DNA from: a virus
Reading direction: 5' to 3' (one strand)
Virus genome (UHGV): UHGV-1374678
Length of the DNA stretch: 64,000 nucleotides
The notes under the pieces were generated by a model. It searched no databases. It was given only the letters and a program-made list of their open reading frames with translations, and was not told the DNA's origin. Positions 1 to 64,000 of this stretch are shown piece by piece. Within the stretch, counting starts at the first letter, position 1. Every line of letters begins with the position of its first letter. The translations under genes were made by a program, and so were the position numbers.

Positions 1-5
1 GAATT

Positions 6-212
6 GTGCTTGATTCATGCAAATCAGATAAGGAATACACTGTTTTGAATGAGAATGGATGTGTAGAAACGCTAAATGAAACTCAGATTTCATTAATCAA
101 TATTGACGATGGAAGAGTTAGTTTACATGTAGATTCTGCAAGTAAAAAGCTCAAAAGTTTAGTTTTATCATTACAGATGATTTCAGAGTTAGTAAATGAA
201 GATATTTGGTAA
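6..212 (+). CDS. hypothetical protein (upstream context missing at window edge)
   Basis: ORF from the track; no recognisable motif. Confidence 0.3.
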   Translation: MLDSCKSDKEYTVLNENGCVETLNETQISLINIDDGRVSLHVDSASKKLKSLVLSLQMISELVNEDIW

Positions 213-622
213 CAGAGAATAAACAAGTAAGAGATGTCCACGATGCAAATGACATTAAACTTATTGCACAGTGCTAACAAAAGAATAGAGATGATAGTTG
301 GTAGTGTCTACCATCTCCACTGAATTTCTTTTCCAACAACCGTTATTGCATTCGATTATCTAGTAACCGAAGACGAGATACCAGCTCGTACTTCTTAATA
401 CGGTTAAGCACTTTAAGCGGTTTCAGTTCCGCTTGGTACATGTCCTTAGCTGCTTTGCTTCCATTGGGCTGGACGAATTCAAAACTGCTTTCAAAGCAAA
501 TTCCTCCTTAGTCCATATAGGGACAGGAAGTATTATAACAGAACAAAGGACATGTATCAATAACTGATAGAGAATATATAAGTATAAAGTTTAAAGATTC
601 AAAGATTAAAGGAGAAAAGATT

Positions 623-1267
623 ATGAGTACAATTGAGAAAATGACAGTTCACAAAGCACTGGCAGAGTTAAAGATTATTGATTCTAGAATAGAGAGATCA
701 ATTGATGATGCACAGTTCTGTGTGGCAAACAAACATTCTAATGAAAAAATTAATGGTATTCCGGTTGAAGATGCTAAAAGGTTAATGGTTGGAAGTTATG
801 ACAAAGCATCTGATCTTATTAAAAGAAGAAACGCAATCAAGAGAGCAGTTGTTCTTTCTAACGCTAAGACAATTGTTGCGATTGCAGACAGAGAATATAC
901 AGTTGCAGAAGCTATTGAGATGAAAAATCATGGCATTGACTTTGAGGAACTTCTTTTAAATGAAATGAGATGTCAATACGCAGACGCTAATAGAACTATC
1001 TCAGCAGAAAATGGCGAAAAACTGAGCGAAAGAGCAGATAAATTTGTCATTGACATGTATGGATCAAAAGAGGGCAAAACAAATACTGCTGATTTTGAGA
1101 AAGCTAAGAAAGATTTTATCACAGCAAATTCTTATGACTTAGTTGATCCGCTTGGTATCAAGAAGAAGATTGATAAGCTAGAAGAATATATCTCAAATTT
1201 CAAGACAGAAGTAGATGCTGCATTGAGTGTTAGCAATGCTATTACAGAAATTACTGTAGAGTATTAG
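623..1267 (+). CDS. hypothetical phage protein
   Basis: 214-aa ORF with a strong RBS (AAAGGAGAAAAGATT) before the ATG; no motif recognised. Confidence 0.6.
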   Translation: MSTIEKMTVHKALAELKIIDSRIERSIDDAQFCVANKHSNEKINGIPVEDAKRLMVGSYDKASDLIKRRNAIKRAVVLSNAKTIVAIADREYTVAEAIEMKNHGIDFEELLLNEMRCQYADANRTISAENGEKLSERADKFVIDMYGSKEGKTNTADFEKAKKDFITANSYDLVDPLGIKKKIDKLEEYISNFKTEVDAALSVSNAITEITVEY

Positions 1268-2404
1268 AGAATATATAAATAGGAAATTATTTCACTGTTT
1301 GCTGAAAACTTAAAACTACAATCATTCAGACTTTTGCAAGTATAGCCTGAATAAAAACAATAAAGAAACTTGCAATATCCTAAAACATAAAAGGTAAGTA
1401 GAATATTAAGTAGAATATACAGATGAATGTTTAATGCACATTGTTAAACAGATAGCTGTAAAGAGTAAAGTTCAAATGTCAAGTAGTAAAACTCAAAATT
1501 CAAAGATTATGTTTTGTGTAAAGTTTAAATAGTAAATAGTAAAGATATAAAGTTTTATGAAATCTTCGATAACAGTTTTCAGTATGATTGTACTTGACTA
1601 TAAGTTGTCTGCGAAGCTGGTAAATGGTGAATTAATTATAAATGTCAACCTGCATAATAATATGCATAGTTATCGTGTGGGTTGACAAATAAGCACCCAA
1701 GGTGATGCGGTACGTTGCACCTGGCTTATATCCAGCGATTCTCCGTTCGACTCGGAGTGGGTGTACTGTATCTGAATATTCACAGAATGTGTTATTAATT
1801 TCCTTTCTTTCTATGAACATTCTAGTTCAGATACAATGTTTTTCATAACTTCCTTTTTGTTGGGTTGGCAACTTACCCTAGAGACAAAAAAGTTGCAAAT
1901 AAAAATATGGTGGATGACAGCAACGGAACGAAATTTGTTGTGCATGACAAATTCTAGTATGAGTAGGAACGCTGTGGTTGTAAGTGAAGTTGTTAAGAAG
2001 ATGCACATTCGAGGCAATGAATCTTATAAAGGTGGTTCGAATCCACCATCCATCTTTTAATTTCAAAACCTGTCGTTCAGCCTGTATGGTGAGCAAATTA
2101 TAAAATTGGAACACAAGCCTTAAATGAACGTAAAACAAAAGGAATCGAAGTACAAGATTCTGGAGTAGACCTAGACACAGTACCGTTATAAGATAGCTCA
2201 TAAACTGAAAAGATATATGTTTTTGAGTGAAAAAAGTAAGTAAAGAATGAAATACTGAAAATTCTTATGAAACAGAAATAGAAATCGCTCAAATTGCCAC
2301 GATGTTATGAAAGGTCATTGTGGAAATTCAATGGGCTGTGGTGAATAAGTAAACACATAGAGCTTTGACCTCTACATTAATGGGAGCGTTACCCATCAGC
2401 CTAG

Positions 2405-2431
2405 CTTGTGAGATTTTGGAACATCTCACAA
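2405..2431 (+). promoter_or_regulatory. perfect 9-bp inverted repeat hairpin (TTGTGAGAT-N8-ATCTCACAA)
   Basis: Read directly from the sequence; sits in the non-coding tRNA region. Confidence 0.4.
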
Positions 2432-2462
2432 ATAAAATTCTTTCATGGTATAAGTTTTTAAA

Positions 2463-2482
2463 GATGTGCAGAAATGCACATC
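2463..2482 (+). promoter_or_regulatory. 8-bp stem hairpin with GAAA tetraloop immediately 5' of tRNA-Leu
   Basis: GATGTGCA-GAAA-TGCACATC, perfect stem with a GNRA loop, 2 nt upstream of the tRNA. Confidence 0.45.
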
Positions 2483-2484
2483 GA

Positions 2485-2567
2485 GCTGGCATGGCGGAAT
2501 GGTAGACGCAATGGACTTAAAATCCATCGGTGGAAACACCATACGAGTTCAAGTCTCGTTGCCAGTA
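2485..2567 (+). tRNA. tRNA-Leu (anticodon TAA), type II with long variable arm
   Basis: Cloverleaf folded by eye: acceptor GCTGGCA/TGCCAGT, D-arm GCGGAATGGTAGACGC, anticodon loop CTTAAAA, long variable arm, T-arm CGAGTTCAAGTCTCG, discriminator A. Confidence 0.75.
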
Positions 2568-2726
2568 TTAGTCATATGAGACATTTTATTCCTTGAGCAA
2601 GAATGATGAAGTCGGTACAAGAGATTGCTCATTCTCTGTATTTTTCATTTGTGTGTTATGCGAGCAGCACGAATGACATATGGCATTACCCCCAACATAG
2701 GATATTTACATTTTACAAAAATGGTT

Positions 2727-2796
2727 TGGCTGTTAGCTCAGTTGGAAGAGCATCTATTGCAAGAGAGGGTCACAGGTTCGATTCCTGCACAGTCAA
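2727..2796 (+). tRNA. tRNA-like sequence; good acceptor, D-arm and T-arm but irregular anticodon arm (possible pseudo-tRNA)
   Basis: TGGCTGT acceptor pairs with ACAGTCA; D-arm TAGCTCAGTTGGAAGAGC; T-loop GGTTCGATTCC. Only 70 nt and the anticodon stem does not pair cleanly. Confidence 0.35.
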
Positions 2797-3071
2797 CTCG
2801 ACGCAGAAAACATTTGATTTTTGCATTCATGTTTTGCACGCCTCCTTTCTTAAAGTGCAAAGTAGGTTGTTAGTTTATTGGTAGAATATCTTATTGAAAA
2901 ATAATGTAATCCTGTTCTTTTCGCTTTCTTAACGATGTGACACATTATAATAAGAAGAAACACGTTCGATCCGTGTACAATCTATCAGTCTTGGTTGACT
3001 TTCCCACTTTCAAACGAAGACTCTAAATTCGGTAGTAAAGTGGAGAATATAATCATAGGTGGTGAAAAATT

Positions 3072-3293
3072 ATGAGATGTCCGTATTGTGACAAAGAAAT
3101 GATTAAGAAGTACAAAATTAAGCACTTCTGTAATTTCGATGATCCAAGAGATTCATGGGAGAAAGAGATACATATCTGTAATAAGTGTGGTATCAAGAAA
3201 GTAGTGGTAAATGGAAGATTCTACATAAGTATAGAAGACCATCAACCAATCAGATTCGCAGATGCAAGACTTTGGCTAAGATATATGACATAG
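3072..3293 (+). CDS. small zinc-ribbon protein (CxxC...CxxC)
   Basis: RBS AGGTGGTGA before the ATG; two CxxC pairs. Overlaps the alternative-frame ORF 3185..3412. Confidence 0.5.
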   Translation: MRCPYCDKEMIKKYKIKHFCNFDDPRDSWEKEIHICNKCGIKKVVVNGRFYISIEDHQPIRFADARLWLRYMT

Positions 3294-3412
3294 ATTTTGA
3301 GCCACTTCTTGCCAGACAGTGCAAGAGATTCATCACGAGAATGCTTAACAGATTACATAATCAGGATCATTGTTGCGATGAAGAACTCCATATCATTGGA
3401 GAGAATAAATAA
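3185..3412 (+). CDS. alternative-frame ORF (GTG start) overlapping 3072..3293; possibly the true 3' part of a frameshifted gene
   Basis: Cys/His-rich. Ends 19 nt before the next gene's RBS. Overlaps the previous ORF by 109 nt. Confidence 0.3.
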   Translation: MWYQESSGKWKILHKYRRPSTNQIRRCKTLAKIYDIDFEPLLARQCKRFITRMLNRLHNQDHCCDEELHIIGENK

Positions 3413-3430
3413 GAAAAGGAGATAAGCAAC

Positions 3431-3670
3431 ATGACAAGAGAAGAAAGAATGCAGAAAAGAAGAGACGCAGGTAAGGTTTACACTTACAAGAAGAATCCTT
3501 ATGAAAAAGGAACTAAAGAATGGGTTAAGGAAGAATGTGTGAGAGCAGAGAAAAGAAAATCTAAGAAACCACATTACGCTAAGATGACTTCTGTATTTGC
3601 TAAGTTGGACAATGAGCTTGCAAAAGCTGAACTTGCTGCAAAGAAGAAGTCCAAGAAAGAGAATAAATAA
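3431..3670 (+). CDS. small basic (K/R-rich) protein
   Basis: RBS AAAAGGAGATAAGCAAC ATG; lysine-rich 79 aa. Confidence 0.6.
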   Translation: MTREERMQKRRDAGKVYTYKKNPYEKGTKEWVKEECVRAEKRKSKKPHYAKMTSVFAKLDNELAKAELAAKKKSKKENK

Positions 3671-3862
3671 ATGAAAGAACCTTTCTTGAAAATTATTGGT
3701 ATTATCGGAATCTTCATTGTACTTCTTAGTTGGATTGTTACATGTGGATTTATAAAACTGATTACAATTTGCTTTGGGTGGACATTCAAATGGTCAATTG
3801 CAACTGGAATTTGGTTAATATTGTTATTGCTAGAAGCAACATTAAAACCTGAATCAAAATAG
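3671..3862 (+). CDS. small membrane protein with two predicted TM helices
   Basis: Hydrophobic 63 aa; its ATG overlaps the previous stop (TAAATG). Confidence 0.55.
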   Translation: MKEPFLKIIGIIGIFIVLLSWIVTCGFIKLITICFGWTFKWSIATGIWLILLLLEATLKPESK

Positions 3863-3874
3863 GAGAATAAGCCA

Positions 3875-4150
3875 ATGATAGAAATTATAGAAACTAATCT
3901 TGCTATAGATGAGAATAAAGATATTAGAGATCATCAGTCGAGAGTAGTTCTTGCAGATGATTGGGAATCTTATTGTGAAGCATACGAAAAGTATGACGGA
4001 TCAAGGGTGATATTCCCATCAAAGAATCCTGGTGCTAGTATCTATGAAGATAGAAATATAGAGGACTTGGAGCATGATGAGTATCATTTGTATTGCAGAA
4101 TAGTCAATGAGCATTTTACAGATACGAGACTTGCATACAAAATCAGTTGA
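3875..4150 (+). CDS. hypothetical acidic protein
   Basis: RBS AATAGGAGAATAAGCCA ATG. Confidence 0.55.
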   Translation: MIEIIETNLAIDENKDIRDHQSRVVLADDWESYCEAYEKYDGSRVIFPSKNPGASIYEDRNIEDLEHDEYHLYCRIVNEHFTDTRLAYKIS

Positions 4151-4182
4151 TGAAAACAAAGTTTCATTTGGAGAATAATATT

Positions 4183-4455
4183 ATGAAAAAGAAAATCGCA
4201 ATAATTATTGTTGCACTATCAATATGTGTTGGAATGGCAGGATGTTCTGGAAAAGCCAGAGATGGTAATTGTAATTTTACATATGTAGATAATGAGTATA
4301 TACATTTGATTACTGTTTGTGACAGAGATGATGGAAATATTATAGCTTATGATGAAAATACAAAAGTATTGTACTTATGTGTTTACGGATATTCTACAAT
4401 GGGAATTACGCCAATTTATAACTCAGACGGTTCTTTAAAACTGTATGAGAAATAA
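4183..4455 (+). CDS. putative lipoprotein (signal peptide plus lipobox-like VGMAGC)
   Basis: N-terminus MKKKIAIIIVALSICVGMAGCSG. RBS GGAGAATAATATT ATG at the internal ATG of ORF 4147..4455. Confidence 0.55.
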   Translation: MKKKIAIIIVALSICVGMAGCSGKARDGNCNFTYVDNEYIHLITVCDRDDGNIIAYDENTKVLYLCVYGYSTMGITPIYNSDGSLKLYEK

Positions 4456-4568
4456 TAAAATATGAGAATATCTTGTGTAAAAATGATAAGTGCATTTGCA
4501 AAACTGAGCATTAAAAACTGCAATGTAAAAGAAAAATAACAAAGATAAAAATAAGGAGAATAAACAAT

Positions 4569-4898
4569 ATGGACGTAATGACAAAAATGATGCTTGAAGA
4601 AGTACTCTCAGGAGAATCAGAAGACAATTCATTTGACGATATTATCAAAGGGTATATTAAAAAATATAAACCAACTGTATATATGGCATTCGATGAATTA
4701 GTTAAAGTTATGAAGGACTTCGTAAAGTATGATGACTATTACAAAGTAGTCGCAGAGAATAAAAGAAATATGTATGATGCATATGTGAAAATAGGATTCT
4801 CAGAAGATCAGGCAATGGCATTAATTCTTAACGACAATCTTCAGCTTATGAAATCTGTTCAGAAGATTAAAACAACAGCCAATTCAAGAAACAAATAA
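4569..4898 (+). CDS. hypothetical protein
   Basis: RBS AAGGAGAATAAACAAT ATG. Confidence 0.55.
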   Translation: MDVMTKMMLEEVLSGESEDNSFDDIIKGYIKKYKPTVYMAFDELVKVMKDFVKYDDYYKVVAENKRNMYDAYVKIGFSEDQAMALILNDNLQLMKSVQKIKTTANSRNK

Positions 4899-4910
4899 AG
4901 GAGATAAAAT

Positions 4911-5156
4911 ATGAATTTCGGTAAAGCTATTGAAGCATTAAAAGACGGTAAGAAGGTAACTCGTAAAGGTTGGAATGGGAAAGGAATGTATTTATTCCTG
5001 TGTTTTCCTGCATCAATTGAACCAAAAGCCGAGAATGTAGAGATTTATTCTGCCAGACAAAGTATTGCAATTCGAACAGTAGATAGTTCTATTGTTTTTG
5101 GGTGGAATCCTTCTCAGGAAGATATGCTTGCGGAAGATTGGGGTATTGTAGAATAA
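4911..5156 (+). CDS. DUF2829-like small protein (candidate Tad2-type anti-Thoeris sponge)
   Basis: N-terminal MNFGKAIEALKDGKKVTRKGWNGKGMYL matches, as I recall it, the DUF2829 signature (M.F..A...LK.GKKV.R.GWNG). 81 aa, typical size. Confidence 0.5.
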   Translation: MNFGKAIEALKDGKKVTRKGWNGKGMYLFLCFPASIEPKAENVEIYSARQSIAIRTVDSSIVFGWNPSQEDMLAEDWGIVE

Positions 5157-5416
5157 AATAATTTACTTCTGTTTATATAAATAAAAATATCAAAGAACCA
5201 AATCGGTTCACAATTCCAAATTAATCAAAATTAAATAGAGAATAAATATTTAGAGGTCGTACAGCGTGCCTTTGGTTTCTTGCACCATGAAATCGCTGTT
5301 TCATATAGATTCTTTACATAAATTTATTTTTGTGTTCCGTCCGGTTGGGCGTTTAGATAGATTGTTTTATTAACAATATTTACATAAATTTTTATTTTTA
5401 AGGAGGTCAAAATTTT

Positions 5417-6634
5417 ATGAATTTTGAAATGACAGGAAAATTAAGCATCGGTAAAGAGACAGAAAAATTCCATCCTTATACTGAGAAGACTTATCCATCA
5501 GGTTGGGTAAGAAAGCAGTTACTCTTTAATGTAACATGCGGAGATAACAGACACATGTTGACTGTTACAGCAGGTGCATTCTCCGATGGACACGGTGATA
5601 TCTATTCATTTACCAAAGGTGGAGTAGATGAGAATGGTAACAAAGTAAAAGGTGAATCTATTCAGATTCCATTTAAAGAAAGACTTACATCTCCTAAACT
5701 TGCCGAAATTGCAGAGTTTAAGAAATTCATCATTGATCTTGAGCAGCCAGGAAGAAGATATAAGCTTCAGAACATGGCGGACAAACTTCATGAGGGTAAA
5801 GAACTTACAGATGAAGAACTTAAAGAAGTTAGTCTTGAGTCAAAAGATGATGTTACAGCAGCTCTTGAGAAGAGCAATAAGAAGAGACATGAGTTTATTT
5901 CAGAATGGGACTACATCGACTTCATTAAGAAAGTAATTGATTCTGAGAAATATAAAGACAAGTTGTTCTTTATTCGTGGCAATGGTGAATATCAGTATTC
6001 AGATAACCAGCAGAAAGTATATGAGTCTTATATTCCTACAAGAATCTATCTTGCAGCAGATGACGCAGAACCGTCTTCAACAGCAACAATTAACATTATC
6101 TTCAATAGTGAAAGCCTTGATGAGATGAGCGTAGAGGAAAAAGGTAAGTATTATGTGAATGGTCATATGATGGAATACGATCAGAATCGTAAGGCTAATA
6201 TCCCTGTTCCAGTTACAATTGTAATTCCTGTTCCAGAAGATGATGAAAAAGGAAAGAAGAAAGCAGAAGCGTTTAAGCACAAATTTATGGTAGATGACGA
6301 TACTTATAAAGAGTATGGTGCGATTGTTAATATGCTTAATGGAGCGCAGAAAACAGAAATAACAGAGGATATGCTCACTGACGAGCAGCGAAAAGATTTG
6401 GATTTAGGGATTATTACAATGGATGATATTCGAGCCGAGATTGGTGGAAACGTATATGGTGATAGAATTCGTGAATATCAGCTTGTTAAACCTGCTCGTG
6501 GATTTACTAAAGGAAGACAGGATACGGTTTGGACTGACGAAGATATGATTATTAAACCTATCGAGGAAGCAATCCCAGATTCAGAAGACCTGTTTGAAGA
6601 TGAAGTTGTCGATGATGATGATGACATTCTGTAA
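5417..6634 (+). CDS. putative ssDNA-binding or annealing-partner protein with acidic C-terminal tail
   Basis: 405 aa ending EDEVVDDDDDIL (an SSB-like acidic tail with a terminal hydrophobic residue). Sits immediately upstream of the RecA-like Sak4 ATPase. Confidence 0.45.
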   Translation: MNFEMTGKLSIGKETEKFHPYTEKTYPSGWVRKQLLFNVTCGDNRHMLTVTAGAFSDGHGDIYSFTKGGVDENGNKVKGESIQIPFKERLTSPKLAEIAEFKKFIIDLEQPGRRYKLQNMADKLHEGKELTDEELKEVSLESKDDVTAALEKSNKKRHEFISEWDYIDFIKKVIDSEKYKDKLFFIRGNGEYQYSDNQQKVYESYIPTRIYLAADDAEPSSTATINIIFNSESLDEMSVEEKGKYYVNGHMMEYDQNRKANIPVPVTIVIPVPEDDEKGKKKAEAFKHKFMVDDDTYKEYGAIVNMLNGAQKTEITEDMLTDEQRKDLDLGIITMDDIRAEIGGNVYGDRIREYQLVKPARGFTKGRQDTVWTDEDMIIKPIEEAIPDSEDLFEDEVVDDDDDIL

Positions 6635-6705
6635 GTATGAGGGCTATATGCCCTTTTACGATTAAATATGACAACAAAAATATAATTTTAAAGGAGAATA
6701 TCCAT

Positions 6706-7839
6706 ATGGCATTTAAAAAACCTACAGTAAACGTAATTAAACCTGATATCAAAAATCTTTCAATCTATCTTAGAAGTACAAAGAAGTTTGGAAAATCAAC
6801 ACTTTTTAGAGATGTTATTCTTGCAAAATATGGAGATCCATCAAGAGGTCTTCTTGTAGGATGCGGCAATGAAATTGGATATAAAATGCTTGATAATCTG
6901 AACGTAACTCAGGTTGCTTCATACAAAGACATGGTAGAGCTTGAAAAATGGCTTATTGAAAAGAAAGGAATTGAACATAATATTGAGATTGTTGCATTCG
7001 ATACAGGAGATGAACTTGCACTTCTTGCAGATGCAGAAACTATCCGTCAATCAAATGTAGAGAATCCACAGAAAAAATGTAAATCAATTAAGGCAGCATT
7101 CGGAGGCTATACGGCAGGTGAAAAATATTCAGCAAACGACATTATTAAACCATATATGTCAAAACTTCAGGCTGCTGGATTTGGAGTATGGGTAATCGCA
7201 CATACCAAATTTAAGACAATCAAAGAAAAAGGTGGGCTTGATGAGGATGGTTATATGCAGTTATCTTCCAATATGGGAGCAGATTATGAAGCTGCTTTTG
7301 GAGATATCTTTGATGTAACACTTACTGGTGTTATTGATCGTGATTTAGAGGAAAAGAAAGTCGGAGATAAGACTAAGAAATATGCCACAGATGAAGTCAG
7401 AAAGCTTTATTTCCGTGGAACTACACTTATTGATGCAGGTGGAAGATTTGCAGACGGAGCAGTTCCAGAATATATGGTATTTGATAAGCCGGATATGGGA
7501 GCAGAGTTTGTAAGAGTTGTAGAGGAAGGTATGGAGAAATCCAAGACAGAACTTAGTAAAAGACCAAAGGCTACAACACCTGTAAACCCACCAACTCCGA
7601 CTGCACAGGAAGAAGAAGTTCCTTTTGCGGAAGACGATATTGATGACATCGACACGCCTACAACAGAAGAAGCATCTAGTGATTATCCAGAAGATCTTGA
7701 TGGAGTAATCAGAACAATGTTTAAAGAGTGTAAAGATGCAGACCTCAAAGCAAAGGTTAAGGCTGTAATTGCAGAGTATGGAAAACTTAATGATGTTGAC
7801 GAAGATGGTCTGAAAAAGATTTATGACATGATGAAATAG
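6706..7839 (+). CDS. RecA-like ATPase (Sak4 / AAA_24-type recombination protein)
   Basis: Walker A-like LRSTKKFGKSTLF; Walker B-like IVAFDTGDE. Internal ATG with RBS AAAGGAGAATATCCAT ATG preferred over the track start at 6637. Confidence 0.6.
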   Translation: MAFKKPTVNVIKPDIKNLSIYLRSTKKFGKSTLFRDVILAKYGDPSRGLLVGCGNEIGYKMLDNLNVTQVASYKDMVELEKWLIEKKGIEHNIEIVAFDTGDELALLADAETIRQSNVENPQKKCKSIKAAFGGYTAGEKYSANDIIKPYMSKLQAAGFGVWVIAHTKFKTIKEKGGLDEDGYMQLSSNMGADYEAAFGDIFDVTLTGVIDRDLEEKKVGDKTKKYATDEVRKLYFRGTTLIDAGGRFADGAVPEYMVFDKPDMGAEFVRVVEEGMEKSKTELSKRPKATTPVNPPTPTAQEEEVPFAEDDIDDIDTPTTEEASSDYPEDLDGVIRTMFKECKDADLKAKVKAVIAEYGKLNDVDEDGLKKIYDMMK

Positions 7840-7853
7840 GAGAATAAGTATTT

Positions 7854-8339
7854 ATGGCAAGAAAAGTTAAATGCCGTAAATGTGGTTCTCAAATAGATCA
7901 AAATACAGCTTTCAAAGTAGTAGTAGGTAAGGTTAATACCTACTACTGCAATGAAAAAGAATATGATTTAGTCCTTGCTGAAAGAAAAGTAAAGGATGAT
8001 ACATATGAATGCATTAATAAGATATTTGGATACATTATAACAAATACGGCTATATATAAAGAAATAAATGCTCTTGTAAAGGTGTACGGTTATGAACTTA
8101 TCCTGTCATATTTGCAGGAGAATTTTGACTATTTACATAATTTGATGAGTAGGGATTTTGAGAAAGAATACGGAAGAATCAGGTATTTTTCTGTTGTTCT
8201 AAGTAATAACCTTGCTGATTATAAGAAAGCTCAAGAAGTCAATGTGGAAGAGTCTGCTATCAGAGAAGTCGTAGTTGATATGCCAGAAATCCATTATAAA
8301 CGAAAAAATAAGCGCAGAGCATTAGACGAAATAGAATAG
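7854..8339 (+). CDS. zinc-finger protein (CxxC...C), possible replication accessory
   Basis: N-terminal CRKCGS...YYC; lies between the recombinase and the helicase. Confidence 0.55.
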   Translation: MARKVKCRKCGSQIDQNTAFKVVVGKVNTYYCNEKEYDLVLAERKVKDDTYECINKIFGYIITNTAIYKEINALVKVYGYELILSYLQENFDYLHNLMSRDFEKEYGRIRYFSVVLSNNLADYKKAQEVNVEESAIREVVVDMPEIHYKRKNKRRALDEIE

Positions 8340-8353
8340 GCGGTACGATAGAT

Positions 8354-9904
8354 ATGGCAGAATATATATCAGGAGTTAAAGAAAAATATCCATCTCAGTT
8401 GTTAAAGAACAGGATCGAAGTTGAGGGAAATGTAATTAGTTGTTTCTTTAAAGATATGTTATTACTTGACGATACATGTTTTGAGAGAAGCGACTTTATA
8501 ACAAGTGATGGAAGATTTTATTTTGCAATGCTTAATCAGCTTAGGATTAAAGGGTTTTACTCTTTGGATGAAGTAACAATTCTTTCCAATCTTCCAGAAG
8601 AAACGATTGAAATTTACGAAGATATGGGTGGTTGGGAAACCATTCAACATCAGATTGATATTATCAATACACAGAATTTTGATACTTATATTGATATTTT
8701 GTATCGTGAAAATATTATTCTTAAATTACATGATGATGGTTTTAACCTACTCAAAGAGATTGAAAGCAATGGTAAAAAGATTATTCCTCTAAAGATGTTT
8801 AGAAAAATGACATCAGAAGAAGTTACCGATTGGTATGAGGCAAGAATAAGTTCTTATGGAACTGGATATTCTAGCAAGATTCTTGAGGAAGAAGAGATTG
8901 ACTTTGATGATGAATTCATTGATTCTTGTGCAGACGGAGAAGAAAATGGAGTTCCGTTTGATATTGCCGGATATGATGTGAATGGCGAAGAAATGAATTG
9001 TTTTCCTTTTTTGTCACGTCAGGTAATGGGATTACTTGAAGGAACTACAACTATGATGGGTGGTTACAGTTCTGCTGGTAAATCGACATGGTGGGTAACT
9101 GTATTAATGGCTCTTTTGCATTACGATAGAAAAATTCTAATCATTTCGAATGAAGAGAATATCAAGAAGTTCAAAATCAAATTTATGGTTTGGTTACTTG
9201 GAAAACGTAATAGATATTTTAAGTTGACAAAAAAGAAAATGTCTTCCGGTGATATTAATAAAGAAAACAGACAACAGCTTGCAGACGTGCAGAAGTTTTG
9301 GAGAGAAAATTATAAAGGTCGTGTCAAGTTTATCTCTATCGTAGATGCAGATATGACTGTTGTTAAGAAGAAAATCAGAGAAAATGTATTAAGACATGGA
9401 TACGATGTTGTTTTGTATGACACATTTAAAATCCAGGGCGGTGATGTAGCACAAGCAAGACAAGACCTTTCGTTAGTTATGGACGGTCGAGAACTTGATA
9501 AAATGGCAAAGAAATACAATATCATAATGCTTGCATCTGTTCAGTTGGCAGAATATACAAAGGGCAAATTATTCTTGGATGCAAGTGTACTGAGTAATGC
9601 CAAGCAGATCAAAGAGCAGCTCGAAAATTTGTTCTTAATGAGAACCGTTTACACAGAAGAACTTGATCCAAAAAGTAAGTATTATTGTCATCCGTTTAGA
9701 TTAAAAAAGGTTAATGACAAATGGATTGAGGAAGAATATAATCCTGATCCTAATGCGGTTTGGAGGGCAATCTTTACAGAGAAATGCAGATCTGGTGCAA
9801 ACTCAAGTGATAATGGCGTTGGATATCTTTTACGCTATGATGGTGATCATTGCATCTTTAGAGAAGTAGCACAGGCAAGATTCAAACACGGAGAAATTAG
9901 ATAA
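8354..9904 (+). CDS. DnaB-family replicative DNA helicase
   Basis: Walker A GGYSSAGKST; helicase motif H4-like region LASVQL; typical DnaB size and N-terminal domain. Confidence 0.85.
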   Translation: MAEYISGVKEKYPSQLLKNRIEVEGNVISCFFKDMLLLDDTCFERSDFITSDGRFYFAMLNQLRIKGFYSLDEVTILSNLPEETIEIYEDMGGWETIQHQIDIINTQNFDTYIDILYRENIILKLHDDGFNLLKEIESNGKKIIPLKMFRKMTSEEVTDWYEARISSYGTGYSSKILEEEEIDFDDEFIDSCADGEENGVPFDIAGYDVNGEEMNCFPFLSRQVMGLLEGTTTMMGGYSSAGKSTWWVTVLMALLHYDRKILIISNEENIKKFKIKFMVWLLGKRNRYFKLTKKKMSSGDINKENRQQLADVQKFWRENYKGRVKFISIVDADMTVVKKKIRENVLRHGYDVVLYDTFKIQGGDVAQARQDLSLVMDGRELDKMAKKYNIIMLASVQLAEYTKGKLFLDASVLSNAKQIKEQLENLFLMRTVYTEELDPKSKYYCHPFRLKKVNDKWIEEEYNPDPNAVWRAIFTEKCRSGANSSDNGVGYLLRYDGDHCIFREVAQARFKHGEIR

Positions 9905-9932
9905 TAAAAAAGTAAATGAGGTACTAGGTGAT

Positions 9933-10961
9933 ATGCTTGAAGATGTTAAGAAAGAATTATTAAATCACCCTGATAAACTCAAAGAAGTATTAGAGCATTT
10001 CGGCTATTGTAATATTGTTATTCGAGACAGATATATGCAATTCGGAAGAGATGAAGTCTCATCAAAGAAATCAATTGTAATCAATTTAAAAGAAAATAGG
10101 TTCTTATATGTACATGATTATGCGAGAAATATTCAAGCAGATTTGTTCTCTTATATTATTTCACAGCGTCATGTTGAATTTAAAGAAGTATTAAATGAAG
10201 TTAAACATGTTCTTGGAATTACAGATTATTTTGATTTCTTTGGCAAGAGAGGAATCTTTGGAGGGTTTTATGAGAGGGTAAGAAAAAGACGAACAGCAAG
10301 TGAGTCTAAGATTTATGATGAATCGATTTTAAATCAGTTTTCTCAATGTGGAAACATGAGATTTCTTAAAGACAACATATCACTTAGAACTCAAAGGTTC
10401 TTTGAGATAGGTTATGACGTAGAATCTCAAGGAATAACAATACCAATTAGAAATCAGTTTGGTCAGCTAATGGGTGTAAAAGAAAGATTCAACTACGATG
10501 TAGAAGATGGCGAAATAAAGTATTTTTATCAGAGTCCGTGTTTAATGAGCAATACATTATATGGATATTCGCAAAATTATGAATTCTTAACTGGTGGCGA
10601 AGTGTTGATATTCGAAGCAGAAAAATCAACAATGCAATGCCATTCGTATGGAATTAGAAATTGTGTTTCTCTTGGTAGTGGAAGTATAAGCAAAAAACAG
10701 ATACAGATATTGCTTGAGCTTAATCCTAAGAAAGTAATATTCATGCACGATGCAGGATATAAGATGGAATACATTATGAGAAATATTGATTTTTTGAAAG
10801 GTTATTCAAGGTTTTCTGAATTACAGATTGGTTATTGGGATTACTTTGATAAAGGATACACTGACAAAGTTTCTCCATCTGATATGGGTAAAGAAAAATT
10901 AGAGTACATATTAAACAATGAGATAAAAATGATCGGAGATGATGATGACGAAGAATTATAA
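9933..10961 (+). CDS. DnaG-like primase (TOPRIM domain)
   Basis: TOPRIM-like VLIFEAEKSTMQ...KKVIFMHDAGY (E...DxD); positioned right after the helicase. Confidence 0.55.
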   Translation: MLEDVKKELLNHPDKLKEVLEHFGYCNIVIRDRYMQFGRDEVSSKKSIVINLKENRFLYVHDYARNIQADLFSYIISQRHVEFKEVLNEVKHVLGITDYFDFFGKRGIFGGFYERVRKRRTASESKIYDESILNQFSQCGNMRFLKDNISLRTQRFFEIGYDVESQGITIPIRNQFGQLMGVKERFNYDVEDGEIKYFYQSPCLMSNTLYGYSQNYEFLTGGEVLIFEAEKSTMQCHSYGIRNCVSLGSGSISKKQIQILLELNPKKVIFMHDAGYKMEYIMRNIDFLKGYSRFSELQIGYWDYFDKGYTDKVSPSDMGKEKLEYILNNEIKMIGDDDDEEL

Positions 10962-12549
10962 TATCTTAAATGATTGCAGAGGTATGTATGAGGAAGAAAT
11001 TTTTAATACAATTCTTGAACAAAGAGGTATTGATGATATTGAAGAGTTTCTTCGTCCTACAGAAAAAAATCTATTACCATTAGATAGCTTGGTTAATATA
11101 GACTATGCTGCAAGAAGAGTTGAATTAGCTATCGAAAATAAAGAAAAAGTTGCCGTGTTAGTAGATACAGACACGGACGGAATATCATCAGGGACTATTA
11201 TAACAAGGTATTTAAACAATTTCCTGTTTACGCCAGCAGTACCATTTATTGATGAGGGTAAGAAGCATGGTCTTAAAGGACAAGATTTAAAGAAATTTAT
11301 GTCATTTGATTTACTTATTATTGTGGATAGCTTGGATAATAGCGAAAAACAATATAAAGAATTAAGTGATAATGGCGTAGATGTTATCATTCTTGATCAC
11401 CATGCAATTAACTCAAAGATTCCGTATGATGATTATGTAATCTTGGTATCGTCTCAGAGGTCATATGATAATCCACATCTTTCAGGTTCTGGTGTAGTAT
11501 GGAAGTTCTGTAAATATCTTGATAGCAAGTTTGGTACTTATTATGCAGACGAATTAATGGACTTAGCAGCGTGCGGTTTGGTATCCGACATGATGGATAT
11601 GACTGTTATGGAGAATAGATATATTGTATATCAAGGACTACAACAGATTCGTAATCCTGCAATTAAAAAGATTGTAGGAAGTTTTCCATTTAATAGTACA
11701 GCAATTTCTTTTAGTATTGCGCCAATTATTAATGCTGCGAATAGAATGGGTAAAAATGAAGTTGCTGTAAAAGCCTTTCTTGCAGACGAAAATAAGACGG
11801 TTCTTAAATACATTAAAGAATTAAAAGGCTGTAAAGAAGCTCAGAATGAAGAAGTAGATAGATTACTTCCTGATGTGATTGAGCAATGTGAACAACAATT
11901 ACATAAAAAAATGATTACAGTTTTAATTGATACTCCATATGGGGTAGCAGGATTACTTGGAAATAAATTACTAGAAAAATACAAACGACCAATCATTGTA
12001 TTAAAGGATGTTGGTAATAAATATGCTGGTTCTATGAGAGCTATTGGAGTCGATGATTTTAGAAAAATATGCAACGACAGTCACTTAGCCAAAGTTGATG
12101 GACATGAACTTGCAGCAGGAATTCAAATTAAGAAAAACGATTTCGAACAATTCTTATCTTATATCGAGAACAATCTTCACGAATTAAAATTTGATACAAC
12201 GGTTACTGTAGATGTTCAGATTGATGTATCTGACATTACAAGAAAACTAATTGACTACATTAAGCAGATTGACTTGGTGTCTGGCGAAAACTTTAAATCT
12301 GTACGATTCTTTGTTGATGGAATTACAGATTATGAGATTGGTCAGATGAGCAATTATAAGCATCTTGTAGTTAAACCGAATGACTATTTACAGATTATTA
12401 AGTGGAACTTCAATGGATCTTTTGATGAATATGAAGACCATAGCATGATGAATGATGAGCTAGAAGTTGTTTGCAGCCTGGATTCAGGTTTCCTTGGTAG
12501 AAAGTTTGTGTTGAAAGCAGTGTGTGATGAAATTGGAGAGACTTGTTAA
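10939..12549 (+). CDS. RecJ-like ssDNA exonuclease (DHH phosphoesterase family)
   Basis: DHH motifs VLVDTDTDGISSG and IILDHH; DHHA1-like C-terminal region. Confidence 0.8.
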   Translation: MMMTKNYNILNDCRGMYEEEIFNTILEQRGIDDIEEFLRPTEKNLLPLDSLVNIDYAARRVELAIENKEKVAVLVDTDTDGISSGTIITRYLNNFLFTPAVPFIDEGKKHGLKGQDLKKFMSFDLLIIVDSLDNSEKQYKELSDNGVDVIILDHHAINSKIPYDDYVILVSSQRSYDNPHLSGSGVVWKFCKYLDSKFGTYYADELMDLAACGLVSDMMDMTVMENRYIVYQGLQQIRNPAIKKIVGSFPFNSTAISFSIAPIINAANRMGKNEVAVKAFLADENKTVLKYIKELKGCKEAQNEEVDRLLPDVIEQCEQQLHKKMITVLIDTPYGVAGLLGNKLLEKYKRPIIVLKDVGNKYAGSMRAIGVDDFRKICNDSHLAKVDGHELAAGIQIKKNDFEQFLSYIENNLHELKFDTTVTVDVQIDVSDITRKLIDYIKQIDLVSGENFKSVRFFVDGITDYEIGQMSNYKHLVVKPNDYLQIIKWNFNGSFDEYEDHSMMNDELEVVCSLDSGFLGRKFVLKAVCDEIGETC

Positions 12550-15500
12550 TGAGAAGAAATAAGTTAATTGAAGAAATAATTCCTACATTAAACTTTAAAT
12601 TTCCATATGAGATAAATGATTATTGTGAAAATCTATACTTTGAAAACTATCATTGCCATAAGGATTTTAGTAATCCAACTATTGCAGACAGTGGTGAATC
12701 TATTGAGAATTACGCTGATAGATGTCATGAGTTGAAAGCAAAATGTTTATTTTCTGGTGAACACGGCAATCAAGGGAATCATTTTCATGTATACACCGTA
12801 GCAGAAAAAGAAAAATTAAAATATAGACATTCAACTGAAGCTTATTGGGTTAAAGATAGACATGAAAAAGATAGGACAAACTGTCATATTGTTTTAGTTG
12901 CAAAAAATGCAGAAGGAAGACGAGATATCAATTACGCCTTATCTATGGCAAATATTGACGGATATTATTACAGACCACGTATTGACTTGGAATTATTAAT
13001 GAATATTCCAAAAGATAATGTAATTGTTACGTCTGCATGTATTGCCGGATGGTGGTATGATGACGCTTCTGATGTTTGGCTAAAGATACATGAACATTTT
13101 CAAGACAATTTTTTCTTTGAAGTACAAACAAATAATACTGATCCGCAGAAAAGATTGAATGAAAGAATTCTCAGATTGTCTGAAAAAAATGGAATAGATA
13201 TAATAGCAGGACTAGATAGTCATTATATCAATGATGTCGGAGAAGTAAAAAGAGACCAGATTTTAAAATATAAAAAAGTAACATATCCTGAAGAGCAAGG
13301 ATGGTTCATGGATTATCCAGATATGTTAACGGGTCTTGAAAGATTCGCAAATCAAAATGTATTGGATGAAAAATTGGCATTAAGAGCGTTTATGAACACT
13401 AATGTTTTTGTAAATGAATGCGAAGAAATAGTATTAGATAGAAGTTTTAAAATTCCTAGTATGTATAAGGATAAGACATATAAAGAAAAATGTAAGATTT
13501 ATATGAATGACCTTAATAAAGCATATTCAAAAGAAAAAATCAAATCAAAAGACAGAGCAGATGGAATTAGATACGAAGCAAAAGAAGTAATGAATTCTGG
13601 TGTTGTAGACTATTTCTTGACAAGTAAAAAAATAGTAGAAGATGCGATCAATAATGAGGGTGGTATTCTTACTACAACATCAAGAGGAAGTGCTGCTTCA
13701 TATATCACTAATAAATTAATCGGTCTTACAACTGTCGATAGATTCAATTCTGATATCCCAATTTATCCTGAAAGATTCCTTACAAAAGAACGTGTAGATG
13801 CTGGAATGATGCCAGATATTGACTTAAATATTTCAGACCAAGAACCATTTATTACAGCTACAAAAAAATTACTTGGAGAATATGGTTGTATGCCACTTAT
13901 GGCAGTAGAAAAACTTAAGAAAAAAGCAGCATGGCAATTATACGCAGGTGCAAATGATGTAGAACCTGCTATGGCAACTCAGATTTCTAAATACATAGAT
14001 GAGTATGAAGATGCATTGAAATATGCAGAAGAAGAAGAGAAAGAATTTATCAATGTAGAAGATTACATTCCTGAGAAGTATATTGATCTATTTAGAAAGA
14101 GTAACGATTATCAAGGAATTACAATTAATTTAAAAGTACATGCTTGTGGAAACTTAATTTTCGATGGAGATATTAGAAGAGAAGTTGGTCTCATAACTGC
14201 AATCTCTAAAACCACTGGGAAACGTACACTGTGCGCTTGTGTAGAGGGTGGAGTATTAGATGATTTTGGTTATGTTAAAGAAGATTTTCTTATTGTAGAC
14301 AGTGTATCTTTGATTCATAAATGTTTTAAAGCAATTGGAAGAGAAGTACCATCTTTCGAAGAACTCAGGGAAATGATTAAAGATGATAAACCGACATGGG
14401 ATATCTACGAAAAGGGTATTACTTGTTGTGTAAATCAGTGCGAGAAAGCATCTACTACAAATAAAGTTAAAAAATATAAGCCTAAGACATTAGCTGAATT
14501 ATCTGCATTTATTGCTGCAATTAGACCAGGATTTGCTTCTCTTCTAAACAGATTTCTCAATCGATCCGAATATACAACAGGAGAAGAAAAGATTGATGAG
14601 TTATTGAATGATACGGCACATTTCATGTTATATCAGGAATCAATTATGAAAGTTCTTTCGTTTTTAGGAATGAAAATGGGAGATACATATGGTGTTATTA
14701 AATCTATTTCTAAGAAGAAATTAAAAGGTGAAAAAAAAGAAAAGCTTCTTATTGAATTGAAAAAAGATTGGGAAAATGAATTTGGTAACTTAGATAATTT
14801 TTCAAATGTATGGAGCGTAATTGAGGATTCAGCTCGTTACGCATTTAATTCCCCTCATGCGTATTCGATGGCTGGCGACTCTGCATATATAGCATGGTTT
14901 AAAGCACATTATACATCAACATTTTATGAAGTCGCAATAAATCATTATCAACAAAAGAATAAAAAAGATAAGATAAATGCTCTTATTGAAGAGTCCATCA
15001 AATTTTATGGATATAAATTAGGTGATTATAAGTTTGGCAATGATAATAGAACTGTTACGGTAGATGAGAAAAATAAATTGATTTATCCAAATTTATCAAG
15101 TGTAAAAGGATTTGGAGAGGGTGTTGTAAATACATTGTATGAATTAGGACTAAAGGAATATAGTTCTTTCATTGACGTTTTAATAGCTCTTACTTCCAAC
15201 TCAATCAATAAAACAATTATCAATAAATTGATCAGAATCAACTATTTTGACAATTATGGAGACGTAAATACTTTATTACAAATTACTACGTATTTTGATT
15301 TAATAAATGGAATTAAGCAGATATCAAAAGAAAAAGCAATAAAAAATAATATTCCTTTTGAATGTTTGAAGGAATATGGACACGAAACTGAAAAGCAATT
15401 CAATAAAATAGATTCTGTTGGATTATTAAACGAATTAGTTTCAAATATTGAATATAAAGAACTTTCTTTAAAGGAAAAGATTGACAATCAACATGAAATT

Positions 15501-15836
15501 CTTGGAATTATAAATATTGTAGATCCTGAAACAAACAAACGAATGTATTACGTGTCTGAGCTAGAAGAGTTAAAAACTGTCACAAACATTACTCTTTATG
15601 AAATCTATAGCGGTAAAACACGTCAAGTAAAAATGTGGACTAATCAATATAATAAAGAACCTTTTGATGAAACTGATATCTTATACACTATTTCCCTTGA
15701 GAAAAAGAATAAAAAAGAACCTACTGGTGAAATTAATCCGGAAACAGGTAAAAAAATCTATGCCGATGTACCAGATAAATTTGAATATTGGCTCAAGAAA
15801 TTCATAGTAAAGGAAAGTTTAGAAGATGATAGATAA
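12543..15836 (+). CDS. dnaE: DNA polymerase III alpha subunit (DnaE-type, family C), N-terminal PHP domain
   Basis: PHP motif YHCHKDFSNP...SGEHGN; KEDFLIVDSVSLI resembles the DnaE KxDFLGL motif; 1097 aa. Confidence 0.8.
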   Translation: MLMRRNKLIEEIIPTLNFKFPYEINDYCENLYFENYHCHKDFSNPTIADSGESIENYADRCHELKAKCLFSGEHGNQGNHFHVYTVAEKEKLKYRHSTEAYWVKDRHEKDRTNCHIVLVAKNAEGRRDINYALSMANIDGYYYRPRIDLELLMNIPKDNVIVTSACIAGWWYDDASDVWLKIHEHFQDNFFFEVQTNNTDPQKRLNERILRLSEKNGIDIIAGLDSHYINDVGEVKRDQILKYKKVTYPEEQGWFMDYPDMLTGLERFANQNVLDEKLALRAFMNTNVFVNECEEIVLDRSFKIPSMYKDKTYKEKCKIYMNDLNKAYSKEKIKSKDRADGIRYEAKEVMNSGVVDYFLTSKKIVEDAINNEGGILTTTSRGSAASYITNKLIGLTTVDRFNSDIPIYPERFLTKERVDAGMMPDIDLNISDQEPFITATKKLLGEYGCMPLMAVEKLKKKAAWQLYAGANDVEPAMATQISKYIDEYEDALKYAEEEEKEFINVEDYIPEKYIDLFRKSNDYQGITINLKVHACGNLIFDGDIRREVGLITAISKTTGKRTLCACVEGGVLDDFGYVKEDFLIVDSVSLIHKCFKAIGREVPSFEELREMIKDDKPTWDIYEKGITCCVNQCEKASTTNKVKKYKPKTLAELSAFIAAIRPGFASLLNRFLNRSEYTTGEEKIDELLNDTAHFMLYQESIMKVLSFLGMKMGDTYGVIKSISKKKLKGEKKEKLLIELKKDWENEFGNLDNFSNVWSVIEDSARYAFNSPHAYSMAGDSAYIAWFKAHYTSTFYEVAINHYQQKNKKDKINALIEESIKFYGYKLGDYKFGNDNRTVTVDEKNKLIYPNLSSVKGFGEGVVNTLYELGLKEYSSFIDVLIALTSNSINKTIINKLIRINYFDNYGDVNTLLQITTYFDLINGIKQISKEKAIKNNIPFECLKEYGHETEKQFNKIDSVGLLNELVSNIEYKELSLKEKIDNQHEILGIINIVDPETNKRMYYVSELEELKTVTNITLYEIYSGKTRQVKMWTNQYNKEPFDETDILYTISLEKKNKKEPTGEINPETGKKIYADVPDKFEYWLKKFIVKESLEDDR

Positions 15837-16362
15837 TTTTAAGTATACAGATAAAGAAGTTAATGAATTGATTTCTTCTATGGTTATTCTTGTAGACACG
15901 AGGGAACAAAAGTGCGACCACATTTTAGATTATTTCGATAAGAAAAAGATTAATTACAAGAAGAAAGCTCTTGATTATGGGGATTACAGTTTTGTTATCC
16001 CCAAGAATGAAAATCTGTCAATACCAAGAGACTTGTATTTCAATCGAAAAGTTTGCATTGAAAGAAAAGGAAGTCTTGAAGAAATCAGTGGAAACTTCAC
16101 AAATGGTAGAGATCGATTCGAAAAAGAGTTGAGTCTTGCACCAAAAACAAAGGTATTACTGATAGAGAATGCTGATTATAGTGATGTTGCATGTGGTAAT
16201 TACAATACACAGTACAACAAAAAATCATTCATAGGTTCTCTTCATAGCTTTTGGTTTAAATATAACATACCTGTATTTTTCATGAAGGAGAATAAATATT
16301 CAGGAGTATTTATCAGAATGTACTTTGAATATTACTTCAAAAATTATTTGAAAGGGAATTAG
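15826..16362 (+). CDS. ERCC4 (XPF/Mus81/Hef)-type nuclease
   Basis: Signature ILVDTREQ ... LDYGDY ... IERKGSLEEI (GDY-x-n-ERKxxxD). Confidence 0.65.
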   Translation: MIDNFKYTDKEVNELISSMVILVDTREQKCDHILDYFDKKKINYKKKALDYGDYSFVIPKNENLSIPRDLYFNRKVCIERKGSLEEISGNFTNGRDRFEKELSLAPKTKVLLIENADYSDVACGNYNTQYNKKSFIGSLHSFWFKYNIPVFFMKENKYSGVFIRMYFEYYFKNYLKGN

Positions 16363-16364
16363 GT

Positions 16365-16634
16365 ATGAATTACGAGACTCAATATTACAAAGGGATTCCA
16401 TTAAATCTGATAAAAAGAAAATATGGAAACAGAAATGCGAAACGATTTGTAATTAATCATACAAATCAAAACGTATGGATTCCGAATAAACATCTTGAAG
16501 AAGATGGAACAATTAAATTTATGGAAGATATAGATTATGTATTTAGAAAATCGATACGACAATTAGAATTGGCTGGAATTACTCAACCAATTATAGGTAT
16601 TAAAAGACGAACAATAATGAGAATAAATGAATAA
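16365..16634 (+). CDS. hypothetical protein
   Basis: 89-aa ORF packed between neighbours with overlapping stop/start. Confidence 0.5.
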   Translation: MNYETQYYKGIPLNLIKRKYGNRNAKRFVINHTNQNVWIPNKHLEEDGTIKFMEDIDYVFRKSIRQLELAGITQPIIGIKRRTIMRINE

Positions 16635-17382
16635 AGTAAAAGTTTTCGAAGAACTTCTAACAAAGTTTGAAACAGAAGAGATTAAGAATTATTGCGAAGA
16701 TATGATTAATGATATTCCAGATTATATCTTCATGATTCCAAGTAGCACATCACTTAAATATCATAACGCAACACAGTGTAAGACACACGGACAGCTAATG
16801 CATATTCTTATGTTTGCTGAGATTATGAATTACATACTTGACTTGGAATATGTTAAAGAAAAGACTAATGAAAGACAGAGAGATTGTCTAAGATGTACAC
16901 CAATTTTTCACGATGCTATTAAGTGTGGGACAAATGGATCTCAGTATACTGTGCATGATCATCCGTTGCTTGCTGGTAAATGGATCAGAGATACAGTCGT
17001 TGAACACGATATTGACAAGGAGACAAAAGAATATATTGCAAGATTATGTGAAAGCCATTCTGGACAGTGGATTTCGAATAAACGAAGCAGTGTTATATTA
17101 CCTAAACCAGAAAACGATGAGCAGTTTTTGGTTCATCTGTGTGATTACTTATCAAGCAGATCAAATATTGATATGACATATTCCGATGAAGTATATGATG
17201 CGCTTGGCGGTATTGAAGTTACAAAAGAAGATCTTCCAGATATTAATGAATACAAATTAACTTTTGGTAAACATGCTGGCATGACATTGCCGGAAATTCA
17301 GGATATTGCTCCTGGATATATTAGATGGGCAAAAGAGAATATTACTAGAGAACCTGTAAGAAGTTTATTGGCTCAAATGTAA
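16627..17382 (+). CDS. HD-domain phosphohydrolase with C-terminal DUF3820-like motif
   Basis: H...HD metal motifs (KYHN, FHDAIK, VHDH); C-terminal FGKHAGMTLPEI...YIRWAKEN. Confidence 0.6.
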   Translation: MNKVKVFEELLTKFETEEIKNYCEDMINDIPDYIFMIPSSTSLKYHNATQCKTHGQLMHILMFAEIMNYILDLEYVKEKTNERQRDCLRCTPIFHDAIKCGTNGSQYTVHDHPLLAGKWIRDTVVEHDIDKETKEYIARLCESHSGQWISNKRSSVILPKPENDEQFLVHLCDYLSSRSNIDMTYSDEVYDALGGIEVTKEDLPDINEYKLTFGKHAGMTLPEIQDIAPGYIRWAKENITREPVRSLLAQM

Positions 17383-17476
17383 AAAGTCAAAAACCATGCC
17401 CAAAATTTCCCTTAAAAATTGAGATTTTTTGAACGTGATTTTCGGATGAAAGGTCGATTTCATTGGAGGTAATAAA

Positions 17477-17923
17477 ATGTGTAAAAAACAAAATATAGAA
17501 GAAAAAACAAATAAAATAAAAGTAACTAGCCTTGATATCATAGTAAACATGCATAGAGATAATCCATACTATGAAATTAAGTACAAAGAGGTAGGAGAGA
17601 ATTTTTATCATATTGGCTATAGCTCTTATGATTTAAACATTGTACTTGGTTATAAGGAAGAGTGTTTTGAGTTACTTGAATGTGAAAATAATTATGACGT
17701 TAATCCGTGGATCATTTGTAAGGAAGGACAAATGCCTGAAGATTTTAATTACAAAAATAATAAAGTTTTAAATGTATTAGTAACAACGGCAACGGGGAAA
17801 GTAACAAAAGTTCAAAGAATACTAGAACCTTATGGAACTAAAAGCTTTTGGAGATGGGGAAGAGTTTATGGTAAATGTAAGGCTTGGATGCCGTTACCAG
17901 AACCGTATAAAGTTGTTAAATAG
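17477..17923 (+). CDS. hypothetical protein with DUF551-like C-terminus (WMPLPEP)
   Basis: C-terminal ...KAWMPLPEPYK resembles the DUF551 tail motif. Confidence 0.5.
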   Translation: MCKKQNIEEKTNKIKVTSLDIIVNMHRDNPYYEIKYKEVGENFYHIGYSSYDLNIVLGYKEECFELLECENNYDVNPWIICKEGQMPEDFNYKNNKVLNVLVTTATGKVTKVQRILEPYGTKSFWRWGRVYGKCKAWMPLPEPYKVVK

Positions 17924-17947
17924 CCAAAATAAATGGAGAGATAACAA

Positions 17948-18250
17948 ATGTTTAAAATAATATTAGAATTAATAATTTTTATACTTTCTTTTGTAGGAAC
18001 AATAACACTTATCTTTGAATTTATAAAAGAATATGAGGATATAAAAAGTAAATTTCTTGATTGGCGAGATAGAGAATGTAAAATCAAATGTTTATGTAAT
18101 CATTCATATTCCATTAATTATCTATGGTATAGAGATAAAGAAGTATGTTTGAAATGTCCTAAATGTAATAAAGTAAAAAGAATCCAATTAGACGACAAAA
18201 CATTTGAAACATTCTGTGAAGTATGGAAAGAGGAATGTAAGAATAGATGA
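17948..18250 (+). CDS. small membrane protein with C-terminal Cys cluster
   Basis: N-terminal TM (IILELIIFILSFVGTITLIF), then CxxC-type cysteines. Confidence 0.5.
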   Translation: MFKIILELIIFILSFVGTITLIFEFIKEYEDIKSKFLDWRDRECKIKCLCNHSYSINYLWYRDKEVCLKCPKCNKVKRIQLDDKTFETFCEVWKEECKNR

Positions 18251-18411
18251 GTAACGTAAAAATATACACAGTCGATGATGAAGAACCAAATTGTAACAGA
18301 TGTGATCATGTATGTGATTCCGATATAGTGTGTCAACAGTATTGTGGAAACGAACATTATTGGAATGGATATTCACGAACTGAATTTATTGAAGATAGGA
18401 GAACCAAATGA
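18247..18411 (+). CDS. small Cys-rich protein (54 aa), translationally coupled on both sides (ATGA overlaps)
   Basis: MSNVKIYTVDDEEPNCNRCDHVCDSDIVCQQYCGNEHYW... Below the 60-aa ORF-track cutoff; start overlaps the previous stop and stop overlaps the FolD start. Confidence 0.4.
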   Translation: MSNVKIYTVDDEEPNCNRCDHVCDSDIVCQQYCGNEHYWNGYSRTEFIEDRRTK

Positions 18412-19217
18412 TTAAAATTTCATGTAAAGAATACGCAGCTAATCTAAAAGAAGAATTAAAAGAGTTATGTGAAAAATCACTAAGACAGCGTTGCCTTACA
18501 GTAATTCAGATTGGGAATGACGCAGCAAGTAACTCTTATGTAAATGGCAAACGAAAAGATTGTGAGTATGTTGGTGTCAAGTTTAATCATGTACATATTA
18601 AAGATTATGAAAACCTTGATGAATCAGATCTATGCCAAATTATTAAAGAACTTGATAATTCAAAGGAAGTTGATGGAATCATTATTCAGCTTCCTATTCC
18701 AGACAAATACAACGTAAAAACATTACAGCAATTCATCAGTCCTGAAAAAGATGTTGATGGCTTCAGAAAGGATTCACTTTACAATCCATGCACTCCGCAG
18801 GGAATTATGGATTGGCTCGAAGCTAATGACATTGATTTAAGAGGTAAGTTAGTAACTGTATTAGGAAGAAGTGAGATAGTAGGTAAGCCACTTGTAAACA
18901 TGTTGATTGATAAGGGTGCAACAGTTATTAATTGCAATAGTAAGACACCAAAAGATTATATGGGAAGCTTTATGGCAATGTCAGACATTGTTGTTTCTGC
19001 TATTGGAAAGCCTAAGAATTTTGATTATACCTGGTTCGATGATGAGACTATTATCATAGATGTTGGAATCAACAGGGACGAAGATGGAAAACTGTGCGGA
19101 GATATAGATAAAGAAGATGTTGATGGTTTTTTCGGTGAATTATGCTACGTAACACCTGTTCCTGGTGGTGTTGGTCTGTTAACAAGGGTTACATTACTGA
19201 AAAATGTGATGAGATAA
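18408..19217 (+). CDS. folD: bifunctional methylene-THF dehydrogenase / methenyl-THF cyclohydrolase FolD
   Basis: Motifs ASNSYVNGKRK, DGIIIQLPIP, KDVDGF, TPQGI, GRSEIVGKPL, TPVPGGVGLLT all conserved. Confidence 0.9.
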   Translation: MIKISCKEYAANLKEELKELCEKSLRQRCLTVIQIGNDAASNSYVNGKRKDCEYVGVKFNHVHIKDYENLDESDLCQIIKELDNSKEVDGIIIQLPIPDKYNVKTLQQFISPEKDVDGFRKDSLYNPCTPQGIMDWLEANDIDLRGKLVTVLGRSEIVGKPLVNMLIDKGATVINCNSKTPKDYMGSFMAMSDIVVSAIGKPKNFDYTWFDDETIIIDVGINRDEDGKLCGDIDKEDVDGFFGELCYVTPVPGGVGLLTRVTLLKNVMR

Positions 19218-19250
19218 GCAGATGAAAGAATCGTTTCATTAGGAGGAAAT

Positions 19251-19517
19251 ATGGAGACACTATGTATTTTAATGATTATTGCCTGCGTTGTTGTTTCAAT
19301 TCTCTTTGTTGTAGACCTAGTTCTATGCGACACAAAAGAAGTTGTTTGGAAAAGGAAAAGGTTTACAGCAGATAAGGCTAGAAAGATATCTAATGATTAT
19401 TCTGAAGACATTGACTTTATTGAGAAAGAAATCAGACAGGCTGCTAAACAAAACAAAACTTCTGTAGAACTGACTATTGACAGTGAAAAAAGTAGTAAAA
19501 CATTTCGAGAACGCTAA
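19251..19517 (+). CDS. hypothetical protein with N-terminal TM helix
   Basis: RBS AGGAGGAAAT ATG; hydrophobic N-terminus. Confidence 0.5.
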   Translation: METLCILMIIACVVVSILFVVDLVLCDTKEVVWKRKRFTADKARKISNDYSEDIDFIEKEIRQAAKQNKTSVELTIDSEKSSKTFRER

Positions 19518-19531
19518 ATTTGTTGTAACAC

Positions 19532-19717
19532 ATGTTGATAAACGTATTTACAACATTGATTGGAACAATGATAAAAAAAATAAAAGATATTAGAGAATAT
19601 TCAATAGAGAAAATAATTGATCCTATAACATTAGAACTTCGAGTCAGCATTGAAGATTTCAGACGCTGGCTTGGAGTTGATGAAAAGAAGATTTGGTTAC
19701 ACACTGGAGGAAAATAA
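19532..19717 (+). CDS. hypothetical small protein
   Basis: ORF track only. Confidence 0.35.
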   Translation: MLINVFTTLIGTMIKKIKDIREYSIEKIIDPITLELRVSIEDFRRWLGVDEKKIWLHTGGK

Positions 19718-19719
19718 AA

Positions 19720-20412
19720 ATGGGAACAGTAATAATCACAAAAGACACAACAAAATATCCTATCACAATGATTGGACGATATGCAGGTGTATGTTGGGGA
19801 GCAAATACATCTGACAATGAGAAAAATTATAAACGTGGTTTAGATTGTATCGAAAGTGAACACGGAAGAACATGGGAATTTCCAGACGTATATGCAATTA
19901 TTGATGGATATTCAGCAAAGGTTTTACGTGAATGGTATACACATGTAGGAGGTTTACCAACTAGATTACAAGCATCTACAAGATATATTAATTATTCTAA
20001 GGGTGAAGGGTTCAAATATGTAACTCCACCTACAATTGCAAATAATAAGGATGCCTTGGCAGAATGGTCATTGATGATGAGTAATATTAATGACATGATT
20101 AGCAAATTTATTAATGTGTATAATATTCCGGTCGAAGATGCGACTATGGCATTACCTATAGCATATCAAAGTAAAATGGTAGAAAAACGTAATTTCAGAA
20201 ACGTTGTTGATATGTCATTTCAGAGAACTTGCACAAGAGCATATTGGGAATATAGAAATCAGTTAATGAAGGATTATCTTAATGCATTAAGAGAATATTC
20301 AGAAGAATGGAAGACATTGATTGATATGACATGCAAGCCAAAATGCGAGAAGACTGGATTCTGTACAGAAAAGAAGACATGTGGAAGAAAACCAAGAAAA
20401 GACGAAAAATAG
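19720..20412 (+). CDS. thyX: ThyX-like (Thy1 family) flavin-dependent thymidylate synthase homologue with atypical signature motif
   Basis: Thy1-like architecture (SEHGRTWEF for HETPFEH; REWYTHVGG...STRY aligns to RQWFRHR...SxRY). The RHR motif appears replaced by THV. RBS GGAGGAAAATAAAA ATG at the internal start. Confidence 0.6.
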   Translation: MGTVIITKDTTKYPITMIGRYAGVCWGANTSDNEKNYKRGLDCIESEHGRTWEFPDVYAIIDGYSAKVLREWYTHVGGLPTRLQASTRYINYSKGEGFKYVTPPTIANNKDALAEWSLMMSNINDMISKFINVYNIPVEDATMALPIAYQSKMVEKRNFRNVVDMSFQRTCTRAYWEYRNQLMKDYLNALREYSEEWKTLIDMTCKPKCEKTGFCTEKKTCGRKPRKDEK

Positions 20413-20605
20413 GAGGATATCCATTATGAACAAAAATATCGAAAAAGTAATTTTAAATAATCAGAAAATAATCATGAGGGCATTACGCACAATTGTGTCA
20501 GAAAAATACAATAATGACGATAATTCCAAGTTGGATTGTGACCTGCTTGGATACAGAATTGAGAAAACAGGCGAACTTTTAAGAACATTGGAAGGTGAAA
20601 ATTAA
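20381..20605 (+). CDS. hypothetical small protein
   Basis: RBS AGGAGGATATCCATT ATG; overlaps the thyX-like 3' end. Confidence 0.45.
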   Translation: MEENQEKTKNRRISIMNKNIEKVILNNQKIIMRALRTIVSEKYNNDDNSKLDCDLLGYRIEKTGELLRTLEGEN

Positions 20606-20811
20606 TGAGGGATCCGAATAGAACATACCCATTTTGCAGAGAACTAGCAATCATTTGGAGTGATAAATATCCTGATATGAGATTTGGTCAGCTTATGTAT
20701 AACTTTATTGTTTGGTGTAGCAATACAAAGAAACGTGATATTTTCTTTCCAGAAGAAAAAGAATTTATGGAACTATTTAAAGAGTTTTGTGGAGTGAAAG
20801 ATGATGAATAA
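20605..20811 (+). CDS. hypothetical small protein
   Basis: ATGA overlap coupling with both neighbours. Confidence 0.5.
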   Translation: MRDPNRTYPFCRELAIIWSDKYPDMRFGQLMYNFIVWCSNTKKRDIFFPEEKEFMELFKEFCGVKDDE

Positions 20812-22768
20812 AGTAGATAGAATTAAAGAATTGATTTCAACACTTAACAAAGCGTCAGATGCTTACTATAACAGTGGTGATCCTATTATGACAGACTATG
20901 AATGGGATAATTTGTATGATGAGCTTGTAAAATTGGAAGAAGAAACTGGCGTTGTTTATCCTAATAGTCCTACGCAGCAGGTTGGATATACTATAGTAGA
21001 CAAAATCAACGAAGTAGAACATAACCATCCAATGCTTTCTCTTAATAAAACCAAATCTTCTGGTGAATTAATCAGGTTTGCAGGAAAAAAGGATTGTGTA
21101 TTATCAGTAAAATGCGATGGTTTAACATGCAGTTTAGGTTATAAAAATGGCAAGCTGATCAGCGCAGAGACAAGAGGAAACGGAGTAAGTGGATGCGATG
21201 TATTAATCAATGTTCTCACAATTGCAAACGTGCCACATGAGATTCCGTATAAAGAAGACTTAATTATTGACGGAGAAGTTGTTATTGATTGGAATACATT
21301 TAATAAAATCAACGAAAATCTTCCAGAAGATAAGAAGTATAAACATCCTAGAAACCTTGTATCTGGAAGTCTTACATTACTTGATAGCAAAGAGGCATCT
21401 AATAGAAATATGAGATTCATTGCTTGGAGAGTAATTAAAGGTTTTTCACATAAATCTATGTTTTTTGATTTAAAAGAAGCCGAGAAGAATGGATTTGAAG
21501 TTGTTCCAATGTTTACATATTCAAACAATTCAACTGACAAGGAAAACATTGATGCAATATTAGAAAGAATCAGAGATATGGCTGATGAAGAAAGCATCCC
21601 TTATGACGGAGCAGTTATGGCTGTTGATGATTATAGAATTGCTGAATCAATGGGTCGCACAAATAAGTTCTTCAGACATTCCTATGCTTATAAATATGAA
21701 GATTCTTTATATGAAACAGTTTTAACTGATATTGAATGGAACACATCTAAGACAGGCTTGATTAATCCTGTAGCAATCTTCCAACCAGTCGATTTGTCAG
21801 GTGCTATTACTTCAAGAGCAACGCTTCATAATATTACTTACATTAAGAACATGATGCTTGGTATCGGTGATCGAATTCGTATTTATCGTTCAAATATGGT
21901 AATTCCAAAAGTGCATGATAGCATTGATAAGTCTGGTAATTTCACAATCCCGTCAACCTGTCCTATCTGTGGAAAACCTACAAAGATTGTAAAAGATAAC
22001 AATTCGGAAGTTCTTATGTGTACGAATGATAACTGTGCAGGTAAACTTCTTGGCAAACTTTGTCATGCAGTCTCGAAGAACGCACTGAATATCGAAGGGT
22101 TATCAGAAGCAACAATTCAGAAATTCATTGACCTTGGCTGGTTAAAATCAATCAGAGATATCTATTACTTACATCTTCATAAGATGGACATGTATAAACT
22201 TGAAGGTTTTGGAAGAAAATCAGTAGACAAGCTGCTCAGTTCTATTGAAGATAGCAGAAATAGTGATTTAGTTAGATACATTTATGCACAGTCAATTCCT
22301 TTAATTGGACATACAGCAAGTAAAGCTATCTCAAAAATGTGTGATGGTGACTTAAATACATTTATTGAATATATGTCAAAAGGTGCAAAAGCATTCGGAA
22401 AGATTGATGGTGTTGGTTCTGAAATGGTTAAATCTCTTAGTAAATGGTGGGATATCAACTACTTAGAATTTGTAGATACATCAACAGTATTTACATTTAA
22501 GAAGAAAGAGACAGTAAATGTATCAGGATTAGACTTGACTGGAAAAGTATTTGTAATTACAGGAAGTCTTACTCAATTCAAGAATCGTGATGAAATGAAA
22601 GAAAGAATTGAGAGTCTTGGTGGAAAAGTATCTGGAAGCGTATCTGCTAAGACAACCGCATTGATTAATAATGATATTGAATCTACTAGCAGCAAGAATA
22701 AGAAAGCAAAGAGTCTGAACGTTCCTATCCTCACGGAGAATATGTTTGTTGAAAAATATTTACAGTAA
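20801..22768 (+). CDS. ligA: NAD-dependent DNA ligase LigA
   Basis: Adenylation KxDG (VKCDGLTCSL); N-terminal Ia domain (YY...DYEWDNLYDEL); Zn finger CPICG...C..NC; C-terminal BRCT-like region. Confidence 0.9.
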   Translation: MMNKVDRIKELISTLNKASDAYYNSGDPIMTDYEWDNLYDELVKLEEETGVVYPNSPTQQVGYTIVDKINEVEHNHPMLSLNKTKSSGELIRFAGKKDCVLSVKCDGLTCSLGYKNGKLISAETRGNGVSGCDVLINVLTIANVPHEIPYKEDLIIDGEVVIDWNTFNKINENLPEDKKYKHPRNLVSGSLTLLDSKEASNRNMRFIAWRVIKGFSHKSMFFDLKEAEKNGFEVVPMFTYSNNSTDKENIDAILERIRDMADEESIPYDGAVMAVDDYRIAESMGRTNKFFRHSYAYKYEDSLYETVLTDIEWNTSKTGLINPVAIFQPVDLSGAITSRATLHNITYIKNMMLGIGDRIRIYRSNMVIPKVHDSIDKSGNFTIPSTCPICGKPTKIVKDNNSEVLMCTNDNCAGKLLGKLCHAVSKNALNIEGLSEATIQKFIDLGWLKSIRDIYYLHLHKMDMYKLEGFGRKSVDKLLSSIEDSRNSDLVRYIYAQSIPLIGHTASKAISKMCDGDLNTFIEYMSKGAKAFGKIDGVGSEMVKSLSKWWDINYLEFVDTSTVFTFKKKETVNVSGLDLTGKVFVITGSLTQFKNRDEMKERIESLGGKVSGSVSAKTTALINNDIESTSSKNKKAKSLNVPILTENMFVEKYLQ

Positions 22769-22781
22769 GGAGATATAGAGA

Positions 22782-23345
22782 ATGATTTATGTAATTATTG
22801 GACGCACAGCTAGTGGAAAAGACACGATTGTATCAAAACTAATCAAATCTGGCTGCAAACGTATTGTAACTTACACAAGCAGACCAATGCGTAAGAAAGA
22901 AAAGAATGGTGAGACTTACCACTTTGTAACAAAAGAAGAATTTGAAGCGTTAATTCAGAGTGGATTCTTCGCAGAGTGGAGGTCTTACGACACAGTAGAT
23001 GGTGTTTGGTATTATGGATCATCAATAGATAGCTATGATACAGACGAAGATAGAATCATCATTTTAAATCCGGATGGATTTTCAAAAATCAAAAATATCT
23101 TAGAACCTGAAAAGGTCAAATCAATTTATGTATATTCAAACATAAAAACAATCAGAAACAGATTAAAAAAACGTGGAGATAAGAAAGAAGAAGCTGAAAG
23201 ACGCATTGAGCATGACTTAATTGACTTCAAAGGGCTTGAAAATGAAGTAGATAAGATTGTGTACAACAACGAAGATAATGACATTGACGATGTAGTTCAG
23301 AAAATTCTTTCTTATATAACAGAGAATAAACAAGTGGAGGAATAG
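22782..23345 (+). CDS. guanylate-kinase-like (d)NMP kinase
   Basis: P-loop GRTASGKDT; TSRPMRKKEKNGETYHFV...EF resembles the Gmk TTRxPRxGE..G.DYHFV motif. Confidence 0.7.
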   Translation: MIYVIIGRTASGKDTIVSKLIKSGCKRIVTYTSRPMRKKEKNGETYHFVTKEEFEALIQSGFFAEWRSYDTVDGVWYYGSSIDSYDTDEDRIIILNPDGFSKIKNILEPEKVKSIYVYSNIKTIRNRLKKRGDKKEEAERRIEHDLIDFKGLENEVDKIVYNNEDNDIDDVVQKILSYITENKQVEE

Positions 23346-23349
23346 TTAA

Positions 23350-23544
23350 TTGGTATCAACGACAGCACAATTGGCTAGAGGCTTGCACAACTTAGGGGAT
23401 AATTTTGTAATTGCTGTGGATGAAGATGGTGTGGAATACATCATCGATTCCATTGGCAAAGTGTGTAGACATTATGATAACCCATACGAATATTGTTCAG
23501 CACTTAAGTTAAAGAGAGCAAGTTCTGGCTGTATTAAAAGATAG
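23350..23544 (+). CDS. hypothetical small protein
   Basis: ORF track only. Confidence 0.4.
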   Translation: MVSTTAQLARGLHNLGDNFVIAVDEDGVEYIIDSIGKVCRHYDNPYEYCSALKLKRASSGCIKR

Positions 23545-23556
23545 GAGAATATAGAA

Positions 23557-23790
23557 ATGTATATTAATTTTGCAACAGTTAATGACGTGGCATTGTTCAC
23601 AACAACGTGTGATAAGTACGATGAAGATATAGATATTTACTTTGGTCACATGTGTTTTGATGCAAAATCGCTCGGAGCTAATATGAATCTTATTGGCAAA
23701 GATGCAAAAGTTGTTATTCATACGGATGATGAGTCTGTGAAGAATAAATTTAAAGAGGATGTAAATTTGTGGATTGTAAAGAAAGGGTGA
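23557..23790 (+). CDS. hypothetical small protein (intact paralogue of the frameshifted ORF that follows)
   Basis: RBS AGGAGAATATAGAA ATG. Confidence 0.5.
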   Translation: MYINFATVNDVALFTTTCDKYDEDIDIYFGHMCFDAKSLGANMNLIGKDAKVVIHTDDESVKNKFKEDVNLWIVKKG

Positions 23791-23796
23791 TTAAAA

Positions 23797-24035
23797 ATGT
23801 GGATTCTATTAAATGATACCACAGAGTTGGTTGCATTTAGAAATGGTGCAAGATTCTTTGACGGAACAATCGAAGTGCAGCAGGGCAGATATATTATAGA
23901 TGCCAAGAGTACACTTGCCTGTTTAGTCTTGATCTTTCTAAACCTGTAGATGTGACTATTGCATGTGACAGTGAGAGAGTAAAGGATAATTTCTATGATT
24001 ATGTCAAGAAGTGGAGTGTAGAAGATGTCATTTAG
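23797..24035 (+). pseudogene. frameshifted paralogue of 23557..23790 (two frames needed to read a full-length homologue)
   Basis: Frame 1 gives MWILLNDTTELVAFRNGARFFDGTIEVQQGRYIIDAKSTLA then stops at 23947. The -1 frame continues LDLSKPVDVTIACDSERVKDNFYDYVKKWSVEDVI, aligning to the C-terminus of the upstream gene (NLIGKDAKVVIH...). Confidence 0.4.
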
Positions 24036-24390
24036 ATATTCTGCATACAATACAACAATTTTCAATTGTCCATGTCCATGCTGTCTAACGTTGAAAGAAT
24101 GTAAAGCTATACCCCCATCAACATGTCAAAGGACATTAGATAGATATGTCGATTATTACGAAAACAAGAAAAAAGTAACAAATCGAATAAAGTATTCTGA
24201 AACAAAGAAATCTAAAGCTATCCGTGAAAAACTTGAGAAAGATTCAAAAGACATTGAGAAGTTAATTCTGCAATTATCAAAAGACGGATGTAAAAACGAC
24301 AATAATGAACTTGTTTTTCTCACGTCCAGATATTCATACATAAAAGAATTACTTAAAAAATATTGGAAAGATGGTGAGAAAAATGAGTAG
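24025..24390 (+). CDS. hypothetical protein
   Basis: ORF track; Cys-rich N-terminus, K-rich C-terminus. Confidence 0.45.
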   Translation: MSFRYSAYNTTIFNCPCPCCLTLKECKAIPPSTCQRTLDRYVDYYENKKKVTNRIKYSETKKSKAIREKLEKDSKDIEKLILQLSKDGCKNDNNELVFLTSRYSYIKELLKKYWKDGEKNE

Positions 24391-24979
24391 ACCTAAATTG
24401 TTCTTAGATTTTGACAATACAATCGTAGATACAATTGCAGCAGTTGTGTCTCTATACAATGAAGATTACGCATCTCATGAAGATTTTGTTCAGGTTGATC
24501 CTAAAGATGTCACAAGCTGGGAATTTATTGAATGTAACCTTGCTACATATGAAGAGATAGACAAGTATTTTGGTGATGAAAGATTCTTCCAAAGAGTTAA
24601 GTTGTATCCAAGCACAGGACAAGTTCTCCGTTCATTATCTCACAGGTATGATATTACTATTGTTTCACATGGGTATGCTAATAATTTGAAACTAAAAGAA
24701 GAATGGGTAAAAGATAAACTATTCAAAGAAATCTTTGATAACAGTTGTAATGCTGAATTCATTGGTGTTGATTGGGAGACACATAATGACAAATCTCATG
24801 TAGACATGTCTAATTCTATTTTCGTAGATGATTCTATCAGAAATCTCGAAACAAGTAGTGCAAAATATAAAATCTTATATGGAGAATATATGGATTGGAA
24901 CAATACAAATATTGAGTTTATTCGATGCAAGAATTGGCTCGATTTGAATAATCAGATTTGTCTGATTGAAAGGTTTTAA
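24371..24979 (+). CDS. HAD-family 5'(3')-deoxyribonucleotidase (NT5C-like)
   Basis: DxDxT motif LFLDFDNTIVD; overall NT5C-like layout. Confidence 0.7.
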   Translation: MVRKMSRPKLFLDFDNTIVDTIAAVVSLYNEDYASHEDFVQVDPKDVTSWEFIECNLATYEEIDKYFGDERFFQRVKLYPSTGQVLRSLSHRYDITIVSHGYANNLKLKEEWVKDKLFKEIFDNSCNAEFIGVDWETHNDKSHVDMSNSIFVDDSIRNLETSSAKYKILYGEYMDWNNTNIEFIRCKNWLDLNNQICLIERF

Positions 24980-24992
24980 GGAGGTGTGTGAA

Positions 24993-25169
24993 ATGGTAGT
25001 AACTAAATTTTTATGTTTTTTAGTTGGTGCAGTTGTTGGAGTTATAATGACATGCTTATGTAATGTTAATTATGACGATTCTCATGAAAGAGAATGGAAT
25101 GAACTGAAAAGTGACATGGAAGAATTCGAATTGGACGAAGATTTGAAAGAAACAAAGGAGGGCAAATAA
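24993..25169 (+). CDS. small membrane protein
   Basis: RBS AAGGAGGTGTGTGAA ATG; TM segment FLCFLVGAVVGVIMTCLC. Confidence 0.45.
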   Translation: MVVTKFLCFLVGAVVGVIMTCLCNVNYDDSHEREWNELKSDMEEFELDEDLKETKEGK

Positions 25170-25171
25170 TA

Positions 25172-28100
25172 ATGGTAAGAGTTATTAAAAGGGATTGCTC
25201 TGAAGTTGATTTTGATAAAAATAAAATTTCAACAGCAATCTTAAAGGCTATGAAGAATGGTAGTGGAATTGTCAAACCAAAGATTGCAGAATCTATTGCT
25301 GATGAGATTGAAGAAGAGTGTAAAGATCGAGAAGAGATTGATATTTCTGAGATCGAAGCAATGGTATTTGATAAGCTGATTACCAAAAAACAAAGACTTA
25401 CGGCAAGAGCTTATGAGGGTTATAGAAGTACAAGAGAATTCCAGAGAGAGAATGAGAATACAGTTGACGAGGAAATTCTTGGAATTGTAGAAGCAAACAA
25501 CGAAGAATGGAAAGATGAAAATGCGAACAAAAACCCAGCATTAAACCCTACAATTCGTGATTATATTGCTGGATCTGTAAGCAAAGACGCAACAAAAAGA
25601 TTTTTATTATCTCCAGAAATTATTCAGAGTCATTCAGAAGGAATCATTCATTTCCATGATTCTGATTACTTTATTCAGCATATGCATAACTGCGGATTAG
25701 TAAATCTTGAAGATATGCTTCAGAATGGTACTGTTATTAGTGAAACAATGATTGAAAAGCCACATAGTTTTTCTACAGCATGTACCGTGACTACTCAGAT
25801 CATTGCTCAAGTTGCATCTAGTCAGTATGGTGGACAGAGTATTTCACTTGCACACTTAGCACCATTTGTAGATATTTCAAGACAGAAAATTAGAGAAGAA
25901 GTAGAACATGCGTTGGTTGATATTGTAGATACCGTTCTTGACGGAACAGAATTAGAAAATGTAATTGATGAGATTACAGAAGAACGCCTTAAGAAAGAGA
26001 TTACAAAAGGTGTTCAAACAATTCAATATCAGCTAATTACGTTGATGACAACCAACGGACAAGCACCATTTATCACAATTTTCATGTATTTAAATGAAGC
26101 AAAGAGTGAGAGAGAAAAAAAAGACTTGGCAATGTTGATCGAAGAAACGCTTCGTCAGAGAAAACTTGGTGTAAAAAATGAAGATGGTGTCTATATTGCA
26201 CCTGCATTTCCAAAGCTTATTTATGTTCTTGAGGATGATAATTGTGATGAATCAACTGAATATTGGTACTTAACAGAACTTGCTGCGGAATGTACGTCAA
26301 AAAGATTAGTTCCGGATTACATCTCTGAAAAAGTAATGAAAAAACTTAAGGGAGATGTGTATACGTGCATGGGATGTGTAGACGGGAAAGAAGTTGTTAC
26401 ATATACATATAACAATAATCTTTATGTTGAATCATTTGAAAGAATGTGGAATAGACTTTCTGATAGATTTGAGATTAAACACCAATATAGTGATAGTAAT
26501 CCGAATTTATATATGGATTTGAATGATGTAGAAATCTATGATACAGACAAGGGTTTTGTCAACACAGAAAGGATAATTAGAAACATATCATCAAATTGGC
26601 TTGATATTAATTTTTCAAATGGTAGAAGATTATTATGTACAGAAGACCATCCGCTTACATTGAGAGATGGAAGAACGGTTCATGCTTCAGAGTTAAAACT
26701 AAATGATAAAATCCTTATCAATTCATATCAGTATAACGAAGAAAACATTGTATTTAATGAAGATAAGGCATGGTTATTAGGCTTTATGCTTTGTGATGGA
26801 TGTTATCAAGGTTCTTTATTTTCTTCAATTGCAGCAGAAAATGAAGATGAAATTGCAGATGAATTTTCAGAAACAATGAAGAAATATTTTGATCTCGATA
26901 TTGAAAAGAAATTACAACAAAGAGGTAAGAAAGGAACATATTACGATTTGATTGCACATAGTCAGAATGAAAAAATATCTGTGTATTGTAATTATTTCGC
27001 TAAAAAATTCGAGGGTCTGAATAAGATTGATAGACATGTTCCTAATGAAGTATTTTCATGGAATTATTCGTCAAAACTTGCTTTTCTAGCTGGAATGATT
27101 GATGCAGATGGGTACATTAATAGTTCTCAGAATAAAGGATTTTCTATAGTTCAAATTGGTTCCACAAACAAAGAACTTGCATTACAGCAAATGGCACTTG
27201 CACAGTCTTTAGGTATGCCAGCAAAGCTGTACCATAACCATTACAATAAACGTAACCCAGAGTTGATTAGATACAGAGTTGAGTTTTATCCAACAGATGA
27301 ACTAATTAATTATATTGTATGTAAAAAGAAATATGATAATTATATTGATTCAAATGCATCTAGTTATAATCATGAATCTGAAGTTACTGAAATCAACAAA
27401 ATTAATAAAAAAATGTTTTCTTACGATGTAACAACAACAAGTGAACATTTTGAAATTAGCGGAATTTATAGTCATAATTGTAGATCATTTTTAACTGTTG
27501 ATAGATTTTCTGATAAAGTTGGAAACATTTCTAACGCTAAAAACTTTGATGGAAAACATAAATATTACGGAAGATTTAATCAGGGCGTTGTCACAATCAA
27601 TCTTCCAGATATTGCATTTTCATCTGATGGTGATATGGATAAGTTTTGGGGAATTTTCGAAGAAAGAACAGAATTATGCCATAAGGCTTTAAGGGCTAGA
27701 CATAATCGTTTACTTGGAACTTCTTCTGATATTGCACCAATTCTATGGCAGAACGGAGCATATGCAAGACTTAAAAAACATGAACCAATTGACAAGCTTT
27801 TATTTGATGGATATTCAACAATTTCTCTTGGATATGCAGGACTTTACGAGTGTGTGAAATATATGACAGGAAAATCCCATACAGATGGTGATGTAGGAGA
27901 AAAGTTTGGGTTAGAGGTAATGCAAGCATTAAATGATAAATGTAATCAGTGGAAAGAAGCGGAAAATATTGATTATAGTTTGTATGGAAGTCCAATCGAA
28001 AGCACTACATATAAGTTTGCAAAGTGTTTAAAGAATAGATTTGGAAATGATATTTTTATTAAACTTGATGGATTTGATAGAAATTATATTACAAACAGCT

Positions 28101-28531
28101 ATCATGTTCCTGTATTTGAAAAAATCACAGCGTTTGATAAATTTAAAATTGAGTCAAAATTTCAAAACCTCAGTCCAGGAGGTGCAATTTCCTATTGCGA
28201 AATCCCATCAATTAACGTCAATGTTCATGCGTTATTGGAAGTAATCAAATTTATTTATGACAATATCATGTATGCAGAAATCAATACGAAAGATTGTTAT
28301 TGTGAAGTGTGTGGATTTGATGGAGATATTCCACTTATTGATGATAATAATGGCAAACTTGTATGGGAATGCCCTAATTGTGGTAACACTGACAATACAA
28401 AAATGGATATCGCATTTAGGGTCTGTGGTTATGTTGGTACTGCAAAAAATGGTGGAAATCAAGGAAGATATGGCGACATTCATGATAGAGTTTACCACAT
28501 CAATGATTTCGAATACGAGGAAAACAAATAA
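25172..28531 (+). CDS. nrdD: anaerobic ribonucleoside-triphosphate reductase NrdD (class III), interrupted in-frame by an intein
   Basis: ATP-cone N-terminus; glycyl-radical motif RVCGYVG; C-terminal Zn ribbon CEVCG...CPNCG. 1119 aa because of a 368-aa intein. Confidence 0.9.
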   Translation: MVRVIKRDCSEVDFDKNKISTAILKAMKNGSGIVKPKIAESIADEIEEECKDREEIDISEIEAMVFDKLITKKQRLTARAYEGYRSTREFQRENENTVDEEILGIVEANNEEWKDENANKNPALNPTIRDYIAGSVSKDATKRFLLSPEIIQSHSEGIIHFHDSDYFIQHMHNCGLVNLEDMLQNGTVISETMIEKPHSFSTACTVTTQIIAQVASSQYGGQSISLAHLAPFVDISRQKIREEVEHALVDIVDTVLDGTELENVIDEITEERLKKEITKGVQTIQYQLITLMTTNGQAPFITIFMYLNEAKSEREKKDLAMLIEETLRQRKLGVKNEDGVYIAPAFPKLIYVLEDDNCDESTEYWYLTELAAECTSKRLVPDYISEKVMKKLKGDVYTCMGCVDGKEVVTYTYNNNLYVESFERMWNRLSDRFEIKHQYSDSNPNLYMDLNDVEIYDTDKGFVNTERIIRNISSNWLDINFSNGRRLLCTEDHPLTLRDGRTVHASELKLNDKILINSYQYNEENIVFNEDKAWLLGFMLCDGCYQGSLFSSIAAENEDEIADEFSETMKKYFDLDIEKKLQQRGKKGTYYDLIAHSQNEKISVYCNYFAKKFEGLNKIDRHVPNEVFSWNYSSKLAFLAGMIDADGYINSSQNKGFSIVQIGSTNKELALQQMALAQSLGMPAKLYHNHYNKRNPELIRYRVEFYPTDELINYIVCKKKYDNYIDSNASSYNHESEVTEINKINKKMFSYDVTTTSEHFEISGIYSHNCRSFLTVDRFSDKVGNISNAKNFDGKHKYYGRFNQGVVTINLPDIAFSSDGDMDKFWGIFEERTELCHKALRARHNRLLGTSSDIAPILWQNGAYARLKKHEPIDKLLFDGYSTISLGYAGLYECVKYMTGKSHTDGDVGEKFGLEVMQALNDKCNQWKEAENIDYSLYGSPIESTTYKFAKCLKNRFGNDIFIKLDGFDRNYITNSYHVPVFEKITAFDKFKIESKFQNLSPGGAISYCEIPSINVNVHALLEVIKFIYDNIMYAEINTKDCYCEVCGFDGDIPLIDDNNGKLVWECPNCGNTDNTKMDIAFRVCGYVGTAKNGGNQGRYGDIHDRVYHINDFEYEENK
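26375..27478 (+). mobile_element. intein with LAGLIDADG homing-endonuclease domain inside nrdD
   Basis: Begins with Cys after ...YTCMG; blocks LLGFMLCDGCY and LAFLAGMIDADGYI; ends ...YSHN followed by extein Cys (CRSFLT). Confidence 0.8.
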
Positions 28532-29076
28532 TGAATTATTCACAGATTCGCAGCATGGATATTTCCAACGGGGATGGCATAGGCGTTGCCCTCTTCGTAC
28601 AAGGCTGTAACTTTCATTGTAAAAATTGTTTCAACCAAGATACATGGGATTTTAATGGCGGTACGAAATTCACCAAAGAAACGAAAGAAACATTTCTTGA
28701 ATTGATGGACAAGCCATATATTACAAGAGTCTCATTTCTTGGCGGAGAATGTCTTGCAGGTAAAAACCTTGAAGGAATCTACGATCTTGTAAAAGACGTA
28801 AAAAAAATGCATCCGGACAAAAAGCTCTGGATGCATACAGGGTATAATTGGGAACTAATTTTTTGCCCAATTGTAACACATGATTTTAATCCCGAACGAG
28901 ATCGACTAATTGAGTTACGCCAAGAAATTGTTAAAATGCTTGATGTTTTAGTTGACGGAAAATACATTCATGAATTAAAAGATATGAATTTGAAATTCCG
29001 TGGGAGTAAAAATCAGCGTGTAATTGACGTACAGGAATCACTAAAACGGGACAAAATAGTTCTGTATCTTAATTAA
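28531..29076 (+). CDS. nrdG: anaerobic RNR activating protein NrdG (radical SAM)
   Basis: Cx3Cx2C cluster GCNFHCKNC; typical size; ATGA overlap with the nrdD stop. Confidence 0.9.
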   Translation: MNYSQIRSMDISNGDGIGVALFVQGCNFHCKNCFNQDTWDFNGGTKFTKETKETFLELMDKPYITRVSFLGGECLAGKNLEGIYDLVKDVKKMHPDKKLWMHTGYNWELIFCPIVTHDFNPERDRLIELRQEIVKMLDVLVDGKYIHELKDMNLKFRGSKNQRVIDVQESLKRDKIVLYLN

Positions 29077-29089
29077 ACAAATAATAATA

Positions 29090-29121
29090 AAGAGAACGTA
29101 TAAAATTGCGTTCTCTTATTT
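29090..29121 (+). terminator. rho-independent terminator candidate after nrdG
   Basis: AAGAGAACG-N10-CGTTCTCTT followed by ATTT. Confidence 0.45.
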
Positions 29122-29137
29122 AGAAGGAGAATCAAAA

Positions 29138-29356
29138 ATGGACGAAGAAAATGTACGAACTAACATTCAGCTAAAACAAAAACAACACCTGTATTACGCA
29201 CAAATTCTGCCTTCTGTTGGCACTTACAACGTACTTGAAATGACAGTTTCAACGCTTCATACTTTGCTGTCACAGAAAAACGTGATAAACATCGTTATTT
29301 GTTTAATTATACCGATATTAATAAAACGATTTTTCTGGATAGAACAAAATGTTTAA
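29138..29356 (+). CDS. hypothetical small protein
   Basis: RBS GGAGAATCAAAA ATG. Confidence 0.45.
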   Translation: MDEENVRTNIQLKQKQHLYYAQILPSVGTYNVLEMTVSTLHTLLSQKNVINIVICLIIPILIKRFFWIEQNV

Positions 29357-29436
29357 AGAAGGTAAAAGACGCAGAAGCTCATGGTAAGAAAGTAAGCAAT
29401 GAAACTTATTATGAAGAAGATTAGGAGAGATAAACA

Positions 29437-30186
29437 TTGGCAAATAAATTATTAGAATACAAAGGACGCTTCAGATTGCGTGTGCCAATTTGTGAATCAA
29501 CCCATGATTTTGGACGCAAACTAAATGGGAACCTAGAGGATATTGATGTATTTATCGACTGTTTTTACGGAAATAAAATCTTCTGGTATGGAAGAGGAAA
29601 ATACGAGGCGTATATTCCGTCTTTGCAAAGAGGGCATAATATCTTAAAACAATTTTATTATGAAAATATCAACCCCAATAACATAAAAGCCGTTGAAAAT
29701 AAATTAATTAGAGACGATGGAAAGGAACTTGTAAGAATTACTTACAACATCATCGACAACGATTTATACAAAAAACAGTTACGAGATTTCTTTCCGTATA
29801 TCGTAGACACAGATTCAGAAGTAATCTTTCATTTCTTTCAAAAAGATTTCGAAAAAGTAATCCCACTATTAAAACCGAAAACATCTGGTGCAGGAATTTC
29901 GCCATTCAGCACAAAGAATTTGCCAGTACGAGAATATGAAATAAATGCAGACCAATTGATAGAATATAAGGATATAAACGACTCTGTTCCGAAAGAGGAT
30001 AAATTAAAGCTTTCAAAAATTACGGGCGATTTTATACACAATATTATGGCTAAAAAGAGACAGTATAAATCAATCGACATGTCAAAATTAATGAGAAAAC
30101 AGATGTTAAAAGGGAAAGAATTTATTCATCAACAAGGATTTTGGAACGAGTATATTAAGTATTTAAAAAAGAGTTTAAACATTTGA
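29437..30186 (+). CDS. hypothetical protein (TTG start)
   Basis: RBS TTAGGAGAGATAAACA TTG; 249 aa; no motif recognised. Confidence 0.55.
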   Translation: MANKLLEYKGRFRLRVPICESTHDFGRKLNGNLEDIDVFIDCFYGNKIFWYGRGKYEAYIPSLQRGHNILKQFYYENINPNNIKAVENKLIRDDGKELVRITYNIIDNDLYKKQLRDFFPYIVDTDSEVIFHFFQKDFEKVIPLLKPKTSGAGISPFSTKNLPVREYEINADQLIEYKDINDSVPKEDKLKLSKITGDFIHNIMAKKRQYKSIDMSKLMRKQMLKGKEFIHQQGFWNEYIKYLKKSLNI

Positions 30187-30211
30187 TAAACTTGATTGGA
30201 GAGTGTGAAAT

Positions 30212-30553
30212 ATGAAACAATTAAGACTTGATAAAAGATGTACGCCTAAAATTTTGCAAGATTATGGGTTTGTAAAACATGGATTAAATTACAAACTTTC
30301 TATTCCATTGTATGCATATAAGAGAACTCCGGTTATCAGTGTAAATTTTCTCGTTTCAGGAACAAATGATTATATTAGATATGATGTAATAGATAATAAT
30401 TCTGACATGATTTACTCGGCTTATTATGATACAAGTCAAATCAGCGAGAACAAAGTTTTAGACAAAATTAAACGAAAACTTGATGAAGTTTTTGAAGAAA
30501 TGGTAGAGAAAAATATTTTAGAAGAGGAGAACGAAAATGCAGAAGATTGCTAA
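30212..30553 (+). CDS. hypothetical protein
   Basis: RBS TTGGAGAGTGTGAAAT ATG. Confidence 0.55.
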   Translation: MKQLRLDKRCTPKILQDYGFVKHGLNYKLSIPLYAYKRTPVISVNFLVSGTNDYIRYDVIDNNSDMIYSAYYDTSQISENKVLDKIKRKLDEVFEEMVEKNILEEENENAEDC

Positions 30554-31052
30554 ATTTGAAAAAGTAAGTTGGGAGCAGTTTTATAAAGATTGGACAGATA
30601 CATTTCCTTCAATCGGCACACCAGACGAAGCAAAAATTAAACAGATTTATTATGGAATTAATACTCCAAAACGTGCAACGAAAGGATCAGCCGGATATGA
30701 TTTTTATGCACCAATTGAATTTAGTTTGCAGCCTGGTGAGACGATTAAAATTCCTACTGGAATTCGATGCGAGATGAATGAAGATTGGGTTCTTATGTGT
30801 TTTCCACGCAGCGGATTAGGATTTAAGTATCGCATGAAGCTCGATAATTCAGTTGGAATAATTGATAGCGATTACGCTTTCTCTGATAATGAGGGGCATA
30901 TATTTATTAAGTTTACTAATGAAGGTAATAAAAAATTAGAAGTTTTCGAGGGTAATGGTTTTGCACAAGGAATTTTCCTTCAGTATGGAATCACAGAAGA
31001 TGATAATTGTGATGTAATTCGTAATGGTGGTTTTGGATCTACAACAAAATAA
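30537..31052 (+). CDS. dut: dUTP diphosphatase (trimeric dUTPase)
   Basis: Motifs KGSAGYDF, PRSGLGFK, GIIDSDY, RNGGFGST. Confidence 0.9.
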   Translation: MQKIAKFEKVSWEQFYKDWTDTFPSIGTPDEAKIKQIYYGINTPKRATKGSAGYDFYAPIEFSLQPGETIKIPTGIRCEMNEDWVLMCFPRSGLGFKYRMKLDNSVGIIDSDYAFSDNEGHIFIKFTNEGNKKLEVFEGNGFAQGIFLQYGITEDDNCDVIRNGGFGSTTK

Positions 31053-31067
31053 AGAATAATAAATGGA

Positions 31068-31298
31068 GTGGTTATATTGACAAATACAAATATTATAAAT
31101 AATTGTGATGAGATACTTACAGTTAAAGAAGTTTCACAATATTTAAAAGTGAACGTTCACAAAGTTTACGAGTTAATTAATGATGGATTATTACCAGCTT
31201 TTAAACTTGGTAGCTTGAAAGTAAGTAGAAAATCATTAGAAGAATTCGTAAAATCATGTGAAAATGATTTTTTCTATCCGATGAATAATATACGTTAA
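31068..31298 (+). CDS. xis: excisionase-family DNA-binding protein (MerR-like HTH), GTG start
   Basis: LTVKEVSQYLKVNVHKVYELINDGLLPAFKLGS matches the Xis/HTH_17 pattern; sits next to attP and the integrase. Confidence 0.7.
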   Translation: MVILTNTNIINNCDEILTVKEVSQYLKVNVHKVYELINDGLLPAFKLGSLKVSRKSLEEFVKSCENDFFYPMNNIR

Positions 31299-31319
31299 TC
31301 ATGTATAAATATTTACGAA

Positions 31320-31725
31320 ACATAAAAGTTTACGGTTGCCCACATTTTGCCCACCGTGGGCAAACCATGAAAAAACACGTATATGCATAATGTAACATAA
31401 AATGGCACGAACCATTTGTGTATAGAATGTATTTTTGTTAGAATTAGACAAAGGAAAGCATAATAAAGCACAGTATGACAAATGCCACACCAATGGGTAA
31501 CAACCCGATGGTTGGTATGACTGTAGCCGTTGCAGTAGCTGTAGAGGAAGCTGCTAAGGCTGGTAAGTTCTAAAAATAGACAAAAATAGTCAAATATAAC
31601 CAAAAAAATTAGGAGGTATTCACAAATAATTGTGTTTACCTCCTTTTTTATTCCATTGCCCACAAATCATACACGGTGCTTTGCCCACACTTTGCCCACA
31701 CAAAAACTAACTTGTGGGCAAAATA
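31320..31725. promoter_or_regulatory. attP-like region: repeated TTGCCCACA arm-type sites (direct and inverted) flanking a GC-rich host-like core
   Basis: TTGCCCACA at 31325, 31336, 31657, 31681 and 31692; inverted copies GTGGGCAA at about 31344 and 31713. A 50%-GC stretch at 31475..31573 lies in otherwise 30%-GC DNA, between xis and int. Confidence 0.5.
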
Positions 31726-31751
31726 TAGATGGCTATATTATCATAAATTGA

Positions 31752-33038
31752 TTATTTTTTATAAATATTCATTAATACATCTAGTCCCTCTTTTGACATA
31801 GTATCTGTCAGATGATCTGTATATACTTTCGTAGTATCAATCTTTACATGCCCAAGTCTGTCTTTGATATACAAGAAAGGTGCTTTTTGTTCCAACAACA
31901 TTGTAGCATGAGTATGTCTTAAAGAATGAAAATCAAATTCTTTAAAATCTAATTGTTTGTGAATTACAGAAGAAACATGTTGCATTGTTCTAGGAGAAAC
32001 ATATTCACCAGACTCTCTTCTGTTTACAAAATCTACTTTAAATTCTGTCTCATCTAATCCAATTGGGTTTATTTCCATATCTATATCATGATTTTTTTCT
32101 AGTGGATTATAGATGCTATAATAGTTATAATATCTTTTACCATAATATTCTTTTGCTTTAATTTGTTTCTCTTTTTCTTCAATTAAATCAGCCAATAACT
32201 CGTCATCTAAATCAATTGTTCTGTAGCTGTCATACTTAGGAGTTGAGAAATACCAATACCCACCGCCAGTTTCTTTCGTGCCATTTTGTTTTAATTTATC
32301 TTCTTTTGTTCTGTTCTTATTTGACATCCATTGCACTTGCCTATTTACAGTTAATGTTTTATCTTTAAAGTCTATATCTTCCCAAACAAGTCCAAATGTT
32401 TCGCCTAATCTTAAACCACAATGATATGCAATCATCAATGGAATATAAGCAGAAGATCCCTTTGGAAATCTATCAAATATCTTTTCCATCATTTCCTTTG
32501 GAATAAAAACATGACTATCAATTCTTGACTTTACTTCTGTTCTTTTTGGAATTTTTAATTTATAAGCAGGAGATGATTTTATTATTTTGTTCATCTCACC
32601 CCAATCAAATATAGAGTTAATTAGTCCTTTAACGCTAGTAAGCGTATTCTTTGAAAATCCTTTGTTAGCCATGTCGGTTATTAATTCTTGCAATTGTAAT
32701 CTTGTAACAGATTTAGCCATATATTTGCCAATTACAGGCTTTATATAGAGTCTTATTTTCTTTTCATATCCATCAATTGTTTGTGCTTGCAAATCAGTTT
32801 TTCCATACTCTTCGAGCCATTTATCACATAAATCTGATACTGACATTTCAGATGGAACAACAACTTCTCCACAGTTTTCATATTGTTCAAGTGCTTCACG
32901 TCCGGCTTTGAGAGCTTCTGCTTTTGTTTTAAAACCACTCTTTGATTTCTGTTGTCTTTTTCCATTAATCGAAGCAAGAGTTATTCTATATTCCCAACTT
33001 GCACCAGATGGTCTTTTTCTTGCACTAACATCTCCCAT
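31752..33038 (-). CDS. int: tyrosine-type site-specific integrase
   Basis: C-terminal catalytic region HSLRHTHATMLLEQ...LGHVKIDTTKVYTDH (R..H..R..Y). Confidence 0.9.
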   Translation of the reverse strand: MGDVSARKRPSGASWEYRITLASINGKRQQKSKSGFKTKAEALKAGREALEQYENCGEVVVPSEMSVSDLCDKWLEEYGKTDLQAQTIDGYEKKIRLYIKPVIGKYMAKSVTRLQLQELITDMANKGFSKNTLTSVKGLINSIFDWGEMNKIIKSSPAYKLKIPKRTEVKSRIDSHVFIPKEMMEKIFDRFPKGSSAYIPLMIAYHCGLRLGETFGLVWEDIDFKDKTLTVNRQVQWMSNKNRTKEDKLKQNGTKETGGGYWYFSTPKYDSYRTIDLDDELLADLIEEKEKQIKAKEYYGKRYYNYYSIYNPLEKNHDIDMEINPIGLDETEFKVDFVNRRESGEYVSPRTMQHVSSVIHKQLDFKEFDFHSLRHTHATMLLEQKAPFLYIKDRLGHVKIDTTKVYTDHLTDTMSKEGLDVLMNIYKK

Positions 33039-33142
33039 AAAAATCCCTCCATTTATTTAATTTGTATTATCCAAGTAATCTCAAGGCAGTATTATATAAT
33101 AACATGTAAAACCATCGGGTTCAACTCTTATTACAAAAATCG

Positions 33143-33188
33143 TAAAAAAATGGGGAATAGAAGAGTATTAAATCTCAACTATTCCCCA
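33143..33188 (-). terminator. rho-independent terminator downstream of the endolysin gene
   Basis: GGGGAATAG-N17-CTATTCCCC, followed on the - strand by a TTTTTTTAC run. Confidence 0.6.
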
Positions 33189-33207
33189 TAATATTATTTA
33201 CAGAAAA

Positions 33208-34227
33208 TTAATTTGGACAAATCTGGAATCTATCCATTGATCTTCCGAAAGCTCCAGCATAACCATCCATGCCATTACCTTTCTCATTATCATACTGCCA
33301 TGAGTAGTAATCTTTGCCAATTACGGCAACTCTGTATTTAGCTTTCTTATATCCATACTTATTTGCATAAGCAGACGGTGTATTGTAATATACTTCAATC
33401 GCATCAATCTCTTTTCCATTTCCTGCATATCCATTATTCCCGTCAGAGACATTATATCCTGTTACATAAGGCAACCATTTTCCACCTTTAATATGAACAC
33501 GATATTTGACAGACCCTTTGTCAACTCCAATAGCAATATCTGTAATAGCCTTGCCTCTTACACCTGCATAATCTGCGAGGTTGTGCACTTCAGGATACCA
33601 TTTTCCACCAGCACGAACTTTATATTTAAATGTAATTGTTGGTTTTGAAACAGAAGTGGAATTTGAAGAACCAGAAGATGACTGTGAACCTGAAGACTGA
33701 GATGGAGTAGGGGTAGTTGCCACTGTACCACTTACTATATCTTTTTTAAACTGATTCCAAATAGAAGAGTCGCATCCGTTTGCTCCCCATCCGTTCCATC
33801 CTGGGCAACATTTAGAACATACATCCCAATGACGAACAACATGGTTTGCATCAATTTCATATTTTTTCATCAAGCTTTTTGTAAGCTCTACAGTATTTCT
33901 ATATGTAGCGTCTGCAATCTTTCCGCCAGTAGAACACATTTCAATACTAATAGAATTGTTATTTGTGCATTTGCCGAATAAATTATTTGATCCATAATTG
34001 CGACCAACAGCCCAAGCTGTATTTTCGTCTTTAACGACCTGTACTACAGTTGTTTCATCTACAAAATAATGGGCAGATGCTCCACGATTTGTATTTTTAA
34101 AATAGTTGGCATTACTCGTAGATTTATCGTTCTGATTTCCTGTGTAGTGAATGACAATATATTTTCTTCCGGAATTACCTTTTGAGTAATTAACGGTTGT
34201 AAGATTTTGAATAAAATTATATGACAT
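33208..34227 (-). CDS. endolysin: N-acetylmuramoyl-L-alanine amidase (Amidase_2/PGRP) with C-terminal repeated cell-wall-binding modules
   Basis: IVIHYTGN...SAHYFVD amidase_2 motifs; S/G/T linker; repeated GGKW(L/Y)P modules. Confidence 0.85.
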   Translation of the reverse strand: MSYNFIQNLTTVNYSKGNSGRKYIVIHYTGNQNDKSTSNANYFKNTNRGASAHYFVDETTVVQVVKDENTAWAVGRNYGSNNLFGKCTNNNSISIEMCSTGGKIADATYRNTVELTKSLMKKYEIDANHVVRHWDVCSKCCPGWNGWGANGCDSSIWNQFKKDIVSGTVATTPTPSQSSGSQSSSGSSNSTSVSKPTITFKYKVRAGGKWYPEVHNLADYAGVRGKAITDIAIGVDKGSVKYRVHIKGGKWLPYVTGYNVSDGNNGYAGNGKEIDAIEVYYNTPSAYANKYGYKKAKYRVAVIGKDYYSWQYDNEKGNGMDGYAGAFGRSMDRFQICPN

Positions 34228-34256
34228 AAAACTCCTCCTTTTAACACATAAAAAAT

Positions 34257-34304
34257 AAAAGCAAGCGTAAATACTCGAAAAAAGTATTAATTAGCTTGCT
34301 TTTT
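34257..34304. terminator. bidirectional terminator-like hairpin between the tail-fibre genes and the endolysin
   Basis: AAAAGCAAGC-N27-GCTTGCTTTT with T runs on both strands. Confidence 0.5.
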
Positions 34305-34369
34305 GGAACTTATCCTCTTTATTTTTTGTTTGAATTGCTACTTTTGTGAGATTTCTATTTTTCAAATAC

Positions 34370-34816
34370 TCAATCAACAATCCATACAACATTCCCACCA
34401 ATATAACTTCCAGTAATTGAGGTGGCTACATTTGCACCATAAAAAAGACCAACTTTCCCGGTGCCAGACGAAGTTGGTGTAACTGAAATAAAATAATCTC
34501 CTCGTGTTTGTCCTCTAACAAAAGCTGAGGCAAATGTATAATTAGACGGTCTATCTTTCTCTTCGAGGTTTACAATGGTTCCATTGCTAGATGATGATGC
34601 ATCGACGATATGTAAAATCCTCAACTTTCCCAACCTTTGTAATCTTACACCAGATGCCAAAGTGACAAGTTCTGGCTCACAGCCATCAACATAATCCTGA
34701 ATAGTTGTACTATTATCTTTTAACATGACATTTTCCGCACTAATAAATATTTTCTGAAATCCATTAGCAATTTTACGAAACAATGGAATAATAATCCCTG
34801 TATTAGTTTGAGCCAT
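34370..34816 (-). CDS. tail-associated hypothetical protein
   Basis: ATGA-coupled to the upstream gene; G/S/T-rich. Confidence 0.55.
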   Translation of the reverse strand: MAQTNTGIIIPLFRKIANGFQKIFISAENVMLKDNSTTIQDYVDGCEPELVTLASGVRLQRLGKLRILHIVDASSSSNGTIVNLEEKDRPSNYTFASAFVRGQTRGDYFISVTPTSSGTGKVGLFYGANVATSITGSYIGGNVVWIVD

Positions 34817-35610
34817 TAAATCACCACCCTGTCCACAGAAATTTTTTTGAAATTTGGATTATCGATAATTCCATATACAGGAATATCGTTTTCAGAATCG
34901 TCAGTTAATGATAATGTCATTGTTTCTGATTCTTGGTTTTTATCAACAATAAACGGTACATTATCCGTTGTTGTTTTATACAACTCTCCGTTGTACACAC
35001 ATTTATATCCTTCGTCTTTTGCAACAAAATTTTGTGTCGCAAGATCAATAAATAAAGGATATATATCTATAAACTTTGTTGCATCATCATCACTTAAATT
35101 CTGAGCAAGAGTAGACACTACATCGTATGACAAATCGTATTTATTAGCCTTTTTCGACAACGAATTAATTCTATCATTAATACTGGCGTTCTCAAGAGTA
35201 ACGGTAATTATTGTCCCATTTTTTGTGATTTTTTCACTTTCTATTTCTGCTGGATGAAAGACCTTCTGAACAACTCTGTTTCCATCTTCGTCTACAATTT
35301 CTTCTCCAGTTTCGGCATCTACTAAGTTCTCTTCAGTAAAATAGCCTTCTTTAATAATAGTATTTTTTTTGATTGTTATTGAGCCATTTTCTGATTGAAT
35401 TGATTTTAATTTCATGTCCAAAGAATAACTTGTTTTTATACTAGTTTCATCGTCATACAGTGTACAGTTTTTAATTATATCGTCCCCAAAGAATACTGCG
35501 ATTGTAGAATAATCCGAATCAAAAAATTTAAAAATACATGATGTTTTTGTCAGATAAAAATCATAATATTCTATTTGATCTGTGTTGTTTAAACTTAAAT
35601 ATTTCGCCAT
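34816..35610 (-). CDS. tail-associated hypothetical protein
   Basis: Sits within the tail-fibre cluster. Confidence 0.55.
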   Translation of the reverse strand: MAKYLSLNNTDQIEYYDFYLTKTSCIFKFFDSDYSTIAVFFGDDIIKNCTLYDDETSIKTSYSLDMKLKSIQSENGSITIKKNTIIKEGYFTEENLVDAETGEEIVDEDGNRVVQKVFHPAEIESEKITKNGTIITVTLENASINDRINSLSKKANKYDLSYDVVSTLAQNLSDDDATKFIDIYPLFIDLATQNFVAKDEGYKCVYNGELYKTTTDNVPFIVDKNQESETMTLSLTDDSENDIPVYGIIDNPNFKKISVDRVVI

Positions 35611-35624
35611 TTTCTCCCTCCTTT

Positions 35625-37493
35625 TTAAGACGAACTTAAGTCAATGGTTGCAATAATTGGACACCAAATGCTATTATCTATTAAATTTTCTGGTTCAATT
35701 TCTTCACTTTCAGTAAAAGTAATTTTCTCCGAAATTGTTTCCAAGACTTTTCTTTGATTGCTTTCAGAATCGGTTACTATAACATCACTTGCAACTATCA
35801 ATTTACAATTACTTGACAAATTGTCCTGATTTGGAATTTCCCCGATTAATACAGTACCATTATCACTAACTGTCATTAAAGGGCTTCCTTGACCAACAGA
35901 GGTAACATATGTAATACTTTGCATTTTATCTGTTATAACAAATTCAAAATCATATGACTTTTGATTATCCAATGTAATGAATAAGGCGTTGGAATATGAA
36001 ATTTTAAAATCATTTCCAGAAGTGGAAACTGAAGGAGATATGGCAGTATAGCTTGACCAGCTTCCATTTTGTGTACGATATCTGTATTTTAATGATTGTA
36101 ATGAATTTCTATTTGAAGAAGTGTAAACTCTAGAAATATATCCATCTACTACAAGACTTGTTTCTTTTTCGAAGTTGTTTATACGGGATAAATTTAAGTC
36201 AATTGATGGATTATGATATAAATAAACCTGAAATGATTTTGAAACTAAGTTGCTAATATTCCCTCTTGAATCAACAGCCTCAATATTTATTTTTACAGTT
36301 CCAGGTTGTGAAAATGATCCAAAGTCTAAAGATAAAGTAGAAGAGGACTCTTCAATCTTTTTTAATATCGTAGTTTTATCCGGATCTGTCACTGATACAT
36401 TGTAATAACTAATTGTTGAACTATTTTGTGGAGTAGCTTTCTGTGATTGCGTCAAAGATACTTTTAGGTTTCCATAATAAGTAATCATAGTAGTGCTGTT
36501 GCCAAGCATAGAAATAGATTTAGAGTCGGTATTAGCAAACGTAAAAGTTGACAAAACTGGATTACTATTTGTTACAAAAGCCTTTCCTAAATATTCATTT
36601 GTATATTCTTTTGAATTTATAGTTGTCCCACATATAATTTTGATTTGACATTCGTTTGAATTTGGCGTATTATCAAACATTGTTGTTTTAAAGTTAGTCA
36701 AATCCCATTCATAAGTTTCTTGTTGTATCTCTTTACACTCATCAATTAAATCCCATTCATCGGATAAGTTTTTTTGATATAGTCTAAGAAATGATTTATT
36801 GTTTGAATAATTTGTAAAAGAAAGAGATAATTTTTCTCCAATATTACATGATATTGAAGAATTGTTTATCGACGCAATCGGTTTTGTTTTAAACGTTTTG
36901 TAGGCACTGTCTTTCCATAACTGACTGTCTTTTCTTTTCACACTAATTTTTATTTTATAATCCTTTCCCGGATCCAACCCGGTTACATCAAAAGACAATC
37001 CAGTTAAATATACCCATTGTTTTCCTTCTATCATATATGCCACACTATCACAAGCTGCATCTGCATTCCACGTAATACGGACACTTGTTTGTGTTATATC
37101 CGATAAGGTATAAGTAGTTATGTTTGCATAACGTCCAATTTTTGTCAGAGCAAAAGAACCAGAAGCCGCAAAGGAAGCAGGGGATATACCAGTATAAAAA
37201 CCTCCTGCACAACTAATAGTTTTACTTCCGTCGCTGTTATGTGGTATCTTGAAACTGTAACTTCCTACAGTCCACCAAGTTCCGGCAGGTGTATTATTCC
37301 AATTAAATGTCAAAGAATGATTTCCTGATGCCGTTCCATTACAATTTATATACCAATATGCACTAGAGCTATGTCCAATCATTGCATAATTAGTACGTCT
37401 TATCTGCATTGTTATTGTTACATTAGAATAGTTTTCTTGTCCTCCGGACACATATGTTTCAGAGCATGTAAGTCTGCTTTCCCAATTTGCCAA
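35625..37493 (-). CDS. putative tail fibre / receptor-binding protein with FN3/Ig-like repeats
   Basis: N/S/T-rich with repeated beta-rich modules; position distal to Tal. Confidence 0.6.
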   Translation of the reverse strand: MANWESRLTCSETYVSGGQENYSNVTITMQIRRTNYAMIGHSSSAYWYINCNGTASGNHSLTFNWNNTPAGTWWTVGSYSFKIPHNSDGSKTISCAGGFYTGISPASFAASGSFALTKIGRYANITTYTLSDITQTSVRITWNADAACDSVAYMIEGKQWVYLTGLSFDVTGLDPGKDYKIKISVKRKDSQLWKDSAYKTFKTKPIASINNSSISCNIGEKLSLSFTNYSNNKSFLRLYQKNLSDEWDLIDECKEIQQETYEWDLTNFKTTMFDNTPNSNECQIKIICGTTINSKEYTNEYLGKAFVTNSNPVLSTFTFANTDSKSISMLGNSTTMITYYGNLKVSLTQSQKATPQNSSTISYYNVSVTDPDKTTILKKIEESSSTLSLDFGSFSQPGTVKINIEAVDSRGNISNLVSKSFQVYLYHNPSIDLNLSRINNFEKETSLVVDGYISRVYTSSNRNSLQSLKYRYRTQNGSWSSYTAISPSVSTSGNDFKISYSNALFITLDNQKSYDFEFVITDKMQSITYVTSVGQGSPLMTVSDNGTVLIGEIPNQDNLSSNCKLIVASDVIVTDSESNQRKVLETISEKITFTESEEIEPENLIDNSIWCPIIATIDLSSS

Positions 37494-37510
37494 TTTATCA
37501 CCTCGTTTCT

Positions 37511-39052
37511 TTATGAATTTCCAGAGCTAGATATGAATACCAAGCTTCCAATCTTCAAATTCCCAAAAGTATAAGTCATTGGTATTTCTTTTATGGTATA
37601 ATGATCTACACCATTTTTTACTTTAAGTCGTGTTAAATACATTAAATCTTTTTCAATACTCATTGCGTTCTCATAAGTTCCACGACCATTATCATATTCG
37701 ATTTTAATCGTATCCCCTGTAAACTGTGTTCGATATCCTTCACTGGCAGATCGAGTAATTGTCATTCCGTCATGCGTTAAAGACATGCTTACTGTCTCTG
37801 TTGCATAAGAGTCATCATATGCACCAATGTTTGCCAATGATACACGCCATCCATTTGCATCAAGAATCTCTTGTGCTTGTTTTTCTACCGCACCTTGGAT
37901 TGAGGTTACTTGTTGAGAAATTTGATCAGAATTTAATTTGATTTCAGATATTTGCTTATTAACCGAATCTGTAAGAGTAGGAATTGTATCATCCTGAATT
38001 TCTTGAGTTGTATTTTCCACGCTTTCAACTCGTTGTGTAATAGAATCAACATCTGTTGCTATACTTGCGTAGTTATTCTCTGCATCCTGAACTTTTTGAG
38101 TAATAGAATCAAGATTTACTTTAATAAAAGACAAGTTCTTATTAACCAGTCCGTCATTTATAAGGTAAGTCTTTCCATCTGAAGTTTCGTCGTATGTACC
38201 ATTTTTTTCGCTATTAAATAATTCGTACCAGTTATTTCCATCTAAAGATACTACAAGTTTATGATTATATGATTTTCCTTCTTTATGGTAAATAGTAATA
38301 TAACCAGTATTTATTGCATTTTCTTCGCCTAGGTCAATCTGGATATAATGCCAGTCAGAATCTGTGGTTGTCACGTTTGTATCCAAATCTTCATCTACAA
38401 AATTTTTAATATCTTCTAACTCAATATCCGACGAAAGAGTGGTTGAGGTCAAACATGCAACATTCTGTTCGCCAGATACAATATTTGTATTATTTGTTAC
38501 AACTTTACACTCGACCCAACAGCTTTCCGTATTATCTGTTGCCAATGCGAGATAATCTCGAATATATCTAATTTTTGCAGGAAGTATATCTTGTTTTGAA
38601 GCAACTGACAATTCAATAAAATCTGCTCTTTGCTCAAAATTTGACTGAATAGAATATAGTTTTTGATCAAAATCTTCTGGAGCAGGAGTCCACGCAGTTG
38701 CAACCGTACCAGTTTCTAATTTCGCATTGTAAAACCAATATTCTCCCGAATTAAATATTAAATCAATATATAAAGACTCATTATCTTCTACAGAAAATTT
38801 TTGAACAAACCTTTTCCATTCAATTTCAGAAGAAAGTTCGAATTCCTGATCTTTAATTTTTAGTGTGATAGAAGATTGATTTTTTGATTTAAGAATAATC
38901 TGATAGACATAATCTCCTGTCAACTTTATTGTATTATTCAATCTTAAAGTTGTTGTTTCTGTACATTCAATATGTCCACAAGTTATTTCTTCCCCAGACA
39001 TTCCGACAATAGAAACTGAATCAAAATTTTTCAAATTATAACCTCCTTCCAT
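37511..39052 (-). CDS. tail fibre protein with discoidin (F5/8 type C)-like carbohydrate-binding domain and coiled-coil repeats
   Basis: SDWHYIQIDLGEE resembles the discoidin motif; repeated SITQKVQDAENN / SITQRVESVENT heptad-like segments. Confidence 0.6.
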   Translation of the reverse strand: MEGGYNLKNFDSVSIVGMSGEEITCGHIECTETTTLRLNNTIKLTGDYVYQIILKSKNQSSITLKIKDQEFELSSEIEWKRFVQKFSVEDNESLYIDLIFNSGEYWFYNAKLETGTVATAWTPAPEDFDQKLYSIQSNFEQRADFIELSVASKQDILPAKIRYIRDYLALATDNTESCWVECKVVTNNTNIVSGEQNVACLTSTTLSSDIELEDIKNFVDEDLDTNVTTTDSDWHYIQIDLGEENAINTGYITIYHKEGKSYNHKLVVSLDGNNWYELFNSEKNGTYDETSDGKTYLINDGLVNKNLSFIKVNLDSITQKVQDAENNYASIATDVDSITQRVESVENTTQEIQDDTIPTLTDSVNKQISEIKLNSDQISQQVTSIQGAVEKQAQEILDANGWRVSLANIGAYDDSYATETVSMSLTHDGMTITRSASEGYRTQFTGDTIKIEYDNGRGTYENAMSIEKDLMYLTRLKVKNGVDHYTIKEIPMTYTFGNLKIGSLVFISSSGNS

Positions 39053-39079
39053 TTTATGTAGAGAGGCAAATATACCTCT

Positions 39080-42000
39080 CTACATGATTTCATATTCTTT
39101 AAAATCTAACGTGTTTGAATTCCTTAATAAATTACGTCCTCCAACACTCAATGCAGCCAAAGCATCTTTTGACAGATATTTTTGTGATACCTCTGTTTTA
39201 AAAGACGCTGCATCTTGCTTTAAATTCGATATCTCTCCATTTGCAGATTCAACAGATTGTTGAATTTGTTCTGATGTTTGTTGTAATTTAGAGATGTTTC
39301 CATTTGCATCCTCTACGCTTTGAGCAATTTTGTCTGCTCTTAATGTCAAGTCAGATTTGATTGTATTAACATTATCTTTGGTTTCGTAAGTTTCGCTTAC
39401 TTCCAATTTAATCTCTTTTGCACTTTCTGAGATAGCAGAAGATAAGGCACTTTTCATAGAATCATTGGTAACATAATTACTTTCAACTGTCTGTCTAAAT
39501 CCTTCTGCGGTCTGCTCGTTTTGAGATACTTTTTCTGATAATTTTTGAACAGTCGAACCGTCAGCTTTCTTTTCAAGCGTTGACTGTACGTCAGAAACAG
39601 TAGAAGAAATATTTCCAATAATAGACTTTGTTTCAGCCAGCTGATCCCTAACTATCTTTATTTCTGAGTTGTCATATTCTTGAATTTTTGTATTAATATC
39701 ACTCTGCCAAATTTTACTATCAATACTTTTTTCAACGGCATCAACCTTTGAAGACATACCAGACATTGAGGTTTTTATTTCTTTGATTTCTTCCGAAAGA
39801 GAGTTAGAATCAGACAATACGACAACTGTTTGTTCGTCTAATTGATTAGAAACTCCTCCTGACGAACATAAAATACATTGTATTGATTCTACATCGTCAG
39901 TAGAAATATTATATACAATACTATCTTCGTCCTCTATTGACATATATTTAGTGGAGTATGTTGATCCATCTGGCGATTCTTTTACAATAAACCTTCCTAA
40001 GTATGATTGTTTTTTAGTTGAATTACCTTCTCTATACGATGAAGAAAATGTAATTGTATTTGGAATAAAATCTCCGTTCTTATTCTTCTTTACAACAAGA
40101 GAAGATGCATTTAATTCAAAAATCCTTGCAGACGCTCCGGCTTGCCCAGGATCTCCCATTTTTGATTTTGTCCAATTAAAATTTTTAACAATCTCTTTGC
40201 CGTTAATTGTAAATGTAATTGGAATTGTTCCTGTTAAGATGTCATCTCCACCAAGATTTGCGTTCTGCGAAATATTTAAAATAACTTTTCCAGACGTAGT
40301 ATCTGTTGCGTCTTCAATTGTTCCTAACGTCATACCAGTAGGAAGAACCCCAACTGTTGCAGAACATGAAACCTGGGACATGCCAACAAAACCAATAAAA
40401 GGAATCTCAATTAACAATGGGAGAGAAGTGAGTCCATTATTATCACAAGGGATATTTTGTGATTCATTTGACATTACAATATTAAAAGATGGTTCAATCC
40501 CAGAAATGTCTTTCTTCACAGATTCTATTGATTCACGAATCGATGTGAATTCTACATCAATTCCTTTTCCATTTATTACAACTTTTCCTGCGTCGATATT
40601 TCCATTTTCGTCAGGCTCAACAATACTAAAATTTAATTTATCTTTACTAATTGAATTATCAGCAAGCATATCGTTTTTTATCAAACCATCAGAAATAGCA
40701 GATTCTTTTACCCCTGTTGAGTCAATTAATACTCCTTGCCCAGTTTCATCATAAAGACAGAATGTAAAATTATTCGTAGCATCCCTGCCTATCTGAATTC
40801 TTACAACGTTATTAGAATCTTTAAACTGCATTGTGTTTCCAATAATTTCAACACCGCCATCTTCAGACACAATATGGAATTTATCTGTACTAATATCACT
40901 TGCTTTTAACATTGACACTGTGATATTTGCTGCAATAAGATCTCGTATTACAGCTTCGTCAATTTGCACATTTTCTGCTGTAAGCTTAATTACATGAGCA
41001 ATTTCTGCACTAATATTACCAGCCAACAAGTTATCAATTGCAGCAACCAAAGCAGATAAAGTCTTAAAATCGGCACTTTCCGAAATGATTTTGTCTGCCG
41101 TTATAAGCTTTACTTGCAAATATTCAAAGAATCCATTCTCGCCAATAATGTCAGTTACTTGAATCATTTTTGCATTTAAATCAGAAATAGAAATAGATCC
41201 ACTACCTCCGGCAATAATTCCTGCAAATTCATTATTCACAATTTGAGATACTTTGTTTGAAAAAGCTCCACTAGAAATGAGTTTTTGTATAAGACCAGCA
41301 GTTAAAGTTACGCCTTCGTTATTTAAAAAGTTATTGGAATTTCCAGACGCAGATGTTTTTGAACCACCAGTAGAAGAATCTAAAAGAGACATGGTATCAC
41401 TACGAGAACTTCTGGATTGAATCATATTAGAGAAAGAAATGGACAAGTTATTATCCATAATCATTGGATAATATTCCATTGAAACCACACGAAGTTTTAC
41501 GATTTTATTTTTCCCCAGACCAAGATGTATATAGTCCCCTACATTTAATTGGTCTGTATAATTCTTGTAATCATATTTTGCAAGAAAATTATCTAAACTT
41601 GTTGTGTAAGTGTATTGTGGATGTGCGGAAATGTATAAATCATCTTGTGCGGCATTTAACAGTTTTAACTGTTCGTCTATTGCAGACACCTGATCGTCAG
41701 AATCCACAAGAAACATATTCTCATTTGTATAGTCACCGTCTATGTACAACTTTGACAGTTCTAATAGCTCGTCTTCTGTAAATGGAAGAATCTCTTGAGA
41801 CAAAAGGAATCTGTTTCCTTCTTCGTCTACAATATAATTTCCCTCTTCATCTGTAAGATATTTCTCAGACCCGTCAAGAACATGTTCCCAAGTTTCTTTT
41901 TCTACAGACTCGGCAATGGCTTTTCTTGCATCGTCATATTCTTTTTGGATTGCTTTAGCCGAATCAATCTCTACCTGTCTTTGATTATATGCCTCTTTGC

Positions 42001-43549
42001 ATCCATCGACAAAATCTGGATCTAATTGGTTCTTTGCATCGAGATACTTTTCATACATCGCTTCGTGAGTATCTTTTGTATGTGACGACTCATCAGAATA
42101 TGGTTCACTATATCCATTTTTCTCACAGATGTCTATAATGTTTTGATACTCATCAAGCTTTACTTGTAGTTCGTCCAACCCATATAATTTCCAGTTTGTT
42201 TTCCACGTATCAACATAATCCGCTTTGTCATCGTCCGTCGGCAATTCTCGGTTCGCAAATTCGATTTCAATCGACGGAAGGATTACATCCTTTATCTGAT
42301 AATAATCATTTGCATCTACCGACGCTTTTAATGCATCTTCATCAAAATTTCCATCTTTATCAACATAAAAAGATTCATATCCTTTTAACTGTGCCTTGTA
42401 GTTTTCTTGAGCTTCTCGCAATTCGTCATCTGTAAAAGTACTCCAATCTGTAGAACAGTCATCAAGCGGAACTCTGTCATACAATTCGGATATTACACTC
42501 ATCTGTTTGTTATATAGACGAGTATTTTCTATGTAAGATGGTCTTCGTGCTTCAACGTCATCTTTCCATAAATTATATTTCCAAATAGTTAATGGGCTTA
42601 AATATTTTTCATTAAGATAATAAGAAATGTCTTCAATATAATTATGTCCAAAATTAACATAGGTAATCCCAAGATCGTCTTGCCCTTGGACATAATATCT
42701 TGTAAATATATTGGAATCATCTACACTTATCTCGTGAGACTGTTGCAGATTGCGGAAACCAATATTTATATTCGTATCTTTCCCTAGATTTTCAGGATGA
42801 TATACATTAATAACAAATCTTTTAAAATCAAATACGAACACAACTTCGAAAAATTTTGCCATGTCTTGTGTGAAAAATGAATACAAATCTTGGCTTTCAA
42901 TGTCAAACGATCCAACCTCGTCGGATAGAAGAGTGGTCTTTTCTTTTAACTCACCGTCTTCATAATATTTATAAGTCTTAGGGACTTTATCAATGTGTCC
43001 GACCGTCCATCCGTATAATCCAGACGCTTTCATCGCTAAGTCTAAAAGACTAAGTTGTGGATTGTCTGCGTTATAGAATTTAATTTGTTCTTTCGCAAAT
43101 TCTACATCGTCAATAATTTCTACGTTCCCATCTGCGAGCATTTCCAATGAATCGGTTGTTCCCTGGTTAATTTTAAATGATTTTAGGTCATGTTGCTGAA
43201 ATTCTATTTCTGCGGACTCGGCAGAGATTGTTTTATACTCTTTATATGCTTCTCCATGTACTACAGGAGGACTCATAATAAACCATCCAATATTTTCAAC
43301 ATACACTCTCATTTTCTGATCGAGCAAAAGGTAGACATAAGATTCAACTTCTTTGGTTCGTCCATTATCTTCATATAAGATGAATTTATTTACATCAAAG
43401 GTTAAAGACCATGTGTTGTTAATGTTCGGAGTAAGAACACAAGAATCTTCTACCATTCCGTTAATGGCACACAACACTTTATTATTTGGAGTTCCAAGAT
43501 ATAATTTTGCCGGCTTCGGCTGACGATGGTTGTCAAAATAAATATTCAA
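39080..43549 (-). CDS. tail-associated lysin / tail tip protein Tal (Prophage_tail family N-terminus), 1489 aa
   Basis: N-terminal region typical of siphovirus Tal (PF06605-like); sits immediately downstream of Dit. Confidence 0.7.
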   Translation of the reverse strand: MNIYFDNHRQPKPAKLYLGTPNNKVLCAINGMVEDSCVLTPNINNTWSLTFDVNKFILYEDNGRTKEVESYVYLLLDQKMRVYVENIGWFIMSPPVVHGEAYKEYKTISAESAEIEFQQHDLKSFKINQGTTDSLEMLADGNVEIIDDVEFAKEQIKFYNADNPQLSLLDLAMKASGLYGWTVGHIDKVPKTYKYYEDGELKEKTTLLSDEVGSFDIESQDLYSFFTQDMAKFFEVVFVFDFKRFVINVYHPENLGKDTNINIGFRNLQQSHEISVDDSNIFTRYYVQGQDDLGITYVNFGHNYIEDISYYLNEKYLSPLTIWKYNLWKDDVEARRPSYIENTRLYNKQMSVISELYDRVPLDDCSTDWSTFTDDELREAQENYKAQLKGYESFYVDKDGNFDEDALKASVDANDYYQIKDVILPSIEIEFANRELPTDDDKADYVDTWKTNWKLYGLDELQVKLDEYQNIIDICEKNGYSEPYSDESSHTKDTHEAMYEKYLDAKNQLDPDFVDGCKEAYNQRQVEIDSAKAIQKEYDDARKAIAESVEKETWEHVLDGSEKYLTDEEGNYIVDEEGNRFLLSQEILPFTEDELLELSKLYIDGDYTNENMFLVDSDDQVSAIDEQLKLLNAAQDDLYISAHPQYTYTTSLDNFLAKYDYKNYTDQLNVGDYIHLGLGKNKIVKLRVVSMEYYPMIMDNNLSISFSNMIQSRSSRSDTMSLLDSSTGGSKTSASGNSNNFLNNEGVTLTAGLIQKLISSGAFSNKVSQIVNNEFAGIIAGGSGSISISDLNAKMIQVTDIIGENGFFEYLQVKLITADKIISESADFKTLSALVAAIDNLLAGNISAEIAHVIKLTAENVQIDEAVIRDLIAANITVSMLKASDISTDKFHIVSEDGGVEIIGNTMQFKDSNNVVRIQIGRDATNNFTFCLYDETGQGVLIDSTGVKESAISDGLIKNDMLADNSISKDKLNFSIVEPDENGNIDAGKVVINGKGIDVEFTSIRESIESVKKDISGIEPSFNIVMSNESQNIPCDNNGLTSLPLLIEIPFIGFVGMSQVSCSATVGVLPTGMTLGTIEDATDTTSGKVILNISQNANLGGDDILTGTIPITFTINGKEIVKNFNWTKSKMGDPGQAGASARIFELNASSLVVKKNKNGDFIPNTITFSSSYREGNSTKKQSYLGRFIVKESPDGSTYSTKYMSIEDEDSIVYNISTDDVESIQCILCSSGGVSNQLDEQTVVVLSDSNSLSEEIKEIKTSMSGMSSKVDAVEKSIDSKIWQSDINTKIQEYDNSEIKIVRDQLAETKSIIGNISSTVSDVQSTLEKKADGSTVQKLSEKVSQNEQTAEGFRQTVESNYVTNDSMKSALSSAISESAKEIKLEVSETYETKDNVNTIKSDLTLRADKIAQSVEDANGNISKLQQTSEQIQQSVESANGEISNLKQDAASFKTEVSQKYLSKDALAALSVGGRNLLRNSNTLDFKEYEIM

Positions 43550-43551
43550 AT

Positions 43552-44649
43552 TTATTCACCAACCTTTCGTGATTCTATGTGCTTAAATGTAAAATCTGCA
43601 TTGCCATACAGAAGGATAGAATTATTCCCATGCAAAAGTTGCAACCAGTACATGTAGTCAACGTCGTTTATACCAAGACGGTCATAAGTAATCATTCTGC
43701 CAAGCTCGTCATTAATGGTTAATTTTAAGCAATCCATATATACCGTAAGGTCTTTGTACACTTTCATATATACAAATCCATTTTCAACAATCGAATAAAC
43801 ATGGGTATCCGGCATATAGTATGCGGTGCATTTTGTTTCGACACCGTAAATATCTGTTAGATTAAATTGCACAGCCGTCCCGTCGCATAGACTTACAATG
43901 TCATACGCACCTGATCCGGTGTATTCTAATGTGTAATTATTTTTGGATGCGAATTCTTCCACGGTATCAAGAAGAGAATTAAAGTAAGAATTTGAAGTAG
44001 AAGAGAGTGTCAGTGTTCCTGTGGCTATGATATTTGCATCATTTAGGTTGCAAATATAAATTTCTCCATTTTCATGAGGGTTAATTACAATTGATGGATA
44101 ACAACTGGATTCAAGCTCATCACTGTCATTTGATATAAGGATATTCTTGTAATTTGAAACACTGATTTCATCGACAATTTCATTTGTGTATCCAAATGGA
44201 GTAGTACACCGGAATGTCATTCTTATTCCATATATTGATCCATATGCAACAAAAGTTTCAATATTAGAAAACCATCCGTAATACCGAACAGCATCATCTG
44301 TTTCATTATCATATTCAAAGTTTAACCATTCTGGAAAATGTGATGATGTAAGCCATCTTGTAAGCTCTCTAATATCAGATTTTGTAATTTCCAAATTTTC
44401 CTGTGAATCGTATTTGCAAGGATTCTTCATAATATCTAATTCTATTTCAAGGTTGTCTGACCATTTATCGTAAAATGTATTCGCCTCAACTTTGTATCTG
44501 TTGGAATCTCCAACTTCCATGTCTCTTGCCATTGAAAGAGATACGTCCCCATCTGCATCGAAATCAACTGAAATATAATCTGCTAATAAATTGCTAAATT
44601 TTTCGCTACAAAAAGTAAAATCTTTAAATTTTTTTGCCATTTCTTTCAC
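43552..44649 (-). CDS. distal tail protein Dit (Sipho_tail-like)
   Basis: Position between the tape-measure region and Tal; 365 aa. Confidence 0.6.
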   Translation of the reverse strand: MKEMAKKFKDFTFCSEKFSNLLADYISVDFDADGDVSLSMARDMEVGDSNRYKVEANTFYDKWSDNLEIELDIMKNPCKYDSQENLEITKSDIRELTRWLTSSHFPEWLNFEYDNETDDAVRYYGWFSNIETFVAYGSIYGIRMTFRCTTPFGYTNEIVDEISVSNYKNILISNDSDELESSCYPSIVINPHENGEIYICNLNDANIIATGTLTLSSTSNSYFNSLLDTVEEFASKNNYTLEYTGSGAYDIVSLCDGTAVQFNLTDIYGVETKCTAYYMPDTHVYSIVENGFVYMKVYKDLTVYMDCLKLTINDELGRMITYDRLGINDVDYMYWLQLLHGNNSILLYGNADFTFKHIESRKVGE

Positions 44650-44702
44650 CTCTTCTCATAAAAAACGAAGACACCATTATCTGATGCCTTCGCTAAAATA
44701 AA

Positions 44703-46202
44703 TTATCTGATTTTTTTAAGACCAAGCTTTCTTGCTTCTTGAGTCATTCTTTTATCAATATACTCATATGCATATTCCGCCATTTTTTGTGTTCCAGGGA
44801 ATGTGTCTTTGTCAACATTTCCTTCAACATTAATCAAGCTTCCATAAGTATTTTGAATTGTCATGTTTCCAGAAGAATCTGCTTTCGTATCATTAATCAA
44901 TTTTAAAGTATTGATCATACTATCAACTAACTTATTGGCAGTAACAGAGCTATCAATTTGTGTCTTGTATTTCTGTCCACCAAACATAATGTTTCCATCT
45001 TCATCCAGATGAGCAGAAAGAGCCATTAATTTCTCTGTTTCATTATTTGGAATTACTCCATCACCACGGTGTAATTTTGTAAGCTTTGCACCATCGCTTT
45101 TTCTGACAATAATTTCTCGTTTATTGTCCTCACCAGTCCATGCAAGCTGATCTGCACCAACTCCTAATGTACCGTTTTCATAACCGCTAATCTGTGACAA
45201 GCTAACCCATCCAAGGTTCCCATAACGTCCGTCAGCAGATTTAATATGGATTTTTAAATTTCCAGTATTACGTCCAGTTCCGCCATAATCCTTGCTAGAA
45301 TAACTGTCAATTACAACACCGTTTGGAACACCAGAGTATCTGGTTCCGGCTGGATTCATTCCCCATGAATCGTAGTAATATCTACCAGTAAAGGTTACAA
45401 CATCACCTACTCGTGGGATGCCATCTCCACCAGTGCTAACAGACGGTTTCTTAGCCGGTTTAGGTGGCTCGGGTTTCTTTGTAACGGTAACGGCAATCGT
45501 TTTAGAGATGCCACTGCCATCGGTTGTCGAAACCGTTACAGTACATGATCCAGGCTTAATTGCTTTGATAGTACCGTTTGATGCGGTAGCAACAGCAGTA
45601 TTGCTTGATTTCCAAGAAAGAGTCTTGTTTTTTGCATCATTTGGTCTTATCGTTGCCTTAATTGCTGTAGATTTCCCTTCCTCAAGGGTCACAGAAGTTT
45701 TGTCTATCTTCAGTTCGGCTACCGGACGATTCTCCGTATTCTCTGGAGACATAATATCTTCTGTGATTTTGCCATTTTCAATTGCATTATCTTTAATTGG
45801 ATCTGTAATTGTGCCACTGGCAGAAGAAGAAGGGTTTTTATTTGCATCGGATTGAGATTGAGAAGCGTTGTCTTTTTGAGACTGTGCTCCTTCTTGGGAC
45901 GACATTTGATTTTGATTATTGTTAAAATCGGTGCTTCCGACCCATCCAAAATTGGATATAATAGAATTAATCTTATTATAAGCATCTTGATATTTTCCTA
46001 CAGCCTTATTAAGCATTGAATCGATTATTTCAAGCTGCTTATCTGCATTATGACTAATTTCATATTCCGTATCCTCTAACATCTGTTGGAGGTCATCAGA
46101 AAGCTTGTCGTAGCCTTCGCTCTGCATATCATTTGCATGATCACGTTTTGTGTCGGACAACTCATCTTCAGCAGATTTGAGCTGTTCCTTCAGCTTTTTC
46201 AC
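44703..46202 (-). CDS. coiled-coil / Big_2 / SH3b-like protein with no RBS; probable 3' exon continuing the tape-measure reading frame after the intron
   Basis: N-terminal coiled coil; Big_2-like domain (VTLEEGKSTAIKATIRPNDAKNKTLSWKSSNTAVATASNG...); SH3b-like GW repeats. Frame is open upstream to a TGA with no ATG and no SD. Confidence 0.5.
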   Translation of the reverse strand: MKKLKEQLKSAEDELSDTKRDHANDMQSEGYDKLSDDLQQMLEDTEYEISHNADKQLEIIDSMLNKAVGKYQDAYNKINSIISNFGWVGSTDFNNNQNQMSSQEGAQSQKDNASQSQSDANKNPSSSASGTITDPIKDNAIENGKITEDIMSPENTENRPVAELKIDKTSVTLEEGKSTAIKATIRPNDAKNKTLSWKSSNTAVATASNGTIKAIKPGSCTVTVSTTDGSGISKTIAVTVTKKPEPPKPAKKPSVSTGGDGIPRVGDVVTFTGRYYYDSWGMNPAGTRYSGVPNGVVIDSYSSKDYGGTGRNTGNLKIHIKSADGRYGNLGWVSLSQISGYENGTLGVGADQLAWTGEDNKREIIVRKSDGAKLTKLHRGDGVIPNNETEKLMALSAHLDEDGNIMFGGQKYKTQIDSSVTANKLVDSMINTLKLINDTKADSSGNMTIQNTYGSLINVEGNVDKDTFPGTQKMAEYAYEYIDKRMTQEARKLGLKKIR

Positions 46203-47672
46203 TTGTGCTTGAGCACTTAAATTATTTCACTTGTCTTTTCATCCATTCGCTACATGGATGAGAGCATATTAAATACTCCTCATACTTTCATATGAGAATG
46301 GGACTATATCTTCTATTTGAATAAAATTATTTTGAATTTTTGTTTGAAATGTTTGAGATATTTTGGACATTATAAAAGAGCAGTAGTGATTTACTGCTCT
46401 TGGATATTATATCTTTTCATTTTTAGGTTTATATGACGGACTTCGGTAAATTTCAGTTTTACTCTCAAGTTCCGTTTCAAAATGTGTGATTTTATTTAAT
46501 AACAACAATGTACTTTTTGAAGTTCCACGGGTATAATCTGTATAATACTTTTTAAAAAATGAACAACCTTTATGTTCATTTTCAAATTTAGGATAAATTC
46601 TTTCTTTAACAAGGAATAAATAGAATGTTTCTGCATCTACATATTCCAAAAGATAATCTGCAACTATTTCTGTATATTGCGTGTAAAATCGTGGATTGAT
46701 TTTATACATAACATCATTATTTTCTATAATATCTTCTAATAAATATAAATTTGCTATACGTTCTTCAACCTTGTATTGTTCATATTTTAAAGATTTTTTT
46801 AAATATTCAATTTTCAAATCTCCACTTAATATATCTTTAAATATACGTTCTCTATTTGTAGAAGAAAATTTTAAATCATCTAAATGTTGTATTCCTGCTA
46901 AATGAAAGAAGGAATCATATGGAAAGTGAAGCAATAAATTATATTCTTTTCCTTTTCTTCCAAGCTTAATTTCATATGCAACATGTCTTAATTTTGCATA
47001 TTTTACAGCCGCTTCATACAATATGTCTTGTTGCATTTTATCCCCCGTAAACACAAAAGGCTCTGTTTCAAACAGAGCCCTTTTATGTGATGTTTTCTTT
47101 CGGATCTAGCCTAGTCAGATTGTGGACGAACATCAAACCCCATAATGTCAGTATATACCACTTTTCTGACAAAGCGACATATACCATTTGACAACAGACA
47201 CTCAAGTTGCCTGTTTATAACATTGTAAGAAAGACACATATCTTTCTTAACTATATTATAGCCAATTTAAGAGAAAAATGCTACCCAAAAATACTACAAA
47301 AGTACGCATTTTTTATTATGCAAACATTCCAAAACATACGTTCTATTTTACGTGTTATATATATCTTTTCCATTATAATTTGTTTTATTCAAATAGTCTA
47401 TATTTTTCAAGTCGCCAATCGCTTGCGACCCTACATTAAGGCTTACGCCACCCATAAAGGGTTAGTCTCTGAATGTCTTCCGTATCTGTTGACTTAGGAA
47501 GTTCACTGCGTCTGGGAGACTTGCACTCCCGGTTATCCCTAACCTATTTGTTTTTTATGGTTTCTATCTTTCGACTGGTGAGTTTTAAACTCATACCGCA
47601 TTCACGCTTACCGTTTCCAGTTACGTTGTAGCAAAATAGGGTTATGGGGATGTCCCCGCAATTAAATAGATT
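46203..47672 (-). mobile_element. group I self-splicing intron (approximate bounds) with an internal ORF, between the TMP ORF and the downstream exon
   Basis: On the - strand: P-like AATTGCGGGG (47646..47663); P5 hairpin GGGGACATCCCC; Q-like GACGCAG; P6 CCTAAGTCAACAGAT (47484..47498); R-like TTCAGAGACTAA (47462..47474); GTAA-looped P8 GGCGTAAGCC; P9-like hairpin at 47411..47429. Then an ORF with its own RBS. Confidence 0.55.
46407..47054 (-). CDS. intron-encoded ORF (215 aa), unknown family; no canonical GIY-YIG, HNH or LAGLIDADG motif seen
   Basis: RBS GGGGGAT before the ATG, directly after the hairpin at 47055..47084; followed by the hairpin at 46377..46400. Confidence 0.55.
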   Translation of the reverse strand: MFTGDKMQQDILYEAAVKYAKLRHVAYEIKLGRKGKEYNLLLHFPYDSFFHLAGIQHLDDLKFSSTNRERIFKDILSGDLKIEYLKKSLKYEQYKVEERIANLYLLEDIIENNDVMYKINPRFYTQYTEIVADYLLEYVDAETFYLFLVKERIYPKFENEHKGCSFFKKYYTDYTRGTSKSTLLLLNKITHFETELESKTEIYRSPSYKPKNEKI

Positions 47673-50600
47673 TTACAGGTGCAATAATTTCACACCTTCA
47701 AGTGCTGCAATCTGAGCTTTTAGGCTGTTAATATCTTTGCTCTGATTTTTGATCTTTTTGTCATAATCGTAATATTCAGCTTTTCTCTGCAAAGCTTCCT
47801 TTCTCTTTGAGATGATTTTATCAAGATATTCAACTTCCGTTGACATTGCATTCTTGTATAAATCAATTAAGGAATCTTGGTACGATTTAACATCTTGTGT
47901 GCTGTCCTGAATACCCTTTCGATATTCTTGTGACTTTTCATTATACTCGTCTAATGAAATAACACCGTTCTGATATAACTCCTGTAACTTTTGAAGTCCA
48001 GTTGTATAATCAGATATCTTTTGTTTCGCATTTCCAAGGCTTTGGGACAGGAGAGCAATTTGTGCCAATCCATCTTCTGTAATTCCGCCTTGTTTATCAA
48101 GAAAAGCATCTTCATTAAGGAGTGCTCTAAATCCTGATAATTCGTCTTCAAGATCAGAATAACTTTGAATAGCCTTTTCTATATTTGTCATACGGAGATC
48201 ATAAATCGAATCCTTAAGATCTTCATTGTCTTTCTGAAGTTTTAGAATCTCTGTATCCGCACTGCTAATTTTATCAGCCAGCTCCTGATATCTTTTTGAA
48301 TTAACATCATAAACAGATTGCTCCTTAAGATATTGGTTTCTTAAATCATACTGTTTTTTAATATTAGCATTGTTATTATCAATTTGCTCCTGATATACAG
48401 TTTCCGGGACTTCTTTATCTTGTGCCTCCAACAAATCAACATATGAACTAAGTTTATCTACTCTACGTGAGAATCCGTCAATAATATTCTGAAGAGTATC
48501 ATAACTAATCTGTCGTAACTGATCCTGCAACTCAATTAATTCAGACGATGCTTTTGTTATATTGGTTGTAAAGTCCTGAATGTTCTTCATGGTATCATAC
48601 CATTGCTCAGAACCTTTTTTCATAAGACCGGAATTCAACTGAGAGTTTACTTCTGCTTGGTAGTCAGACAACTTCTTTGTCAAAGAATCGTAAATTTCAG
48701 ATTGTGTCTGAATCGATTTCTGTATACTGTCTGTATTTTGATGGTTATCAATTGCCGTACCGAGATTTTCAAGAAGAGTGCGGTTTTCTTTAAGACCGTC
48801 TTTTATAGACTCTTTCAGATTCTCTATTGCATCATATTCATCTTCAATAATACTAAGCCTTTTCTCTGCTAATTCTGTTAATTTATCTTCTAAAGTAAGT
48901 ACATTGTCAAGAGCAGATAGATAATTTTCATAATATGTTTTATATTTAGAAATTTTATCATTCAAATCACTGTCTTTAATTGTCTCAATATTTAATGTAC
49001 CATTACGAACTTTAGATGCATATGTCTCGCTTAATCCAACCGCATTTGCGGCATTCAAATATGCTTGGGCTGCTTGTTGGTTAGTTTTGATTTCAGACTG
49101 TACCTTGGAAATAGCATCCGCAGCTTTCACTTGCTTATTCACAAGACCAATCGCCCTGTCAATTGCATCAACTGCTAAATCAGTTATTCTCTTAACTCTT
49201 GAAAGTAAAGTTTCAATCCAATCAATAACATTTTCTGATGCGTCTTTTGATGAACTATCCGATGAGGAATTATTATTAGAAGAGGAGTTGTTATTAGAAG
49301 ATGATTTCTTTTTCTTTGAAGAAGATGTTGCTTTGCTTCCAGAACCACCAGTTCCGAAAGTAACACCGCTAGTACCACCATACCCTGCATGTGCAGTACC
49401 ATGTGCCAAAGCCGTTCCTCGTGAATTAATAAATCCAGAAGAAAGCAGTTGCTTTGTTTGATTTGCATCAAACACAATAGAACCTTGTGGAATACGTGTA
49501 AATTCAGCACCATTGTCACCAACGGTTCGCCATTTACCATTCTTAGGATCAACAACAATTTCTTGTCCTAGTTCACCAACTAAAGAGCCTTCAGATTTTT
49601 TTGTTCTCCAACTAGATTTTAACCAACTTGTATCAGATATATTGCCATTTGCGTAAGCACTTCCGTACATTCTTGGATTGATTGTTCCAAATGTATGTGC
49701 AGTACCAGAAGCACTTGAAGCTCCTTTTTTTACTGCGGATGCAACTTTACTTGCTACATTGGTTTGAGGCATATTTACAGTTGAAGCATAGTATGTGACT
49801 TTTCCTGTTAATGTTGGTGCGGAATTAGGGAATAAAGCCTTTGTATAATTGGCAAGACCATTAATTGTAGGTGCTATCTTAGGATGGTCGCCCATTTCAT
49901 AACTAACTGTACCATCTTCATTTTTTACTTCATCAAGATAATAATTAACACCATCAACATTTGCGATATAAGCAATTTCTCCACTTTCTGTTTTGACAGC
50001 TTCAATCTGAGTTGGTACATTATCGACGTTTGCCGTAAAATATAATTCTTGTCCCGTTTTTAACTGATTGAGCTGTGCTTGAACTTGATCTGTTGTAGCA
50101 TCAACTTTCATATAAATTGTGTTATCATCTGGACGAGATAAAATACCATCAATTTTTGCATCCGCTTCTGTAGTATCAACGTCAACCTTGATCAGCCCCA
50201 TATCTGATAATACATCAACAAATTCATTTAAATACGACGGGTCAATATTCATAGATTGCATTAATGTACTTAATGAATCTTCCATTGCAGAAGTCTGGTT
50301 ATCTGTCAAATCAATTGACTTCAATTGTTGTTCAGAATAATCCTTAAGAGAACTAAGAGATGCTTTTTGTGCTTCGTCCCCAAGATAAAATTGATCCTGT
50401 ACAAGATGTAGGGCTTCAGCATATCTATTGGCTTGCTCTACAGAATCTTCTCCATAATAAGTTCTTATTTTAAGACCGTCAGTATCTTCTCCACCATTTA
50501 AAAGTTCTTGTGCATAACTTTTTAATTCTTCCGGGCTATACACATCTCCATTTGGTAAAATAGGAGTTACGACAATTGTTTTATCCCCTGCTTCATTTGA

Positions 50601-53600
50601 GAATCCACTTGTATACACAGTTGCAGTAGAATCTTCTGGAACGTCCCAACCGACATCGTTCATATACTTACCAGAAACTTCAGGTCTATTTGTTAAATCA
50701 ACATTTCCTCTTTCTGTAGTTACTTCAACCGTTGCTTTTTTACCTTCTGTTTTATTGATGGCATTATCAACAGTTGAGTCAAATTTAGATGTATCTGCAT
50801 CAACCGTCATAGTTCCAGAAGTATTGTCAACTTTCTCTTTAGTTTCTTGAGTCTTCTGATCTACCTCTGTTGTATCGGCTTTGTAATGATAGATTCCATC
50901 AAAACTTTTATAAAGTTCTACCTTTTTCCCGTCTTCAAATTCTGCATAGTAATGAATTTCACCATCGATTCTTTGTCCCGAAATTACAGATGACTTAGTT
51001 GTTGTTTTCCCGTTCTCGTCAGTAAATTGAACATCGCCATTAAAAGTAATAGTCTGTCCCTCTTTTAGATTGTCTATTTGTGCTTGGATCTGAGAGAAAT
51101 CTGCATCCGCTTTCATGACAATTAATAAATCATCTGAATATGCAACACCCATCAAATCATTTAATGCTTGTTGCTTTTCAATCTCAAGAGTTGCAATTAT
51201 CTCTGGATCCATATTCTCAATAGTGCTCAGAACACTTTCTTGACTAGACGGATCAATCCCAAGGTCAGTCAGCATCTGTGGGTCTGCATTTTTAATGGTT
51301 TCGTATAAAGTCTTAACTTTATTCTCCGCATCTGTAGTATCAATGTCTATCCCAACGCCTTTTAATGTTTTTTGTCTTTCAAGTTCGTATTTAGCCTGAG
51401 AAAATTCTTTAAGGCTATTTAAAAGATTTGCAGAATCGTTCTTGAGATTTGCAAAATTAACTCCACTATATTTACTTTCGGTAAGAGACTGTTTTTGAGC
51501 ATATAATGCATTAATAGAATTGATCATTGCCTGAGAAGAGCTGTCATTAAATGACTTTCCTTTACCGTTGAGCTTTTGGTTACTTAACAACGCTTTTTGA
51601 ACAAGGGCAATTTGATCGTCAAGATTTTGTTGATTTGTTGAATCAAAATTGATTGTTGCGTCATTAATTCCATGTGTTTTTGCATAGCCCATAGAATATT
51701 TATTAACCAAATTTTGTGTTGTTCTAATAGTTTTTTGTGCTTGCTCTTTAAGTTCATCGGCATTATTTAAGTCCACATCGATACCAATGACTTTATTCGA
51801 TATTTTATCAAGTTCTTCTTCTGCATTTACAATATTTAAATTAGCATCTAGCTCGATACCATTCTCATTTGCAATTTTCTGAATCTCTGTTTCGAGTGCT
51901 TTTGCAACTTCGTCTGTGTCTGTTCCATACGCTTTGGTAGATTTAATTCTATCTCTTTCAGTAAGCAGGGTAGTAATCTGTTCTTTTCCTTGTTTAATCT
52001 TTTCAGCATACTCATCTGCGGAGTGTTTTGCTAACTGTTCTGTAGCAGAGCGTGTTTCTGCTAAATCATTCTGTAATGCAGCGATTTCATTTTTCTTTTG
52101 TGTAATAGCTGTGTTGTCAGCACCAGTGGCTTGCAACTCAGCTAACTCAGCCTGTGCCTTTGCAATTTTCGAAGATAAGTCTGTAATTCTTTCAGCACCG
52201 TCAGCTACAGATCCAACAAAATTATTATGAGCACCATAATCTTCCAATCTGCCAAACATGTCCATGAACCAATCAAAGCTCATACCCATATCTTTAGCAG
52301 CGTCAGTTATGTCTCCAATGTTGTATGTCCATTGTTTACTTCCATCAGCGAGTGCTTGAGAAGCTGCGTATCCCTTTTTCTCTAAATCTGTTAAGAAATT
52401 CTGAACCCCTGTTGCATCTTCTGTCATATATCTTGCTGCTTTGTTATAATTTTCTGCAAAATTTACAGCATCATCAGCACCAGTAGGAGAGAAGTATGCA
52501 GCCCTGGTCTTAAAATCATCTGTGCCAATAAGACCTTTATCAAAGGCTTCTTTTGCTTCTGTCAGATATGTAACACCTTTTACATAATCGTCCCCAGCAT
52601 TTGCGGATTCGTCAGCAGCATCAATTGCAGAAAAGGCACTGTTGTCTTTTAAGTCAATGGCAGTAGCTCCGGCTGCAATCGTATCTTCTATTTTCTTCTT
52701 AAGCTTATCAAAATCATAGCCAACTTCGTCCGCATTGTCACTCATGACAATATCATATGCGGTATTTATCTCTTTGATATTGAGATCGTTTATAGCGTCT
52801 CCAAACTTTTCTTTTAAGACTTTTGTTTTGTCAGAAACTTCTTCTGTCAATTGATCTAACCCGAATATTGTCTTGAAAGAATTTTGTGCCTCCTTATCAT
52901 TCGGGAAGGCATCATCTAAAGCCTTGCTTATTGCGTATTTATAATTTTCAAGATGTAGATTGTCAGGATTGATATTTAATAAATCAGCAATTTTTTCTTG
53001 AGCTTCTGGTTTAAGATCATTCATTGGCTCTATAAACTCAGAATATATGAAACTTGTAATATCTCCATCATAATCATCCATGATAGTATCGATATCAAAG
53101 TCAAAGTCACCAAAATTAGTTGTGAATGCATTTTGTAATTTGGAATCCAAAGATGTAAATTCTGTTGAAGTTTGTAAATATTTCGATACAGAATCACTCA
53201 AAGATTTAAACTGTTCTTTTATTAAAGAATTCTTCTCTTGAACTTTTTTCTTATCTTCGTTAATTTGTTGAGTAAGCTTTTCTTCAGAATTAATTTTGCT
53301 CTCCTCTAACACTTTACTGAGTTCCTTCGCAGTATCTTTGTTCATTGGAGTGGAATAGGTTAATAACCCTGTTTTTTCAGAGTATGTTGACGCAGGAGTC
53401 AAACCGTGTTTCTTTAATACTTTAAGTAGGTCGTTACCTTTAACAAGTGTTGGATCAAAAGAAACCGATTGTTTCTTAAAAATATTTTTATCATTAGCTC
53501 TTTCTGAAATTGCTTTTATTGCATTTTCTTTTTTTTCTATTGAATTTTCAAGATCTGTTCTATCATTAGAATATACTTTAATTTGTTCTTTAATTCCATC

Positions 53601-54248
53601 AAATGCATCTTGCAAATCTTCTCCAATTTTAATATGGGAAGAGTTTAAAGAAGCGTCATACAATTCGTTTAAAGATTTTGCAGCAGTGGCTGCATTGTTT
53701 CCAATATTTAAAATTGCATTTCCCTGTGCGTCATAACCTGCAACTATTTCCGGGAATACATTAGCTAATTGATTCGACGTATCAATATAAGATTGATAAT
53801 CTTCATCGCTTAACAACTTGTTAGAATTATCTGAGTTTACGCCTTCTTTTAATTCGGCATACTTTTTAGCAACTTCATCAATTGCATCCCCAGTGCTTTT
53901 TATTTCTTCTGGATTTTTTGCAAAACTTTTCCCAAGATTTTCTATAGAATTTTTATTTTCAGAAAAAGTCTTGAAAGTAGAGTCAATGGAAGCCTTTGCC
54001 TCCTCTCCTTTTTCAATTAGTTTTTCTGACCGATGAATATAATCATCAATTAATTCTATTCCTTTAGTTATTATAGCGGAAGCAGCCATGCTAATTCCAA
54101 AACTTGCGATTGAAGAGACAAAAGTTCCTGCAAAATTTTTCACGCCAGTTTTTAATTTTGACATGGTAGAAGAAAATTTGCTTTGAGAACTTGTTGCTTC
54201 TTCTGTAGCAACTTGAAATTCACTATAACTGATTTTCCCTTCTTTCAA
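47673..54248 (-). CDS. tail tape measure protein, main part (2191 aa, TTG start; frame open a further 92 codons upstream)
   Basis: Long coiled coil; hydrophobic segment FAGTFVSSIASFGISMAASAII; S/N low-complexity run; sits upstream of Dit and Tal. Confidence 0.8.
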   Translation of the reverse strand: MKEGKISYSEFQVATEEATSSQSKFSSTMSKLKTGVKNFAGTFVSSIASFGISMAASAIITKGIELIDDYIHRSEKLIEKGEEAKASIDSTFKTFSENKNSIENLGKSFAKNPEEIKSTGDAIDEVAKKYAELKEGVNSDNSNKLLSDEDYQSYIDTSNQLANVFPEIVAGYDAQGNAILNIGNNAATAAKSLNELYDASLNSSHIKIGEDLQDAFDGIKEQIKVYSNDRTDLENSIEKKENAIKAISERANDKNIFKKQSVSFDPTLVKGNDLLKVLKKHGLTPASTYSEKTGLLTYSTPMNKDTAKELSKVLEESKINSEEKLTQQINEDKKKVQEKNSLIKEQFKSLSDSVSKYLQTSTEFTSLDSKLQNAFTTNFGDFDFDIDTIMDDYDGDITSFIYSEFIEPMNDLKPEAQEKIADLLNINPDNLHLENYKYAISKALDDAFPNDKEAQNSFKTIFGLDQLTEEVSDKTKVLKEKFGDAINDLNIKEINTAYDIVMSDNADEVGYDFDKLKKKIEDTIAAGATAIDLKDNSAFSAIDAADESANAGDDYVKGVTYLTEAKEAFDKGLIGTDDFKTRAAYFSPTGADDAVNFAENYNKAARYMTEDATGVQNFLTDLEKKGYAASQALADGSKQWTYNIGDITDAAKDMGMSFDWFMDMFGRLEDYGAHNNFVGSVADGAERITDLSSKIAKAQAELAELQATGADNTAITQKKNEIAALQNDLAETRSATEQLAKHSADEYAEKIKQGKEQITTLLTERDRIKSTKAYGTDTDEVAKALETEIQKIANENGIELDANLNIVNAEEELDKISNKVIGIDVDLNNADELKEQAQKTIRTTQNLVNKYSMGYAKTHGINDATINFDSTNQQNLDDQIALVQKALLSNQKLNGKGKSFNDSSSQAMINSINALYAQKQSLTESKYSGVNFANLKNDSANLLNSLKEFSQAKYELERQKTLKGVGIDIDTTDAENKVKTLYETIKNADPQMLTDLGIDPSSQESVLSTIENMDPEIIATLEIEKQQALNDLMGVAYSDDLLIVMKADADFSQIQAQIDNLKEGQTITFNGDVQFTDENGKTTTKSSVISGQRIDGEIHYYAEFEDGKKVELYKSFDGIYHYKADTTEVDQKTQETKEKVDNTSGTMTVDADTSKFDSTVDNAINKTEGKKATVEVTTERGNVDLTNRPEVSGKYMNDVGWDVPEDSTATVYTSGFSNEAGDKTIVVTPILPNGDVYSPEELKSYAQELLNGGEDTDGLKIRTYYGEDSVEQANRYAEALHLVQDQFYLGDEAQKASLSSLKDYSEQQLKSIDLTDNQTSAMEDSLSTLMQSMNIDPSYLNEFVDVLSDMGLIKVDVDTTEADAKIDGILSRPDDNTIYMKVDATTDQVQAQLNQLKTGQELYFTANVDNVPTQIEAVKTESGEIAYIANVDGVNYYLDEVKNEDGTVSYEMGDHPKIAPTINGLANYTKALFPNSAPTLTGKVTYYASTVNMPQTNVASKVASAVKKGASSASGTAHTFGTINPRMYGSAYANGNISDTSWLKSSWRTKKSEGSLVGELGQEIVVDPKNGKWRTVGDNGAEFTRIPQGSIVFDANQTKQLLSSGFINSRGTALAHGTAHAGYGGTSGVTFGTGGSGSKATSSSKKKKSSSNNNSSSNNNSSSDSSSKDASENVIDWIETLLSRVKRITDLAVDAIDRAIGLVNKQVKAADAISKVQSEIKTNQQAAQAYLNAANAVGLSETYASKVRNGTLNIETIKDSDLNDKISKYKTYYENYLSALDNVLTLEDKLTELAEKRLSIIEDEYDAIENLKESIKDGLKENRTLLENLGTAIDNHQNTDSIQKSIQTQSEIYDSLTKKLSDYQAEVNSQLNSGLMKKGSEQWYDTMKNIQDFTTNITKASSELIELQDQLRQISYDTLQNIIDGFSRRVDKLSSYVDLLEAQDKEVPETVYQEQIDNNNANIKKQYDLRNQYLKEQSVYDVNSKRYQELADKISSADTEILKLQKDNEDLKDSIYDLRMTNIEKAIQSYSDLEDELSGFRALLNEDAFLDKQGGITEDGLAQIALLSQSLGNAKQKISDYTTGLQKLQELYQNGVISLDEYNEKSQEYRKGIQDSTQDVKSYQDSLIDLYKNAMSTEVEYLDKIISKRKEALQRKAEYYDYDKKIKNQSKDINSLKAQIAALEGVKLLHL

Positions 54249-54494
54249 TGCCTTTGCCGAATCGACAAGCTTTTTATCAACATCCCCAAGCGATTTTCCA
54301 AGCGCTGCCGTTGTAATATTAAGTGGTTTTTGTTGTAAGTTTTCTAGATTTGTTCCGCCTTCTGTTACAGAAGAAATTAATTTGCCAAAACTGCGATTTG
54401 CTTTTATTTGGTTTTCAGATTTTGGCGTAAATAAATTAGAAAAAATAGAACTAAAACCGTTTTCTTTGTCATAGCTTAAAATCGTTTTTTTAAT

Positions 54495-54523
54495 TGATAT
54501 AATTATATTACTTGCAATAATAT
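54495..54523 (+). promoter_or_regulatory. sigma70-like promoter for the island gene 54549..55004
   Basis: TTGATA - 17 nt - TAATAT, 25 nt upstream of the ATG. Confidence 0.4.
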
Positions 54524-54548
54524 ATTATTTGAAAATGGAGGAGAGTTT

Positions 54549-55004
54549 ATGAATATCAAATACTGTCCAGAATGTGCGAAATGTAAAAAATCAATAGAAG
54601 ATCCTGAAGATTTTTATGCTGGATATCAAGTCTATTTTTTTCAAGATAAAATTGGGAAAACATGTCAAATTTGTAACAAGGATACGTTAATAGAAACAAA
54701 CATAACTGAAGATGAGCTTCATGAAATAGGAGAAGCGTCAAACTATAATCCTTCTTTTCTCAAAGCCATGCGTGAACTCAAAGAAAAAGACATCATAGAA
54801 TATGAACTTAAAATGTCACAGTTCCGGTCACAAGTCGAACAGAAAAACAAAGCAAGAGAAGAAGCAAATCGTCCGAGGTGTCCGAAGTGTGGTTCTACCT
54901 CAATTGCAACGACAACTCGTGGTTACTCATTTTGGACAGGATTTGTCGGCTCTGGTAAACCAATGAACGTGTGTCAAAATTGTGGTCATAAGTGGAAGAT
55001 ATAA
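54549..55004 (+). CDS. double zinc-ribbon protein (N-terminal CPEC..C..C, C-terminal CPKCG...CQNCGHKW)
   Basis: RBS TGGAGGAGAGTTT ATG; the 3' end is the source of the 42-nt repeats. Confidence 0.6.
54954..54995 (+). repeat. repeat copy 1 (native 3' end of the zinc-ribbon gene)
   Basis: GGTAAACCAATGAACGTGTGTCAAAATTGTGGTCATAAGTGG. Confidence 0.55.
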
Positions 55005-55305
55005 CACGAATATTTTATCCAAAGCACAAATACGCTCTTGTTTTTTTGCTAACTGCTTTTGATAAATATAAGTTTTCTTCATAAAAATATCACCTACTTT
55101 AAAAATATTTATTTTTAGAACGTTTGCAACATTTGTTCCTGTGTTCATTTTCAAGAACCTTACACCTACGGTTGTATTCTTTAACATAAGAAGCAGGGAT
55201 ATAGTTTGTATCTTCTATTGGCTTGCTTAATTCTACCATATAACCTATTAACATTTTTTCAATATTACAAATAAAGACCATCTCCTTTAAGAAAGTGTGA
55301 TATGT

Positions 55306-56061
55306 ATGGATAAAAATATATTAAAAATCTACGGATTAACTGGTGCGTATTGTAAATTTATGGGAATTACTAAAATGCCAAAATTTAAAGTAAAAACATT
55401 TAAAGGTGGAAATGCATCTGCGTATATTTCCTATCAAAATAATTCTCAAATATTTAATATAGAAGAAAACTATATTAATGTTTTAAAACAAAACGCACTA
55501 CCTCTTATTTATCATGAATTTACTCACATTGTAGATAACGAAAGTTTTCTTCCAGAAGTGAGTGCAAAAACAAAAATTCCATTCATAAAAATGTTATCGG
55601 AATATAGAGCTATTCAAGTTCAAATGAAAATAAGCATGAATTTTGAAATCTATAATGAAGATAAAAAGTTTTCATTTGATGATAAAACACATGATTGGTT
55701 TGAAGAAAAAACCGTAAAAGAAGATATAGTATATAAAACTGAAGATTTTGTTGCAACGATAAAAAATCTTTTAAGTAAAAAAGAAAATAATTATACTTAT
55801 TTTTTAGTTCTACATTGTGTGTATTACCAGAGCATGTGTGATTTTTGGAAAGAATATTGTATTAATGAAGTTCAACATCTATTAAAAGAAGATATAATAA
55901 ATACTTTATTTGGATTAGAATTTGATATTTTCCATCATATGTTATCAAAAATAGATAACAAAGATATAAATTATTTTAAATTACTGTTATCATCTCAGAA
56001 TAAAATGGTCGGATATTTTGGATTATATGAAGACGAAATCATAAAAACATTAAGCGTATAG
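55306..56061 (+). CDS. HExxH-motif protein (putative ImmA/IrrE-like or other zinc metallopeptidase)
   Basis: LIYHEFTHIVDN; start ATG at 55306 inside track ORF 55297..56061. Confidence 0.55.
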   Translation: MDKNILKIYGLTGAYCKFMGITKMPKFKVKTFKGGNASAYISYQNNSQIFNIEENYINVLKQNALPLIYHEFTHIVDNESFLPEVSAKTKIPFIKMLSEYRAIQVQMKISMNFEIYNEDKKFSFDDKTHDWFEEKTVKEDIVYKTEDFVATIKNLLSKKENNYTYFLVLHCVYYQSMCDFWKEYCINEVQHLLKEDIINTLFGLEFDIFHHMLSKIDNKDINYFKLLLSSQNKMVGYFGLYEDEIIKTLSV

Positions 56062-56151
56062 AAATAAATTATTCTTAATGTACAGCGAAAAGTGATATCT
56101 GTCGGGAAGAAGATCAAAGGATCTATATTGTTTGGTTTATTCAGCAACGAT

Positions 56152-56193
56152 GCTAAAAAACAAATGAGATGCAAGGATTGTGGATATAAATTT
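56152..56193 (+). repeat. repeat copy 2 (remnant zinc-ribbon 3' end, ...MRCKDCGYKF*)
   Basis: GCTAAAAAACAAATGAGATGCAAGGATTGTGGATATAAATTT; same frame as the upstream gene after two stops. Confidence 0.55.
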
Positions 56194-56334
56194 TAATCAA
56201 ATAAATGTGCAATCGTATAGCAAAATAATTTTATCCTTAAAAGTAAAATTGACATTCTTTTCTTTTTTACTTCTTTTGAGTAAACATAATTATCTTTCAA
56301 AATAAAATCACCTACGCTTTCTGGAGGAATGAAT

Positions 56335-56496
56335 ATGACAAACGAAAATAACAAAAGTATAAAGCAAACTACAGCAGATAAAAACAAGCAAAAAGATACT
56401 CGTAAACCATTACCGAAAGCTAATATAATTGGTAAACGCTTAGAGATATTTAACATGGATTTAAATGTTATATACAAGAAGAATAAGAAAAAATAG
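56335..56496 (+). CDS. small basic protein (53 aa)
   Basis: Strong RBS CTGGAGGAATGAAT ATG; below the ORF-track size cutoff. Confidence 0.5.
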   Translation: MTNENNKSIKQTTADKNKQKDTRKPLPKANIIGKRLEIFNMDLNVIYKKNKKK

Positions 56497-56692
56497 CATT
56501 TTACTTAGTTTTTTATACTTTTGGTTTCTTTCCATGCAGCAAATGCCATTCTACATTTTTTGAATTCTTGATCTGCAATTTTGTCTTGTTTTTTATTAAA
56601 ATCATCACATATTTTTTGCTGCTTAAAGGAAAGACAGAATATTTCTTGTCGCATTCCTATAATATGTGCTTTTGGCAAAGGAGATTTTTTTA

Positions 56693-57223
56693 ATGAGTTC
56701 ATATAACGATATCCTTTCTTTTGAAAATGACTACTACAAAGAATTATATTACGATGGTGCAAAACAGAGAGATAGGATAAATAGTAAATTTACACCAACA
56801 ATAACATTATTAACTGCTGAAACATCTGGAATCATTTGGATTATCTTCAATTTAGTGAAGAAGATGAAGTCGTTTAATTTTATATCAATTACAGCAACAA
56901 TAATCTTGTGTTTTATAATTTTATTTGGGTTAGTAGCTCTTGTGAATTTTTTATTTTGTTTTTTAAAATATGGCTTTCTATATCCAAAACCAGCCGATGT
57001 GAAAAATTTTATTAAAGAAAATAAAACATATATTGGTGAATATACAGAAAAAGAGATTGTTGATAATATTGTAGAACAAATTTCTTCTGAATATATTACA
57101 ATGGCAATTAAAAATAATAAAGAAATAAATAACAGGTCAAAATATCTGAACAAGTGTTACATAGGAATTGTGTACACGTTGTTATTTATGATTATTGAAT
57201 TCCTAATATTATTATTTATGTAA
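56693..57223 (+). CDS. three-TM membrane protein (candidate abortive-infection / exclusion effector)
   Basis: RBS AAAGGAGATTTTTTTA ATG; TM helices IIWIIFNLV, ISITATIILCFIILFGLVALVNFLF, IGIVYTLLFMIIEFLILLF. Confidence 0.6.
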   Translation: MSSYNDILSFENDYYKELYYDGAKQRDRINSKFTPTITLLTAETSGIIWIIFNLVKKMKSFNFISITATIILCFIILFGLVALVNFLFCFLKYGFLYPKPADVKNFIKENKTYIGEYTEKEIVDNIVEQISSEYITMAIKNNKEINNRSKYLNKCYIGIVYTLLFMIIEFLILLFM

Positions 57224-57261
57224 AAGTATAATAAAATATAATTGTTTTATTAAGTAAGAAC

Positions 57262-57304
57262 GCTAAAAACAAAATTTGAACGTAAGGATTGTGGATATAA
57301 GTGG
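57262..57304 (+). repeat. repeat copy 3 (remnant zinc-ribbon 3' end, ...ERKDCGYKW*)
   Basis: GCTAAAAACAAAATTTGAACGTAAGGATTGTGGATATAAGTGG; 15/18 identical to copy 1 across the Cys-codon core. Confidence 0.55.
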
Positions 57305-57328
57305 TAGGAGAACATGGATGTTTTTGAA

Positions 57329-57541
57329 CTACCGATCATACAAACTAATTAAAACTTTTCCAAGTTCAAGAGCAATGGCTTCATCAAAGTCTTCTGCGAT
57401 TAATTTTGCTAATTCACATGTTGGATGACACAAAACAAAATCTTCATCATCCGATAATTTGCTTTTACCAGTTTTTGGAGCAAGTTCGTTCCAATAATAA
57501 CTAATAAATTTACCTGTTTTCGAATGATCCATATCATTCAC
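57329..57541 (-). CDS. small acidic protein (GTG start), divergent from 57567..58031
   Basis: 70 aa; weak RBS; only 25 nt from the divergent gene. Confidence 0.35.
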   Translation of the reverse strand: MNDMDHSKTGKFISYYWNELAPKTGKSKLSDDEDFVLCHPTCELAKLIAEDFDEAIALELGKVLISLYDR

Positions 57542-57566
57542 CTGCCTTTCAAAAAATGGAGAAATT

Positions 57567-58031
57567 ATGAGATTAAATCACGATTATATTAGAAACATTC
57601 TTCTTTTTATAGAAGAGAACTTAAATTATAAAGAATATACTGATATGCCATCATATCATAAAACACCTTCTTTTGCAGAAGTATTATCTGATGAGTATTT
57701 TGTGGACTACAACCAAGAAGAACTTTTGTATGCAATGGAACTTCTAATACGAGAGAAGTATATTCAATGTACAAAAGAGCCATATTTTGTAAATGGTAGT
57801 CTTATGAGCGCAGACATTGTTGGATTGACATGGAACGGATATCAATTTCTTGATAATGTAAGAAACGATACTGTTTGGAATGCAGTAAAAGAAAAAGCAA
57901 AACAATATGGTCAATTTTCAATCAAGACATTAGCATCCGCAGCAGGTTCTTTATCTGTAGCTTTAATGAACGATACAAACGCTATTCAGAATTTTTTACA
58001 AGGTGTTGGTAATATAGTTAAAATTATTTGA
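57567..58031 (+). CDS. DUF2513-like (YjcQ-like) winged-helix protein
   Basis: N-terminal MRLNHDYIRNILLFIEEN; internal DIVGLTWNGYQFLDNVRNDTVW; RBS TGGAGAAATT ATG. Confidence 0.5.
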   Translation: MRLNHDYIRNILLFIEENLNYKEYTDMPSYHKTPSFAEVLSDEYFVDYNQEELLYAMELLIREKYIQCTKEPYFVNGSLMSADIVGLTWNGYQFLDNVRNDTVWNAVKEKAKQYGQFSIKTLASAAGSLSVALMNDTNAIQNFLQGVGNIVKII

Positions 58032-58150
58032 AGTGACTTTACTATTGAAACTAATAATGTAATTACTGAAATAATCATTGACAAGTTTTGGTATTTTTCT
58101 GAAAGCTTCAATAGTGGCATAAAAATTTTATCATTAATAAAATCAGACAT
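57986..58150 (-). CDS. small single-TM protein (54 aa from the internal ATG)
   Basis: RBS GAGGTAATAAC ATG; TM segment LSMIISVITLLVSIVKSLQIILTIL; overlaps the 3' end of the convergent + gene. Confidence 0.35.
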   Translation of the reverse strand: MSDFINDKIFMPLLKLSEKYQNLSMIISVITLLVSIVKSLQIILTILPTPCKKF

Positions 58151-58212
58151 GTTATTACCTCGAAACAAAAGAATGGCATTGTAATAGCTGTGGAAGTGAC
58201 TTTTAAATCAAT

Positions 58213-58238
58213 AAAAGACACCGATTAAGGTGTCTTTT
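58213..58238. terminator. bidirectional rho-independent terminator
   Basis: AAAAGACACC-GATTAA-GGTGTCTTTT with T runs on both strands. Confidence 0.6.
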
Positions 58239-58241
58239 AAT

Positions 58242-59255
58242 TTAATTAGAATATATAGATAACGGTGCAACAATACTACTTACTTTTGATTCTAATACAA
58301 CATTACTTTCTATTACTGCATCTTCAGTTGTCACATCTAATAAGTGTGGTTGACTCATCGTTTTAATCACTTCTATAACATCAAGTATTGGAAATTTTGA
58401 TCTTGAAACTAATTCTTTACAAACCAAACGATCCAAAGGAGAACATAAATTGATTTCCTTTGGCATATTCCCATTTGCGTTGATAAATTGTTTTACAATA
58501 TTCCAACCTTCATAGAAAATCTCCATAAAAGATTCGTCATATGGAACTGGACATACAATTAAATTTTTTGTTTCATGTTGATAAATTTTATCGGATTTCC
58601 CTTGAGCAGAAGGAACTATCCCAAGTCTTAAACCTCTTGCACCTTCTAATTGCTTTGGATTTATTTTAACAGTTGTACCAACCCATTTGTCTACATCTGT
58701 ATTTCCAACAAATAAATCTGCTTTCCATAAACCATTTATGCTACTAGGAAGTTTTTCTCTCTCTTTTGGTTTTCTGAACGATGAAACAACTCCGTTTATA
58801 TGTCTTTTTAATTTTATTGGCTTCCCTTTTTTACCTGTTAACAATATAGAATCATCAGTCAGATGTTCTTTTACACTGTCAATAAACTGTATTGTATTTG
58901 CTTCTTTTTCTACGCCAAACAAAATAGAAGATGGATCGTTCCCTTTTATGTTGCAGAATTTTGAAAGTGCAGAATCTATTCTGTTCAAAACATTTGGATC
59001 TTTTGATATGATTGCATCATGTACCGCATATTCAAAACAAATTCCACAATCTCCATCACCAGGACTGTATAATCTTGTAAATAATTCAAGTGTTATTTTG
59101 TCGTATCCACCGATCTGGTTTATTATGTCTTGTTTTATAGTATGCACCAAACCAGTTAAAATAGGATGAATAACAGAGAATAATGCTTCGTATTCAGAAT
59201 TAACTGCATTTGTTTGAATGCATTTTATTTTTTTAATCATTTTTATTCTCTCCAT
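58242..59255 (-). CDS. 337-aa protein of unknown family (candidate defence / nuclease-like), divergent from the XRE regulator
   Basis: No recognised motif; alone between terminators. Confidence 0.6.
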   Translation of the reverse strand: MERIKMIKKIKCIQTNAVNSEYEALFSVIHPILTGLVHTIKQDIINQIGGYDKITLELFTRLYSPGDGDCGICFEYAVHDAIISKDPNVLNRIDSALSKFCNIKGNDPSSILFGVEKEANTIQFIDSVKEHLTDDSILLTGKKGKPIKLKRHINGVVSSFRKPKEREKLPSSINGLWKADLFVGNTDVDKWVGTTVKINPKQLEGARGLRLGIVPSAQGKSDKIYQHETKNLIVCPVPYDESFMEIFYEGWNIVKQFINANGNMPKEINLCSPLDRLVCKELVSRSKFPILDVIEVIKTMSQPHLLDVTTEDAVIESNVVLESKVSSIVAPLSIYSN

Positions 59256-59355
59256 TTATTTTCTCCTTTTATTATACGACACAATATGACAAAGTACAAT
59301 TCAAAACATATGTTCTAATATATGCTAACAAGTACAAAAGCATCAGATTTTATAT

Positions 59356-59384
59356 TTGACCCAATTCCATTTTCTTCCTATAAT
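59356..59384 (+). promoter_or_regulatory. near-consensus sigma70 promoter (TTGACC-17-TATAAT) for the XRE gene
   Basis: Read directly from the sequence; 38 nt upstream of ATG 59422. Confidence 0.5.
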
Positions 59385-59421
59385 AATACACATCATCTTT
59401 TTTACTCGGAGGGTGCAATAC

Positions 59422-59628
59422 ATGAATTATTTTTCAGAAAACCTTTTATATTATAGGAAGAAACGTGGAATGACACAAAATGATATTGCCAGAAAAGTAT
59501 TTGTTAAGCATCAGACAATCTCAAATTATGAAAAGAACACAAGAACCTGTGATTTGAACACACTTGTTTTACTTTCCAATGCTCTTGATATCACACTGGA
59601 TGAATTGATTAAAAATCCACATCCATAA
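59422..59628 (+). CDS. XRE-family HTH transcriptional regulator
   Basis: GMTQNDIARKVFVKHQTISNYEKN...; RBS GGAGGGTGCAATAC ATG. Confidence 0.7.
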   Translation: MNYFSENLLYYRKKRGMTQNDIARKVFVKHQTISNYEKNTRTCDLNTLVLLSNALDITLDELIKNPHP

Positions 59629-59642
59629 TACTTAGTTGTATG

Positions 59643-59822
59643 TAGGAATACCAACAAACACAAGACCTTTTACATTATGAGCATCTATACTTTTACCTGC
59701 TTCTTCATAACTTGTGAATTTTGTTTCCGATACAACCTTGTGATCAAATTTACCTTCTGTATTTTTCGTTACCTGAATTCCAATGACATCTACACCTATA
59801 TTTTTCATCATATCTTTCCTCC
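59643..59822 (-). CDS. small protein (59 aa), co-transcribed downstream of the - strand XRE gene
   Basis: RBS GGAGGAAAGAT ATG placed 4 nt after the HTH gene stop; below the ORF-track size cutoff. Confidence 0.5.
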
Positions 59823-59826
59823 ACTC

Positions 59827-60030
59827 TCAGAGTTTGAATATATCTTCAACAGACACACCAAGAGCATGGGCAAGTTTGATAGCTGTATAAACATGTGGGT
59901 TTTCAAGAGGATTATTTTCTATCAAACTTATTGTAGAATGTGACACATTGCTTTTCATAGCAAGTTGTGTTTGTGACCAATCTTTTTCCCATCTTAATTC
60001 CTGCAATCTGTTACGCATATATTCACACAC
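59827..60030 (-). CDS. XRE-family HTH transcriptional regulator (Cro/cI-like)
   Basis: LRWEKDWSQTQLAMKSNVSHSTISLIENN... Confidence 0.7.
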   Translation of the reverse strand: MCEYMRNRLQELRWEKDWSQTQLAMKSNVSHSTISLIENNPLENPHVYTAIKLAHALGVSVEDIFKL

Positions 60031-60151
60031 CCTTTTATTTTTAGTATGTGTAAATTGAAGCTTCTTCTTTACAAGAAAATAATACCAATAATTTTTGCAT
60101 AGAAGTAGAACAGTTTTTTATGGAAATTACGTAACTTTTTCTATATTCAGT

Positions 60152-60173
60152 TATATACTATATATAGTATATA
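60152..60173. promoter_or_regulatory. perfect 22-bp palindrome TATATACTATATATAGTATATA (operator candidate)
   Basis: Lies in the divergent intergenic region upstream of the - strand XRE gene. Confidence 0.5.
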
Positions 60174-60275
60174 CATTTTCAGATGTGTATGAACTAATGT
60201 TCTGTATTTACCATTTTTAGTGAAAATGATATAATATTTTCTGATAGATAGTTATGATGCAAACCTGTACCATCA

Positions 60276-60617
60276 TTGTATGCGCGCACTATCCATCAAA
60301 AAAACAGGGAGTACCAGTGTAAGACTGATACGGTTCGAAAAATTAAAGAGTGTCTAAAATTCAGGGTGTTCTGCCCATTTTATTCCCTCGTAATTAACAT
60401 TCTTACAGAAGGGAGGGTAGAGTTGAATTTACTAGAATTAATAGTAAACAACTTAGACATTAGTATAATTGCAGCTTGCGTAATGTATTTCATTCACGAA
60501 GCTTTCAAATTTGCAAGTGTTATTGTGATTTCCAAGTCCGATAATCTTACAGATAAGAAAGCTCAAGCAATTGCAAAGATAATGTCATTTAGATTCGACT
60601 TTCGAATCAAAAAATAA
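60276..60617 (+). CDS. small membrane protein; likely true start at TTG 60423 after RBS GGGAGGG (65 aa)
   Basis: TM segment ISIIAACVMYFIHEAFKFASVIVI; the 5' 140 nt of the track ORF looks like a structured leader. Confidence 0.4.
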   Translation: MYARTIHQKNREYQCKTDTVRKIKECLKFRVFCPFYSLVINILTEGRVELNLLELIVNNLDISIIAACVMYFIHEAFKFASVIVISKSDNLTDKKAQAIAKIMSFRFDFRIKK

Positions 60618-61203
60618 TTTCTGAATTTTGTCATTTTTCATTTTTAATTTTTCCTTTAATTCAATTATGCTCCGTGGAGTCCATATCTTCACGGAGTTCT
60701 TTATATTATATTCTCCAATAGGAGATAATATTTGTTTTATGTTTTTTATACTCATTAAGTTTTTGCAAGTCATCAATGAGTTTGTGTGATTTGTGTCAAT
60801 AGGGTAGTAGTAGACTACTTGCATATCCCCTACGACTTCCACAGGCTTTCCCCGTGGTCACGGACTGTATGTTTGAACCAATAGTACAATTACGCCTGTA
60901 CTACGTCATGCCTTGTCAGCCTCTCGCACGATACATGAAACCACACTTTCATTTTTATTGTAACGTGTCGGGACTACCGTTTTCGTATTTCTACTTATTT
61001 CTTCGTGAACATAAGATTTAATCTTACGCTTTTATTGCATCACTCCGATACCATATTTGTATGGCTTACGGCTTCCCCCGAAATTCGGCATATTTTGATT
61101 TTAGTTAAATCAAGGTGGATAGAAGATATGTATGTTCATATTACTTCATATTCTCTCTACGTTAAACATATGGCATTGTTATATGTCCTTATAGAAATAG
61201 GCA

Positions 61204-64000
61204 TTAAAAACTATGACGTTTACCTCCACCTTTACTTTTTAAAGATGCTACAGCAGATATTGTACCTATGATTGCTGGTATTCCACCGAATGTATCAACA
61301 ATTTGTGTTAATACTTTTAAAAATTCATTTGCACCTTCAACAGCAGTTTTAAAAAGATCAGAGCCTAAGAAGCTTGTTGAAAAATCCTGAAACGTACCTT
61401 TGATTTGCTCGATACTATATTCAATACCTTTCTTATAATTTTCCAACTCTTTCTCTGCTGATCCAGATGAATTTTCTGCTGTTTCATAAGCACTCTTAAT
61501 TACGTCTACATTATTAATAGCGGCTGCGAGTGCGTTTGACTGATTCTTACCAGCCAATGTTTCGAGCAAGTCTGCTCGATTAATATCTGAAAGGCTTGAC
61601 CACCTTTCACCGATTCCTACAACAATATCATAGATATCTTTATAGGTATCTTTATCCTGCATGATGTCAAAGCCACCTGTCAGTGCTTTGACTTTTGCTT
61701 GTAATTTTGAGGTTGAGGTTATAAGACCATCTGTGTCCTCGTTCATCTCACTAAGCTCAGACTCTGAACCTCTAAGTCTGGCACTAACCGTTTTCCACAT
61801 ATTACCGACCTTATCTGGATCCTGTAATGTAGTATTGGTTCCAGTAATCAAAGCAATTGACTTTGATAAACTTGTATGACTCGCATTAAATGACGCAGCA
61901 CTTCTCTGTAAAGCGTCACCAATTCCATCACTTCCGATTGCGAAATTATTTGCTACCTCATTAAGTTTATCCACAATCGATTCTGCTTGCGAAGCCTGCA
62001 TATTATAACCCTGAAGGATTGATACAAGACTTTGCGATGCAGTTTCTTGAGTCATGTTATCTCCGACTCGCTGATACAATGTTGTTGCATCAGATGATTT
62101 CTTAGCGTCTTCAAGATTATAACCCAATTTTGACCAGTCAGCAGTACTGCTAATTACGTCACTGACTGTCGCACCATATTTTTGTGCACTTGCAGTTGCT
62201 TCATCCCAGTAATTTTTCAATTCTGTATCAGAAGCATTGCTTACTTTTCTTAATTCAATCTGTGCAGCATTAACTTCCCTTACTGCACTAACAACTTTGG
62301 ATGGGAACTGCATCATTGTATTCTGTAATATATAATACATCCCGGTAAACTGAGCAATCTGTCCAAAAGCACGCTTCATATCTGCCCATGTAGAAGACCC
62401 TGTTAGACCTTGAGATTTAATCTCTGCTTGCAACTGCTTTGCTTGGCGAGCTGCATCAGCCTGATCCCCTTTTGTCTGAGCATTAGCCTTCGCTTGATAA
62501 ATGGATTCCATCCGATCTTTGTATTTTGACCATGCTTTAGTATTGCTGTTCATATAAGCTCGGAACTCATTTGCGTCCTTTTGTGCCTCGCCTTTCCCAA
62601 GCGTTTTAGACTCCACTTGTTTTACTTCTTGCAAAGCATTCTTATACTTAGTTACTGATTTTTCAAGGTTTTCATAAAGAGAAGAAACATGTGACGTATC
62701 TATATTTTCCGCTGTTAATGCACTTGTAATTTCTGTTTGATACGCATTTACTTGCTTTGCCAATGAACGAAGTTTTTCTAAATGGGTGCTCGACTGACCA
62801 GTATATTTACTAAGTTCAGTTTCCATCGTTGTTGTTCTAAGACTGAACTCCCCAGACTCTGCCTTGTCTCTAATGGAAGATAGTTTGGTCAACGCTTCTT
62901 TGCGTTGCTTTACCTCTACCATAACTGCACTTAGTTCTTTATCTACAGACTCTTTGCCAGATGAAGTTAATCCGTCAGTATATTTCCCCTGAATCTTAGT
63001 CAAACTTTCTGACTGAGCCTTTGTCATAAATTCAGAATATTCTTTCTGGAAATTGGCAATCTTTTCCCTTGCTTTATCGAGAGAAGACATATTCAAGGAT
63101 TTTTCCATGGTAGACTCTACAGTACCCATAGAAGCCTCAAAAGCCTTCGTAGCAGCAGTTAAATTATTAAATTCTCTTTCAATTTCTCCTAGGGAAGCAC
63201 CTGTAGAAATCAGGCTTTTAAGACGATTTTGCGAATCAAGAATTTTCTGACTCCAATCTTCTGCATTTGTCAAATCAGAAGATGTTTGTCCAGAATAGTT
63301 AGAAATACGATTTTCTCTTTTTGCTCTCGATGTAGTTATAGCTTCGTCTGTTACCAAAGCTTTTGCTTTTTCTCTAATGGAAGATAATTTGGTGTTTTCA
63401 GCAGCCATCAAAGAGTTCTGTCGTTTTGTGTAAGCATCATGTTCGGCTTTTGCTGACTTGTCCATATCAGCGATCCATTTTTCCTGTTCAGCCTTTTGAG
63501 CTTCGTGATATGCTTTTTGTGTAGCAAGACGATTCTTTTCTGCTTGGTTTTCCTTTGCCTGCTGTCGAGCTTCTACACCCATTTCATAATCAGATTTAGC
63601 ATTTCGATAAATACGTGCTGATCGATTTTCGTATTCGTCGTTATAAAATCCACGATCTTTTGCTTCTTTAAGATATTTTCTTCTGTCGAGAATAGATTTT
63701 TCTAAATCAGCCATTCTTGCTTTTGTCTGTTGATATTCTTCTGGCTTAACATTCCCTTTTGATACCTTCGTCTTTAACTGATAATATTCTGTTATTTCTT
63801 TATTTAAGGCACCGTATTCTTTTTTTAAATTAATAACTTCTTTCTCAGAAGTAGTTACTCCATTAACAGTCTTTATGTTCTTTCCGTTAGAGTATGTTGT
63901 GTCTGTGACAGTTTTATCTCTCCCTTTGGTTATAGTTGTCTTGTCAATATTCTTAGATTGTTTATCTACATTTTTTCCACCTTGATTATTGCCAAAAGCC
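61204..64000 (-). CDS. TP901-type tape-measure N-terminal fragment (5' end beyond window; frame open to the edge)
   Basis: TMP core-like GSDGIGDALQRSAASFN...GTNTTLQDPDKVGNMWKTVSARLRG; hydrophobic C-terminus FGGIPAIIGTISAVASL; long coiled coil. The - strand frame has no stop between 63715 and 64000. Confidence 0.65.
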   Translation of the reverse strand, partial: AFGNNQGGKNVDKQSKNIDKTTITKGRDKTVTDTTYSNGKNIKTVNGVTTSEKEVINLKKEYGALNKEITEYYQLKTKVSKGNVKPEEYQQTKARMADLEKSILDRRKYLKEAKDRGFYNDEYENRSARIYRNAKSDYEMGVEARQQAKENQAEKNRLATQKAYHEAQKAEQEKWIADMDKSAKAEHDAYTKRQNSLMAAENTKLSSIREKAKALVTDEAITTSRAKRENRISNYSGQTSSDLTNAEDWSQKILDSQNRLKSLISTGASLGEIEREFNNLTAATKAFEASMGTVESTMEKSLNMSSLDKAREKIANFQKEYSEFMTKAQSESLTKIQGKYTDGLTSSGKESVDKELSAVMVEVKQRKEALTKLSSIRDKAESGEFSLRTTTMETELSKYTGQSSTHLEKLRSLAKQVNAYQTEITSALTAENIDTSHVSSLYENLEKSVTKYKNALQEVKQVESKTLGKGEAQKDANEFRAYMNSNTKAWSKYKDRMESIYQAKANAQTKGDQADAARQAKQLQAEIKSQGLTGSSTWADMKRAFGQIAQFTGMYYILQNTMMQFPSKVVSAVREVNAAQIELRKVSNASDTELKNYWDEATASAQKYGATVSDVISSTADWSKLGYNLEDAKKSSDATTLYQRVGDNMTQETASQSLVSILQGYNMQASQAESIVDKLNEVANNFAIGSDGIGDALQRSAASFNASHTSLSKSIALITGTNTTLQDPDKVGNMWKTVSARLRGSESELSEMNEDTDGLITSTSKLQAKVKALTGGFDIMQDKDTYKDIYDIVVGIGERWSSLSDINRADLLETLAGKNQSNALAAAINNVDVIKSAYETAENSSGSAEKELENYKKGIEYSIEQIKGTFQDFSTSFLGSDLFKTAVEGANEFLKVLTQIVDTFGGIPAIIGTISAVASLKSKGGGKRHSF

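What the first reader, a model, noticed from the sequence alone, without database searches (positions are those of the whole stretch)
18408..25000. Unusually complete phage nucleotide-metabolism module with a ThyX-like enzyme whose signature motif is altered
FolD supplies methylene-THF. It is followed by a Thy1/ThyX-family protein in which the RHR of the RHR-x7-8-S motif appears replaced by THV (REWYTHVGGLPTRLQASTRY). Nearby are a guanylate-kinase-like dNMP kinase and an NT5C deoxyribonucleotidase. Together with NrdDG, dUTPase and the HD hydrolase, this is either a dTMP-boosting module or, given the altered ThyX active site, a pathway for a modified pyrimidine.
Basis: partly seen in the sequence, partly recalled or inferred. 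Interest (0 to 1): 0.55.

Follow-up and report, generated by a model that had tools for sequence, protein, structure and literature searches.

The report
Phage thymidylate module with rewired ThyX
A gut phage carries an ordinary DNA-precursor gene set whose thymidylate synthase (ThyX) really lacks the textbook RHR motif, but the same altered enzyme is a housekeeping gene in gut Clostridia, so it most likely still makes normal dTMP, not an exotic base.

Summary
Window 19720-20412 encodes a 230-aa ThyX-fold protein (Pfam Thy1 E=1.8e-24; AF2 pLDDT 92.8; TM 0.72 to T. maritima ThyX). The RHR of the RHR-x7-S signature is T-H-V and the loop to the Ser is 9 residues. A third canonical arginine (Tm R147) is also missing.

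FolD, a guanylate-kinase-like kinase, NT5C, NrdD/NrdG, dUTPase and an HD protein are all confirmed.

The altered motif is not peculiar to this phage. It marks a very large clade: over 7,000 90%-identity clusters and 429 viral contigs. The clade includes chromosomal genes of Oscillospiraceae/Clostridia MAGs that sit among housekeeping genes (ValS-FolC-YgiQ-ThyX; MazG-ThyX; RadC-ThyX…IF3-L35-L20).

Phage and cellular copies share 79 identically conserved positions. No difference falls at an aligned ThyX ligand-contact position.

Across 50%-identity representatives, the three lost arginines are matched by three gained basic residues (R82, R50, K156), with intermediates.

Best reading: a working flavin-dependent thymidylate synthase of a "rewired" clostridial subfamily, exchanged between host and phage (direction unresolved), in a dTMP supply module. 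The modified-pyrimidine idea has no positive support. FolD is a recent add-on, present only in the five closest relatives.

The parts
16627..17382 (+). HD-domain phosphohydrolase with an ExoX-like C-terminal domain
   Evidence: Pfam HD E=6.8e-5 and ExoX-like_C E=2.2e-8; PHROG 5889. Syntenic upstream of ThyX in 28 of 84 loci.
18408..19217 (+). FolD, bifunctional methylene-THF dehydrogenase / methenyl-THF cyclohydrolase
   Evidence: Pfam THF_DHG_CYH (E=4.5e-29) and THF_DHG_CYH_C (E=2.5e-44); PHROG 7320 E=1.4e-70. The Y-x-x-x-K, DVDGF, GRSxxVGxP and PGGVG motifs are visible in the translation. Present only in the five closest viral loci, L005-L009.
19720..20412 (+). ThyX-family flavin-dependent thymidylate synthase of the 'rewired' T-H-x subfamily (230 aa)
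   Evidence: Pfam Thy1 E=1.8e-24. AF2 model pLDDT 92.8. Foldseek top hits are all ThyX, TM 0.72-0.73. A family profile hits Mtb/Tm ThyX at E=6e-26 and 2e-20. GGAGG lies upstream of the ATG at 19720.
19927..19986 (+). Altered signature REWYTHVGGLPTRLQASTRY: T74-H75-V76 in place of RHR, a 9-residue loop containing the new R82, then S86-T-R88-Y89
   Evidence: T74 goes with a basic residue at 82 in 44 of 45 representatives, against 2 of 14 when position 74 is R (Fisher p=1e-9, not corrected for phylogeny).
20344..20382 (+). C-terminal C209-x5-C215-x5-C221, which together with C171 gives four near-invariant cysteines; a probable metal site
   Evidence: Conserved in 51-54 of 63 representatives, including RHR-bearing relatives. 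Absent from T. maritima ThyX.
20801..22768 (+). NAD-dependent DNA ligase (replication gene inside the block)
   Evidence: Pfam DNA_ligase_aden, OB and BRCT domains. Syntenic in 59 of 84 loci.
22782..23345 (+). Guanylate-kinase-family (d)NMP kinase
   Evidence: Pfam Guanylate_kin E=1.1e-18; PHROG 1815 E=1.6e-46. P-loop GRTASGKDT. Syntenic in 60 of 84 loci.
24371..24979 (+). NT5C-type 5'(3')-deoxyribonucleotidase (HAD superfamily)
   Evidence: Pfam NT5C E=1.1e-11 and HAD_2. DFDNT nucleophile motif. Present in 32 of 84 loci.
25172..28531 (+). Anaerobic ribonucleotide reductase NrdD with ATP-cone, interrupted by an intein that carries a LAGLIDADG endonuclease
   Evidence: Pfam NRDD E=2.4e-168, ATP-cone, Gly_radical, Intein_splicing, LAGLIDADG_3.
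28531..29076 (+). NrdG activase (radical SAM)
   Evidence: Pfam Fer4_12 E=3.1e-43 and Radical_SAM.
30537..31052 (+). dUTPase (supplies dUMP)
   Evidence: Pfam dUTPase E=3.2e-17.

Best explanation
The block is a phage deoxynucleotide-supply module for an anaerobic (Clostridia/Oscillospiraceae) host. Its ThyX-like gene is a functional flavin-dependent thymidylate synthase from a divergent clostridial subfamily.

Proposed flow:
1. NrdD/NrdG reduce NTPs to dNTPs.
2. dUTPase turns dUTP into dUMP.
3. The ThyX variant methylates dUMP to dTMP, using reduced flavin and 5,10-methylene-THF.
4. FolD, where present, regenerates methylene-THF from methenyl/10-formyl-THF.
5. The guanylate-kinase-like enzyme phosphorylates dNMPs.
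6. NT5C and the HD protein trim or recycle nucleotide pools.

In this subfamily the three canonical arginines that hold the FAD phosphates/flavin and the dUMP phosphate (Tm R78, R80, R147) have been replaced. Their charges are supplied from new positions:
- R82, in the lengthened substrate loop.
- R50, at the site of the Ser/Thr that normally H-bonds the FAD phosphates.
- K156, on the strand that carries the FAD-binding Asn/Arg.

So the signature motif is lost but the chemistry is kept. Phage and host copies are closely related, so the gene has moved between them; the direction was not resolved.

Shown: gene identities, fold, residue correspondences, clade-wide conservation, cellular housekeeping contexts, covariation.
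Inferred: spatial compensation by the new basic residues, dUMP-to-dTMP activity, and the pathway flow.
For: Family and fold
- Pfam Thy1 87 bits; confident ThyX fold.
- Retained equivalents of Tm H53, E58, R74, H79, S88, R90, Y91, E144, N163, R165 and R174. R174 activates dUMP (PMC8316439).

Cellular copies
- The same T-H-x motif is present in chromosomal genes of Clostridia/Oscillospiraceae MAGs.
- L001 lies among an ABC transporter, a TrmA-like gene, an Na/H antiporter, FBA and PfkB.
- L085: ValS-FolC-YgiQ-ThyX.
- L088: MazG-ThyX.
- L099: RadC-ThyX…IF3-L35-L20-DprA-TopA.
- NCBI names these proteins FAD-dependent thymidylate synthase.

Phage versus cell
- 79 positions are identically conserved in the close phage set and in the set retrieved with the cellular L001 protein.
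- Only 5 positions are conserved but different, and none aligns with a ThyX ligand-contact residue.
- Phage copies such as P0341 are 78% identical to the cellular L001 protein.

Charge relocation across 50%-identity representatives
- Pattern for positions (78, 80, 147 | 82, 50, 156): 'ooo|+++' in 34 representatives and '+++|ooo' in 3. The typed T. maritima sequence shows the same canonical pattern.
- Intermediates '+oo|o++', '++o|o++' and '++o|+o+' also occur.
- Pairwise Fisher p=1e-9, 1e-5 and 0.015.
- The loop lengthens stepwise, 7 to 8 to 9 residues.
- The RHR motif and the Ser at the R50 position contact the same FAD phosphate/ribityl groups (PMC6514825).

No other thymidylate synthase
- No ThyA-family gene in the window, in 84 related loci, or in the whole 176-kb relative MT835469.1.
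- The variant is therefore the only thymidylate-synthase-like gene in that relative.
Against: - No member of this subfamily has been assayed, as far as I could find.
- The protein scores below the NCBIfam TIGR02170 thyX equivalog cut-off: 47.6 bits against 87.9.
- I could not read model coordinates, so the claim that R82, R50 and K156 occupy the space of the lost arginines is inferred from alignment, strand periodicity and published contacts. It was not measured.
- I could not scan whole bacterial genomes, so I have not shown that the variant is their only thymidylate synthase.
- The Fisher tests ignore phylogenetic non-independence.
Confidence: 0.78

Rival explanations
1. The altered ThyX makes a non-canonical pyrimidine nucleotide for the phage, for example 5-hydroxymethyl-dUMP formed by water capture of the exocyclic-methylene intermediate. 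The kinase, dUTPase and NT5C (as a dTMP/dUMP nucleotidase) would then channel it into DNA, as in an SPO1-like scheme.
For: - Two of the three signature residues and a third active-site Arg are replaced.
- The protein scores below the thyX equivalog cut-off.
- No other thymidylate synthase is present in the window or in the full-length relative.
- The accompanying kinase, dUTPase and 5'-nucleotidase set resembles hmU-phage logic (own knowledge).
- The ThyX mechanism passes through an exocyclic methylene intermediate (PMC8989533).
Against: - The same motif and the same 79 conserved positions occur in chromosomal housekeeping copies in Clostridia, where bulk base replacement is not expected.
- No phage-specific substitution falls at an aligned ThyX ligand-contact position.
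- The literature read here attributes 5-hmdUMP synthesis to a ThyA-family enzyme (PMC8989533), and no ThyX-type hydroxymethylase turned up in the searches.
- No further modification genes appear among the Pfam hits of the window.
Confidence: 0.07
2. The subfamily, cellular and phage alike, is still a uracil-C5 methylase but handles its cofactor or reductant differently. The four-Cys site could bind a metal or Fe-S centre that relays electrons from ferredoxin/flavodoxin. Alternatively, loss of the AMP-phosphate-binding arginine could mean FMN is used instead of FAD.
For: - Four near-invariant Cys (C171, C209, C215, C221) are absent from T. maritima ThyX in the alignment; the other solved ThyX sequences were not inspected.
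- The RHR residues that bind the AMP and FMN phosphates are replaced (PMC6514825).
- All carriers seen are strict-anaerobe gut Clostridia or their phages.
Against: - The Cys4 site is also present in relatives that keep RHR and pass TIGR02170 (P0227, P0260, P0267), so it is not tied to the motif change.
- It could be a purely structural Zn site.
- The gained basic residues argue that the phosphate contacts are kept.
- There is no experimental or structural evidence.
Confidence: 0.12
3. The gene is a decayed, non-functional ThyX remnant carried passively by the phage.
For: Signature motif residues are lost; the score is below the equivalog cut-off.
Against: - The gene is full length and gives a confident model.
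- More than 7,000 clusters share 79 near-invariant positions, including the new motif itself.
- Its syntenic position is conserved in hundreds of phages.
Confidence: 0.02

Closest known systems
Canonical flavin-dependent thymidylate synthase ThyX (PF02511 / TIGR02170; T. maritima TM0449, PDB 1O26; M. tuberculosis ThyX, PDB 3GWC)
   Same: - Same fold (TM 0.72-0.73).
- Same family by Pfam and by profile search.
- Retained H53, E58, R74, H79, S88, R90, Y91, N163, R165 and R174 equivalents.
- Same genomic role next to dUTPase, RNR and a kinase.
   Different: - RHR becomes T-H-V/I, and the RHR-to-Ser loop has 9 residues, not 7.
- The Tm R147 equivalent is lost.
- New conserved R50, R82 and K156.
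- C-terminal Cys-x5-Cys-x5-Cys plus C171.
- Below the TIGR02170 cut-off.
- phmmer with the single sequence finds no solved ThyX.
RHR-bearing, Cys-tailed ThyX relatives (P0227, P0260, P0267) and intermediates (P0187, P0196, P0127, P0211)
   Same: Same length, same four Cys, same C-terminal PKC…C.E…CG tail. They share the family's other conserved residues.
   Different: They keep some or all of R78/R80/R147 and lack some or all of R82/R50/K156. They document the stepwise path from the canonical to the rewired constellation.
T4-type phage nucleotide-precursor gene sets (td/frd/gp1 dNMP kinase/NrdAB/NrdDG/dUTPase-dCTPase); FolD-carrying phages (Enterococcus EF1-like, Lak phages)
   Same: The logic of a phage-encoded dNTP supply line is the same. 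FolD is already annotated in some phages (PHROG 7320).
   Different: This module uses ThyX, not ThyA with DHFR. FolD replenishes methylene-THF. Only the anaerobic RNR is present. (The T4 comparison rests on my own knowledge.)
ThyA-family dUMP/dCMP hydroxymethylases of phages with modified pyrimidines (SPO1 gp29, T4 gp42, ViI/M6 systems)
   Same: They occupy the same place in a nucleotide module and use methylene-THF.
   Different: The fold is unrelated (ThyA). No ThyA-family gene is present here or in the full-length relative. The paper read here assigns 5-hmdUMP synthesis to a ThyA-family enzyme (PMC8989533).
PolB (Streptomyces cacaoi UMP C5-methylase, PDB 4P5A), a ThyX-fold enzyme with altered substrate
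   Same: ThyX fold. It shows that the family can change substrate (own knowledge). It is the weakest PDB hit of the family profile (E=3.7e-8).
   Different: It is much more distant than the true ThyX structures, and lies in a secondary-metabolite context. Here the context is DNA-precursor genes or housekeeping genes.

Membership tests
ThyX / Thy1 (PF02511), flavin-dependent thymidylate synthase | Match to the family HMM above the curated threshold | tested here: met
   Pfam Thy1 87 bits against a cut-off of 24.8, E=1.8e-24, covering 180 of 191 profile positions.
ThyX / Thy1 (PF02511), flavin-dependent thymidylate synthase | ThyX fold | tested here: met
   AF2 model pLDDT 92.8, pTM 0.87. The Foldseek PDB hits listed (top 50) are all ThyX, probability 1.00, TM 0.64-0.73.
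ThyX / Thy1 (PF02511), flavin-dependent thymidylate synthase | Signature motif RHR-x7-8-S | tested here: not met
   T74-H75-V76, then 9 residues, then S86. Only the His and the Ser survive.
ThyX / Thy1 (PF02511), flavin-dependent thymidylate synthase | Substrate-activating and dUMP-binding residues (Tm R174, R90, S88, Y91, R74) | tested here: met
   R169, R88, S86, Y89 and R70 align to them, and each is conserved in at least 53 of 63 representatives.
ThyX / Thy1 (PF02511), flavin-dependent thymidylate synthase | Third canonical phosphate-binding Arg (Tm R147 / Mtb R172) | tested here: not met
   T142 in the window protein; A, S, T or G in most of the clade.
ThyX equivalog (NCBIfam TIGR02170) | Score above the equivalog trusted cut-off | tested here: not met
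   47.6 bits against 87.9. The cellular L001 copy scores 61.9. RHR-bearing relatives P0227 and P0267 pass, at 165.8 and 134 bits.
ThyX / Thy1 (PF02511), flavin-dependent thymidylate synthase | FAD binding and dUMP-to-dTMP catalysis; homotetramer | not testable with these tools
   Needs protein biochemistry. Only inferred here from context and conservation.
FolD (PF00763 + PF02882) | Both domains above threshold, with the catalytic Y-x-x-x-K and DVDGF motifs | tested here: met
   101.5 and 150.9 bits. Motifs read directly from the translation.
Phage modified-pyrimidine pathway (ThyA-family dUMP/dCMP hydroxymethylase systems) | Presence of a ThyA-family (PF00303-like) hydroxymethylase | tested here: not met
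   tblastn and phmmer --max with E. coli ThyA (checked against PDB) find nothing in the window, in 84 related loci, or in the 176-kb relative. The best E-value is 0.16.
Phage modified-pyrimidine pathway (ThyA-family dUMP/dCMP hydroxymethylase systems) | Non-canonical base in virion DNA | not testable with these tools
   Needs LC-MS of virion nucleosides.

The most novel reading that the evidence does not exclude
The T-H-x / Cys4 ThyX subfamily of gut Clostridia and their phages is mechanistically distinct from textbook ThyX in one of two ways. Either its flavin is held and reduced differently, for example through a metal or Fe-S centre formed by C171/C209/C215/C221 that takes electrons from ferredoxin, or with FMN rather than FAD. 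Or the phage copies yield a 5-substituted dUMP other than dTMP.
Probability: 0.15. Interest if true: 0.7.

Novelty: new variant of a known kind. Interest (0 to 1): 0.3.

Why it matters
ThyX is studied as an antibacterial target, and its RHR-x7-S motif is treated as diagnostic. This work points to a very large, uncharacterised subfamily in gut Oscillospiraceae and their large phages that has lost two of the three signature residues and a third active-site arginine. It has apparently relocated the charges, and it carries a four-cysteine site not seen in T. maritima ThyX.

This matters for annotation: motif-based or equivalog-based calls miss the subfamily. It also matters for understanding which ThyX contacts are truly indispensable.

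For phage biology the result is mostly deflationary. The module is a standard dTMP/dNTP supply line, and the altered motif should not be read as evidence for modified DNA.

Tried and rejected
- phmmer of the single protein against PDB found no ThyX. A family profile was needed.
- PHROGs has no family for this ThyX variant.
- megablast of the region against 50,697 phage records gave no match. The closest deposited relative is MT835469.1, at 55% aa identity.
- The search for related loci with the diverse alignment A2 failed because it had no conserved stretch. A1 worked.
- The afdb50 fold library was unavailable, so cultured organisms carrying the variant could not be named.
- Literature searches for residue roles, ThyX variants lacking RHR, ThyX-type hydroxymethylases and Fe-S/Zn ThyX found nothing specific. 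Only general reviews were useful.
- The pseudogene idea is rejected on the conservation evidence.
- dCMP as substrate was considered and set aside, because the uracil-activating Arg (Tm R174) is retained. This argument rests on my own knowledge of the ThyA N177D precedent.

Full report
**What is in the window**

The window looks like part of a large tailed phage. GC is about 0.32. There is a + strand replication/nucleotide block up to about 31 kb, then an integrase, lysis genes and tail genes on the − strand.

- FolD, 18408-19217: both Pfam domains, PHROG 7320.
- Thy1/ThyX-family gene: E=1.8e-24.
- Guanylate-kinase-family kinase, 22782-23345.
- NT5C nucleotidase, 24371-24979, with a DFDNT motif.
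- HD protein, 16627-17382.
- NrdD with ATP-cone, interrupted by an intein, and NrdG.
- dUTPase, 30537-31052.

The ThyX gene starts at the ATG at 19720, with GGAGG about 10 nt upstream. It encodes 230 aa, the length of nearly all homologues.

**The motif observation is right**

The peptide REWYTHVGGLPTRLQASTRY is encoded at 19927-19986.

A profile of 36 diverse family members hits only ThyX structures in the PDB (M. tuberculosis 3GWC E=6e-26; T. maritima 1KQ4 E=2e-20). It aligns 'y-t-h-i-i-g-t-t-r-l-q-a-S-t-r-y' to Mtb 'I-R95-H96-(gap)-R97-H-F-S-Y-S-Q-L-S105-Q-R-Y'.

That gives T74=R78, H75=H79, V76=R80, Q84=E86, S86=S88, R88=R90 and Y89=Y91. The loop has 9 residues against the canonical 7.

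A further canonical arginine, Tm R147 (Mtb R172, in the 'AR..LP' helix), is T142 here.

The protein is nonetheless a confident ThyX fold: AF2 pLDDT 92.8, and Foldseek TM 0.72-0.73 to 1O26/8REO with probability 1.00.

It is divergent. The single sequence finds no ThyX in the PDB, has no PHROG family, and scores 47.6 bits against the 87.9-bit cut-off of the NCBIfam thyX equivalog.

**The motif is a clade character, and the clade is also cellular**

- The big protein collection holds 4,767 relatives of the window protein.
- It holds 7,194 clusters at E≤1e-30 for a cellular relative.
- T-H-x with a 9-residue loop and an Arg four residues before the Ser is present in 119 of 120 close phage homologues and 120 of 120 homologues of the cellular L001 copy. 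That second set also contains phage contigs (see below).

A GTDB scan found the gene in Clostridia/Eubacterium MAGs. In L001, a 77-kb contig, a copy 57% identical to the window protein carries REWYTHIGGAPTRLQASTRY. It lies among an ABC transporter, a TrmA-like methyltransferase, an Na/H antiporter, an M23 peptidase, YgiQ, fructose-bisphosphate aldolase and PfkB.

Three other unrelated chromosomal contexts were found:
- ValS-FolC-YgiQ-ThyX (L085).
- A 103-aa MazG gene immediately upstream of ThyX (L088).
- RadC-ThyX…IF3-L35-L20-DprA-TopA (L099).

NCBI names these proteins 'FAD-dependent thymidylate synthase [Oscillospiraceae / Ruminococcaceae / Clostridia bacterium]'.

Some sequences 74-78% identical to the cellular L001 protein turn out to lie on phage contigs (P0341, P0362). 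Host and phage copies are therefore intermixed.

**Phage copies show no sign of a new function**

I compared 115 close phage sequences with 116 sequences retrieved with the cellular L001 protein. 79 positions are at least 90% conserved and identical in both sets. These include R70, E71, T74, H75, R82, Q84, S86, R88, Y89, N158, R160, R169 and all four cysteines.

Only five positions are conserved but different: K67R, a G97 deletion, I131E, A148G and Y149M. None aligns with a ThyX ligand-contact residue.

**Charge relocation**

Representatives at 50% identity include relatives that keep RHR and pass TIGR02170 (P0227, P0260, P0267), as well as intermediates.

I scored basic (+) or non-basic (o) at the three canonical sites (Tm 78, 80, 147) and at three new sites (window R82, R50, K156). 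The counts are:

| Pattern (78, 80, 147 \| 82, 50, 156) | Representatives |
|---|---|
| ooo\|+++ | 34 |
| ooo\|++o | 9 |
| +oo\|o++ | 6 |
| +++\|ooo | 3 |
| ++o\|o++ | 2 |
| ++o\|+o+ | 2 |

The typed T. maritima sequence (not one of the counted representatives) also shows the canonical +++|ooo pattern.

Pairwise associations:
- T74 with a basic residue at 82: [[44,1],[2,12]], p=1e-9.
- Non-basic 76 with basic 50: p=1e-5.
- Loss of R142 with basic 156: p=0.015.

These tests ignore shared ancestry, so they are descriptive. The existence of graded intermediates and the stepwise loop lengthening (7, then 8, then 9 residues) still argue for continuous selection on the same ligand contacts.

Published contacts fit this. 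The RHR residues H-bond the AMP phosphate, ribityl and FMN phosphate of FAD. The first Arg also touches the isoalloxazine and dUMP. The Ser at the position of window R50 contacts the same FAD groups from the neighbouring subunit (PMC6514825).

K156 lies two residues before the FAD-binding Asn on a predicted β-strand, so it faces the same side. This is an inference.

I could not read the model coordinates, so the spatial compensation remains inferred.

**Context in phages**

429 IMG/VR contigs, mostly 90-200 kb, carry the gene. In 80 loci the order is conserved: PolIIIα-ERCC4-HD-ThyX-(small ORF)-NAD ligase-kinase-NT5C-NrdD/G-dUTPase.

FolD is present only in the five closest relatives (L005-L009). 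It is inserted between HD and ThyX.

FolD occurs in 53 of 50,697 deposited phage records, for example Enterococcus EF1-like phages, Lak phages and other gut phages. It is uncommon but known.

No ThyA-family gene is found in the window, in the 84 loci, or in the whole 176-kb relative MT835469.1. This was tested with tblastn and with phmmer --max, best E=0.16, using an E. coli ThyA query verified against the PDB. The variant is therefore the only thymidylate-synthase-like gene in that relative.

No other base-modification genes appear among the Pfam hits of the window.

**Interpretation**

The most economical account is a working thymidylate synthase of a rewired clostridial ThyX subfamily, closely related to host copies, set in a conventional dNTP/dTMP supply module. 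FolD was added recently, probably to keep methylene-THF available.

The modified-pyrimidine alternative cannot be excluded for the phage without chemistry. Its only support is the motif change. That change is shared with housekeeping bacterial genes, and the one pathway paper I read (PMC8989533) assigns 5-hmdUMP synthesis to a ThyA-family enzyme.

One open point applies to the whole clade, including RHR-bearing relatives. Four near-invariant cysteines (C171 and C209-x5-C215-x5-C221) have no counterpart in T. maritima ThyX in the alignment. They could be a structural Zn site or something redox-active.

**Verdict**

- Observation: confirmed.
- Interpretation: partly supported. The dTMP module holds; the modified base has no positive support.
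- Novelty: a new, uncharacterised variant of a known enzyme family, inside an otherwise ordinary phage module.
- Interest: modest.

Noticed in passing
window 20230-20232 (C171) and 20344-20382 (C209-x5-C215-x5-C221): Four near-invariant cysteines in the ThyX variant. They are also present in RHR-bearing relatives that pass TIGR02170, but absent from T. maritima ThyX in the alignment. This is a probable metal (Zn or Fe-S) site of unknown role.
   Followed up: partly
window 25172-28531 (about 26500-27480 for the insert): NrdD is interrupted by an intein that carries a LAGLIDADG homing endonuclease (Pfam Intein_splicing, LAGLIDADG_3, Hom_end).
   Followed up: no
window 31752-33038 (-): A tyrosine integrase sits exactly at the strand and GC-skew switch (about 32 kb). 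This suggests a temperate lifestyle or a recombinase role in this large phage.
   Followed up: no
L095 12780-13403: A related phage encodes a formate/nitrite transporter family protein (PF01226) directly after NrdG. Formate is the reductant of class III RNR and a C1 source for the folate pool (own knowledge), so this may be a phage-encoded formate channel serving the same module. The same locus has a WGR/PARP-domain protein and Dam.
   Followed up: no
L097 2261-6448 and 6703-7176: In another related phage, PolIIIα is split into two ORFs by a LAGLIDADG endonuclease gene. A Mom-family gene lies just upstream of the ThyX variant.
   Followed up: no
L088 9612-9923; L085 6637-9920: Cellular copies of the variant sit 78 bp downstream of a 103-aa MazG-family pyrophosphohydrolase (a possible dUTP/dNTP-cleaning partner), or downstream of FolC and YgiQ.
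   Followed up: partly
window 18408-19217 versus loci L005-L084: FolD is present only in the five closest viral relatives. It is inserted between the HD gene and ThyX, which indicates a recent acquisition within this phage lineage.
   Followed up: yes
window 39080-43549 (-) and 47673-54248 (-): Two very large ORFs in the tail module, 1489 aa and 2191 aa. They have no Pfam match, or only a sub-threshold SHOCT match.
   Followed up: no
window 10939-12549 (+): A DHH/DHHA1 (RecJ-like) phosphoesterase lies immediately upstream of PolIIIα, next to DnaB-like and AAA_24 genes.
   Followed up: no

What the first reader, a model, noticed from the sequence alone, without database searches (positions are those of the whole stretch)
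46203..47740. Group I-like self-splicing intron with an internal ORF between the tape-measure ORF and the downstream ORF
On the - strand, directly after the TMP stop, the sequence carries a compact group I core within about 250 nt. Elements: AATTGCGGGG (P/P4 side) plus a GGGGACATCCCC hairpin (P5-like); GACGCAG (Q-like, able to pair with TTGCG); CTTCC-TAAGTCAACAGATAC-GGAAG hairpin; TTCAGAGACTAA (R element, G-site); GGCGTAAGCC (GNRA-looped P8); GTCGC-N9-GCGAC (P9-like). The 15-mer CCTAAGTCAACAGAT is, as I recall it, identical to the P6 region of the Tetrahymena LSU intron. The Q-P6-R order also matches. A 215-aa ORF with its own RBS follows the core, bracketed by two strong hairpins. The true 5' splice site must lie at least about 30 nt upstream of the P element, so inside the last codons of the annotated TMP ORF. 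Inteins and introns are common in phage DNA-metabolism genes; one in a tail tape-measure gene is unusual.
Basis: partly seen in the sequence, partly recalled or inferred. Interest (0 to 1): 0.8.

Follow-up and report, generated by a model that had tools for sequence, protein, structure and literature searches.

The report
Tape-measure intron carrying RNA–RNase cassette
A real self-splicing (group I) intron splits this gut phage's tail tape-measure gene, which is a known kind of thing, but instead of the usual homing endonuclease it carries a small structured RNA ("drum") and a predicted RNase, and that cargo is unusual.

Summary
Window 47691..46228 (minus strand, 1464 nt) is a group I intron inside a Val codon of the tape-measure gene. 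Removing it joins two ORFs into a 2693-aa reading frame. The junction is identical in length to uninterrupted alleles in relatives.

The catalytic core is split. P1–P8(5') lies at 47697–47383, and P8(3')–P7(3')–P9–P9.2–omegaG lies at 46326–46228. The two halves are separated by a 1056-nt P8 loop. This explains why Rfam RF00028 gives only two sub-threshold half hits.

Six related introns support the fold: 98.5% of cells are paired and 19 of 55 pairs show compensatory changes. The guide sequence co-varies with the exon at two different insertion sites.

The P8 loop holds a self-contained cassette: drum RNA (RF02958), an intrinsic terminator, a PBECR4 predicted RNase, and a second terminator. Sister introns at the same site carry an HNH-type homing endonuclease, a NYN nuclease, or an unknown ORF in that slot. 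Elsewhere the drum–PBECR4 cassette is free-standing; 94 of 121 metagenome loci have this arrangement.

Tape-measure introns are already known, so the novelty is the cargo. Splicing and cargo function have not been tested experimentally.

The parts
47692..54248 (-). 5' exon of the tape-measure gene (the ORF as listed runs on to a stop at 47675-47673, inside the intron)
   Evidence: ORF list. phrog_4211 'tail length tape measure protein', E=1.8e-13. The exon end is fixed by intronless alleles.
46228..47691 (-). Group I intron, 1464 nt, inserted in a Val codon (GU|A). It starts GAAAUUAUUGCACCU and ends ..ACAAGUG, with omegaG at 46228.
47677..47697 (-). P1 hairpin. Exon AGGUGU (47697-47692) pairs with the guide GCACCU (47682-47677), with a U.G pair at the splice site. 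The loop AAAUUAUU (47690-47683) pairs with exon 2 AAUAAUUU (46226-46219) to form P10.
   Evidence: Read from sequence. The long-range inverted repeat I4 was found independently. P1 changes with the exon in L005, L025, L041 and L051.
47383..47670 (-). 5' half of the core: P3 5' strand UCUAU 47670-47666; P4 UUGCG 47661-47657 / CGCAG 47510-47506, enclosing a ~146-nt P5 domain; P6 47501-47497 / 47481-47477; P7 5' strand GACUA 47467-47463; hairpins CCC/GGG 47461-47451 and GGC/GCC 47449-47440; P7.2 GUCGC 47429-47425 / GCGAC 47415-47411; P3 3' strand AUAGA 47401-47397; P8 5' strand CUAUUUGAAUAAAA 47396-47383.
   Evidence: RF00028 partial hit of 14.7 bits. Pair counts on alignment A6. RNAalifold. A 33-nt block at 47631-47599 is identical to a recA-gene intron of Staphylococcus phages.
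46327..47382 (-). P8 loop, 1056 nt. This is the cargo slot.
   Evidence: P8 is a 14-bp perfect stem, found as inverted repeat I2. It co-varies across relatives. Sister introns carry different cargo at the same position.
46360..47304 (-). Portable drum–PBECR4 cassette. It is 76% identical to free-standing copies in loci L002-L004.
   Evidence: blastn. The flanks in L004 are not intron sequence.
47085..47193 (-). drum RNA (Rfam RF02958)
   Evidence: 51.8 bits against a gathering score of 43. The same RNA lies just upstream of PBECR4 homologues in all 6 metagenome loci searched, in 11 of 14 GTDB loci and in L035/L036.
47049..47083 (-). Intrinsic terminator between drum and the ORF. The hairpin is at 47079-47059 and is followed by UUUUGUGUUU. 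The RBS GGGGGA (47046-47041) follows directly.
   Evidence: I6. The same hairpin, U-run and RBS layout appears in 10 of 10 distinct drum-to-PBECR4 gaps examined.
46407..47036 (-). PBECR4-domain ORF: 209 aa from ATG 47036. The ORF list gives 215 aa from GTG 47054.
   Evidence: Pfam PF18813, E=6.6e-19, 69.4 bits against a cut-off of 27. Homologues begin at the MQQDILY position.
46374..46400 (-). Terminator-like hairpin after the ORF: AGAGCAG, a 10-nt loop, CUGCUCU, then UUUU.
   Evidence: I5. It is conserved in L005, L004 and L028.
46228..46326 (-). 3' half of the core: P8 3' strand UUUUAUUCAAAUAG 46326-46313; J8/7 AAGAUA 46312-46307; P7 3' strand UAGUC 46306-46302; P9 46296-46279 (GAAA loop); P9.1 46278-46262; P9.2 46260-46240 (invariant loop GUAGCGA); omegaG 46228.
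   Evidence: RF00028 partial hit of 26.2 bits, E=4e-4. Pair counts. RNAalifold.
44703..46227 (-). 3' exon of the tape-measure gene: 507 codons plus stop, with a Big_2 domain. The listed ORF starts at GTG 46202.

Best explanation
Window 47691..46228 (minus strand) is a group I intron of the phage IA type. It has extra hairpins between P7 and P3', as I recall for T4 td.

Splicing.
- The intron interrupts a 2693-codon tail tape-measure gene inside a Val codon.
- The guide GCACCU pairs with the last six exon bases, AGGUGU, with a U.G pair at the 5' splice site.
- The neighbouring loop bases pair with the first bases of exon 2 (P10).
- The intron ends in G. Splicing would give ...AALEGV|NNLSAQAQVKKL....
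- Without splicing, translation stops six codons into the intron and the Ig-domain C-terminal fifth of the protein is lost.

Core and cargo.
- A 1056-nt loop closed by a 14-bp P8 stem splits the ribozyme core in two.
- The loop holds an independent cassette: drum small RNA, a strong intrinsic terminator, an RBS, a PBECR4 protein (a predicted metal-independent endoRNase) and a second terminator.
- In sister introns at the same codon, this slot holds an HNH-type homing endonuclease, a NYN nuclease or an unknown ORF. The P8 loop is therefore an exchangeable cargo bay, and here the homing gene has been replaced.

Cargo function (inferred, about 0.4 likely).
- drum is made in excess as a separately terminated RNA.
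- PBECR4 is made only by read-through of the terminator.
- The RNA is the protein's obligatory partner, either as an inhibitor in the manner of an RNA antitoxin or as a cofactor.
- Together they form a phage conflict or addiction module that rides in the intron.

What is shown and what is inferred.
- Shown: the anatomy, the junction, the covariation, the cargo swapping, and the drum–PBECR4 linkage.
- Inferred: self-splicing activity, RNase activity, and the role of drum.
For: Junction.
- Intronless proteins P0003, P0006 and P0020 read ALEG(V/S)N(N/D).. straight across the site.
- L005 DNA is uninterrupted there..AALESVNNLSAQSQKKKL.., the same length as the predicted spliced product.
- The spliced CDS is 8082 nt with no internal stop.

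Ribozyme.
- Both RF00028 half hits contain the canonical elements.
- On six related introns, 98.5% of 324 cells are paired and 19 of 55 pairs show changes on both sides. None of 500 shuffles reaches this. Slid controls give 33-47% paired and 0-3 such pairs.
- RNAalifold independently recovers P4, P6, P7, P7.2, P8, P9, P9.1 and P9.2.
- P8 and the guide/3'-end pairing also appear as long-range inverted repeats.
- P1 (exon strand / guide strand) tracks the exon: AGGUGU/GCACCU in the window, AGGGGU/GCUCCU in L025, GGGGU/GCCCU in L041, UCGGU/GCCGA in L051.
- The same intron (77% identity, same cargo) sits at a second site 1.25 kb upstream in L005 with P1 AACGGU/GCCGUU. That second site is intact in the window.

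Cargo.
- drum scores 51.8 bits against a gathering score of 43.
- PBECR4 has E=6.6e-19.
- The cassette is 76% identical to free-standing copies.
- Sister cargo is a homing endonuclease (phrog_559, E=7e-46), a NYN/HEC-09-like protein (E=7e-18) or phrog_8049.
- drum lies directly upstream of a PBECR4-like ORF on the same strand in 94 of 121 loci found by an RNA-only pattern.
- A terminator lies in every gap examined.
Against: - No RF00028 hit reaches the gathering score.
- Splicing has not been observed.
- The covariation set has only six distinct sequences, which I cut and aligned myself. The structure was derived from these same sequences.
- The intron has no homing endonuclease, so how it reached two sites is unexplained.
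- PBECR4 has no PADLOC or PHROG hit.
- drum has no repeats, unlike known RNA antitoxins.
- drum always sits in the 5' leader position, which fits a cis-regulatory role equally well.
Confidence: 0.8

Rival explanations
1. drum is a cis-acting leader, not a partner RNA. It would be a ligand-, protein- or RNA-sensing element that controls read-through of the terminator into PBECR4, as in riboswitch or attenuator control. The cassette would then be just a tightly regulated RNase gene.
For: - drum lies directly upstream on the same strand in every evaluable case: 94 loci.
- A strong terminator sits 5-15 nt after drum and ends at the RBS. This is the classical attenuation layout.
Against: - I saw no overlap or alternative pairing between drum's closing helices and the terminator's 5' arm in the window. 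This was a hand check only.
- The discoverers judged these motifs improbable riboswitches and reported the associated gene on either side and in either orientation for this group of motifs (PMC5737381).
- The terminator stem is long and perfect, which favours efficient release of a stable small RNA.
Confidence: 0.3
2. PBECR4 with drum is the intron's mobility device. It would be an unconventional, possibly RNA-assisted, homing nuclease that cuts intronless alleles and takes over the role of the homing endonuclease it replaced.
For: - It occupies exactly the slot that holds an HNH-type homing endonuclease in sister introns.
- The intron with this cargo is found at two different sites of the gene, with a retargeted guide sequence.
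- There is a precedent for an intron carrying a guide RNA and a nuclease: IStrons with TnpB and omegaRNA (bioRxiv 10.1101/2023.11.20.567912).
Against: - None of 121 other drum loci, and none of the GTDB loci other than L011 (which holds the L005-type intron), is bracketed by intron elements. The cassette's normal life is outside introns.
- The window and L005 drum RNAs differ only by scattered, mostly compensatory changes. There is no block that tracks the two target sites.
- BECR-fold enzymes are RNases, not DNases (PMC5512222).
Confidence: 0.07
3. The element is a dead or non-splicing intron remnant, or simply an intergenic mobile insertion. The two ORFs would then be expressed as separate proteins.
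For: - There is no gathering-level Rfam hit.
- Gene callers annotate the two parts as separate genes in dozens of relatives.
- The downstream ORF has a possible GTG start at 46202.
- Further upstream, the tape-measure region of this phage really is broken into separate ORFs by an island of opposite-strand genes.
Against: - Compensatory changes maintain every core helix across lineages that are 75-85% identical.
- The guide sequence follows exon changes.
- The reading frame is preserved in all six introns.
- Intronless relatives encode one continuous protein across the site.
- A decaying remnant would not keep these features.
Confidence: 0.06
4. One reading: a complete compact core of about 250 nt directly after the stop codon, with the ORF in a 3' extension after P9.
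For: - The P3-P7 5' elements are indeed clustered at 47670-47463.
- Such 3'-terminal ORFs do exist; from memory, the T4 sunY/nrdD intron is one.
Against: - There is no P7 3' strand upstream of the ORF. The only UAGUC partner with the J8/7 consensus is at 46312-46301.
- P8 is formed by 47396-47383 and 46326-46313, and it co-varies.
Confidence: 0.02

Closest known systems
Phage IA-type group I introns with an ORF in a peripheral loop (T4 td, Staphylococcus phage Twort and Silviavirus recA-gene intron, SPO1 DNA polymerase intron)
   Same: - The core order is the same: P1-P3-P4-P5-P6-P7-(extra hairpins)-P3'-P8-P7'-P9.
- The J8/7-P7 motif AAGAUAUAGUC is present.
- An ORF with its own RBS sits in a loop.
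- A stop codon follows soon after the 5' splice site.
- A 33-nt P5-domain block is identical to the Romulus/Remus intron, which has an annotated intron-encoded endonuclease.
   Different: - The cargo is not a homing endonuclease. It is a small RNA gene plus a predicted RNase, with their own terminators.
- The host gene is structural (tape measure), not a DNA-metabolism gene.
- The td comparison is from memory, not from a tool.
Group I introns in tape-measure genes of Bacillus cereus-group prophages (Tourasse & Kolstø 2008, PMC2504315)
   Same: - A group I intron sits in a very long TMP gene.
- The gene has several alternative insertion sites: three there, at least two here.
   Different: - The host clade differs: Lachnospiraceae gut phages here (L011 is from a Bariatricus MAG).
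- The window has no DNA similarity to anything in the phage collection apart from short intron-core blocks.
- drum–PBECR4 cargo is not described there.
Sister introns at the same codon in related gut phages (loci L041-L060, L025-L034, L028)
   Same: - The insertion point is the same (GU|A of the Val in ALEGVN).
- The 3' half is homologous (about 80% identity), as are P7.2, P3' and P8.
- The cargo is in the P8 loop.
   Different: - Their cargo is an HNH-type homing endonuclease of 423-427 aa, a NYN protein resembling the candidate defence protein HEC-09, or a phrog_8049 ORF.
- L041 and L051 have a much shorter P5 domain.
drum RNA motif (Rfam RF02958; Weinberg et al. 2017, PMC5737381)
   Same: - The window copy scores above the gathering threshold.
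- It is followed by a Rho-independent terminator and associated with one nearby protein family, as the paper describes.
   Different: - Here it lies inside a group I intron loop.
- The partner protein is identified here as PBECR4. No paper in the searchable library holds both terms.
Type III toxin-antitoxin systems (ToxIN type)
   Same: The gene order is the same: RNA gene, intrinsic terminator, endoRNase gene, all under one promoter. Both are carried by phages or mobile elements.
   Different: - drum is a single structured RNA, not a tandem repeat array.
- PBECR4 is unrelated to ToxN-family toxins.
- No toxicity or neutralisation data exist.
IStrons (group I intron fused to an IS605-family element with TnpB and omegaRNA)
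   Same: A bacterial or phage group I intron physically carries a structured RNA gene and a nuclease gene (bioRxiv 10.1101/2023.11.20.567912).
   Different: - There is no TnpA or TnpB here; Pfam finds only PBECR4.
- The cargo is in P8, not fused at the intron's 3' end.
- There is no sign of a guide segment.

Membership tests
Group I intron | P1 helix between the end of the 5' exon and an internal guide sequence, with a U.G pair at the splice site | tested here: met
   AGGUGU/GCACCU with U47692.G47682. P1 changes in step with the exon in five lineages and at two sites.
Group I intron | Conserved core helices P3-P9, including the P3/P7 pseudoknot, and the J8/7-P7 consensus | tested here: met
   Across 10 helices and 55 pairs, 98.5% of cells are paired and 19 pairs are compensatory. 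RNAalifold agrees. GAAGAUAUAGUCC matches the RF00028 consensus.
Group I intron | Terminal G (omegaG) at the 3' splice site, and P10 pairing with the 3' exon | tested here: met
   G46228 precedes exon 2. AAUAAUUU (46226-46219) pairs with AAAUUAUU (47690-47683). All six introns end in G.
Group I intron | Rfam RF00028 score at or above the gathering threshold (50 bits) | tested here: not met
   The two half hits score 14.7 and 26.2 bits. L025 scores 22.4 and 29.1 bits. The model cannot span the 1-kb P8 loop. I could not submit a loop-deleted construct to the Rfam tool.
Group I intron | GTP-dependent self-splicing and exon ligation | not testable with these tools
   This needs RT-PCR or an in vitro splicing assay.
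Subgroup IA (td/Twort-like) | Extra hairpins (P7.1/P7.2) between P7 and the 3' strand of P3 | tested here: met
   Three hairpins lie at 47461-47411. P7.2 (GUCGC/GCGAC) has 3 of 5 pairs with compensatory changes. The exact subgroup (IA2) rests on my memory of the td sequence and was not tested.
Homing-endonuclease-bearing mobile intron | Intron-encoded endonuclease of a known homing family (LAGLIDADG, GIY-YIG, HNH, His-Cys, PD-(D/E)XK, EDxHD) | tested here: not met
   The only ORF is PBECR4. It has no PHROG or PADLOC hit. Sister introns L041/L051 do carry one (phrog_559 'HNH endonuclease', E=7e-46).
drum RNA (RF02958) | Covariance-model score above the gathering threshold | tested here: met
   51.8 bits against 43, covering the full model 1-112.
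drum RNA (RF02958) | A Rho-independent terminator follows, and one protein family is encoded nearby | tested here: met
   The hairpin at 47079-47059 is followed by a U-run. A PBECR4-like ORF lies directly downstream in 94 of 121 pattern-derived loci.
PBECR4 (Pfam PF18813) | Profile score above the Pfam cut-off | tested here: met
   69.4 bits against 27, E=6.6e-19. The alignment has invariant His, Arg, Glu and Ser/Thr positions (H51, H57, R33, R70, E69, S165).
PBECR4 (Pfam PF18813) | [quoted passage not shown] | tested here: inconclusive
Type III toxin-antitoxin | Antitoxin RNA made of tandem direct repeats processed by the toxin | tested here: not met
   There is no tandem repeat in 47050-47310. 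drum is a single structured RNA.
Type III toxin-antitoxin | An intrinsic terminator lies between the RNA gene and the RNase gene | tested here: met
IStron | IS200/IS605-family transposase or TnpB, with omegaRNA, attached to the intron | tested here: not met
   Pfam finds only PBECR4 in the intron ORF. There are no other ORFs of 50 aa or more on the intron strand.
Twin-ribozyme intron | A second ribozyme (GIR1, the lariat-capping ribozyme) upstream of the intron ORF | tested here: not met
   The permissive Rfam scan of 45900-48000 lists drum and the group I halves and no other ribozyme family.

The most novel reading that the evidence does not exclude
The drum RNA and PBECR4 form a two-part RNA–RNase conflict module: an RNA-neutralised or RNA-cofactored toxin. 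This module has displaced the homing endonuclease of a mobile group I intron. The intron would then persist and spread by addiction to, or a competitive advantage from, its cargo rather than by DNA homing. That would make group I intron loops exchangeable carriers of phage defence and counter-defence genes. The NYN/HEC-09-like cargo in sister introns points the same way.
Probability: 0.25. Interest if true: 0.75.

Novelty: new variant of a known kind. Interest (0 to 1): 0.55.

Why it matters
- Annotation. In this group of gut Lachnospiraceae phages, the tape-measure gene is routinely mis-annotated as two genes. Most of the 94 related proteins recovered cover only one side of the junction, so the tape-measure length read from the annotation, and any tail length inferred from it, is wrong unless the intron is removed.
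- Intron biology. One intron lineage at one codon carries four different cargoes in its P8 loop. It also exists at a second site with a retargeted guide sequence and no homing endonuclease. This is a clean natural series for asking how introns swap cargo and move.
- drum RNA. drum has been an orphan 'sophisticated' RNA motif since 2017. Here it has a fixed position, directly upstream of a PBECR4 predicted RNase with a terminator in between. That turns an open question into a simple co-expression experiment.

Tried and rejected
- Rfam at gathering level found no group I hit. The permissive scan gave only two half hits.
- The phage collection holds no relative of the window, of the spliced TMP segment (one 26%-identity hit) or of PBECR4.
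- IMG/VR has no PBECR4 relative and only one drum-pattern match.
- My first splice-site guess (3' site at 46216) gave a product 4 aa shorter than intronless homologues. I replaced it with 46228.
- MAFFT misaligned the short-P5 introns (A5). I cut out the P5 domain and the P8 loop and realigned (A6). P1 columns stayed out of register, so I compared them by hand.
- I looked for a target-matching 'guide' block in drum by comparing the site-A and site-B introns and found none.
- I looked for intron elements around 14 GTDB and 121 metagenome drum loci. None was found except in the L005/L011 lineage.
- A 13-nt inverted repeat flanking the cassette (I7) is not conserved in L005, so I did not interpret it.
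- The promoter scan of the loop was no richer than the shuffles: 11 sites against 8.3±2.9.
- I looked for a further intron between the upstream PhageMin_Tail ORF and the main TMP ORF and found no hit.
- The Tetrahymena 15-mer claim could not be verified.
- The supplement of the drum paper and the 2026 BECR preprint were not available.

Full report
**What is in the sequence.** On the minus strand, a 2191-codon ORF (54248..47673) stops at 47675-47673. A second ORF (46202..44703) continues with the same coiled-coil character and then a Big_2 domain. The upstream ORF matches a PHROG tape-measure family (phrog_4211, E=1.8e-13). The next gene downstream is a DUF6558 phage tail protein.

**Direct test with Rfam.** At gathering thresholds the window gives no group I hit. 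It gives drum RNA (RF02958, 47193..47085, 51.8 bits against 43), plus FuFi-1, RAGATH-27 and two tRNAs elsewhere. A permissive scan of 45900-48000 gives two sub-threshold RF00028 matches: 47701..47373 (14.7 bits) and 46403..46279 (26.2 bits, E=4e-4). The second contains GAAGAUAUAGUCC, the J8/7-P7 consensus, followed by a GAAA-capped hairpin. The P7 5' strand (GACUA, 47467-47463) and its partner (UAGUC, 46306-46302) are therefore 1.1 kb apart. The core is split, not compact.

**Splice junction.**
- A segment spanning the putative junction retrieved 94 related proteins. Nearly all cover only the exon-1 part (about 66%) or only the exon-2 part (about 32%). Three (P0003, P0006, P0020) run straight through and read ALEG(V/S)N(N/D)(L/T)A..KKL.
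- Locus L005 holds an uninterrupted DNA allele of the site (..AALESVNNLSAQSQKKKL..).
- The only solution that obeys the group I rules (exon ends in U, intron ends in G) and gives the same length is this: exon 1 ends at 47692, the intron is 47691..46228 (1464 nt), and exon 2 starts at 46227.
- The spliced CDS is 6557+1525 = 8082 nt, or 2693 codons, with no internal stop. It reads ...AALEGV|NNLSAQAQVKKLKEQ.
- P1 is AGGUGU (47697-47692) paired with GCACCU (47682-47677), with U.G at the splice site. The adjoining AAAUUAUU (47690-47683) pairs with AAUAAUUU of exon 2 (46226-46219). This long-range complementarity was also found blind by the repeat finder (I4).

**Relatives and covariation.**
- Gene-neighbourhood look-ups and BLAST found five further lineages of this intron.
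- L025 and L028 are 80-84% identical in the core. L041 and L051 are more compact, with a short P5 domain. All four sit in exactly the same codon.
- L005-L011 (77% identity over the whole intron, cargo included) sit at a different site about 1.25 kb upstream in the gene.
- That second site is uninterrupted in the window (residues 1749-1806 of the spliced protein, 66% identity, no gap). This confirms the L005 junction reciprocally.
- P1 (exon strand / guide strand) follows the exon everywhere: AGGGGU/GCUCCU (L025), GGGGU/GCCCU (L041), UCGGU/GCCGA (L051), AACGGU/GCCGUU (L005, with a 10-of-11 P10).
- I replaced the P5 domain and the P8 loop by GAAA in all six, aligned them (A6) and counted my hand-drawn structure. 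Of 324 cells, 98.5% are paired. Of 55 pairs, 19 have changes on both sides. None of 500 shuffles reaches this. Sliding the partners gives 33-47% paired and 0-3 such pairs.
- RNAalifold on the same alignment independently returns P4, P6, the long-range P7, P7.2, P8, P9, P9.1 and P9.2.
- Caveat: this is six sequences, which I cut myself, and the structure was derived from them.
- The layout has P3 UCUAU/AUAGA next to P8, extra hairpins between P7 and P3', and the motif GUAGGGUC...GAC..GAAA..AUAGAC. From memory, that is the layout of T4 td and Twort IA2 introns.
- A 33-nt P5-domain block is identical to a recA-gene intron of Staphylococcus phages Romulus and Remus, which carries an annotated intron endonuclease. 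Related blocks occur in Listeria, Serratia and Pseudomonas EL phages.

**The P8 loop and its cargo.**
- P8 is a perfect 14-bp stem (47396-47383 with 46326-46313, I2) enclosing 1056 nt.
- Inside it, 47304..46360 is 76% identical to a cassette in loci L002-L004 that is not in an intron.
- In transcript order the cassette contains a conserved TATAAT (47260-47255), a small conserved hairpin (47248-47227, with a compensatory change in L005) and drum RNA (47193-47085). These are followed by a strong terminator (hairpin 47079-47059, then UUUUGUGUUU) and the RBS GGGGGA. Then come a 209-aa ORF from ATG 47036 to 46407 and a second terminator-like hairpin (46400-46374).
- The ORF is a PBECR4 domain protein (PF18813, E=6.6e-19). 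PBECR domains are predicted metal-independent endoRNases of phages (PMC5512222).

**Cargo swapping.** At the same loop position, the sister introns carry other cargo.
- L041 and L051 carry a 423-427-aa treble-clef/PD-(D/E)XK-like protein that matches PHROG 'HNH endonuclease' and 'homing endonuclease' families (E=7e-46).
- L025 carries a NYN-domain protein that matches the PADLOC candidate defence protein HEC-09 (E=7e-18).
- L028 carries a phrog_8049 ORF of unknown function.

So the canonical state, a homing endonuclease in P8, exists in this lineage, and the window's intron has something else in its place.

**drum and PBECR4 as a pair.**
- drum lies 30-190 nt upstream, on the same strand, of every PBECR4 homologue in six metagenome loci. 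The same holds in 11 of 14 GTDB loci (the other three have BLAST similarity in that region) and in L035 and L036.
- The hosts named in the GTDB records are mostly Lachnospiraceae (Bariatricus, Blautia, Robinsoniella).
- In the reverse direction, an RNA-only pattern for drum pulled 121 metagenome loci. Of these, 94 have a PBECR4-like ORF directly downstream on the same strand, 6 are truncated, and most of the other 21 look like pattern false positives.
- None of the 121 has intron elements around it.
- The 58-76-nt gap always holds a GC-rich hairpin, a U-run and then the RBS.
- The 2017 description of drum noted the terminator and a 'compelling association' with a nearby protein (PMC5737381). 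No paper in the library names PBECR4 together with drum.

**Interpretation.**
- I regard the intron as established by comparative evidence (about 0.9), though splicing itself is unobserved.
- The cargo's role is inference. The order RNA gene, terminator, RNase gene is that of type III toxin-antitoxin loci, but drum is not repetitive, so it is not a member of that class.
- A cis-regulatory leader is a serious rival (about 0.3).
- A role as an RNA-guided homing device is unlikely, for two reasons. The cassette normally lives outside introns, and the two drum copies show no target-specific block.
- How an endonuclease-less intron came to occupy two sites is unexplained. Candidates are reverse splicing, or help from the endonuclease of sister introns.

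**Comparison with the literature.**
- Group I introns in tape-measure genes were described in 2008 for B. cereus-group prophages, at three sites (PMC2504315). The host gene is therefore not novel.
- An intron carrying a structured RNA and a nuclease has a precedent in IStrons, but those carry TnpB and omegaRNA at the 3' end.
- I found no description of a group I intron carrying drum, PBECR4 or a NYN/HEC-09-like gene.

**Verdict.** This is a new variant of a known kind, of moderate interest.

Noticed in passing
window 285-457 (-), 1291-1374 (+), 2485-2567 (+), 2727-2796 (+): FuFi-1 RNA (66.7 bits), RAGATH-27 RNA (85.1 bits) and two tRNA genes lie at the start of the window. [quoted passage not shown]
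   Followed up: no
window 54248-63714: The PhageMin_Tail domain of the tape-measure region is in a separate 836-aa ORF (61204-63714, minus strand). It is followed by a 337-aa ORF and a ~4-kb island of plus-strand ORFs (DUF2513 at 57567-58031, a Zn-ribbon/HTH protein at 54549-55004) before the main 2185-codon ORF. The phrog_4211 hit to the main ORF starts at profile position 969. A permissive Rfam scan of 54000-61500 found no intron. Whether these parts are joined is unexplained.
   Followed up: partly
L004 2690-3050 and 3730-4686; L003 580-590 and 1525-1535: In a related phage, the same island layout holds the free-standing drum–PBECR4 cassette between opposite-strand genes (Spo0A_C, DUF2513). 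A compact ORF-less group I-like element (AATTGCTGG .. TCAGAGACTAC .. AATGTATAGTCC) directly follows the PhageMin_Tail ORF. L003 has two further S-like elements. Tape-measure regions of this phage group seem to hold several introns.
   Followed up: partly
L025 4160-4771: The NYN-domain cargo of the sister intron matches the PADLOC candidate defence protein HEC-09 (E=7e-18) and phrog_7929. No known RNA motif accompanies it.
   Followed up: partly
L035 1058-1918, L037 507-1367: A DUF3800 gene lies about 700-900 nt upstream of drum–PBECR4 on the same strand. The 2017 paper had remarked on a possible relationship between DUF3800 genes and the genes associated with drum.
   Followed up: no
window 47631-47599: A 33-nt block of the P5 domain (CAACGUAACUGGAAACGGUAAGCGUGAAUGCGG region) is 100% identical in about 45 Staphylococcus Twort-like phage genomes and nearly identical in Serratia and Pseudomonas EL-like jumbo phages. 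It mostly falls in unannotated gaps of those records. These are probably unannotated introns.
   Followed up: partly
window 47333-47321 and 46355-46343: A 13-nt inverted repeat (92% complementary) lies just outside the cassette boundaries inside the P8 loop (I7). It is absent from L005, so it may be chance or a lineage-specific extension of P8.
   Followed up: partly
window 47260-47227: A TATAAT conserved between the window and L005, and a 7-bp hairpin (AAGAAAG..CUUUCUU) with a compensatory change in L005, lie upstream of the Rfam drum boundary. The drum transcript may therefore be longer than the Rfam model.
   Followed up: no

Follow-up and report, generated by a model that had tools for sequence, protein, structure and literature searches.

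A tape-measure gene probably interrupted by a 6.7-kb group I intron carrying accessory genes in a large temperate phage

Organisation of the tape-measure gene

The DNA analysed here, referred to as the window, is a 64,000-nt stretch of the virus genome UHGV-1374678. Two long open reading frames (ORFs) lie on its minus strand, separated by an island with a GC content of 25–30%, compared with 33–40% outside. The upstream ORF (61204..>64000) meets no stop before the end of the window and remains open past its edge. It matches PF10145 PhageMin_Tail (E 6.5e-19) and tape-measure protein (TMP) PHROGs including phrog_4211 (E 4e-66), identifying it as the N-terminal part of a TP901-type TMP, and its translation ends ...GGIPAIIGTISAVASLKSKGGGKRHSF*. 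The complete upstream ORF is represented by P0001, a protein of 993 aa that is 100% identical to the window across the matched part. The downstream ORF (47673..54248, 2191 aa) begins with a TTG codon. Its frame stays open for 92 codons further upstream, to 54524, with no ATG, GTG or TTG, as had been described in the original prediction and is confirmed in the sequence.

It had been proposed that a mixed-strand island sits within one TMP gene, that the two TMP parts are colinear as one protein, and that the start-less upstream codons are TMP coding sequence. All of this is borne out. On phrog_4211, a single-TMP profile, the N part occupies positions 407–948 and the C part 926–1565, so that the halves are colinear and in order. 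The start-less codons are conserved, and tblastn homology to the C-terminal TMP part (TMP-C) of the related loci L001, L006 and L009 begins at the 3' splice site described below. The island itself is real, but its proposed limits, 54249 and 61203, were wrong, the interruption being 54483..61221. Exon 1 (61222..64000, minus strand) extends beyond the window and has GGT (Gly) at 61224-61222 as its last codon. Exon 2 (47673..54482, minus strand) begins ILSYDKENGFSS... and has 2269 codons and a stop, the first 78 codons containing no start. The 92 extra codons thus divide into 14 that are intronic (54524..54483) and 78 that belong to exon 2 (54482..54249). When compared with the sister phage L082 across 2269 gap-free codons, exon 2 has a pN/pS of 0.10, by which measure it is under purifying selection.

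Genes within the island

The island contains about 9–10 credible genes on both strands. The earlier count of about 12 non-structural genes was too high, but the XRE, HExxH, membrane-like and 337-aa proteins that it included are present. In the sense direction, on the minus strand, there is a 67-aa XRE/HTH regulator (59827..60030; phrog_3, E 1.6e-16), which also has PADLOC HTH and 'control protein' matches and is found in the L082 intron too. It is accompanied by a 337-aa protein of unknown function (58242..59255, minus strand; phrog_30306, E 1.7e-92) with no match in Pfam, NCBIfam, PADLOC or PDB; a near-identical protein is encoded by the L009 intron. A terminator scan places a bidirectional terminator-like hairpin (58212-58239) after this gene.

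The remaining genes described here are on the plus strand, antisense to TMP. They include an XRE/HTH_3 regulator (59356..59628; PF01381, E 2.5e-13), which has a 68-aa XRE homologue in the L082 intron, and a DUF2513 protein (57567..58031; PF10711, E 1.2e-20), a type of gene met again in the L001, L031 and L105 introns. ORF translation further gives a 185-aa hydrophobic protein (56666-57223) and a 254-aa HExxH protein with the motif HEFTH (55297-56061), neither of which matched any family in profile searches of Pfam, PHROGs, NCBIfam and PADLOC; HExxH proteins recur in the introns of L039 and L105. A 151-aa double zinc-ribbon protein (54549..55004) adjoins the 3' splice site, and is the conserved protein encoded by this family of introns. 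Several antisense promoter-like sites are found inside the intron. Searches of Pfam, PHROGs, NCBIfam and PADLOC found no integrase, recombinase or transposase in the island, and it is flanked by no direct or inverted repeats beyond those expected by chance.

Predicted splice sites

The whole interruption (61221..54483, minus strand) can be read as a group I intron of 6,739 nt within the TMP gene. In the 5' splice-site region (61199..61225, minus strand), exon AGGU (61225-61222) and GCCU (61202-61199) form P1, in which the pair at the splice site is U.G. Of the 92 P1 cells in the family alignment 87 are paired, and the splice-site pair is U.G in 22 of 23 sequences and C.A in one. Compensatory changes are seen at two of the four P1 pairs, mostly as A-U/G-C exchanges at the outermost one. 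The internal guide, which is also the P10 strand, is the 15-nt sequence GUCAUAGUUUUUAAU (61217-61203, minus strand). An in-frame TAA stop at 61206-61204 lies 15 nt into the intron. The last five codons of the upstream ORF (KRHSF, followed by the stop) are intronic, and across relatives the tails past the junction are variable read-through.

At the 3' splice site (54468..54483, minus strand) the intron ends ...ACG, its last G being at 54483 (...AAAAAACG|). Exon-2 nucleotides 54482-54468 (AUUUUAAGCUAUGAC) form P10 with the guide sequence 6.7 kb away, with 13 of 15 positions paired. The window exons join in frame as GGT|ATT, giving a predicted RNA junction ...AAAGGUGGAGGU|AUUUUAAGCUAUGAC... and a predicted junction peptide ...SLKSKGGGILSYDK.... 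Two splice phases occur in the family, GGT|ATT and GGGT|TT, and both are in frame.

In each locus the best match to the guide complement is unique (14–15/15, the next best being 11–13). Without exception it is preceded by CG and coincides with the start of the TMP-C frame. Because the 3' splice sites were chosen by maximal pairing together with a required preceding G, there is some circularity in the figures for P10 and the terminal G: in the family, pairing across the 14 columns of P10 is 94.5%, against 29–46% in slid controls, with A-U/G-C compensation, and 17/17 distinct junctions end in CG. The predicted sites are supported independently by the reading frame, by the conserved CG, by where TMP-C homology begins and by the comparison with L082.

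The ribozyme core

The putative ribozyme core (60751..61221, minus strand) is about 470 nt long and directly follows exon 1. Its helices are, in order, P1, P2, P2a, P2.1, P2.2, P3, P4, P5 with extensions, P6, P7, P3', P8, P7', P9, P9.1 and P9.2, and P9 has a GAAA-type loop. Every helix of the group I order P3-P4-P5-P6-P7-P3'-P8-P7'-P9, with its P3/P7 pseudoknot, is present. In the window these include P3 (61090-87 / 60912-09), P4 (61081-77 / 60972-68), P7 (60921-17 / 60867-63) and P8 (60904-897 / 60888-881), all on the minus strand. By eye, UUGCGGGGAAACC, GUCCCGAC, GAGAGGCUGACA and ACAUACAGUCC also look like the classical P, Q, R and S elements.

Among 23 sequences, the core helices are 90.7% paired, compared with 33–49% in slid controls. 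Two-sided changes in the same set number 27 by pair and 139 by cell, a level reached in none of 500 shuffles. Of the individual helices, P8 is 96.1% paired with seven compensatory pairs; P3 is 98.9% paired with two compensatory pairs (variants UGCC/GGCA, UGUC/GACA and GGUC/GACC), while P4 and P6 are 82.6% and 89.8% paired. P7 is 93.9% paired, but its changes in the 23 sequences are one-sided only, with no compensatory pairs, and one of its G-C pairs is invariant in 23/23. In addition, the L2a and L8 loops covary or vanish together, P9.1 shows compensatory changes between the window and L082, and the core has an MFE z-score of -4.3.

Rfam 15 gave no match to Intron_gpI or any intron in the window region at E<=1. 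A 993-nt family member had no group I or intron match even at E<=10, and 15 loci had none at the gathering score.

The intron family

The core was found in 80 related loci from IMG/VR and metagenomes. In 47/80 loci the match to the TMP core stops no more than 45 nt from the 5' splice site, and in 5 more it stops about 50–70 nt upstream of that site; 6/80 loci have too little upstream sequence to be placed in TMP. Where there is sufficient upstream sequence, the intron is in the TMP gene at the same position, after a hydrophobic segment, with the proviso that in the L031-type group (about 22 loci) the TMP exons lie further upstream and L029 alone was inspected.

Intron lengths are 993, 1025, 1026, 1042, 1299, 1329, 2004, 4088, 4438, 4569, 4787, 5057, 5123, 5677, 6357, 6739 and 7728 nt. 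There are ten different lengths above 4 kb, in different phages, all with intact exon frames. The cargo is a mosaic between relatives, and includes Kiwa-like, NsnB-like and MazF-like genes; a Pfam scan of 10 cargo proteins of relatives found no transposase. The close relatives of the window phage carry SPbeta-like tail genes.

L082 has an intron of only 2,004 nt at the same junctions as the window, the shared intron part being 79% identical. The exons are much closer: the last 1100 nt of exon 1, as far as the splice site, are 99.8% identical, and from the 3' splice site onward exon 2 shows 97.9% identity. An intron-less allele of the junction, sought to confirm the ligated sequence, was not found.

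Interpretation of the locus

On the basis of these observations we propose, with a probability of roughly 0.85, that the 6.7-kb island is the interior of a 6,739-nt self-splicing-type group I intron in the TMP gene of a large temperate phage. The TMP gene is probably rejoined at the RNA level, by predicted splicing: restoration in this way is most likely because the island flanks form group I intron ends, and dozens of related phages have the same intron at this site. Counting against this reading are the absence of a match in Rfam 15, the lack of compensatory pairs in P7, the partial circularity of the P10 and terminal-G figures, and the failure to find an intron-less allele. In addition, the sense-strand terminator-like hairpin (58239-58212) and the convergent transcription of cargo could make it harder to produce a precursor of 6.7 kb.

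During lytic growth, the late transcript would read through the entire intron, and the ribozyme would excise it, the unusually long P10 picking out the distant 3' splice site. Spliced RNA would then be translated into the single TMP of 3,257 aa (988 + 2269 aa) predicted for the joined exons, whereas unspliced RNA would give only the 993-aa N-terminal product, because of the stop codon 15 nt into the intron. The stretch from P9.2 to the 3' splice site would tolerate any insert. It may have become a hotspot at which recombination brings in accessory genes that have promoters of their own and are often antisense, namely XRE regulators in the window and defence or toxin genes in relatives. In the prophage, such cargo could be expressed even though the late operon is silent.

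Of the alternatives, the one that survives best accepts the intron family but supposes that the 6.7-kb version in the window splices inefficiently, leaving TMP truncated and the prophage without normal tails. The intron is long, and within it lie the sense-strand terminator-like hairpin and several antisense promoter-like sites. However, the core, guide sequence, P10 and terminal G of the window are all intact, and the L009 intron shares 97% identity with the core and the first 3 kb. The ten intron lengths above 4 kb with intact exon frames, the uninterrupted 2269 codons of exon 2 with their low pN/pS against the short-intron sister, and the P9.1 changes also argue against loss of splicing, which we regard as unlikely.

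A slightly less likely arrangement is trans-splicing. Here exon 1 and the core would form one RNA, and a second RNA, starting from within the cargo, would bring the 3' splice site and exon 2, tethered by the 15-bp P10. The unusual length of P10 (14–15 bp), conserved across the family, would suit this, as would the sense-direction hairpin and the confinement of the core helices to the 5' 470 nt, such that a 3' piece needs only ...CG and P10. Against this, no conserved sense promoter was identified upstream of the 3' splice site, the short members (1–1.3 kb) share the long P10 and need no trans mechanism, and splicing in cis is simpler.

The original prediction offered two explanations, and neither is now the best reading. 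That TMP is expressed as two polypeptides, each from its own gene, with some other role for the conserved RNA that follows the first, has in its favour that the upstream ORF has its own stop and that gene callers annotate two proteins in all relatives. Yet exon 2 lacks ATG, GTG and TTG for 78 codons, and these codons are conserved coding sequence. The variable tails after the junction, the colinearity of the halves with single TMPs, and an RNA that forms group I intron ends and pairs with both exon ends, in frame and in two different phases, make this explanation improbable. Least probable of all is that a DNA element (a moron island, integrative element or IS) has inserted in TMP, splitting or inactivating it, and is removed, if ever, by DNA recombination: the lower GC, mixed strands, own regulators and mosaic cargo would fit, but the searches described above found no integrase, recombinase, transposase or flanking repeats beyond chance, the flanks are a covarying RNA structure with a U.G P1, long P10, terminal G and in-frame exons, and every lineage is interrupted at exactly the same nucleotide, whichever cargo it carries. 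DNA recombination probably explains the entry of cargo into the intron, but it does not account for expression of the TMP gene.

A split intein or protein trans-splicing was also considered and rejected: there are just five codons past the junction in the upstream ORF, and neither TMP part contains an intein domain.

Returning to the group I intron, it appears to serve related phages too as a place to house accessory genes and genes for anti-phage defence. We tentatively suggest, as an idea more doubtful than the intron assignment, that the family constitutes a heritable cargo bay inside an essential late gene. It would accept kilobases of foreign genes, on either strand, between the core and the distant 3' splice site, which the 15-bp P10 would hold. 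These genes would be expressed in the lysogen from promoters of their own, TMP being restored only on read-through of the late operon. The conserved antisense zinc-ribbon protein, or antisense transcription of the cargo, might help or regulate splicing, which might even occur in trans. If true, this would mean that a ribozyme organises a phage defence or moron hotspot, with a possible checkpoint on tail assembly.

Comparison with known introns

The td, nrdB and nrdD/sunY introns of phage T4 are group I introns of about 0.6–1.1 kb in essential phage genes, with an early in-frame stop past the 5' splice site, as here. Each has one sense-strand endonuclease ORF in a peripheral loop, and an ORF is similarly tolerated in the peripheral or 3' region in the present family. 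Here, by contrast, up to about ten genes are present, mostly with their own promoters and many antisense.

A precedent in location is provided by the group I introns TMP-IVS1/2/3 in prophage TMP genes of the Bacillus cereus group (Tourasse and Kolsto 2008, PMC2504315). These are likewise in TMP genes of temperate Firmicutes phages, with P1 and P10 defining the site and related introns common to different phages; self-splicing is predicted for the window intron. Unlike it, they are small ribozymes of the IA1/IA2 types, only some of which have a homing-endonuclease ORF. The present family lacks P7.1/P7.2 between P3' and P8 and has a 15-bp P10. From P9.2 to the 3' splice site it carries 0.5–7 kb of cargo, consisting of multiple genes on both strands, and it encodes an antisense zinc-ribbon protein where a known homing endonuclease might be expected.

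In its architecture the family resembles the IStrons CdISt1 and BcISt1 of Firmicutes, in which a complete ribozyme at the 5' end is followed by cargo before the 3' splice site and the unit is spliced whole (PMC4227781). IStron cargo is an IS200/IS605-type transposon (tnpA/tnpB), found at many unrelated sites (PMC4227781), whereas here the cargo consists of variable regulators, defence-like genes and unknowns at one fixed TMP site. An IStron identity was rejected, as the profile searches of the window cargo, and the Pfam scan of 10 cargo proteins of relatives, found no transposase 3' of the ribozyme, and the checkable loci are all in TMP rather than in many unrelated genes.

Finally, ND5-717 of hexacorals and corallimorpharians is a giant mitochondrial group I intron that also extends over many kb and contains several functional genes with no part in splicing or mobility (PMC6545197). 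It is organellar, the genes it contains are essential ones of the host mitochondrion that lie within P8 on the same strand, and its processing involves back-splicing (PMC6545197). By contrast, the host here is a phage, and the cargo is accessory, on both strands, and placed after P9.2.

Organisation of the genome and the divided tape-measure gene

The window is a large phage or prophage of low GC content (about 33%). Its + strand half holds a module for replication and nucleotide metabolism, with Pol III alpha, a DnaB-like helicase, NAD ligase, an intein-containing NrdD and FolD. Structural and lysis genes make up a module on the - strand half. In order from the window end, it encodes the tape-measure protein (TMP), Dit/Tal-like proteins, receptor-binding proteins and finally an amidase (33208-34227) and a tyrosine integrase (31752-33038).

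The original prediction was that a mixed-strand island divides the TMP gene, and its description of the sequence holds. The upstream ORF (61204..>64000, - strand) contains the TP901-type core (PF10145) and the hydrophobic stretch at its end. The downstream ORF of 2191 aa has only a TTG start, at 54248, and its frame is open for 92 further codons upstream, with no start codon among them. The island between the two is present, is mixed-strand, and has a lower GC content. Matched to phrog_4211, a profile of the undivided TMP, the upstream ORF covers positions 407-948 and the downstream ORF positions 926-1565. The matches are in order, which makes the two ORFs colinear parts of a single TMP. The interpretation offered at the time, that an insertion has split or inactivated the gene or that TMP is made as two polypeptides, is corrected here: the flanks of the island are group I-like RNA, and the exons join in frame.

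Among the closest homologues of the upstream part, which include P0001, the complete ORF at 993 aa, the top 17 were read residue by residue. All 17 end between a few and about 40 codons past a shared hydrophobic 'G.IPA...KxxG' sequence, and each has a different junk sequence as its tail. A common stop site followed by differing tails marks a frame that runs on into an intervening sequence, at a single conserved position. Further homologues (P0008, P0049, P0031 and P0019) share this stop position, but their read-through tails are different, as in ...KNLGKPEIMGFYLLYLH and ...KNFDSPEIMGTVNFRYLH; this suggests a different intervening element at the same site in other phage lineages. Two homologues lie on contigs (L001 and L002) of SPbeta-like phages, which encode YomU/V/W/X and YonB/D domains. 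In both, the N-terminal TMP part is followed by 2-5 kb of small genes, some on the opposite strand, and then by a large ORF for the C-terminal part.

Predicted splice sites and the in-frame join

The DNA just past the stop codon of the N-terminal part is conserved among the window, L001 and L002, as is a short motif, ACGATTTTWARCTAYG, just upstream of the C-terminal part. On the - strand, exon 1 ends ...AAAGGUGGAGGU at 61222. P1 consists of the exon sequence AGGU and a GCCU that lies 20 nt inside the intron, with a U.G pair at the junction. The 15 nt preceding GCCU (GUCAUAGUUUUUAAU) are complementary at 13/15 positions to AUUUUAAGCUAUGAC, forming P10; this target comes after ...AAAAAACG at 54483 and is the start of the C-terminal frame (ILSYD...). 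P1, P10 and the site at 54483 together define an intron of 6,739 nt (61221..54483). The join GGT|ATT is in frame, and gives a predicted TMP of 988 + 2269 = 3,257 residues (~360-kDa), with the predicted ligated junction (30-mer) AAAGGTGGAGGT|ATTTTAAGCTATGACAAAGA and junction peptide SLKSKGGGILSYDK. The last five codons and the stop codon of the upstream ORF fall in the P1 loop. An early stop just inside the intron is usual in phage introns. No intron-less allele was found by protein searches that spanned the junction or used the exon 2 start, or by two junction DNA patterns in IMG/VR.

A sister phage allows the boundaries to be examined independently of pairing. L082, a locus on a 236-kb contig, has an intron of 2,004 nt. 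Its exon 1 is 99.8% identical to that of the window over 1100 nt, and its exon 2 97.9% identical over 6810 nt without gaps. The intron is 79% identical over its first 1.4 kb (the core and an XRE module), and does not have the 337-aa, DUF2513, membrane, HExxH and zinc-ribbon genes of the window. High identity breaks off and resumes at the predicted splice sites. Over its 2269 codons exon 2 has a pN/pS of 0.10, so it has been kept as coding sequence despite 78 start-less codons. Such conservation of a coding sequence that has no start codon argues both against inactivation of TMP and against independent translation of its C-terminal part.

Structure of the predicted ribozyme core

An alignment of 23 core sequences contains P1, P2, P2a, P3, P4, P5 with extensions, P6, P7, P3', P8, P7', P9, P9.1 and P9.2. 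This is the canonical group I order, with P7 crossing P3 as a pseudoknot and a GAAA-type loop on P9. Helices of the core covary. In the core 90.7% of cells are paired, versus 33-49% when the partners are slid by 1-3 columns; 27 pairs are changed on both sides, as are 139 cells versus 12-34 in the slid controls, and none of 500 column shuffles attained the observed value. P3 occurs as UGCC/GGCA, UGUC/GACA and GGUC/GACC, P8 has seven compensatory pairs, and P7 shows one-sided variation only. A contact of loop L2a with loop L8 also covaries (UGCC/GGCG, CGCC/GGCG, UGCC/GGCA, AAGCC/GGCUU), and in L030 and L045 both loops are missing together. For P10, 94.5% of cells are paired over 14 shared columns versus 29-46% in slid controls, a figure that is partly circular because the sites were selected by pairing; exchanges such as CGUAG/CUACG versus CAUAG/CUAUG occur within it. 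In predicted folding energy the window core is 4.3 sd better than shuffled sequences.

Rfam detected no intron family in the island, in the related loci, or in the 993-nt relative L045 (the last at E<=10), and the RNA is therefore classed by its structural hallmarks, as a predicted group I intron, and not by a model match. The core has no P7.1/P7.2, unlike the IA introns that are typical of phages.

Distribution of the predicted intron in related phages

Searches of IMG/VR and metagenomes with two core patterns yielded 80 loci that share this core. They lie on contigs of 90-236 kb, many from the human gut, and form about 18 clusters at 93% identity. Scanning genome-representative contigs with the core pattern gave almost only chance matches, in high-GC Actinomycetota, and the INPHARED phages contained no relatives by blastn or tblastn. 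In 47 loci the TMP-core tblastn match stops at most 45 nt from the 5' splice site, and in 5 it stops about 50-70 nt upstream. Close to the splice site it is absent from about 22 loci (the L031 type); inspection of a single one, L029, placed its TMP core in exons upstream, parted by further ORF-containing interruptions. The upstream sequence of the remaining 6 is too short to place the core relative to TMP.

The 3' splice sites were located as the best complement of each locus's own guide sequence downstream of the core. Each locus has one outstanding complement (14-15/15 versus 11-13 for the runner-up); CG always precedes it, and the C-terminal TMP frame always starts there. The resulting introns are 993, 1025, 1026, 1042, 1299, 1329, 2004, 4088, 4438, 4569, 4787, 5057, 5123, 5677, 6357, 6739 and 7728 nt long. 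There are two splice phases, GGT|ATT GTA AAC and GGG T|TT GTA AAC, both of which restore the frame.

The N-terminal TMP part is itself in several exons in L029 (5556-10537), L007 and L009, with interruptions of 0.3-2 kb. Two of those in L029 contain ORFs, of 235 aa (7004-7711) and 393 aa (9102-10283). Rfam detected nothing in these interruptions, which are probably further introns. In L130 (1-6927) Crp-family and ArsP genes, and not baseplate genes, come immediately after the C-terminal ORF (1917 aa); this element may be a truncated prophage.

Genes carried within the predicted intron

In order from the ribozyme core, the window intron encodes a 113-aa ORF (60276-60617, +), an XRE regulator (59827-60030, -), a 59-aa ORF (59632-59811, -), a second XRE regulator (59356-59628, +), a 337-aa phrog_30306 protein (58242-59255, -), a DUF2513 protein (57567-58031, +), a hydrophobic protein (56666-57223, +), an HExxH protein (55297-56061, +) and, nearest the 3' splice site, a zinc-ribbon protein (54549-55004, +). 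PADLOC gave no matches in this cargo beyond HTH-type ones to the two XRE proteins. The 337-aa protein has no match in PDB, Pfam, NCBIfam or PADLOC, and its single-sequence AlphaFold model (pLDDT 31) is too poor to use. Its gene is convergent with that of DUF2513, and between them is a bidirectional terminator-like hairpin (58212-58239), which, lying inside the intron on the sense strand, could limit read-through to exon 2.

The cargo is mosaic: compared with L009, the first 3 kb of the window intron are 97% identical and the last 350 nt 91% identical, and the middle differs. The largest intron (L036, 7,728 nt) has adjacent KwaA-like (E 2e-15) and KwaB-like ORFs, convergent in the ORF call, an NsnB/AriA-like AAA_15 ATPase (E 8e-74) with DUF3696 adjoining a 295-aa unknown, and a CI/LexA-like repressor called by eye from an N-terminal HTH-like segment. 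Elsewhere there are a PDC-S45-like trypsin-type protease with DUF3800 (L039), a PemK/MazF-like toxin with GNAT (L031), and additional HExxH and DUF2513 proteins.

The gene of the zinc-ribbon protein is conserved. Of the 18 introns with defined ends, 17 have, at 35-70 nt from the 3' splice site, an antisense gene for a protein of 145-160 aa, which is the sole gene in the 1-kb minimal introns; it is missing from L082. The protein has 524 unnamed homologues, and both of those examined in their contigs lie between the N- and C-terminal parts of TMP in the same way. AlphaFold predicts (pLDDT 84) two zinc ribbons, one N-terminal and one C-terminal, and between them a helical segment with AMxxLxxxDIIEYExKMSQF. 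A nuclease fold is not recognisable in the model, which also lacks significant structural neighbours.

Proposed mechanism and significance

Starting from the anatomy, conservation and covariation of the element, its in-frame junctions and the purifying selection on its exons, all of which are shown, we propose that late transcription would pass through the whole intron. The core, complete within the first 470 nt, would fold, and the long P10 would recruit the distant 3' splice site, probably helped by a P9.0 in which the conserved GU following P7' pairs with the AC that precedes the terminal G. The ligated mRNA would give the full TMP, and unspliced RNA the N-terminal 993-aa product only. The stretch from P9.2 to the 3' splice site would be structurally neutral, so that recombination could load genes into it. 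With antisense orientation and their own promoters, these would not depend on the late operon for their expression in the lysogen.

Less probably, the intron is a trans-splicing variant, or the largest versions have lost activity. Several quite different elements were considered and rejected. An IS110-type bridge RNA acting with the 337-aa protein fails because L001, L002 and L082 share the RNA and do not have that protein. A group II intron, prompted by a GUGCG string, does not fit conservation that begins 300 nt earlier, and there is no reverse-transcriptase ORF. An att site (including a GGTAAAC crossover core) was dismissed since the junction repeats are only at chance level, and a split intein since the tail is just 5 aa.

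Genes are tightly packed in the structural operons of phages, and where morons occur they usually lie between genes. Here an essential gene accommodates, within its coding sequence, 1-7.7 kb of exchangeable genes, because the predicted ribozyme would remove them from the RNA. Group I introns are known in prophage TMP genes (PMC2504315), the layout of 5' ribozyme and 3' cargo is known from IStrons (PMC4227781), and giant multi-gene group I introns occur in cnidarian mitochondria (PMC6545197). No report was found, among open-access papers and preprints, of phage or bacterial group I introns with kilobases of mixed-strand accessory or defence genes. If the intron splices, bacterial and phage group I introns extend to carriers of multi-gene cargo, otherwise seen, within the literature searched, only as the IS cargo of IStrons and in giant mitochondrial introns. 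It would then also mark, in the prophages of gut Firmicutes, an overlooked hotspot of defence and toxin genes, with the Kiwa-like, NsnB/AriA-like ATPase, MazF-like and PDC-S45 genes of the relatives as examples, and would explain the 'truncated' TMPs that gene callers report in hundreds of metagenomic phages. Selection of a 3' splice site over kilobases by a long P10 would be a natural example that bears on ribozyme engineering.

Other RNA and protein elements in the window

It is worth adding that NrdD (25172-28531, +; 1119 aa) contains an intein with a LAGLIDADG homing-endonuclease domain, which makes it the second self-splicing element of this phage. An Rfam 'drum' RNA (47085-47193, -; 51.8 bits, exceeding the gathering score) occupies the gap from the TMP stop codon (47673) to a PBECR4 nuclease-like gene (46407-47054). 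FuFi-1 and RAGATH-27 RNAs also exceed their gathering scores (285-457, -; 1291-1374, +; 1693-2797, +). They adjoin a tRNA cluster (Ile-TAT, Gln, Leu), in which one tRNA-like gene is given a 2-base anticodon by ARAGORN.
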